DNA from: Candidatus Saccharimonadota bacterium
GTDB lineage: Bacteria; Patescibacteriota; Saccharimonadia; Saccharimonadales; EFPC-124
Direction: 5' to 3'
NCBI GenBank assembly: GCA_016880595.1
Contig: JAEHDC010000017.1
Location: forward strand, 2,463 to 26,462
DNA: 24,000 nt
Shown: positions 1 through 24,000 of the stretch, piece by piece
How positions within the stretch are numbered: position 1 is the first letter of the stretch
Layout: every line of letters starts with the position of its first letter
Program-made: the position numbers and the translations under genes
The notes under the pieces: generated by a model
Told to the model about the DNA's origin: nothing
Databases searched by the model: none
Seen by the model: the letters and a program-made list of their open reading frames with translations, nothing else

Positions 1-1046
1 TTGGCCTTTTTCTTTTGCACGTTATTTTTGTCGTCAAATTCAGCCAACAACACAAAAGGCGGATATGGCTTTTCTACAATGTTCTTTAAACGATTTGGAG
101 AAATCTTATCCACATAGTCAAGTAAGTTTTTATCCACAATTTCGAGTGCGCTTGGCCCAACTTTTTGCAAAGCCTCAACAACGTCAGTAATATCCTGCGC
201 GCTTTGGACGTCAATTTTAAACAGCGTAGTTTGGGCATTATATGGCTCCAACCGCACAATTGCCTCTGTTATTATGCCTAGCGTGCCTTGCGATCCGATG
301 AAGAGCGGCGTCAAATCAACCGAACCATCCATGCGCCGCACGTCAGAAATTGCATAACCTGCCGTATTTTTTGAAACATCTGGTAGACCACTGCGCTCTT
401 GAACTAAATCCCAGTTGTCTGATATGATTCCATCAACTTGACGGTAAATTTCGCCCTCAAAAGTAGTGTAGCCCTTACGCTTTTCTAGCTCGCGCTTGTT
501 GATCCGGCCGGTTTGAATTACCTCACCATTTGCTAAGACTACCTCCAAACTAACAATATACCCGCGCATTGAGCCATATTTTACGGTCTTTTCTCCAGAT
601 GAATTATTGGCAATTGCGCCGCCCAAAGTGGCGTAGGCAATTGAGCTTGGATACGGCGGCAAGAATAAGCCGTGCGTTTCCATGGCCTGCTGGAATGCCA
701 AAAAATTGAGGCCAGGTTGCATTCGCGCCAGCCGCTGCTTAATGTCTACCTCAAGCAGACGATTCATATGCGCCGGAAAAACCAACGCAACCCCCTTACC
801 AATTGCCGCACCAGTCTGGTCACTGCCGCGCCCGCGAGCCGTTATTGGCAGCACGTGCTTTTTTTCTGCCAGTTGCCAAGCAAAACGCGCAACTTTGCGG
901 ACATCCTGAATATTCTTGGGGTAAACAACCATGCTTGGCGTAACTTTAAAGATACTGCCGTCGGTGGCAAAATAATCCCGCACGCTAGAATCGGTCAAAA
1001 CTTCCCCTAAAATGTGCTCTTGTAGATAACTAGCAACTTTATTCAC
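1..1046 (-). CDS. FAD-binding oxidoreductase, FAD_binding_4 / GlcD (glycolate oxidase, D-lactate dehydrogenase-like) family; N-terminal ~348 codons, 3' end lies beyond the window
   Basis: Absent from the supplied ORF track because no stop codon lies inside the window. Manual minus-strand translation from GTG 1046 (GAGGG 9 nt upstream) stays open to position 1: VNKVASYLQEHILGEVLTDSSVRDYFATDGSIFKVTPSMVVYPKNIQDVRKVARFAWQLAEKKHVLPITARGRGSDQTGAAIGKGVALVF...LGGAIANNSSGEKTVKYGSMRGYIVSLEVVLANGEVI...FIGSQGTLGIITEAIVRLEP. The ARGRGSDxTGxAIG and GSxGTLGIITE stretches are typical FAD-binding (PCMH-type) motifs of this family. Track ORFs 672..1010(+) and 682..909(+) are antisense shadows. Confidence 0.8.
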   Translation of the reverse strand, partial: MNKVASYLQEHILGEVLTDSSVRDYFATDGSIFKVTPSMVVYPKNIQDVRKVARFAWQLAEKKHVLPITARGRGSDQTGAAIGKGVALVFPAHMNRLLEVDIKQRLARMQPGLNFLAFQQAMETHGLFLPPYPSSIAYATLGGAIANNSSGEKTVKYGSMRGYIVSLEVVLANGEVIQTGRINKRELEKRKGYTTFEGEIYRQVDGIISDNWDLVQERSGLPDVSKNTAGYAISDVRRMDGSVDLTPLFIGSQGTLGIITEAIVRLEPYNAQTTLFKIDVQSAQDITDVVEALQKVGPSALEIVDKNLLDYVDKISPNRLKNIVEKPYPPFVLLAEFDDKNNVQKKKA

Positions 1047-1150
1047 CTGCAACGGCCCTCACTTACTCTTATGCTTATAATAGCATAACAAATTTATATT
1101 AAACAGATCCAGACTTTTATATATTTTAAAGATATCTTTGTTGTTTTTAC

Positions 1151-1179
1151 TTGATTTTTTACTTGCAAACAAGTAATAT
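1151..1179 (+). promoter_or_regulatory. candidate sigma70-type promoter for tRNA-Leu
   Basis: -35 TTGATT (1151..1156), 17-nt spacer, -10 TAATAT (1174..1179). Predicted start is near 1186, giving a short leader before the tRNA 5' end at 1199. Motif match only. Confidence 0.35.
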
Positions 1180-1198
1180 TATTGCATAGATCCCACAT

Positions 1199-1285
1199 GC
1201 GCGAGTGGCGGAATTGGTAGACGCGCTAGCTTCAGGTGCTAGTGTCCCTCGGGACGTGGAGGTTCAAGTCCTCTTTCGCGCACCA
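1199..1285 (+). tRNA. tRNA-Leu (anticodon CAG), class II tRNA with encoded CCA
   Basis: Acceptor stem GCGCGAG pairs with TTCGCGC (one G-U). D-arm is GCGGAATTGGTAGACGC. Anticodon stem CTAGC/GCTAG has loop TTCAGGT (anticodon CAG). Long variable arm TGTCCCTCGGGACGT, T-arm GGAGGTTCAAGTCCTCT, discriminator A, CCA at 1283..1285. Confidence 0.93.
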
Positions 1286-1437
1286 ATGAAACTTTTTTAT
1301 TATGAGCGAGCTTAAACAGCTCGTTGACCTCTGGAATTTCAGCTATTGCCTGTGTTCCACAAGCTACTGTAGCGTAGCTTGGAACCTGGTTGAATAATAC
1401 ACCAAAATATTTGGCTTTAAGAACTGGATTACAGTGG

Positions 1438-2535
1438 TCAACAAGCAACTCTTTCATGTGTTCCACATAGTATTTGGTATATTTCAAGATGGTCGGTATG
1501 TCGGCGGTTTTTTTTGGTTGCTGTTTCTTCATTCTTGGTTTCTAGGTTGGTAATTTCTTGCTCCAATTTCACTACATCTTCCTCCATGTATTTGATTGCT
1601 GTTTGTGAGTTTACGATTTTCATTTTGTTTACGATAACTTTTATCTCCGATTCCAGCTCCTCGCGCCTTTTGGCGTAGTTTTCTTTGTCGGTGTCAACTT
1701 GTGCTTGCCTTTTCTTCCAGACGGCAATAACGGCTTCCATGACTTCGTTAAAGCGTTCAGGCTTGACAGTAACGCGCTCTATAAACTCGCTCACAGCAGC
1801 GTCAAAATCCTTTCTTGGAACTCTAAAGTAATGACCGTGATGGCTGCAATGGTAGGCAGGGTAGTATTTGCCAAGCCTGCCGCGCGAAGCACTGCCTAGA
1901 AGCAAATGGTTGCACTCTGGACAGCATATTACTTTGCGATAGGGAAACTCATTGTTGAACACATTTTTCTTGACGAATTTTGGGTTCTTTGGGGCTTCGC
2001 CAACTACTGGATGGTCTGGGTCACTTGGGTCAATTGTAATTTGAATCTTACCGCGATTTGCAGCGTTAAACAGCTCTATAGAAACCAAGCCAGCAAATTT
2101 ACATTTTACTGGCTTTTCGCCTGTCCATTTCTCTGTATTAACTCCGGCGTAGATGGTTTTCTTAATATAGGCACGCAGTAGTTTACTGGTCATCGGTTTG
2201 CCACCAGTTTGGCGGGCAACCCTTGTGCGGTCATGTTTGTCGCGTACAATTTTTACTGGCGTTTTAAACCCTAGACGGTTCATTTCTTGTGCTATTTGTT
2301 CGTCACTTAAAGTGCCTTGAGATCTAAGTTCGTACATCCTTTTTATGATTTGCCCTTCGCTGGGCAGTTCTGCAAGGATAGTGCGCTTGCCATTATTGGT
2401 TTCGATTTTGTCAGTTTTATAGCCGTATGGTGCGCTGCGCGACCAATAGCCGAGTTGTGTATAGCGTATCTCTGAGCCGATCATGCGAGTCAAAATATCT
2501 CGTACTTCATCTTTTGCGCGTTCGGCCTCCAACAA
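1438..2535 (-). CDS. serine recombinase, recombinase domain + zinc-ribbon + coiled-coil segment (out of frame with the catalytic segment)
   Basis: Track ORF of 365 aa (nominal TTG start). LLEAERAKDEVRDILTRM continues the alpha-E helix of the catalytic domain. APYGYK and the Cys/His cluster CCPECN...YHCSHHGH are typical of large serine recombinases. The C-terminus has a heptad-rich coiled coil. Confidence 0.8.
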   Translation of the reverse strand: MLEAERAKDEVRDILTRMIGSEIRYTQLGYWSRSAPYGYKTDKIETNNGKRTILAELPSEGQIIKRMYELRSQGTLSDEQIAQEMNRLGFKTPVKIVRDKHDRTRVARQTGGKPMTSKLLRAYIKKTIYAGVNTEKWTGEKPVKCKFAGLVSIELFNAANRGKIQITIDPSDPDHPVVGEAPKNPKFVKKNVFNNEFPYRKVICCPECNHLLLGSASRGRLGKYYPAYHCSHHGHYFRVPRKDFDAAVSEFIERVTVKPERFNEVMEAVIAVWKKRQAQVDTDKENYAKRREELESEIKVIVNKMKIVNSQTAIKYMEEDVVKLEQEITNLETKNEETATKKNRRHTDHLEIYQILCGTHERVAC

Positions 2536-2536
2536 T

Positions 2537-2971
2537 TCAGTTTTGCGTGATGGGGGTATGAACGCTCCAACGGTATTTCATACCTAGATGTTCAAGGGTA
2601 TTCACTTTTGTATTGTTAATGACGCCGTACATGTCCTCAAGGTCAATGTCGTGCGGCTCAAGTTGACACTTTAATAAATCGTAAGCAGTAGCTCCGGCAC
2701 GAGTAAAACGGTCAATCGACTTAATTAACACGACTTTAACGTTATTTTTTGGATTTACGGCATAGTCTATCACATGCTGCATGGGCTGAACCGCGCCAGA
2801 TGCGGATTCCAAATAGCTTAGAATTTCTACAAGTTCAATCCCGTGCAAAGAAGCATAGCGTTTGCCCTGTTCTATTTGGGCTTCTGGTGAGTCGCCGTCA
2901 ATGCCTTGCCCTGTAGTAGAAACCCGTACCGCCAGTACACCCCTACGTTGCTTTTGGGTGTCGTACGTCAT
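2537..2971 (-). CDS. serine recombinase, N-terminal catalytic (resolvase) domain segment
   Basis: Track ORF of 144 aa. It has VLAVRVSTTGQ (catalytic Ser context) and KSIDRFTRAG (the conserved D-R-x-x-R region of resolvase/invertase catalytic domains). The ATG at 2971 overlaps the stop of the upstream small ORF (ATGA). Confidence 0.8.
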   Translation of the reverse strand: MTYDTQKQRRGVLAVRVSTTGQGIDGDSPEAQIEQGKRYASLHGIELVEILSYLESASGAVQPMQHVIDYAVNPKNNVKVVLIKSIDRFTRAGATAYDLLKCQLEPHDIDLEDMYGVINNTKVNTLEHLGMKYRWSVHTPITQN

Positions 2972-3144
2972 ATGCCCGCGCTTTCAATCGCTTGCAACAA
3001 AGGCGAGCCATCGGCCGTATCATCAAGAATGCGGTTCACGATAAGATTAGCTAGGAATTCTATGCGTTGCTCGGTACTAAAGTTAATAGTGTCGGGCGAT
3101 GCTATTGAATCCTCGTCGTTTGTTGGTCTTTGAACTCTCCCCAT
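2968..3144 (-). CDS. small hypothetical protein (58 aa) translationally coupled to the serine recombinase
   Basis: Below the track size cutoff. Manual translation: MGRVQRPTNDEDSIASPDTINFSTEQRIEFLANLIVNRILDDTADGSPLLQAIESAGI. GAGGG lies 8 nt upstream of ATG 3144. Its TGA overlaps the recombinase ATG (ATGA at 2968..2971). Composition looks protein-like, unlike the competing basic low-complexity track ORF 3083..3316. Confidence 0.45.
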   Translation of the reverse strand: MGRVQRPTNDEDSIASPDTINFSTEQRIEFLANLIVNRILDDTADGSPLLQAIESAGI

Positions 3145-3242
3145 TACGTTTACCCTCGTTTAGCTTGGATTTTTGCCAAAGCAAATAAGCCTCAGCGGTT
3201 AGCTCAGGGTTCTTTAACAATCGGCTACAACTAACGTTAGGG

Positions 3243-3443
3243 TTACGGCTTAGCGGAGTTTTTTGGCTCTGCACTGCTGGACGATTCTTTTTTGATGAGC
3301 GCTTTAAGCTCCTCATCTTCGTTAGCTAGCAGATGCAGGACAAACTCCGTTAAGGTCATACCGCGACCATAGGCTACTGCCTTGGCGCGGTTCACGACCT
3401 CGGTGCTTGCGTTAATCTGAAGGCGTGGACGTACTGGTGCCAT
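3243..3443 (-). CDS. ribbon-helix-helix (CopG/Arc/MetJ-like) DNA-binding protein
   Basis: 66 aa. RLQINASTEVVNRAKAVAYGRGMTLTEFVLHLL has the beta-strand / helix / G-x-T/S turn / helix pattern of RHH repressors, followed by a disordered acidic/Ser tail. Confidence 0.7.
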   Translation of the reverse strand: MAPVRPRLQINASTEVVNRAKAVAYGRGMTLTEFVLHLLANEDEELKALIKKESSSSAEPKNSAKP

Positions 3444-3450
3444 GCACCCA

Positions 3451-3470
3451 TTGTACTACAAGTGCTACAA
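3451..3470. promoter_or_regulatory. operator-like palindrome TTGTACTACAA plus an extra CTACAA half-site, immediately upstream of the RHH start codon
   Basis: TTGTA-C-TACAA is a perfect 11-nt palindrome at 3451..3461, and CTACAA recurs at 3465..3470. The same TTGTACTACA decamer recurs at 3891..3900 inside the DUF2958 promoter. Confidence 0.3.
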
Positions 3471-3478
3471 AGCCTCCA

Positions 3479-3510
3479 AAGGAGGGGTGGTTAAAAAACC
3501 ATCCCTCCTT
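3479..3510 (-). terminator. strong stem-loop overlapping the DUF2958 stop codon (possible terminator/attenuator; no clear U-tract)
   Basis: Minus strand AAGGAGGGATGGTT-TTTT-AACCACCCCTCCTT: 14-bp stem with one mismatch and a 4-nt loop. It is followed by TGGAGGC rather than a U run, so intrinsic termination is uncertain. Confidence 0.3.
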
Positions 3511-3820
3511 GTCCAAATGCCGCAAGGTCTTTGACGCGCGTTGGACGGAAGAATATATCTCGCTCGACATGCAACCCAAGCGGCCCCGTAACTTGGCTGA
3601 TCTCCGAAAGTGAGAAGTAGCCAAATTCCGCCTCATGGCCATCCACTAGCCCCCAACAAGTAGCATCGCCGTCAAATTCAATCACATACCACGTCCAATT
3701 CGACGCAGGGTGAAAAAATTTAGCCTGTGCGATTTTTTCCTCCAGCGATTTATGCTCGGTGCCGTAAAGTTTGGGCAACTTATTTGCCAAACTTTTACTC
3801 ATCAGACTAACATGCCCCAT
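3491..3820 (-). CDS. DUF2958-family protein (plasmid/ICE-associated)
   Basis: 109 aa. KLPKLYGTE...AKFFHPASNWTWYVIEFDGDATCWGLVDGHEAEFGYFSLSEISQVTGPLGLHVERDIFFRP follows the DUF2958 signature (LPxLYsqE, KFFtPxsxWTWYxxE, fGLVxGxExElGYFSLsEL, ERDxxFxP). SD GGAGGG lies 6 nt before ATG 3820. Confidence 0.85.
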   Translation of the reverse strand: MGHVSLMSKSLANKLPKLYGTEHKSLEEKIAQAKFFHPASNWTWYVIEFDGDATCWGLVDGHEAEFGYFSLSEISQVTGPLGLHVERDIFFRPTRVKDLAAFGQGGMVF

Positions 3821-3880
3821 ATATTACCCTCCGATTAATTGTTTAGCCGAATTGTTAAAGTACCAATTGCTTATGTACTT

Positions 3881-3909
3881 ATTGTAGTATTTGTACTACA
3901 CAAGAACAA
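3881..3909 (-). promoter_or_regulatory. candidate promoter of the DUF2958-RHH-recombinase transcription unit with an embedded inverted repeat
   Basis: Minus strand reads TTGTTC (plus 3904..3909), 17-nt spacer, TACAAT (plus 3881..3886). The inverted repeat TGTAGTA (3883..3889) / TACTACA (3894..3900) lies over the spacer and -10 element. Confidence 0.45.
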
Positions 3910-4059
3910 GGTTTTGCCCATCATTTCTTGTTGTGATATATACAAAATAACTGCATTTCTCGAATTGCATCTATCTTTACTTTTCTACCTCTTTTTTCTC
4001 TTCTTTACTTTCCCTCTTCCTTAATATATAAATATAGGAAAGAAAGTGAGCATAAAGCA

Positions 4060-4821
4060 TTGCAGAAATTTGAGCCTAGATACAGACGTCCATTAAACTC
4101 AGAACAAGTAGAGATATTAGATATTCTCTATAAATTTAGGTTCGTGACAGTAGCAACCTTGAGGGACTATTTTTTTGAGACAAATCCAGGCATGAATATT
4201 TTTAAAAGGCTTGAGACGCTAGCAGAGCAGGGATTTATAGCAAAGCGTTACTTTGACAATTACAGGCTACTGCACAAACCCGTAGCTTATTATTTGTTGC
4301 CGGATGGTGCGCGCAAGCTAGATGAGTGCCGCGATGAAGATGAAGCTGGGGTCAATGCTAAACAAATTTATAGGGATAGTGCGGTCAGTGAACAATTCGC
4401 CATGCACTGCGTAGCTATTTTCAATCTGTACAACCGTTTGGATAAAAAATATGGCGATGATCTAGACTTTTTAACCAAAAGCGATCAAGCCAATCTGGAG
4501 AGTTTTCCAAAATTAAAACCTGACGCATATTTGATTTTGGAGACAGCCCAAGAAGCGCACCATTATTTTGTAGATATTCTGGATGACGACGCACATTTGT
4601 TAGTAGAGGCATCAAAGAAAATAAAGCGCTATATTGAGTTGCGCAAAAGTGCCGATTGGACAGATTTTTCAGAAAATGCGTTTCCTAAGATAATCTTTGT
4701 TTGTAATTCGGAAAACGCTTGCAAAAGAGTGCAGAAACGCTGCGGAGCTATCCTAAACAAAACCTGGACACTAGATATAGCCTTTGAGGTCACTAACATA
4801 TCCGAAATTACCTTGAGCTAA
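4060..4821 (+). CDS. replication-relaxation family protein (Replic_Relax-like: N-terminal winged helix + nuclease-like core)
   Basis: 253 aa, nominal TTG start. LNSEQVEILDILYKFRFVTVATLRDYFF...IFKRLETLAEQGFIAKRYF...VAYYLLPDGARKL matches the wHTH pattern of this family. It is followed by H-containing helix EQFAMHCVAIFNLY and KPDAYLILE...YFVDILDDD (the PDa...ffvE.D core). Assigned by pattern recognition, not by search. Confidence 0.6.
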   Translation: MQKFEPRYRRPLNSEQVEILDILYKFRFVTVATLRDYFFETNPGMNIFKRLETLAEQGFIAKRYFDNYRLLHKPVAYYLLPDGARKLDECRDEDEAGVNAKQIYRDSAVSEQFAMHCVAIFNLYNRLDKKYGDDLDFLTKSDQANLESFPKLKPDAYLILETAQEAHHYFVDILDDDAHLLVEASKKIKRYIELRKSADWTDFSENAFPKIIFVCNSENACKRVQKRCGAILNKTWTLDIAFEVTNISEITLS

Positions 4822-4828
4822 TATTCGT

Positions 4829-4887
4829 AACTCGCTTTTGACGGAACGGCAAATGCGAGTTGGTCACTTTTGCGAAGAAAAAGTGAC
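4829..4887. repeat. two adjacent inverted repeats just downstream of the replication-relaxation gene
   Basis: IR1: AACTCGC (4829..4835) / GCGAGTT (4855..4861), 19-nt loop. IR2: GTCACTTTT (4863..4871) / AAAAGTGAC (4879..4887), 7-nt loop GCGAAGA. No U-tract follows. Confidence 0.5.
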
Positions 4888-4981
4888 TTGGCTATTCCTA
4901 AAAGCAATCAAAGAACAAGAAGTTGCGATTAATCGAGTTAATAACTATAATCATAAGTAAATAAATTATGAGGGTGGGGAT

Positions 4982-5299
4982 ATGAACGAATTAAACGTTG
5001 CAGCTATTACATTACCAAATGGCGCCAAGGTGTACGTACGATCAGCTGATGCGGCCGCTGAGCTGCAAACTGGGAGAAAGTTGGGTTTTAAGGAAGGTAA
5101 GTTTGATGATGTAGCGAATGTCATTGAAGGCATATGTGATAGTTTGCGTGATGCCTTGCTAAAGGCTAAGCCGGATAATGCCACAGTTGAATTTGACCTG
5201 GAGCTAACATGGAAAGCCGGTAATATATTGGCATTATTCGCTAAGCCTGAGGCTACTGGGGATATTAAAGTTATATTTGAATGGACTAAGACGAAATAA
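4982..5299 (+). CDS. small trypco2-like (CU044_2847-like) protein, function unknown
   Basis: 105 aa. Strong SD GAGGGTGGGG lies just upstream of ATG 4982. The C-terminal pattern PDNATVEFDLELTWKAGNILALFAKPEATGDIKVIFEWTK resembles the 'evEFglkl...G...a...a.fkVtl.W' signature of trypsin-co-occurring domain 2 proteins. Confidence 0.5.
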   Translation: MNELNVAAITLPNGAKVYVRSADAAAELQTGRKLGFKEGKFDDVANVIEGICDSLRDALLKAKPDNATVEFDLELTWKAGNILALFAKPEATGDIKVIFEWTKTK

Positions 5300-5450
5300 C
5301 CTCAGTTTAATTTCCAAAACACAGTTACATTAGTTGGCTAAATCTATTTATACTGGTATTGTACTTTTTACCCAAGGTAGTATATTATGAATGTAACAAT
5401 CTGGCGTAGGTTGAAACCACCCCGTGGTTGGATGAAAGCTTTAAAACAAG

Positions 5451-6287
5451 CTAGCACCTTTCAAACACGGCAATCATGCGGTCCGAAGTTTTAGGATTGT
5501 ATTCAGACTTATCAAAATTGCCATAGCAATAAACAAGTTTGAAGCCGTGCGGTTTGAGCAGTTTTTTGAGTTCAGAAGTACTGTACATCCTGGCCAGAGT
5601 TTGGTCGACCACAACGCTAGCCTCGTCAGAATGAACGTCTTGAATAATACTCGTAAAGACCGCTTCATAAACTTTGTCATGAAGATACACCTTCCTCCTT
5701 ACGACCGTGTCAATCTGGAGGCCGTTGAATTCACAAACTCTGTGGTCAACTTCCTCATCTGGTTTCTGTCGTTGATAGTTTTTGGAATCAAGTATCAAGA
5801 TGCCACCTCGCTTTATGTGAGCTGAGCATTGTTTGGCAAAAGCATTTACATCTTTTGTCTGTGACATATAAACGTACGAGTCCCAAAGCGAATAAGCACA
5901 ATCGACTGTGTTATTTATTTTGAAAAAGCGCATGTCGGTTTCATAAAACTCAGCATCAGGCGCCGCCTTTCTCGCAATCTCTAGTAGATAACGTGAAGCG
6001 TCAACGCCAAAACCTGAGTATCCTCTTGAGGCAAGTTCCTTCAAGTGCCTTCCTGTTCCGCAGGCAATGTCGAGGAATGAATTCGCATCGATTCCTGCAT
6101 ATTCTTTGGCCACATCAATTAAGAAGTCCACTTCTTTTTTGGTGAATTCTTCTCTGGAATTCATGGCGTCAAATAGTGGCGCCAACTGGGTATAGTAACT
6201 TTTCCCTTTGGAATAATCAGAAAAAGAAATGTCGTTTTTAAGTAGTTTTAAATATGGAGTGTAATAAATGGAGTCGATAATATTCAT
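5451..6287 (-). CDS. class I SAM-dependent methyltransferase
   Basis: 278 aa. Motif I is FLDIACGTGRHLKELA, with acidic post-I residue GFGVDAS, then YETDMRFF and GGILILD, which fit Rossmann-fold methyltransferase motifs I-IV. Divergent from the Nudix operon across a 99-nt intergenic region. Confidence 0.9.
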   Translation of the reverse strand: MNIIDSIYYTPYLKLLKNDISFSDYSKGKSYYTQLAPLFDAMNSREEFTKKEVDFLIDVAKEYAGIDANSFLDIACGTGRHLKELASRGYSGFGVDASRYLLEIARKAAPDAEFYETDMRFFKINNTVDCAYSLWDSYVYMSQTKDVNAFAKQCSAHIKRGGILILDSKNYQRQKPDEEVDHRVCEFNGLQIDTVVRRKVYLHDKVYEAVFTSIIQDVHSDEASVVVDQTLARMYSTSELKKLLKPHGFKLVYCYGNFDKSEYNPKTSDRMIAVFERC

Positions 6288-6386
6288 AGTTTAAATGTTA
6301 AATAATATAAAAAGTTAAGGATTAGCAAGGCAAGATACCTTACCATCTGCCATACTGTATTTTAATCCGAAAGGCGATTTCTTACC

Positions 6387-6884
6387 ATGACCAAGACGCA
6401 ACACGATAGTGAAACTCGAGCCGAGGGCCAACAAGTTATTGTAGCTTGTGCACTCATTCATCACAGCTTTGATGGCACAGAAAAAATATTCTTGCCAAGA
6501 CGAGCTGACACAAAAAAGTTTATGCCTGGCGTTTATGAGCTACCTGGCGGACATGTCGATTTTGGCGAAGATATCGTGGATGGTCTCAAGCGTGAACTCA
6601 TAGAAGAGTTTGGCAAGAGAATTACCGTCGGTGACCCGTTTACAGCATTCACCTATAAAAATGAAATAAAGGCCTCACATTCTGTTGAGGTCGTTTATTT
6701 TGCGCGGTTTGAAGATAATATTGAAGATATCGAAATTCATCCTGAGGATCATTCTGGATATGAATGGTTCAGTGAAGACGATATCAGTAAAATGCTCATA
6801 GGCGGCAAAACTGAAGACGATGAAGAGTATAAACTAATCAAGAGAGCTTTTAGCCTTTTAAGAGGTGAACCTCTTCGATCATAA
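6387..6884 (+). CDS. stand-alone Nudix hydrolase
   Basis: 165 aa. Canonical Nudix box GGHVDFGEDIVDGLKRELIEEFG (6546..6614) fits GX5EX7REUXEEXGU. Confidence 0.9.
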   Translation: MTKTQHDSETRAEGQQVIVACALIHHSFDGTEKIFLPRRADTKKFMPGVYELPGGHVDFGEDIVDGLKRELIEEFGKRITVGDPFTAFTYKNEIKASHSVEVVYFARFEDNIEDIEIHPEDHSGYEWFSEDDISKMLIGGKTEDDEEYKLIKRAFSLLRGEPLRS

Positions 6885-7192
6885 GCTATCAACCTAAAGG
6901 TTTTTAGCCGGGCTATTATTACTCAAAGTTCTTTAAGCTTGGAGATAGTTTGGCGGCATACAACCAAGAATCTTAGCAGAAATGATTAAGTTAAATAATG
7001 TGCGGCGATAGCATAAGACCGTTTGTCTGGTATTTATTGTTTAGATAAACTTCCCAAATACATATTTCTTTTGGCCTTCAATAAGTTAATATTGTGCCTC
7101 TATTTAGTAATCGCATCACCAAAGTATAGCACATATAAGCTTTTTGGCGAGTGGCCATAATCCCATTAGTAATTTCAAGAAAGGAAAATTCT

Positions 7193-8011
7193 ATGAGTAG
7201 CAGCCTGAGATTTTCTGGCAAGACACTGCGCGCTGGCGTAATCGGGCTTGGACGTCAATCGGTAAACGACCACATACCTGCTTTGCTGCGGCGAAAAGAC
7301 GTTGAGCTGGTGTGCGTGTCTGACGTTAATGTAAGCGCCCACGAAAATTTTTATAATGCATTTCCTGATCTAAAGGGCAAGACAAAAGCATTCCAAAACT
7401 TTCAGGAAACCATTAAAGAAGGTGTTGATTTTGTAGTGGTTGCAATTCCTCACGATCAATATTTTGAGGTAAGCAAAGCGCTTTGCCAGAATAAGATTCC
7501 TTTTATGAAGGAAAAGCCATTTGCTCGTACTTTAGATGAAGCGATAGCTATGGCAAGTATTAATGACATTGAAAAATACTGCTTTATTTGCACTCAGCGA
7601 CGCTTCCACCCACTATATGAAAAAGCACATGAGGCATTGGATAGTCTCGGTAAATTAGCCTCATTTAATGCAATATATACACTTAATCTCCCGCAACCCG
7701 CTTCTGGCTGGCGTAAATTTACTGATGTTTGCGGCGGAGGAGTGATCATTGATATGGGCTATCATATTATTGATCAATTGATCTGGTGGTTTGGTTATCC
7801 TGATGATATTCACGCTAAAATTTCTAATTTATCTACTGAAGAAGATCTATACGATACGGAAGATTCCGCAACAATAGTCTTCTCCTACTACGACGCAGGC
7901 TTGCAGGGTTCGATTGTTCTTTCTAGGTGCACTGGGGTTAAAGCGGAGGGCTACCAAGTGTCTGGCGCAAAGCGTTTTATGGAAGGTGGAAAAAACCCAA
8001 CTTTTTATTAA
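7193..8011 (+). CDS. Gfo/Idh/MocA oxidoreductase, N-terminal segment
   Basis: Track ORF 7151..8011 trimmed to ATG 7193. Carries the GxGxxG-like GLGRQS and the EKP motif. Confidence 0.8.
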   Translation: MSSSLRFSGKTLRAGVIGLGRQSVNDHIPALLRRKDVELVCVSDVNVSAHENFYNAFPDLKGKTKAFQNFQETIKEGVDFVVVAIPHDQYFEVSKALCQNKIPFMKEKPFARTLDEAIAMASINDIEKYCFICTQRRFHPLYEKAHEALDSLGKLASFNAIYTLNLPQPASGWRKFTDVCGGGVIIDMGYHIIDQLIWWFGYPDDIHAKISNLSTEEDLYDTEDSATIVFSYYDAGLQGSIVLSRCTGVKAEGYQVSGAKRFMEGGKNPTFY

Positions 8012-8291
8012 GGATCGCCTTTCTGGAGATCCTGTTTGTACCGAAGAAAGAAGATATGCTGAAGAAATGATGGATAATCAGCTTGATTTCTTCATTAGCA
8101 CATTTACAAGTGGACACAATTTCGAGAGAAATCACCTCGACAACCTTCTCAATATGAAATTCATTGAACGCTGTTATAGAAATAAGCTGTCTAAAGACCA
8201 AACCTTGTTTATTAACGCTTACAAGCATCGAAATTCAATAGTTGAATCTACAAGAAAGAGTGCATTAGGAGGGCTAAATGAAGTACGATAA
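7914..8291 (+). CDS. Gfo/Idh/MocA oxidoreductase, C-terminal segment (real coding probably begins ~7990 after the frame change)
   Basis: Track ORF of 125 aa. The first ~25 residues overlap segment 1 in another frame and are probably not translated. The end overlaps the next gene start (8278) by 14 nt. Confidence 0.6.
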   Translation: MFFLGALGLKRRATKCLAQSVLWKVEKTQLFIKDRLSGDPVCTEERRYAEEMMDNQLDFFISTFTSGHNFERNHLDNLLNMKFIERCYRNKLSKDQTLFINAYKHRNSIVESTRKSALGGLNEVR

Positions 8292-9453
8292 GGAACGCCA
8301 ACTTAATGAATTGGGCAACGAATTACGCAAAGAGTATAAAGAGGTTATTGTTGATTTCATTATCCAGGATGGTACGAGCCATAAGGCTCTTGTGCAAAAA
8401 CGATCTATGACACGCAATCTTTTTCCTGGTGCCTGGGAATTTCCTGGTGGTCATTTGGAGCCTGACGAAAGCTTAACAGGATGTTTGAAACGCCTTGTCT
8501 ATGAAGAAGGACATATGTGCCTGAATGAAGTTGTTAGTATGGTACATCTATTCACCTGGGATTCCGACAAGGATGTTGTCAATGCGCAATTCCTTGTTAA
8601 CGCGAGCGGTAATTTTTCTTTTAATAAAAATAAAATATCTGAATATCGTTTTATCGACTCAGAATGCTTAGACCTGCTTCTTGAGGGCACACAAGAATCG
8701 CCAATTTACAGAGGTGCCTTTTACTCATTCGAGTATCTCAAAATGTTAAAAGAAAAAAGAATCGACTTGTTCGAAACACTTCTTTTCTTCGATCAGATGG
8801 TAGCCGGATTCTTTGATTTTCTACGCTGCGAAGAGCGGGCGCCAAAAGTAGTAATTGGTAAAGAGAATGAGAAGAAATTTAACCTAGATAAGGAGAGCGG
8901 CCTGCTATCCATATCGCCAAGTTTCTTGCGTCATTATGATAAATTCGGGTGCGCCTCGATAATTCTGCACTTGATCTTTCATAACTACCGCCAAAACATT
9001 CTTTCCTATGATGATGTCAAAGCAATTCGTGGCATCATGGGCAAAAATCTAATGTTCTTTGTAGATATTGTTGCGGATAGCTATACCTACCTCTATTTTG
9101 AGCGTTATTATGGTTTTACCGAAGCAAAGTATTTAGAACTTTGCGGCCGACTCATCCAAGAATATCAAGCAGAAAAGCTAGAAGATTCAAAGTTTACAAG
9201 GCTCCTGGGGTCGCTGCTTACGATTGCAGAGAGAAGCGGTCAAGGTTTTAATGTAGTTTTGCCAGTACTAAATAATAGTGATTACAAACTATATATGATA
9301 AGGTTTGATCGTTCACTCATATATTCGAATGTGTTGATCGAAGAAAAATTATTCGGTAAATGCGTAGGCATCATGACAAATAAAAAGATAAGTGAAAAAG
9401 ACTTTGTGTCGACATTTGAAAAATTAATAACCTTAGCAAAGACAGGAAAATAG
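8278..9453 (+). CDS. two-domain protein: N-terminal Nudix-fold domain with a degenerate Nudix box + ~230 aa C-terminal domain of unknown function
   Basis: 391 aa. SD AGGAGGG lies 4 nt before ATG 8278. The box GGHLEPDESLTGCLKRLVYEEGH (8446..8514) keeps G, E and the EE pair but has RL instead of RE and GH instead of xG. The C-terminal region (about residue 160 onward) has no motif I recognise except HLIFH (H-x3-H, no Glu). Confidence 0.75.
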   Translation: MKYDKERQLNELGNELRKEYKEVIVDFIIQDGTSHKALVQKRSMTRNLFPGAWEFPGGHLEPDESLTGCLKRLVYEEGHMCLNEVVSMVHLFTWDSDKDVVNAQFLVNASGNFSFNKNKISEYRFIDSECLDLLLEGTQESPIYRGAFYSFEYLKMLKEKRIDLFETLLFFDQMVAGFFDFLRCEERAPKVVIGKENEKKFNLDKESGLLSISPSFLRHYDKFGCASIILHLIFHNYRQNILSYDDVKAIRGIMGKNLMFFVDIVADSYTYLYFERYYGFTEAKYLELCGRLIQEYQAEKLEDSKFTRLLGSLLTIAERSGQGFNVVLPVLNNSDYKLYMIRFDRSLIYSNVLIEEKLFGKCVGIMTNKKISEKDFVSTFEKLITLAKTGK

Positions 9454-9454
9454 C

Positions 9455-11080
9455 ATGGCTTTAAGACATTTTTGCACCACAACATATATTTTTAATGAAG
9501 AGGGCGACAAGTGCCTTCTTATCCATCACAAAAAATTACCATTTCTTCTACCTCCAGGAGGCCATATTGATGAAGATGAAGAATACTTAGAATCTTCGCA
9601 GCGTGAAGTTGCTGAAGAACTTGGCTTCGCAAAAGAAGATTTGTTTTACCCAGAATATCTTCAGCTTAAGGACAACGAGCGCTTACAACCCTGGGCAATC
9701 CAAGAATATACAATAGTTCCTGACGAGCATTTTCATTATGACCTAGTATTCGGAGCTATCGTTAAAGAAAGTACGCCAATTAAGCCGAATGAAGGCGAAA
9801 GCCAGAATGTTCGATGGATAAAGATTGAAGATATAGATTTGTTTGAAACCACTGATGAGTGCAGAGATAATATTATAAAAATGTCAAAAAAGATTCGCGA
9901 TGCTCGCGAAGTTGAACGCGTTCAGCAAGATCTTTATATCTGGCCCCGCTACGATATAAGCCTAAAGAAAGATTTGTGTCGCTTTGTTGAAGGCCGCGAT
10001 TTTGGCACATGGAATCTTGGCGATTTATACGAGGGAGTTCCGTGCAGTTTTGCACAAAAGATGGGCGTTGACTATGGAATCTTTACGTCAACGGGTACGG
10101 CAGGTTTGCACGCCATTCTAATGGCGCTTGGTCTTAAACCAGGTGATGAAGTCATTGTGCCGAGTATGACATTTGTTCGAGCGGTGACGCCGCTTAATCA
10201 CCTAAGCCTCCAGCCAGTTATTGCAGATATTGACCCGAGCACAGGTAATATAGATCCTATTTCAATTGAAGCCAACATTACGCTTAAAACTAAAGCCGTT
10301 ATCGTAGTGCATATGTGGGGCGTACCGGCTGACTGCGAACGCATTTCTGAAATCTGCAAGAAGCATGATATTCGTATGATCGAAGACTTCTCTCATGCTC
10401 ACTTTTCAATGTATAAAAATCAATTTGTCGGCAGCTTTGGAGATGCGGCTTTTGCGTCATTACAGCGAAAGAAAAACGTTTCTGTTGGCGAAGGCGGCAT
10501 TATTGTCACAAAAGACAAGAAGACTTACGGGCGCCTACAGCATATTACTTCGCCTGGCTCTTTTATGGATCAGAGCAATTACTCCGATATTGATTTCTCG
10601 GGTTACGGACTTAACATGCGCATTAATCCATTTGGGGCGCTCACAGTTAAAAATTTGCTGCCCAAAATAGACGCTATTCTTGAAGACAAGCGCGTAGCCA
10701 TAGAAAAGCTAACCACGATTCTCGCCAAACACAGTGACAAGTTTGAGTTAGTTGAAATTCCTGATTACGCCGACAAATCGGCTTTGTCTTGGTATTCATA
10801 TAAATTAAAACTAAAGAATACAACCCTTGCGGAGCTAAAGACGAAAAAACTTTGGAAATTTTCAGACTTTGGCTATCCGCCTATTGCAAGTCACTGTTAC
10901 TGGGAAAAAGATACTAATTACTTCCCGTTTTGTTTAGGTATCAAGCCTGAGGTGCGAACGAAATTACCCGGTCAAGAGGCATACCTTAAAAACCGCGTCA
11001 CGCTTAATATTCCTACAGTTCCAGCATCTTATTGGACCGACAAAGTGGTTGCGAAATGGGAGGACGCGCTGGCAAACTAA
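9455..11080 (+). CDS. Nudix domain fused to a DegT/DnrJ/EryC1/StrS-family PLP-dependent (sugar) aminotransferase
   Basis: 541 aa. N-terminal canonical Nudix box GGHIDEDEEYLESSQREVAEELGF (9557..9628). From about residue 200: GIFTSTGTAGLHAILMALGLKPGDEVIVPSMTFVRAVTP...PVIADIDPSTGNIDP...KTKAVIVVHMWGVPADCERISEICKKHDIRMIEDFSHAH...VGSFGDAAFASLQRKKNVSVGEGGIIVT. This is collinear with DegT-family signatures, including the PLP-lysine context. Confidence 0.88.
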   Translation: MALRHFCTTTYIFNEEGDKCLLIHHKKLPFLLPPGGHIDEDEEYLESSQREVAEELGFAKEDLFYPEYLQLKDNERLQPWAIQEYTIVPDEHFHYDLVFGAIVKESTPIKPNEGESQNVRWIKIEDIDLFETTDECRDNIIKMSKKIRDAREVERVQQDLYIWPRYDISLKKDLCRFVEGRDFGTWNLGDLYEGVPCSFAQKMGVDYGIFTSTGTAGLHAILMALGLKPGDEVIVPSMTFVRAVTPLNHLSLQPVIADIDPSTGNIDPISIEANITLKTKAVIVVHMWGVPADCERISEICKKHDIRMIEDFSHAHFSMYKNQFVGSFGDAAFASLQRKKNVSVGEGGIIVTKDKKTYGRLQHITSPGSFMDQSNYSDIDFSGYGLNMRINPFGALTVKNLLPKIDAILEDKRVAIEKLTTILAKHSDKFELVEIPDYADKSALSWYSYKLKLKNTTLAELKTKKLWKFSDFGYPPIASHCYWEKDTNYFPFCLGIKPEVRTKLPGQEAYLKNRVTLNIPTVPASYWTDKVVAKWEDALAN

Positions 11081-11117
11081 TACGCAGACTTGTTCACTGA
11101 TATAATGAAAGGGTAAT

Positions 11118-12872
11118 ATGAGCAAAAAATATATTTATGTGTTTGGCGGCCTGCAATATTTTAAAGCTATGCAACAAGAAGCTAATAAGGATAAGTTTGT
11201 CCTTGTGCATATTGCAGATGAGTTAGAAGATGCCTCCAGCTATGCAAAATCTCCGGAAATCATTGCCGCACTTTTTGAAGATGCTTACGATAATAAAAAA
11301 GAGGTATCTGCCTTTATAAACCTTGGTCGCGGCACGGTAATTGGCGGCCTAGAGAATATCGCAAAAGCTTGGGACATCATTAAGGAAAGGCATCCTGAGT
11401 TAAAAAGTATTCTCTTTGTCGGGCCATCGCATAAAGCAGCAAAAACTTTCTTTGATAAAAAACTAATATGGCGCATTCTTGAAAAAGAGGGTATCGCCAC
11501 CCCAAAGACACTGGAGATTGATACAACGCTAAATATGGAAGAGATTATGAAGCGTAGCTCAGGCTTCCCGTTTCCAGCAGTCCTAAAGGCAACAAAGCTT
11601 TCTGGTGGACGCGGTATGAAGCTTGTTAATTCTTCAGAGGAACTCGGCGATACTTTTAATGAATTTAAAAAAGCCAATCTGGGTGAGCTAATTTTAACTG
11701 AGTATGTTGATGGAATTGAGGTCTCATTTGCAGTGCTTCGTCTAGGAAACACGTTTATGCGCATGCCTGCCTGCTACAAAGAAAAAACTTCATTCGATTT
11801 AAAGCATCCAGACTCAAAGGTCAAGTTAGCGGGTGGATTCAAAGAATTTGAGGATGCCTATGGTGCAGTCGAAAAACTTATGACGACGCTTAACATAACG
11901 GGATGGCTTTACCTAGAAGGGATCCTTCACAAAGACGACAACGGTAAATCTACAATTCAATTTATTGAGGGTGCAACTCGCCTAAGCGGTAATTCACCTA
12001 TAGAAATCGGCTCTCTGGAGGGATTTAACTTCTATAATACGCTAATGAGCTGGATTGAAAATGCTTGCATTGGCTTTGCTCATAGAAATCGTTTATGTAT
12101 ACAGTATGCCTCTTTTAAGCATCACGGCGAAGCGGATGTAAAAAAGCTATTAGCTCTTAATTGGGTATTGGAAGCTCGCTATGAAGATCTTGCAAAAGTA
12201 CCATTTTCCACTGATGACAGAACGCGAATTCGCATTAGCTTTATCGGTGAAACATTTGATTTGGCAAAAGAACGCTCAAATGAGATTGCTAAAATCGTAG
12301 ATAACCCTGAGTTTACTCTTGACATCCACAAGGCGTTAGATGATTATGCTAACTCAGATTATATTTATAAGCCACGCAGGCTATCTTCTGGCGCCTGGAG
12401 CGAGAACATAACTTGGGAATTCTACATCTCGAGTCATTTACCAGATCCAAAATTATGCACTGCTGCATTTTGCCTTGCGCTTCAGGGCGATAACAGAGTT
12501 GTCTTAACAAAAACAAAGCGCGGTTGGGAAATGCCTGGCGGCCACATGGAGTCTGGCGAAACGTTAGAGCAAACACTTTTTCGTGAAACACACGAAGAGG
12601 GTGGTTATACGCCGCAGCAATACAGGCTATTTGGCTACAGAAAAGTAATTTCAAAAAAACCCATTCCTGCCCGTGACGGTAAAGAGTATCCATTTCCAAC
12701 AAGCTACATTCCGCATTTTATTGCAAAGAGTAACTTCCCTCTTGCTGGCGTACATGGTGATGAAGACGAAGTGCTAGATAGGCGTGCGTTTGAATTATCT
12801 GAGCTATGCGGTCTTGATGTTAGAGAAGCTGCAATCATAGAATCAGGCTTGCTACACAAAGAGAAATTGTAA
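11118..12872 (+). CDS. ATP-grasp ligase domain fused to a C-terminal Nudix domain
   Basis: 584 aa. SD AAAGGG upstream. ATP-grasp features: KKLIWRILEKEGIATPKT, FPFPAVLKATKLSGGRGMKLVNSSEEL (Lys + Gly-rich loop), LILTEYVDGIEVSF, YLEGIL...IQFIEGATRLSGN (metal-binding E/N region). C-terminal canonical Nudix box GGHMESGETLEQTLFRETHEEGGY (12537..12608). Confidence 0.85.
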   Translation: MSKKYIYVFGGLQYFKAMQQEANKDKFVLVHIADELEDASSYAKSPEIIAALFEDAYDNKKEVSAFINLGRGTVIGGLENIAKAWDIIKERHPELKSILFVGPSHKAAKTFFDKKLIWRILEKEGIATPKTLEIDTTLNMEEIMKRSSGFPFPAVLKATKLSGGRGMKLVNSSEELGDTFNEFKKANLGELILTEYVDGIEVSFAVLRLGNTFMRMPACYKEKTSFDLKHPDSKVKLAGGFKEFEDAYGAVEKLMTTLNITGWLYLEGILHKDDNGKSTIQFIEGATRLSGNSPIEIGSLEGFNFYNTLMSWIENACIGFAHRNRLCIQYASFKHHGEADVKKLLALNWVLEARYEDLAKVPFSTDDRTRIRISFIGETFDLAKERSNEIAKIVDNPEFTLDIHKALDDYANSDYIYKPRRLSSGAWSENITWEFYISSHLPDPKLCTAAFCLALQGDNRVVLTKTKRGWEMPGGHMESGETLEQTLFRETHEEGGYTPQQYRLFGYRKVISKKPIPARDGKEYPFPTSYIPHFIAKSNFPLAGVHGDEDEVLDRRAFELSELCGLDVREAAIIESGLLHKEKL

Positions 12873-12965
12873 TTTTTGTTCGCATAAATAAGCGATCAAG
12901 AGGCGCGTATCAATCTCGAACAGCATAGTAGTAGTGGCCATATAACTTCCATTTTAGCGGCGACC

Positions 12966-15638
12966 CTAAGCGGAACGATTTCTCCTATAGCTCCTTCTGC
13001 GCTTAAGCGTATCTTTGCCGCCAGTCGTCTTTTTAATGGTTTCACTGGCTGGTTTTAGCTCTTCTTTTTTCGGTTCTGGCTTTGGCGGCGGAGTGTAGGG
13101 TTTGCTGTAAAGCTCTTTGGAGGTCTTTTTGACTAGGTTGGCTATTTCTTTGCTGCCTTGGTCGGTTATCAGGATGGTTTCGCCGGAGAATGTTTCGGGA
13201 GCGTCGCCAGCGCCTATGCGTATGTAAAAGTTGTGCTTTGGCAGGCGCATAATTTCACCTTCTTCAATGCGGTCTTTAAACTGGTGTAACATTAGTTCTT
13301 CGTCGGCGGGGTTGCCGGTGCGGAAGCAAACAACTGTGCCTGCGTTATCTAGGATGTTTTCGGTAAGATCACGATCTTGCTGTGATGTTGACTGCTCGGC
13401 CATGGTTAAGAAAAACTTATATTTGCGTGATTCAGAAAGTATCTGTGTGAATAGTGGCGATATAAAGTTTTGGCATTCGTCAACGTATAGGTGGAATGGG
13501 CGCCGGTCATCTTCTTCAATTTCAATGCGCCGGTATGCTGCAAGCTGTAATTTGGCAAGGACTGTCGTGCCTATCACTTCGGACGTGTCTTCGCCAATTG
13601 CACCTTTAGCCAGGTTGCAGATCAGGATTTTGCCGGAATTCATTATATCGTCAAAACTTATTGTGGATTCTTTTTGCTCTAGCATGCGCCGTGTTACCGC
13701 GGATAGCTGGAAGCGTCCGATCTTGGTAATAACGCCGTCCATAGATTTGTATTTTTGGTAATCTCCCGCTAAGCCAAATTCATGCAGCCAGAAGTCTTTA
13801 AGGTATTCGTCCTCCAGCTTGGGCACAATCTGTTTGCGGTACTCGGCGTCATTCAGCAATTTGCGGATAGTGAACAAGGTGGCGCCTTCAATGTAAAAGG
13901 CGGTGTGAATAGCGTTGCGCAGGACATGCTCAATGCGATGGCCGCCGGTATCGTCATCGGAGAACACTTTGCGGAAGATAGACACAATCGCCTCCGTTAC
14001 AAAGTCTTTAGCTATCAGAAGTTCGTCACCTTCTAGCCCGGGCGGAAGCTCCAACAGGTTCATGCCTATAGGGCTGCTAATTTCTTTGGGATAGAGGTAG
14101 ATGACGTCTTTAATGCGTTCCTTGGGTATGTATTTGAGCAGCCACATAGCCATGTCTCCGTGCGGGTCAATTACGGCCGCGCCTTTGCCGCTAAGAATAT
14201 CTTGCAAGATAGCATATTTTAGCAGTGTGGTTTTGCCGCTGCCTGTGGCGCCAATGACGTACATGTGGCGTTCGCGCTCGTCTGCTATTAAACCGATATT
14301 CGTTATGTTGCCATGGTAAATATTGCGCCCTAGCACTACATCAAAATTACCTTTGTCGGCGCGGCTCCTGATGGCCAATGGTGGCGCAAGTGCTTTGCCG
14401 AACGAGTGTGCTACGTCGCCATTATGTACCGCCGTGCTGTTAGGAAAATGATAAATATCTGATACCTCTTTTGCTGACAGCAGGCAGCAATTTTTTCCAA
14501 AAAGTCCGGGCAGCCGGTGCTCAAATGCAAAGCGCCTGTATTTGGTACGTAGGTTATACGGAAAATTGAAACGGCTTTTTATGGCCTGGCGGCTTGTGCG
14601 ATATACATTGAATGATTTGCGTATATCGTTGCCTTTGGCTAAGCTAGCCTTGCTCGCTACGACCAATGCGCGAATGTTGGTTAAAAACAAGTCGCCGTTT
14701 AACTTCTCGCTGACTTGTTGTGCCAGCTCTTCTTCTAAAGATCCCATGTCGCGCTCCGGCCTTATGCCAGCGGCAACCTGTTTGTAGTGGCTTGCAGTGC
14801 TGTACTGCGGGGATTTGCCGGATTTTGACGGGCCGTGGTAAACATCGCCAGCCGCAGAAGTTACGCCTAGTAGCGCCGAGCTAATACCATCCTTCAGTAC
14901 GCCACCAAGTGATTTGTGATGTCTTTTGCCTAGCGCGTCCAAATGCTCCTTATTGTGTAACAACCGGTTGCAAATCTTATCTACCTGTCGCAAGGTGGTA
15001 GGCGACAACACAAATTGAAGCGCCATAACTTCGCCCGGCTGCAAATTGGCCATTGCGGTTAGCAGATAGCCAACGGGGTCGGCTTGTTCAAAGGATTCGT
15101 GACCCTGCAAAGGATAGTAGCGGTTTTTTAGCTTGAACTCTAACAACCTGGCGCGCAGTCGCTGGGCTTTCGTCAGATAATCCCCGACCTCTTTAACGCG
15201 AATGTCTGTGCCGAACCCGGCAATGGCTTTTTCAAAACTGTCGCGGCTCTCTTTTGGCACGCAGAAGATATAACGAATGCCTTGCTCGCGCGTACCGACT
15301 AACTCCACGGAAAACGCCATTCGGCGCAGCAGTAACTTGTCTTGAAGCGTGCGTGTGTCATTATTGCCGTGCAAAGTTTCAAAGAGTTGTTTGTGCGCTT
15401 CTGGTGTTTTGTCGTAAAAAGCAGGTGGCGTTAATTCCAAGAACAGCAAATCACGGCGTAGCAAATGACGCATTTCAAGTACTCGCAACGTTAAAAGTGC
15501 GAGCTGCCATAATAAATATGCGCTTATTACCAATATGGCTGCAATTAACGCAATACGCGGCAATGAAGAGACGAAGGCATCCAAGAAGCGCACAAAACCG
15601 TCAAACTGTTCTTGGGTTGGAAAATCTGTGTCAATCAT
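12966..15638 (-). CDS. virD4: type IV coupling protein (VirD4/TraD/TrwB-like ATPase) with N-terminal membrane anchor and long non-ATPase N-terminal region
   Basis: 890 aa. TM segment IALIAAILVISAYLLWQLALLTL. Walker A is VIGATGSGKTTLL (14229..14252), followed by AAVIDPHGD. Walker B is FHLYVDECQNF. Lys/Pro/Arg-rich C-terminal tail. The ATG overlaps the CHAP gene stop (4 nt). Confidence 0.82.
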   Translation of the reverse strand: MIDTDFPTQEQFDGFVRFLDAFVSSLPRIALIAAILVISAYLLWQLALLTLRVLEMRHLLRRDLLFLELTPPAFYDKTPEAHKQLFETLHGNNDTRTLQDKLLLRRMAFSVELVGTREQGIRYIFCVPKESRDSFEKAIAGFGTDIRVKEVGDYLTKAQRLRARLLEFKLKNRYYPLQGHESFEQADPVGYLLTAMANLQPGEVMALQFVLSPTTLRQVDKICNRLLHNKEHLDALGKRHHKSLGGVLKDGISSALLGVTSAAGDVYHGPSKSGKSPQYSTASHYKQVAAGIRPERDMGSLEEELAQQVSEKLNGDLFLTNIRALVVASKASLAKGNDIRKSFNVYRTSRQAIKSRFNFPYNLRTKYRRFAFEHRLPGLFGKNCCLLSAKEVSDIYHFPNSTAVHNGDVAHSFGKALAPPLAIRSRADKGNFDVVLGRNIYHGNITNIGLIADERERHMYVIGATGSGKTTLLKYAILQDILSGKGAAVIDPHGDMAMWLLKYIPKERIKDVIYLYPKEISSPIGMNLLELPPGLEGDELLIAKDFVTEAIVSIFRKVFSDDDTGGHRIEHVLRNAIHTAFYIEGATLFTIRKLLNDAEYRKQIVPKLEDEYLKDFWLHEFGLAGDYQKYKSMDGVITKIGRFQLSAVTRRMLEQKESTISFDDIMNSGKILICNLAKGAIGEDTSEVIGTTVLAKLQLAAYRRIEIEEDDRRPFHLYVDECQNFISPLFTQILSESRKYKFFLTMAEQSTSQQDRDLTENILDNAGTVVCFRTGNPADEELMLHQFKDRIEEGEIMRLPKHNFYIRIGAGDAPETFSGETILITDQGSKEIANLVKKTSKELYSKPYTPPPKPEPKKEELKPASETIKKTTGGKDTLKRRRSYRRNRSA

Positions 15639-16180
15639 GGCGCTTCCTTGTAATGTATAAAATTGTATTTTTGCGCATCTAAAACTGTAAAAGTCCGCTC
15701 GCTTACTACATTTAAGCCTTTAGCGTTCATTTCCGAGATTGTCCAAGAGCCAGTTGCAGGATCAACTTTTGTAACATACGCAACGTGGCCTAAACCACCG
15801 GCAGAGTTGGCGGTTTGCATGATTGCGCCAGCGGCTGGTGATTGATCAACTTTATAGCCTTGGAGCTGCGCATTCAACGCCCAGTCGGCGGCATTACCCC
15901 ATGTATTGGATATGGGATGCCCGTCATTTTTGCGCATGATAAATACCCAGTAGGTGCAGTTGCCCCAAGCGTAAGTATTATCTTCTGGCGAGTTCCCGGT
16001 GTAATATATGCCATCACCAGAATTCCCCGCACTAACCTCACCGCTAATTAAACTGTCAATATCCGGAATCGAAGCCACCGCCACGCCGGGTAAAATTAGT
16101 AAAAAGAGTACTATGCCAAGAATAACTCCGGTTTCAACTTTGAATGAAACAAGTTTTTTGCGGAGCAGCAGCGGCATCAT
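15635..16180 (-). CDS. secreted/membrane-anchored CHAP-domain peptidoglycan hydrolase (VirB1-type function)
   Basis: 181 aa. N-terminal hydrophobic segment GVILGIVLFLLILPGVAVA. CHAP catalytic context YAWGNCTYWVFIMR (Cys) and GLGHVAYVTKV (His). Confidence 0.85.
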   Translation of the reverse strand: MMPLLLRKKLVSFKVETGVILGIVLFLLILPGVAVASIPDIDSLISGEVSAGNSGDGIYYTGNSPEDNTYAWGNCTYWVFIMRKNDGHPISNTWGNAADWALNAQLQGYKVDQSPAAGAIMQTANSAGGLGHVAYVTKVDPATGSWTISEMNAKGLNVVSERTFTVLDAQKYNFIHYKEAP

Positions 16181-17910
16181 GGCGCGTATAGCTCTGCCGG
16201 ATTAGTTGTAATTAGCGGATGCTCTTTTGGTGAAGCAATAATGCGGACGGCTACATGGTTTTGGTCGGCGATAGTTAGAGCATCGCCGCGCCCGCACGTC
16301 AGCAAAAAGCTTTCTTCGTACTCGCTTAGGTTGAATTCCGAAACAACGCCTTTGATAGTAGTCGTATCCTGTTTCATTAAAATGCGCAGTGAACTTTGCG
16401 AGGCAATAGCGCGACCGTATTCGCTATGTAAAAAGTCATTCGCCTGTTGGGAGATGATAGAAACGCCTAAGTAGTATTTGCGGGCGCGGCGCACCAGGCC
16501 AGATACAAAACGGGCGCTTTCTTCGTGTTCCAGCAGCATCCAGCCTTCATCAATCACAAGCAGCCGCTTTTCCGGCTTGGCCTTAACCTGATTTTGCACA
16601 AAGTTGGCAATGATCATCATCATGATTTGGCGCAAAGATTCCGGTAGGTCTTTAATATCGAAGATCACAAGCCGGTTGTCCAGCTTGATGTTGGTTTGCG
16701 CGTTAAAGACGTGGGCTAGAGTACCGCTGATGTACTTTTCTAGCCGTTCGCAAAGTTGCAATTGTCCTAAATCCTTCAGCTTGGCGTACAGGTCTTCTAG
16801 TAGCGGTGACTTTTTCGCCTTGTCGTAAATTTTGAGGATGGCTTTATCTACGGCGGCTTTCTCGCGGGCGCTCAAACCCTCGGCCATGAGCGAAATCACT
16901 TCGGTCAAATCCTGAGCGTGCTCGGACAGGTCGCTTCTGGTATGTGCAGTGGTAGCTAGGTCAAATGGATTGATTTTCTCTTTAGATTTCGCCGACAGTT
17001 TAACGTAAGTGCCATTTACCGATTCGGCTAAGTTTTTGTACTCCCGCTCCGGGTCTATGACAATGACCTTTGTGCCTTGCATGAGCTGACGCAAAATTTC
17101 AACCTTAGTTGCATAGCTTTTGCCGCTGCCAGACTGAGCAAACACAATACTGTTGGCATTATGCAAACTAAATCTATCTAAAATTACCAACGAATTGTTA
17201 GATTTGTTAACGCCGTACAAAATGCCTTTTTCTTGTACTAGCTCAGATGACATAAACGGGAAGGCCAATGCTGCAGAAGAACTGTCCAGGTTTCGTTTTT
17301 GGTTTAATTCATCCTCGCCGCGCGGCAAGACGGATTGCAAGGCTTCAAGCTGCTGGTAGCGGGCGGTTTTAATATTGAACATGCGCGCCGCTAGAGCGTT
17401 TTCCAGCATCTTCGTAACCTTATTCAATTCATCCAAAGTCTCTGCGCGTAAGCTAACGTAAATTGACATCTGGAATAATTTTTCTTGTCCGCGCTGGATT
17501 TTGTCGCGTAGCTCCATGGCAGAGTCGAGCGGGTCGGTAATCTCTGAGCCCACAATTGCACCTTTGCGCATCAAGGCTCTGCGTGTTGATTCTAGTTCGG
17601 TAATCTTACGATTTAATTTTGGCAGCGCCAACAGTGCGTCAACTTCATGAATATGGTAGGAAATATCCGCATTGTGATTGAAGTGAATTAGACTATCAAG
17701 CCAACCGCTAGAAGCCATAAATGGGTAGCCGGAGATAAACATAGTTCGCACGAATTGGCCATCAATGACTAAGTGGTCGGTGTTTTCCTCCAGACCTTCA
17801 TAAGAAAGCGCGTCAACTTGATCTTGCTCGCCAAAGGTGAAGGCGAGTTCTTTTGGACGTTCGTCACGCCGCTTTTTCCACTCGGCAAATTTTGTTATCG
17901 CGGTGATCAT
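16177..17910 (-). CDS. virB4: VirB4-family T4SS ATPase (middle + C-terminal ATPase domains)
   Basis: 577 aa. DGQFVRTMFISGYPFMASSGWLDSL is the typical VirB4 middle region. Walker A is VFAQSGSGKSYATK (about 17113..17139), followed by VIVIDPEREY. Walker B is LLVIDEGWMLL. RKYYLGVSIISQQANDF is also present. Confidence 0.9.
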   Translation of the reverse strand: MITAITKFAEWKKRRDERPKELAFTFGEQDQVDALSYEGLEENTDHLVIDGQFVRTMFISGYPFMASSGWLDSLIHFNHNADISYHIHEVDALLALPKLNRKITELESTRRALMRKGAIVGSEITDPLDSAMELRDKIQRGQEKLFQMSIYVSLRAETLDELNKVTKMLENALAARMFNIKTARYQQLEALQSVLPRGEDELNQKRNLDSSSAALAFPFMSSELVQEKGILYGVNKSNNSLVILDRFSLHNANSIVFAQSGSGKSYATKVEILRQLMQGTKVIVIDPEREYKNLAESVNGTYVKLSAKSKEKINPFDLATTAHTRSDLSEHAQDLTEVISLMAEGLSAREKAAVDKAILKIYDKAKKSPLLEDLYAKLKDLGQLQLCERLEKYISGTLAHVFNAQTNIKLDNRLVIFDIKDLPESLRQIMMMIIANFVQNQVKAKPEKRLLVIDEGWMLLEHEESARFVSGLVRRARKYYLGVSIISQQANDFLHSEYGRAIASQSSLRILMKQDTTTIKGVVSEFNLSEYEESFLLTCGRGDALTIADQNHVAVRIIASPKEHPLITTNPAELYAP

Positions 17911-18527
17911 TGCTGCTCCTTTCGGATGTACGAATTATTAAGCAAAGTAGCAACTTGCTCACTGATCGGCTGGCGCTTGGCTTGGGCAGGGCTGTAAAAA
18001 GTGTGGAATAAATCGAGTAATTCCAAATTATTTAATTGGCGTGTCCGCATTCCTAGTCGCATCAACCCTTTACCTACCATATCGGCATTGAGAGAAAGTT
18101 GTTCTTTGGCGGTTTCAAAGTCATTGGCAGCGTATGGCAGCACTACATAAAAGTGGCGCGATAGGATTTTATTATCGCGCACCAAACTTTGCACAAACTC
18201 GGTATAGTTTTCTATTTGGTCGCGGTAAATTGGTTTTTTTTCTTCGGCCAGCAGTTCTTGAACGTCTGCCAGATATTTGTCCATGTCTAGTTCACGTATC
18301 CGAACAACGATTTCTAGCGGGCAGGGCAAAGAGTCCAAGAAGCTTTCATAGGTGTCAATTAGCGCGTCTTGTTCTTCCTCGCTTTTTAGCTCAAAATTAA
18401 CTGGGGATACTTCAATGACCACGCGATATTGGCTATTGGGCAATAAAAGCATATTGCCTTTAACGCCATTAATGTTAATTTGTTGCCGCGCTGAGGCCTT
18501 CTTGCGGGACTTCTGTAAGATGGACAC
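17907..18527 (-). CDS. VirB4 N-terminal-domain-like protein (separate ORF; split VirB4)
   Basis: QQININGVKGNMLLLPNSQYRVVIEVSPVNFELKSEEEQDALIDTYESFLDSLPCPLEIVVRIRELDMDKYL matches the N-terminal region of Gram-positive VirB4/PrgJ-type proteins. I place the start at GTG 18527 (AAGGAG 6 nt upstream) rather than the track's ATG 18563. Its stop overlaps ATG 17910 (ATGA), and AAGGAG lies 8 nt before that ATG. Confidence 0.6.
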   Translation of the reverse strand: MSILQKSRKKASARQQININGVKGNMLLLPNSQYRVVIEVSPVNFELKSEEEQDALIDTYESFLDSLPCPLEIVVRIRELDMDKYLADVQELLAEEKKPIYRDQIENYTEFVQSLVRDNKILSRHFYVVLPYAANDFETAKEQLSLNADMVGKGLMRLGMRTRQLNNLELLDLFHTFYSPAQAKRQPISEQVATLLNNSYIRKEQQ

Positions 18528-19011
18528 GCAATTCTCCTTTCTTGGTTGTAGTAAAGTGGACATTTGCAGCCGGATCGGCGATTAGGCTTTCAATTCTGGC
18601 GCGTTCTGTAGCAGAGAGATGCATTAGATGTTTGACGACATCTTTTTGAGTTTTAGTTTCTGGTTGCGGCGTGTTGTCTATGGCGGCTGTTATTGAAATC
18701 TCACGAGCATGAGCACTGTTTTTATTGAACAGATAATATTTTGGTCGAGTATTGTAATGAAGCAAGGTAATTCCCCAAAATAGTAGAATTTTGCCTTTGA
18801 TTCGGATGGCGAGCAATGCGGAGATCACCGCTACGCAGACTATCAGCACAACTTTGTAGACTGCATAATTAAAAAATGGCGGCAGTACAACAAACACTGC
18901 GCTGCCGCCAAAAATTGGCGAGACCAACAATAACAATTGAGAGAGGCTAAGTTTGCCTGCGATTCTGTCTTCAACGGTGGTGATCTGAGCTGGAACTATA
19001 GTGGATCTCAT
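18475..19011 (-). CDS. PrgI-family / VirB3-like small membrane protein
   Basis: 178 aa. N-terminus VPAQITTVEDRIAGKLSLSQLLLLVSPIFGG followed by two TM helices fits the PrgI pattern (Vp..i...e.ki.g.lTlrQl). The ATG overlaps the upstream stop (ATGA). Confidence 0.6.
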   Translation of the reverse strand: MRSTIVPAQITTVEDRIAGKLSLSQLLLLVSPIFGGSAVFVVLPPFFNYAVYKVVLIVCVAVISALLAIRIKGKILLFWGITLLHYNTRPKYYLFNKNSAHAREISITAAIDNTPQPETKTQKDVVKHLMHLSATERARIESLIADPAANVHFTTTKKGELRVHLTEVPQEGLSAATN

Positions 19012-19514
19012 GTTTCAATCTCCTTTTTGATCTTTTTAGGCTTTGGTTTTGCGGCTGGTTTTTGAGTCGAGCCTTCAACAATTATTTGTTCGTTTTTGAC
19101 TGGCGTTTGCATTCGCCGCGTTTCCCCAGTACTTAAGCTAGCCTCTGATCTTTTGGGCGCACGACTACTTAGCGCTTGCTGATTTGTAGGCTCGGGGCGG
19201 CCTTCGATGCGTTTTCTCTTTTTATTGCTCTCTATATTATCTGTATTGTAGTAACCTCTGCCACTATGACGTGACGAATTATGCCCACTAAGATAACTAA
19301 CGCCGCGCATAAACGACCCGGCCATTTTTTTGGCCGCCCTTGGCGTACTGGCAGCATATGAAAGCTCTTTCATCACGCCTTGCGTTTTTAGCAGCGCCAA
19401 AACTGTGGCCAAACCAACCATTAAAGTCATAAGAGTATTTGGCTGGCCGCTGGTATCGTCTTGTAACATACCGCTAAAAATTGACGAAGCAAGTTGCAAA
19501 ATAATCACCTGCAC
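19008..19514 (-). CDS. hypothetical T4SS-operon protein: hydrophobic N-terminal part, basic low-complexity C-terminal tail
   Basis: Track ORF of 168 aa (GTG start). MTLMVGLATVLALL is a hydrophobic segment, followed by a K/R/S/P-rich tail. Stops in all three frames between 19515 and 19545 argue against it being a frameshifted extension of the VirB6-like gene. Confidence 0.5.
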   Translation of the reverse strand: MQVIILQLASSIFSGMLQDDTSGQPNTLMTLMVGLATVLALLKTQGVMKELSYAASTPRAAKKMAGSFMRGVSYLSGHNSSRHSGRGYYNTDNIESNKKRKRIEGRPEPTNQQALSSRAPKRSEASLSTGETRRMQTPVKNEQIIVEGSTQKPAAKPKPKKIKKEIET

Positions 19515-19534
19515 AAATCAAACAAAAATGGTTG

Positions 19535-20488
19535 TTAAGTCACTTTTAAAGAGCTGGTTGCAAAATCTTTAAAAGCAGGCAGCAAATACAGCAGCAAAAC
19601 CATTGGCGACAAAACCGCACCGATATACAAAGTTATGAGGCGGCCAAGATAATAAACGAGTAGCATTACGGTCAATACCAAAAAAGCAATCATAACCAGC
19701 AGCCCGCCAATTCCAAGAGAAGATGATTCCTTAGTAATATTGGCCAGCGTGTCCCAAATAGACACGCACAAAAAGCCAGATTGCAAAGCGCGGATCATGC
19801 CGTTGGATAGCTCGATAATAGCATCTATGGCAAAAATGGAAGTATTAATTAGCAAAAACATTAGCGCCAATTGTGGCAGAATTTGTCGGATGTCAATCTC
19901 ATCAAACCCCAAGGAGCTAAAACTCATAACATGAAATCCAAGCAGCGCCACAACAAGAATAAATAAAACGTCCGTAATTCCAACCATAGCCAGCCAGAGA
20001 TTAAAGACACTGGAATTTTCGGCCATAAGCGGCGTGCTGTTGGTAAAATAGCCCAGGGCTTGCACAAACGGCACGCCAACAGAGCTGATAATACTTTCAA
20101 GAACAGTAATGATTGCCTCAACTACTATGTCCCAAAAATCGGTTGAATCCTGTTGCTCAATTGATGCTAAAACTGGCAGCTTTTCTGTCGTCCCTTCTAC
20201 CGAAGAAGAATAGGCGTGACTTAAAATTGCTGTTAGTGCAGCAGCGGCAATAACCATCACCAAACCTATTAAGGCATTTTTGAGTACCTTTTTGGCGTGC
20301 TCAAGATTTTCCGGCTTGCCGCGGCTAGATATGTACTCGATGCCACCTGTAACCAAGAAAAACGCACAAACTAACGTTGCTATGCCGCAAAGAGTTGCAA
20401 TTATTGGCGTTAGTACCGAACGCATGGTATCGGATGCAATTGCTGCGTCTGCAAACAGCACCAGTGAAGTAACTACTGGGAAAGGCAT
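19535..20488 (-). CDS. polytopic VirB6/TrbL-like membrane protein with an N-terminal T4SS-pilin-like module
   Basis: 317 aa with about 6-7 hydrophobic helices. The N-terminal segment CAFFLVTGGIEYISSRGKPENLEHAKKVLKNALIGLVMVIAAAA is paralogous to the upstream pilin. Confidence 0.7.
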   Translation of the reverse strand: MPFPVVTSLVLFADAAIASDTMRSVLTPIIATLCGIATLVCAFFLVTGGIEYISSRGKPENLEHAKKVLKNALIGLVMVIAAAALTAILSHAYSSSVEGTTEKLPVLASIEQQDSTDFWDIVVEAIITVLESIISSVGVPFVQALGYFTNSTPLMAENSSVFNLWLAMVGITDVLFILVVALLGFHVMSFSSLGFDEIDIRQILPQLALMFLLINTSIFAIDAIIELSNGMIRALQSGFLCVSIWDTLANITKESSSLGIGGLLVMIAFLVLTVMLLVYYLGRLITLYIGAVLSPMVLLLYLLPAFKDFATSSLKVT

Positions 20489-20491
20489 AAT

Positions 20492-20833
20492 TTATCCCCC
20501 GAACGCGCTCGTAGCTAATCCAGTTACAATATTACTAATTACGAACGCGGCGATAACAATGGCCAAACCAACGCCCGAATAAAGTAACGTATGCTTTGAT
20601 TTCTCCAAATTTTCTGGATTGCCGGAACTCATAATATAACCAAAACCTCCGGCAACAAAAAAGCCGGCTGCAACAAGACCTGCTAAGCCCGAAATAACTT
20701 TAATAACGCTTTTTATAAAGCTTTCAACCTGGGCAATATCTCCGTCCGCCGCCAAGGCAGGATGCGCAAAGACAATAGGCGCACTCAGTATCACAAACAA
20801 CGTGGCAATTTTAAGATTTCTGTATTTTCCCAC
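20492..20833 (-). CDS. T4SS pilin (VirB2/TrbC-like, Gram-positive/CPR T4SS_pilin type) with signal peptide
   Basis: Signal peptide KYRNLKIATLFVILSAPIVFAHPALA/ADGD. Two-helix core is LAGLVAAGFFVAGGFGYIMSSGNPENLEKSKHTLLYSGVGLAIVIAAFV. I prefer GTG 20833 (AAGGAGG 9 nt upstream) over the track's ATG 20872. Confidence 0.75.
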   Translation of the reverse strand: MGKYRNLKIATLFVILSAPIVFAHPALAADGDIAQVESFIKSVIKVISGLAGLVAAGFFVAGGFGYIMSSGNPENLEKSKHTLLYSGVGLAIVIAAFVISNIVTGLATSAFGG

Positions 20834-20945
20834 GTCAAAAAACCTCCTTCTAAAGATAGAGACCCAAGCCATCTTTGTTCTATAATTTACAAAATGTAGT
20901 TTACAACTAGCAAACTAAATTTCAAAACACGAGCAATTTACTTAG

Positions 20946-20954
20946 TGCTATAAT
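20946..20954 (+). promoter_or_regulatory. extended -10 promoter element (TGcTATAAT) 7 nt upstream of ATG 20962
   Basis: TG at 20946..20947 and TATAAT at 20949..20954. Only CTAAAGC separates it from the start codon, and no SD is present, which implies a leaderless or near-leaderless mRNA. Confidence 0.4.
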
Positions 20955-20961
20955 CTAAAGC

Positions 20962-21396
20962 ATGCACAAACAATATCTATCTAAACTTAAGGAAGCTGAC
21001 AAGAGAAAATTAGCTATAGGTTCAGGGATTACTGTGACGTTAGTTATTCTTGCAACATTGTTAATAGCACAACTAATCCAGCCTAAGCGCTCAGTGGAGG
21101 CTTACTGCAATGTGTACGAGCAAGAAAAAGCAAGACTCGACGCTATGACTGACGATTCCAACCCATACCCCTCCGGTGTATTCAACGTGGAAGTGACCGA
21201 TGCTGCACAAATAGCAACATCGCTGGGTCGCTTAAGCCGCGTGGCTCCGCAAGAAATAGAGTCAGAGCTAACAAGCCTGCAAAAGCTTTACCAAGACATA
21301 CATGATAATCCTTCGCACGCTATAACCAACGCCCTAAACGGTGGGGCCTTGGATGATAGTTTGAAGGGGTGGACGAAAGAGCAGTGCGCAAATTGA
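20962..21396 (+). CDS. membrane-anchored hypothetical protein (single N-terminal TM, two Cys in the ectodomain)
   Basis: 144 aa. TM segment is LAIGSGITVTLVILATLLIAQLI. Cys48 and Cys142 are the only Cys residues. No recognisable family. Confidence 0.65.
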   Translation: MHKQYLSKLKEADKRKLAIGSGITVTLVILATLLIAQLIQPKRSVEAYCNVYEQEKARLDAMTDDSNPYPSGVFNVEVTDAAQIATSLGRLSRVAPQEIESELTSLQKLYQDIHDNPSHAITNALNGGALDDSLKGWTKEQCAN

Positions 21397-21607
21397 AGTA
21401 TTTTACAATACTTACTAGGGCTGGTGTTGGCTGATCTTGATTTATTTTTTTGGCGGCCATATATTACCTCCGAGGCTGTTTATTTTTCACGATGCTACCA
21501 CTGCGCATAACACTACATACGACTATAGTATTTGGCTGCTTGACCTACAAATCCTACCTAACTTATTATGCTTATATTATTTGGTCGGCGATTATTATAG
21601 ATATTAG

Positions 21608-21820
21608 CTATTCAAACAATTTTGAAGATTTTACCTTCCACGCCTTAGCTATCTTTTCGATACTGGTTATTGCAGGATTACGCACACAACACTCTACGCC
21701 TGAGATGCAGGTGTAGTCCACGATCTAAACCTGTAAGCTTGCCAAGCTGTTCTTGTGTGAGTCCAGCTTCCTTGCGGCGGCTCATATGCCCCCATGATAC
21801 GATTTGTTTATTTGCTGCAT
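21608..21820 (-). pseudogene. XRE-family HTH regulator remnant with two compensating frameshifts
   Basis: Manual minus-strand reading gives three pieces. MQQINKSYHGGI* is in the frame of ATG 21820. MSRRKEAGLTQEQLGKLTGLDRG... is in a second frame. DYTCISGVECCVRNPAITSIEKIAKAWKVKSSKLFE* is back in the first frame (stop 21608..21610). Joined, they read as a canonical XRE HTH (lR...GlTQeqLa..tGl.r.yis.vE.g.RNPs..tieKIAkA..v....LFe). The first shift is at a G5 run (plus C5, 21789..21793). Track ORF 21450..21716(+) is its antisense shadow. Confidence 0.55.
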
Positions 21821-21839
21821 GTTAGTTAGCACTAGAGGA

Positions 21840-22430
21840 TTAGAAGCTAGCAAAACTCAGTAGCACCAGCAGTATTCCTATGCTTGTTAGGGCAAGAGTT
21901 GTGGGGAGGTGATCCTTAAAACTAGCGTTTTTATTTTTGGGCTTTGGTGTAAACGCGGTCATCATCTTGTTATTGAGTTCCACTTGTCTACTTTCGATAT
22001 TAGTTGGTATTTTACCCTCGGAAAGTGCCTGTTGAAGTAGATCAGAGGAAAACTTTACGCGCTCCCATATTAGGCAAATATTAGCATCACTTTCTTTAGC
22101 TAAACTTGAAAGCGTGCTCGTATAAAGCTGACGCGTTTTGTAGGCAGCAAAAATGATCGCTCCTATCAGCACTATTTCTCCTGTGATGAACAACCACAGA
22201 GACTTGATGCTGTCTATTGCCGTAAAACCAAATCCGGCGATAATTCCTAGCGGCTGCAGGAGGCCATAAACAAACGCTCTATAGCCATCTAGATATTTTT
22301 CCTCTTGTCTAGAATAAACATTGGCGACTTTTTCTAGTAAACTAGTGTCTGTACTGGCTAGATCTTTAAGTAATTTAAGTTTCTCTTCATCTACGGGTAT
22401 AGATTCATTAGGCATGGCTTGATTACTCAT
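21840..22430 (-). CDS. hypothetical integral membrane protein (about 3 TM)
   Basis: 196 aa. Hydrophobic helices are LLQPLGIIAGFGFTAI, LWLFITGEIVLIGAIIFAAY and a C-terminal TTLALTSIGILLVLLSFASF. No recognisable family. Confidence 0.65.
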   Translation of the reverse strand: MSNQAMPNESIPVDEEKLKLLKDLASTDTSLLEKVANVYSRQEEKYLDGYRAFVYGLLQPLGIIAGFGFTAIDSIKSLWLFITGEIVLIGAIIFAAYKTRQLYTSTLSSLAKESDANICLIWERVKFSSDLLQQALSEGKIPTNIESRQVELNNKMMTAFTPKPKNKNASFKDHLPTTLALTSIGILLVLLSFASF

Positions 22431-22457
22431 GCCGTAATTATACTCGATTAGACAAAG

Positions 22458-22829
22458 CTAGCTCAACTGACACACCACCACCGCTCCCTTCGGCATCAAA
22501 GCCGTAACGACATACAAATCCTCGCGCTTAACCTCGCAAGTTATATACAGTGTCCTGCACTCCGGCGCCCATTGCAAAAGCTGTTCTGGTGTAGCTATGC
22601 AAACACCTGCCGTATACTCATCTGGTGACCATCTACACGAGAACCTAAGCGTTTGCATCCGTATAACAACCTGGCTTAACTCGTAAATCCGTGTGGCGCT
22701 GAGCGTTCTCGCGGATTCTTTTTGTACTTTACGCATGAGTTTTAGCCATTGTTTGCGAAGAGGCGACATCATCCCGGCGTGATTGTCAGTGACTATCACC
22801 ACCTTGCCGCAAGCAGTGCGCGTATACAT
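22458..22829 (-). CDS. hypothetical protein
   Basis: Track ORF of 123 aa with globular-looking composition. It lies 8 nt downstream of the Cys-rich ORF on the same strand. No family recognised. Confidence 0.6.
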   Translation of the reverse strand: MYTRTACGKVVIVTDNHAGMMSPLRKQWLKLMRKVQKESARTLSATRIYELSQVVIRMQTLRFSCRWSPDEYTAGVCIATPEQLLQWAPECRTLYITCEVKREDLYVVTALMPKGAVVVCQLS

Positions 22830-22837
22830 ATGCCGCG

Positions 22838-23149
22838 CTAAATCTTTTGTGCTTGGATTTGCACCAAAAGAGTATTCTTCAAGAATTTAAATCTCGCATC
22901 ACGCCCACCATAGATTAGATTGTTTGGCTCTCTGCCTAAATCCATAAATTCACGCCGCTGAATAGCTGTAAAATCCGCCCAACCAACAATAAGTTTTTCT
23001 ACCTCAGACAAATGAGACACACAAACAAAAACCTGGTGACCGCAACAGTCAAACAACCCTGCCGTGGCTTTGCTCAATGACAATGGGACTCCGCATATAG
23101 CACAAACCTTTGGCGGGGCAATAAACGCGGGTAATTTAGTGATTGCCAT
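22838..23149 (-). CDS. Cys/His-rich (putative zinc-binding) hypothetical protein
   Basis: CAICG...FDCCGHQVFVCVSH gives two C-x2-C / CC-x-H...C-x2-H clusters. I prefer ATG 23149 (GAGGG 5 nt upstream) over the track's GTG 23161. Confidence 0.6.
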   Translation of the reverse strand: MAITKLPAFIAPPKVCAICGVPLSLSKATAGLFDCCGHQVFVCVSHLSEVEKLIVGWADFTAIQRREFMDLGREPNNLIYGGRDARFKFLKNTLLVQIQAQKI

Positions 23150-23315
23150 ATTGGCCCTCACGCTTTACGCAATAATTTTTGGGCAAAATAAATACAGTCT
23201 CAGCGACTGCACAATGCCGTTGTTCCATATTTTACCTAGCTTGGATTAGTTTTTAGAAACACAGAACCCGCCGCCAGCGGATTCTTGCGAACCCCATAGC
23301 CCTTTCGAGCCATGA

Positions 23316-23364
23316 CCAAGCTAGATGCTGAACGACGGGATCAGTATCTAGCTTGGCTTTTTTG
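23316..23364 (+). terminator. rho-independent-terminator-like hairpin on the + strand with no upstream + strand gene
   Basis: CCAAGCTAGAT (23316..23326) pairs perfectly with ATCTAGCTTGG (23346..23356). There is an inner CTGA/TCAG stem in the loop. The hairpin is followed by C-TTTTTT-G (T6 at 23358..23363). Confidence 0.5.
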
Positions 23365-23369
23365 CCATG

Positions 23370-23387
23370 CTTTTGCAAGTGCAAAAG
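23370..23387. repeat. perfect palindrome CTTTTGCA-AG-TGCAAAAG directly after the hairpin
   Basis: Arms at 23370..23377 and 23380..23387, read directly from the sequence. Confidence 0.6.
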
Positions 23388-23443
23388 TTTAGGCTTTAAT
23401 TGTCCGCCCACCAAGGAGCTTGTCCTCATTATATGTTATAGAT

Positions 23444-23469
23444 TCTGTAATTTCAATAGTATTTACAGA
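23444..23469. promoter_or_regulatory. inverted repeat TCTGTAA-N12-TTACAGA upstream of the XRE gene (possible operator)
   Basis: Arms at 23444..23450 and 23463..23469, 60-85 nt upstream of ATG 23529. TATAGAT is also repeated at 23437..23443 and 23519..23525. Confidence 0.3.
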
Positions 23470-23528
23470 TAAAATGCTAGTTATTGGCTGTAGAGCTAAA
23501 AGCATCTTCTTATTACTCTATAGATAAT

Positions 23529-23744
23529 ATGTCTAAGATTGTACGAAATAAATTTGGCAAAAGAATTCGTGACCTTCGTCTGAAAAAAGGCTGGTCTCAA
23601 GAAGAACTTGCCGACAAAGTTGGCTTGCACAGAACCTATGTTGGCGCAATTGAGCGTGGCGAGCAGAACGTCTCTATCGACAATATCGCCAAGCTCGCAA
23701 AGACGCTTGGCGTGACCATAGACTTGCTCTTTATGGATGTTTAG
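23529..23744 (+). CDS. XRE-family helix-turn-helix transcriptional regulator
   Basis: FGKRIRDLRLKKGWSQEELADKVGLHRTYVGAIERGEQNVSIDNIAKLAKTLGVTIDLLF is a canonical Cro/C1-type HTH. I prefer ATG 23529 (71 aa) over the track's TTG 23484. Confidence 0.85.
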   Translation: MSKIVRNKFGKRIRDLRLKKGWSQEELADKVGLHRTYVGAIERGEQNVSIDNIAKLAKTLGVTIDLLFMDV

Positions 23745-23781
23745 AATCAGGGAGGAAGCTTGAGTTTGTTGTTGTATGCTG

Positions 23782-24000
23782 CTATTTCTTGCTTGTAGCA
23801 AATTTTTTGTAGAGCTGTTCTAGTTCTTCGTCGGTAGCCGTATGGCCGATTTCATGAATGGCCGTTCCGTAAAAGATCAGGAAGTCGATGGCATTTTCTT
23901 GTGTTGCGTTTTCTGGATCGAAAATGCGTAGAAAATTAAGGACTTTATCAAGGTCTTTCTCGCTCCACTCATAATCTTCGAATTTTTTATAATCTGTCAT
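23782..24000 (-). CDS. hypothetical protein at the window edge (may extend upstream beyond 24000); contains an HEIGH motif
   Basis: Track ORF of 72 aa beginning exactly at the last base, so the N-terminus is unverified. Contains TAIHEIGHTA. Convergent with the XRE gene. Confidence 0.5.
   Translation of the reverse strand: MTDYKKFEDYEWSEKDLDKVLNFLRIFDPENATQENAIDFLIFYGTAIHEIGHTATDEELEQLYKKFATSKK

Follow-up and report, generated by a model that had tools for sequence, protein, structure and literature searches.

A conserved, Nudix-rich gene block on an apparent Saccharimonadales-type ICE: a possible puromycin-like route to amino-deoxy nucleotide derivatives

Introduction

Four Nudix domains, packed together with a dehydrogenase, an aminotransferase, an ATP-grasp ligase and a methyltransferase on what looks like an ICE of a Saccharimonadales-type host, raise the question of what such a set of enzymes makes and from which substrate. 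An earlier note on the 24,000-nucleotide stretch of DNA analyzed here (the window) had read the block as an undescribed pathway that oxidizes, transaminates, acylates and methylates a nucleotide-linked sugar.

Results

All six open reading frames are present in the ORF listing of the window where the earlier note had placed them (Table 1), the four Nudix boxes that it quoted, one of them degenerate, lie exactly at their positions, and every one of its domain calls (methyltransferase, four Nudix, Gfo/Idh/MocA dehydrogenase [Gfo], DegT and ATP-grasp) was matched in the Pfam scan, with NUDIX significant in all four cases. Its placing of the block on a conjugative element was supported by the flanking tRNA-Leu, serine recombinase, Replic_Relax, coupling protein, VirB4, CHAP and pilin genes, the right-hand set (12966..20872) being type IV secretion of the Gram-positive type. 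As it had also said, the block holds no glycosyltransferase or transporter. The window also lacks a phosphatase, an exporter and any obvious immunity gene. The note had not recognized the architecture as a described system, and our literature search likewise gave no description of it.

Table 1. Features of the block and of the flanking mobile-element genes in the window
Feature	Coordinates	Strand	Evidence or context
tRNA-Leu(CAG)	1199-1285		left-hand context
Large serine recombinase, split	1438-2971	-	left-hand context
DUF2958	3491-3820	-	left-hand context
Replic_Relax	4060-4821	+	left-hand context
SAM methyltransferase	5451..6287	-	Pfam Methyltransf_25/11, E 1.6e-13; Methyltransf_23 also matches
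Free-standing Nudix NudA	6387..6884	+	Pfam NUDIX 1.3e-15; intact box 6546-6614
Gfo/Idh/MocA NAD(P)-dependent dehydrogenase	7193..8291	+	frame-interrupted; Pfam N- and C-terminal domains
A6 homopolymer, frame-change site in Gfo	7986..7991	+	comparison with intact orthologues
Degenerate Nudix of 391-aa protein	8278..8748	+	Pfam NUDIX 3.2e-11; box KRLVYEE 8446-8514
Zincin-like C-terminal domain of 391-aa protein	8749..9453	+	AF2 model and Foldseek
Nudix at N-terminus of DegT fusion	9455..9922	+	Pfam NUDIX 5.4e-12; intact box 9557-9628
DegT/DnrJ/EryC1 PLP aminotransferase domain	9923..11080	+	Pfam DegT_DnrJ_EryC1 7.9e-63
ATP-grasp ligase domain, Ddl/PurD-like	11118..12362	+	Pfam GARS_A/ATP-grasp 2.4e-07, CPSase_L_D2
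Nudix at C-terminus of ATP-grasp	12363..12872	+	Pfam NUDIX 1.4e-13; intact box 12537-12608
Coupling protein (T4CP)	12966-15638	-	right-hand context
CHAP	15635-16180	-	right-hand context
VirB4-like	16177-17910	-	right-hand context
TraC-like	17907-18563	-	right-hand context
PrgI-like	18475-19011	-	right-hand context
T4SS pilins	19535-20872	-	right-hand context

The five genes described as closely packed are indeed so (Gfo and the 391-aa gene overlap by 14 nt, and the following gaps are 1 nt and then 37 nt), but only four are intact, the Gfo gene being interrupted by a frameshift. It appears in the ORF listing as two pieces, 7151-8011 and 7914-8291, the former carrying both the GFO_IDH_MocA N-terminal (1.7e-13) and C-terminal (2.4e-16) domains, and homology supports a start at the MSSSL encoded at 7193. 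The frame switches at the A6 run and the C-terminal ∼100 residues lie in the +1 frame, whereas Gfo homologues are single ORFs of 344 to 360 aa. In a tblastn comparison with intact orthologues (354 to 360 aa, 76 to 83% identity), the match goes on in the +1 frame past residue ∼267, and removing one A restores the frame (window MEGGKTQLFIKDR versus MEGTKAQLSIKER in locus L034). The same frameshift, which may be a true mutation or an error of sequencing, is carried by L004, a Logan contig from run SRR13038211 with an essentially 100% match to the window; the pathway may thus be switched off in this copy. Gfo scores far under all curated NCBIfam cutoffs, with UDP-GlcNAc 3-dehydrogenase and IolG as weak best matches.

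Nudix boxes 1, 3 and 4 match GX5EX7REUXEEXG, whereas in box 2 the first Glu of REUXEE is missing and the last Gly is replaced by His. Four significant Nudix domains within 6.5 kb are not due to chance, and since their pairwise identity is only 27 to 37%, over short stretches, they represent four distinct lineages and no recent duplicates. NudA, which is kept upstream of Gfo in relatives, has MutT/NudI/NudG-type NTP pyrophosphohydrolases as its best NCBIfam matches. In the DegT-fused domain, G35, G36, H37, E42, R50, E51, E54, E55 and G57 are nearly invariant among 13 fusions (51 to 100% identity); this domain is also 32% identical to a stand-alone NUDIX that stands first in a NUDIX-Gfo-DegT operon carried by a plasmid of Pantoea ananatis. 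The box of the ATP-grasp-fused domain is fully invariant across the family (17 homologues), which also shares a clade motif, YPFPxSYIPHF, and its best PDB sequence matches are MutT-type NTP pyrophosphohydrolases. Overall, the Nudix domains are closer to MutT/NudI/NudG-type enzymes than to ADP-ribose or NDP-sugar hydrolases, with NudC reaching only an E value of ∼0.09 in the PDB sequence search. The earlier note had seen the Nudix domains as recognition or release modules; given their invariant catalytic boxes, the three intact ones are most likely hydrolases rather than mere recognition modules, and the fourth is, by its sequence, a conserved pseudo-Nudix.

That fourth domain (Pfam NUDIX residues 25 to 131 of the 391-aa protein) keeps its degenerate box across 18 homologues, and its AF2 model (pLDDT 90) finds PDB matches with the Nudix fold. 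The rest of the protein matched no Pfam family and was modeled with a pLDDT of 89.7; its sole Foldseek PDB matches, all weak, are minimal zincins (jannalysin/selecase) and IrrE/PprI. Here H231-L-I-F-H235 replaces HExxH, without the catalytic Glu, and DIVAD replaces DIEAD, whereas remote ∼240-aa relatives found by profile search retain HExxH and D[IV]EAD. With both motifs degenerate, the protein looks like a double pseudoenzyme and is probably a noncatalytic ligand-binding, scaffold or immunity subunit.

The DegT domain has its Schiff-base lysine at Lys340 (codon 10472-10474), which aligns with Lys185 of QdtB and is invariant in the 13 Nudix-DegT fusions. Its best PDB match is a generic one, QdtB (about 1e-39 to 5e-39), and against the NCBIfam equivalogs it reached no cutoff, with weak best matches including ArnB and PseC. 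The ATP-grasp domain, with K114, K157, E195 and E201 invariant in 17 homologues, is best matched in NCBIfam by an archaeal Ddl-like ATP-grasp (5.7e-19), PurD and Ddl. The methyltransferase, a class I SAM enzyme divergent from the operon, is probably an amine N-methyltransferase: its best NCBIfam matches, both far under their cutoffs, are glycine/sarcosine N-methyltransferase and daptide amine methyltransferase. It is kept in divergent orientation in L007, L034, L036, L040, L055 and L058 to L060 (46 to 86% identity), while in L002 and L037 a nonhomologous Methyltransf_33 (EgtD-like) protein fills the same position.

Neighborhood searches with both fusions as queries confirmed that the block is conserved outside this locus. 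Among loci with enough flanking sequence (10 for Nudix-DegT and 10 distinct ones for ATP-grasp-Nudix), a 391-aa-type protein precedes Nudix-DegT in 10/10 and Gfo precedes in 9/10, and ATP-grasp-Nudix, a fusion family of 34 clusters (36 to 100% identity), is accompanied by Gfo and DegT in all 10, even where these are only 25 to 38% identical to those of the window. A Candidatus Saccharimonadales MAG is among the closest relatives, and synteny extends over several phyla, being seen in Saccharimonadales, in a genome that bears a Pup ligase and in a non-CPR-like contig of 160 kb. Synteny and fusions kept across such distant relatives support the view that these genes would act as a functional unit.

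The genes that share the operon in relatives code mostly for nucleotide- or nucleoside-type enzymes. The L002 operon includes an inositol-monophosphatase-family protein (the family of Pur3) and an S66 peptidase of the MccF clade, scoring 283 bits to the MccF-like BA_5613 and 138 to MccF versus 41 to 64 to LdcA-type enzymes. A second MccF-clade peptidase, ∼5 kb upstream in L039, has a smaller margin (128 and 126 versus 60 to 87 bits); L039 also has CYTH as a partner, and nucleoside 2-deoxyribosyltransferase-like and radical SAM genes adjoining the triad. Further partners are a cytidine deaminase 9 nt past DegT in L037, a nucleoside phosphorylase in L043, Ham1 NTPases in L036 and L057, an MFS transporter gene overlapping the first Nudix in L035, and a HAD phosphatase encoded between the DegT and ATP-grasp-Nudix genes in L041, L044, L045 and probably, as a 198-aa ORF, in L046. 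CPR genomes are small and have many genes for nucleotide salvage, so that a part of these neighbors may be coincidental; the gene after DegT in L034, L040 and L059 is a true housekeeping L-lactate dehydrogenase.

The block is not confined to ICEs, since other genomes carry it in chromosomal contexts, beside ldh or between rpoBC and dnaG. Nor did we find a link to defense or to the counterdefense role that the earlier note had raised as a possibility: the PADLOC scan gave generic Nudix and methyltransferase matches only, and IMG/VR scanned with Nudix-DegT and Nudix/zincin-like profiles gave no close relative.

Discussion

Our tentative reading, to which we give somewhat less than an even chance, is that the block is a biosynthetic operon whose product is a nucleotide derivative that is amino-deoxy, N-acylated and probably also N-methylated, made by a route like those to puromycin and 3'-amino-3'-deoxyguanosine (ADG). 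The 3'-amino-3'-deoxy core of puromycin is built by Pur10 (NAD-dependent ATP dehydrogenase), Pur4 (aminotransferase), Pur7 (Nudix) and Pur3 (phosphatase), and the Pur homologues AdgB-E, with the MFS protein AdgA, convert GTP to ADG (PMC11641026, PMC9239236). By analogy, Gfo would oxidize a hydroxyl on the substrate's sugar to give a ketone, most likely at the 3'-OH of the ribose in an NTP, where Pur10/AdgB act, and the DegT domain would transaminate the ketone to an amine through its PLP-binding Lys340. The intact MutT-like Nudix domains would cut the NTP analogue to the NMP analogue and PPi, as proposed for Pur7/AdgD, committing the intermediate and preventing a build-up of chain-terminating amino-NTP in the producer, and fusion would hold this safeguard 1:1 with the amine-forming or amine-using enzyme. 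The ATP-grasp would activate a carboxylate, probably of an amino acid, and join it to the new amine, the divergent methyltransferase would N-methylate an amine, and a phosphatase, HAD- or inositol-monophosphatase-type in relatives and absent from the window, would remove the last phosphate.

The tailoring pathway of the earlier note is supported in its domains, its unity and, as far as our literature search goes, its novelty of architecture. The note had not, however, named the closest precedent with a Nudix, the pathway of puromycin, A201A and ADG, in view of which the chemistry is probably not unprecedented. Like the puromycin, A201A, cystocin and ADG systems, the block unites in one operon a Gfo/RifL-like NAD-dependent dehydrogenase with an aminotransferase of the DegT type and a Nudix pyrophosphohydrolase (PMC11641026, PMC9239236). 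This likeness is at the level of enzyme families, and no exact match to the published adgB primer turned up. Block relatives add monophosphatases (inositol-monophosphatase-family in L002, HAD elsewhere) and, in L035, an MFS exporter comparable to AdgA, and an amide bond on the new amine plus methylation is shared in principle with puromycin. The block differs in its four Nudix domains, two of them fused (to aminotransferase and ligase), in its extra pseudo-Nudix/pseudo-zincin protein, in its amide-forming ATP-grasp where puromycin uses the unique synthetase Pur6, which is not an ATP-grasp (PMC11641026), in the lack of an acetyltransferase-type resistance gene and a phosphatase in the window, and in its host, a CPR bacterium or ICE rather than Streptomyces or Photorhabdus. 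With microcin C it shares the kind of product proposed, an amino acid amide-joined to a nucleotide, and, in L002 and L039, peptidases nearer MccF than LdcA; the block itself lacks an MccB-type adenylating enzyme and a precursor peptide, and the window an MccF-like gene. Blasticidin S/gougerotin-type pathways follow a similar logic, with an amine on the nucleoside sugar, attached amino acids and N-methylation, and the genes beside the L039 triad are reminiscent of them; the block, however, has no cytosylglucuronic-acid synthase, such clusters are not known to carry a Nudix, and a literature search on this likeness gave nothing useful.

The main rival is an NDP-hexose substrate (such as UDP-glucose or UDP-GlcNAc) of the kanosamine type, which we consider unlikely but worth serious attention: Gfo and DegT would make a 3-amino sugar nucleotide, the ATP-grasp would acylate its amine, and the outcome would be either release of an amino sugar similar to kanosamine, by Nudix and phosphatase, or delivery to a cell-envelope glycan. 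The same Gfo/Idh/MocA oxidation followed by DegT-family transamination occurs in the kanosamine/AHBA (RifL-RifK-RifM, NtdC-NtdA-NtdB), WbpB-WbpE and GnnA-GnnB routes, and Gfo, DegT and HAD are the gene set of NtdC/NtdA/NtdB and RifL/RifK/RifM, which the order Gfo-DegT-HAD in L041, L044 and L045 resembles. The weak best NCBIfam matches of Gfo and DegT are to UDP-sugar and NDP-sugar enzymes, respectively, and the NTP_transferase and Bac_transf sugar-phosphate transferase genes adjoining ATP-grasp-Nudix in L037 point to an NDP-sugar and against a nucleotide. Since Pur10 and RifL are homologous (PMC11641026), family-level evidence is neutral between the two substrates. The kanosamine/AHBA and UDP-sugar routes, however, have neither Nudix nor ATP-grasp, Gfo and DegT reach no curated model cutoff, and neither NtdA, one of the weakest PDB matches of DegT (7e-21 versus 5e-39 for the best), nor RifK-type AHBA synthase is a closest DegT relative. 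The usual glycan-assembly neighbors are missing from the block, with glycosyltransferase, NDP-sugar synthase and flippase absent in the window and in 9/10 related contexts examined, and if a glycan were the goal, cutting the NDP handle with three dedicated Nudix domains would throw away the activation of the sugar. Nucleosides also account better for operon partners such as CYTH, cytidine deaminase, nucleoside phosphorylase, the MccF-like peptidase and the phosphatase of the inositol-monophosphatase type.

Remodeling of NAD+ or ADP-ribose, for example by amination and acylation of the terminal ribose to give a signal, a toxin or interference with ADPR-derived immune messengers that the mobile element carries or that are aimed at it, seems improbable. 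ADP-ribose and NAD(H) are common Nudix substrates, in L038 the triad has a convergent NADAR gene as its neighbor, and the block is often borne on ICE-like elements alongside conflict-type genes (Trypco1, Fic, RadC, toxin-antitoxin), but no context has ART, sirtuin, macro, TIR or cyclase partners, MutT-type NTPases are the best-scoring matches of the Nudix domains, the triad is also plainly chromosomal, and the PADLOC and viral-contig scans speak against it as well. Most improbable is a chance, partly decaying cluster in which Nudix genes for nucleotide house-cleaning and unrelated genes for sugar modification happen to adjoin in a compact genome; the density and Nudix richness of CPR genomes, the two split window genes (Gfo and serine recombinase) and the varying accessory genes would fit, but this is largely refuted by the two fusions, each kept over many clusters with invariant catalytic residues, and by synteny in 10/10 loci per fusion across several phyla.

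The state of the window copy, with its frameshifted Gfo and without phosphatase, exporter and immunity genes, counts against the puromycin/ADG-like reading. If that reading holds, the expected product would be an antimetabolite resembling puromycin, an aminoacyl-aminonucleoside or aminonucleotide, encoded by ICE cargo in a Saccharimonadales-type host.

Results

An ORF listing and Pfam searches bore out the gene positions and domain calls that the earlier note had made for the block, including the coordinates of its four Nudix boxes (GX5EX7REUXEEXGU), of which three are canonical and fit the consensus and one, in the 391-aa protein, is degenerate (KRLVYEE). That reading had been made to depend on at least three Nudix folds, and PF00293 was matched four times. 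The three intact boxes are invariant among homologues, with a MutT-like similarity profile, and the four domains share just 27-37% identity pairwise, over short stretches only, and therefore represent four distinct lineages. The GFO_IDH_MocA and C-terminal domains of the dehydrogenase (Gfo) were matched by Pfam at 7151-8011. The DegT domain was matched by PF01041 at 7.9e-63, and its K340, which aligns with Lys185 of QdtB, is invariant among homologues, as are K114, K157, E195, and E201 of the ATP-grasp domain, the latter recognized by GARS_A (31.2 bits, cut-off 27) and CPSase_L_D2 (23.7 bits, cut-off 19.8). None of Gfo, DegT, and ATP-grasp reached a curated NCBIfam cut-off, and the relatives of the block proteins found in the PDB are generic.

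Genes of the block and their domains
Feature	Position in window	Strand	Source
Class I SAM methyltransferase	5451-6287	-	Pfam
Free-standing Nudix (NudA)	6387-6884		Pfam
Gfo/Idh/MocA dehydrogenase (Gfo)	start 7151, or 7193 by homology		Pfam
391-aa protein: N-terminal Nudix, C-terminal half without a Pfam match	8278-9453		Pfam
Nudix-DegT fusion	9455-11080		Pfam
ATP-grasp-Nudix fusion	11118-12872		Pfam

All the genes are present as first described, but one of them, the dehydrogenase gene, is interrupted, as its alignment with intact orthologues of 344-360 aa makes clear: the frame shifts to +1 after ...FMEGGK, at a run of six A residues (7986-7991), and deletion of one A from this run restores MEGGKTQLFIKDR. 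Five related loci (L007, L034, L036, L040, and L059) have an intact Gfo. L004, a Logan contig (run SRR13038211) all but identical to the window (∼100%), shares the lesion, which may be a mutation or an error of sequencing. Because Gfo is frameshifted, the window copy of the pathway may be inactive.

Modelled with AlphaFold, the 391-aa protein reaches a pLDDT of ∼90, as does its C-terminal half alone. Despite its degenerate box, the N-terminal half assumes a Nudix fold, both in the model and in its PDB matches. The C-terminal half alone gave weak but consistent PDB matches to minimal zincins (jannalysin and selecase; E 0.14-0.7, prob up to 0.99) and to IrrE/PprI. This domain is rare, with 65 representatives at E ≤ 0.001 in an exhaustive profile search, and in remote relatives of ∼240 aa, HExxH and D[IV]EAD stand exactly at the places of HLIFH and DIVAD in the window protein. 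The HExxH motif with its catalytic Glu and the third metal ligand of a zincin metallopeptidase are thus not found in the window protein, which combines a Nudix domain lacking the first catalytic Glu with a zincin lacking the catalytic Glu, a state that is conserved. For this protein we infer a binding, scaffold, or immunity role in place of catalysis.

The block is a unit, and both fusions keep their partners in relatives, providing the co-occurrence beyond this locus on which the earlier note had staked its claim. The Nudix-DegT fusion is represented by ∼25 homologous clusters (54-100% identity), and the 391-aa protein gene lies directly upstream of it in all 10 loci with enough flank (the window, L001, L002, L007, L034, L035, L036, L040, L056, and L059), with Gfo and a small Nudix further upstream in 9 of them. 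The block is carried by a 160-kb contig of non-CPR appearance (L001) as well as by one with a Pup ligase (L035), and it therefore moves between phyla. The ATP-grasp-Nudix family comprises 34 clusters (36-100% identity) in which the Nudix box and the ATP-grasp residues are invariant. Of the distinct loci with flanking sequence (the window, L037-L041, and L043-L046), 10 of 10 also have Gfo and DegT, usually directly upstream, and this linkage holds even at 25-38% identity to the window's partners. Gfo, DegT, and ATP-grasp-Nudix are therefore the most deeply conserved part, to which the Nudix fusions and the 391-aa protein are additions of the Saccharimonadales version. The methyltransferase gene is divergent in most loci and encodes a Methyltransf_25-type protein in the window and a Methyltransf_33 (EgtD-like) protein in L002 and L037; two unrelated families in one slot argue that methylation is part of the pathway.

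L040 carries the whole block and a fifth, stand-alone Nudix that the window has lost. A paralogue of the ATP-grasp-fused Nudix is encoded on the opposite strand in the NudA-Gfo gap of L007, L036, L040, L056, and L058-L060 and is missing from the window. The clade of the ATP-grasp-fused Nudix (GWE[LM]PGGH, YPFPxSYIPHF) is also widespread in metagenomes as stand-alone genes (L047-L118), mostly without Gfo or DegT nearby.

In relatives, most of the genes that share an operon with the block encode enzymes acting on nucleotides or nucleosides. The partners include a cytidine deaminase 9 nt past DegT (L037), a nucleoside phosphorylase (L043), Ham1 NTPases (L036 and L057), NADAR (L038), and a CYTH protein directly after ATP-grasp-Nudix (L039). 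In L041, L044, and L045, DegT and ATP-grasp-Nudix are separated by a HAD phosphatase gene, a position taken in L046 by a 198-aa ORF, and HAD phosphatases are found near the block in L001, L034, and L040. In L035 an MFS transporter gene overlaps the first Nudix. L002 encodes an inositol-monophosphatase-family protein and an S66 peptidase, the latter scoring 283 bits to the MccF-like BA_5613 and 138 to MccF versus 41-64 to the murein carboxypeptidase type (LdcA); the S66 peptidase of L039 ranks in the same order by a smaller margin (∼128 versus 60-87 bits). By these sequence scores, both peptidases are on the MccF and not the LdcA side. MccF cleaves the amide linking an amino acid to a nucleotide. 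An L-lactate dehydrogenase found after DegT in three loci was discounted as a partner, being a genuine housekeeping Ldh. No Gfo is detectable in the L002 locus, where a 384-aa protein (11630-12784) without a Pfam or PDB match sits between Nudix-DegT and the MccF-like peptidase and might be an oxidoreductase or ligase that this variant otherwise lacks.

Related modules were seen elsewhere. L005 (8001-13625) and L006 (4382-9185), on integrase- or recombinase-bearing elements of Caballeronia and other genomes, encode a stand-alone DegT with ∼48-50% identity to the window domain together with a GMC oxidoreductase, a Ferritin-like protein, and a ∼165-aa ORF, L005 also having an S1-P1 nuclease. It is a different and, as it seems, undescribed module in which the GMC oxidase may replace Gfo. 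In L041, a nitroreductase-family gene and a YcaO cyclodehydratase (6081-9003) directly downstream of the Gfo-DegT-HAD-ATP-grasp/Nudix operon possibly form a separate RiPP-type cluster. Pantoea ananatis PNA 97-1R plasmid NZ_CP020945.2 (9531-17492 of the record) carries an uncharacterized operon in the order NUDIX-Gfo-DegT-class I/II aminotransferase-DegT-FAD monooxygenase-HAD-fatty acid desaturase, followed by MtnP past 17492; its NUDIX has 32% identity to the DegT-fused Nudix domain of the window. P. ananatis is culturable, making related chemistry testable there.

The gene set of the window is of the integrative conjugative element (ICE) type: its integrase gene lies next to a tRNA, and pilins, a VirB4 ATPase, a coupling protein, and a relaxase-type protein are also encoded. 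Left of the block are tRNA-Leu(CAG), a large serine recombinase, DUF2958, Replic_Relax, and Trypco1; right of it, on the opposite strand, are a type IV coupling protein, CHAP, VirB4-like, TraC-like, and PrgI-like proteins, and two T4SS pilins. The ICE-like element probably integrated at the tRNA gene (1199-1285, plus strand), which adjoins the recombinase; no second boundary of the element was seen in the window. The recombinase (1438-2971, minus strand) is split into a Resolvase-domain ORF (2537-2971) and a Recombinase-domain ORF (1438-2535, TTG start), the former ending 1 base before the latter, so that the halves are offset by one base; a second interrupted gene within 24 kb suggests an error-prone assembly or a decaying element. 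The small Trypco1 (trypsin-co-occurring domain 1) protein is encoded between the Replic_Relax and methyltransferase genes (4982-5299, plus strand), and no trypsin-like partner was seen for it. Among named genomes, only a Candidatus Saccharimonadales MAG has a close relative (Nudix-DegT identity, 80%), and a Candidatus Saccharimonadia MAG also holds an ATP-grasp-Nudix family member. A role in defence, or in counter-defence as once suggested, gained nothing from PADLOC, which matched just the generic Nudix model PDC-S07 and the MTase domain of mad2 and no specific signature protein of its defence or candidate systems.

Discussion

A dehydrogenase of the Gfo type, a DegT aminotransferase, and a Nudix hydrolase come together in only one characterized pathway, the puromycin-type core pathway. 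Pur10, Pur4, Pur7, and Pur3 build the 3'-amino-3'-deoxy core of puromycin, A201A, cystocin, and 3'-amino-3'-deoxyguanosine (ADG), and in Photorhabdus their homologues AdgB-E, with the MFS protein AdgA, lead from GTP to ADG (PMC11641026, PMC9239236). As in these systems, the block has a Gfo/Idh/MocA dehydrogenase (Pur10/AdgB role; a likeness at the family level only, and frameshifted in the window) beside a DegT-type PLP aminotransferase with its catalytic lysine, K340 (Pur4/AdgC role), and for the Nudix pyrophosphohydrolase (Pur7/AdgD role) it has three intact-box Nudix domains. The inositol-monophosphatase-family role of Pur3/AdgE has no counterpart in the window, whereas Inositol_P is found in L002 and HAD phosphatases in other relatives. 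The Pur6-type synthetase, restricted to puromycin and cystocin and described as having no known domains (PMC11641026), is absent from the window, which encodes no large protein of that sort and where ATP-grasp would take the ligase role. A search of genome contigs with an adgB primer matched nothing.

If chemistry is read by analogy onto the domains, the conserved motifs, and the linkage observed here, an NTP would be oxidized at the 3'-OH of its ribose and the resulting ketone transaminated, Nudix cleavage would yield the monophosphate, ATP-grasp would ligate a carboxylate, probably an amino acid, onto the new amine, and N-methylation would follow, with dephosphorylation in those relatives that have a phosphatase. 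With MutT-like Nudix domains fused to the enzymes making and using the amine, hydrolysis of the amino-NTP, a potential chain terminator, could be stoichiometric with its production. CPR bacteria, Saccharibacteria among them, are regarded as having few natural-product pathways. Our tentative proposal, which we would sooner expect to fail than to hold, is that CPR bacteria, including Saccharibacteria, spread on conjugative elements a so far undescribed class of aminoacyl-aminonucleotide antimetabolites made by a Gfo-DegT-(ATP-grasp-Nudix) core, with the fused Nudix domains as safety valves that protect the producer from its chain-terminating intermediates and the pseudo-Nudix/pseudo-zincin protein as a novel type of subunit for immunity or as a scaffold.

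A substrate of the NDP-hexose kind, handled by RifL/K/M, NtdC/A/B, or Wbp/Gnn logic, would fit the Gfo-DegT-HAD gene order, and the best matches, weak as they are, are to sugar enzymes; this reading keeps some likelihood because Pur10 and RifL are homologous. We nevertheless consider it unlikely. Gfo scores 73 bits against UDP-GlcNAc 3-dehydrogenase (cut-off 450) and DegT ∼140 bits against ArnB, PseC, and LegC (cut-offs 420-631), and the window is devoid of NDP-sugar synthesis or glycan-assembly neighbours; among ∼15 related contexts, only L037 has NTP_transferase and Bac_transf. A product derived from NAD or ADP-ribose is possible, with little that speaks for it specifically. The conserved fusions and synteny all but exclude a gene cluster formed by chance.

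While the chemistry of the block probably has precedent, full-text literature searches for its domain combination returned the cystocin paper only, in keeping with the impression that the architecture had not been described. What appears undescribed is the multiplicity of Nudix domains, two of them fused to tailoring enzymes, the ATP-grasp in the ligase role, the pseudo-Nudix/pseudo-zincin partner, and the CPR and ICE distribution. The block adds a pseudoenzyme pair, and the Nudix-DegT and ATP-grasp-Nudix fusions offer two clean handles for genome mining. Were the substrate a sugar nucleotide, the block would nonetheless encode an undescribed system for acylating amino sugars, conserved in CPR genomes. 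If the aminonucleotide proposal is true, the small puromycin/ADG family of 3'-amino nucleosides would gain an ATP-grasp route to the amide bond, whose formation is still unsettled for puromycin itself, and fused Nudix domains would represent a design principle for self-protection. It would also mean that episymbiotic bacteria with reduced genomes, whose chemical weaponry is, to our knowledge, almost unknown, have a new and widespread family of pathways to nucleotide-derived antimetabolites.
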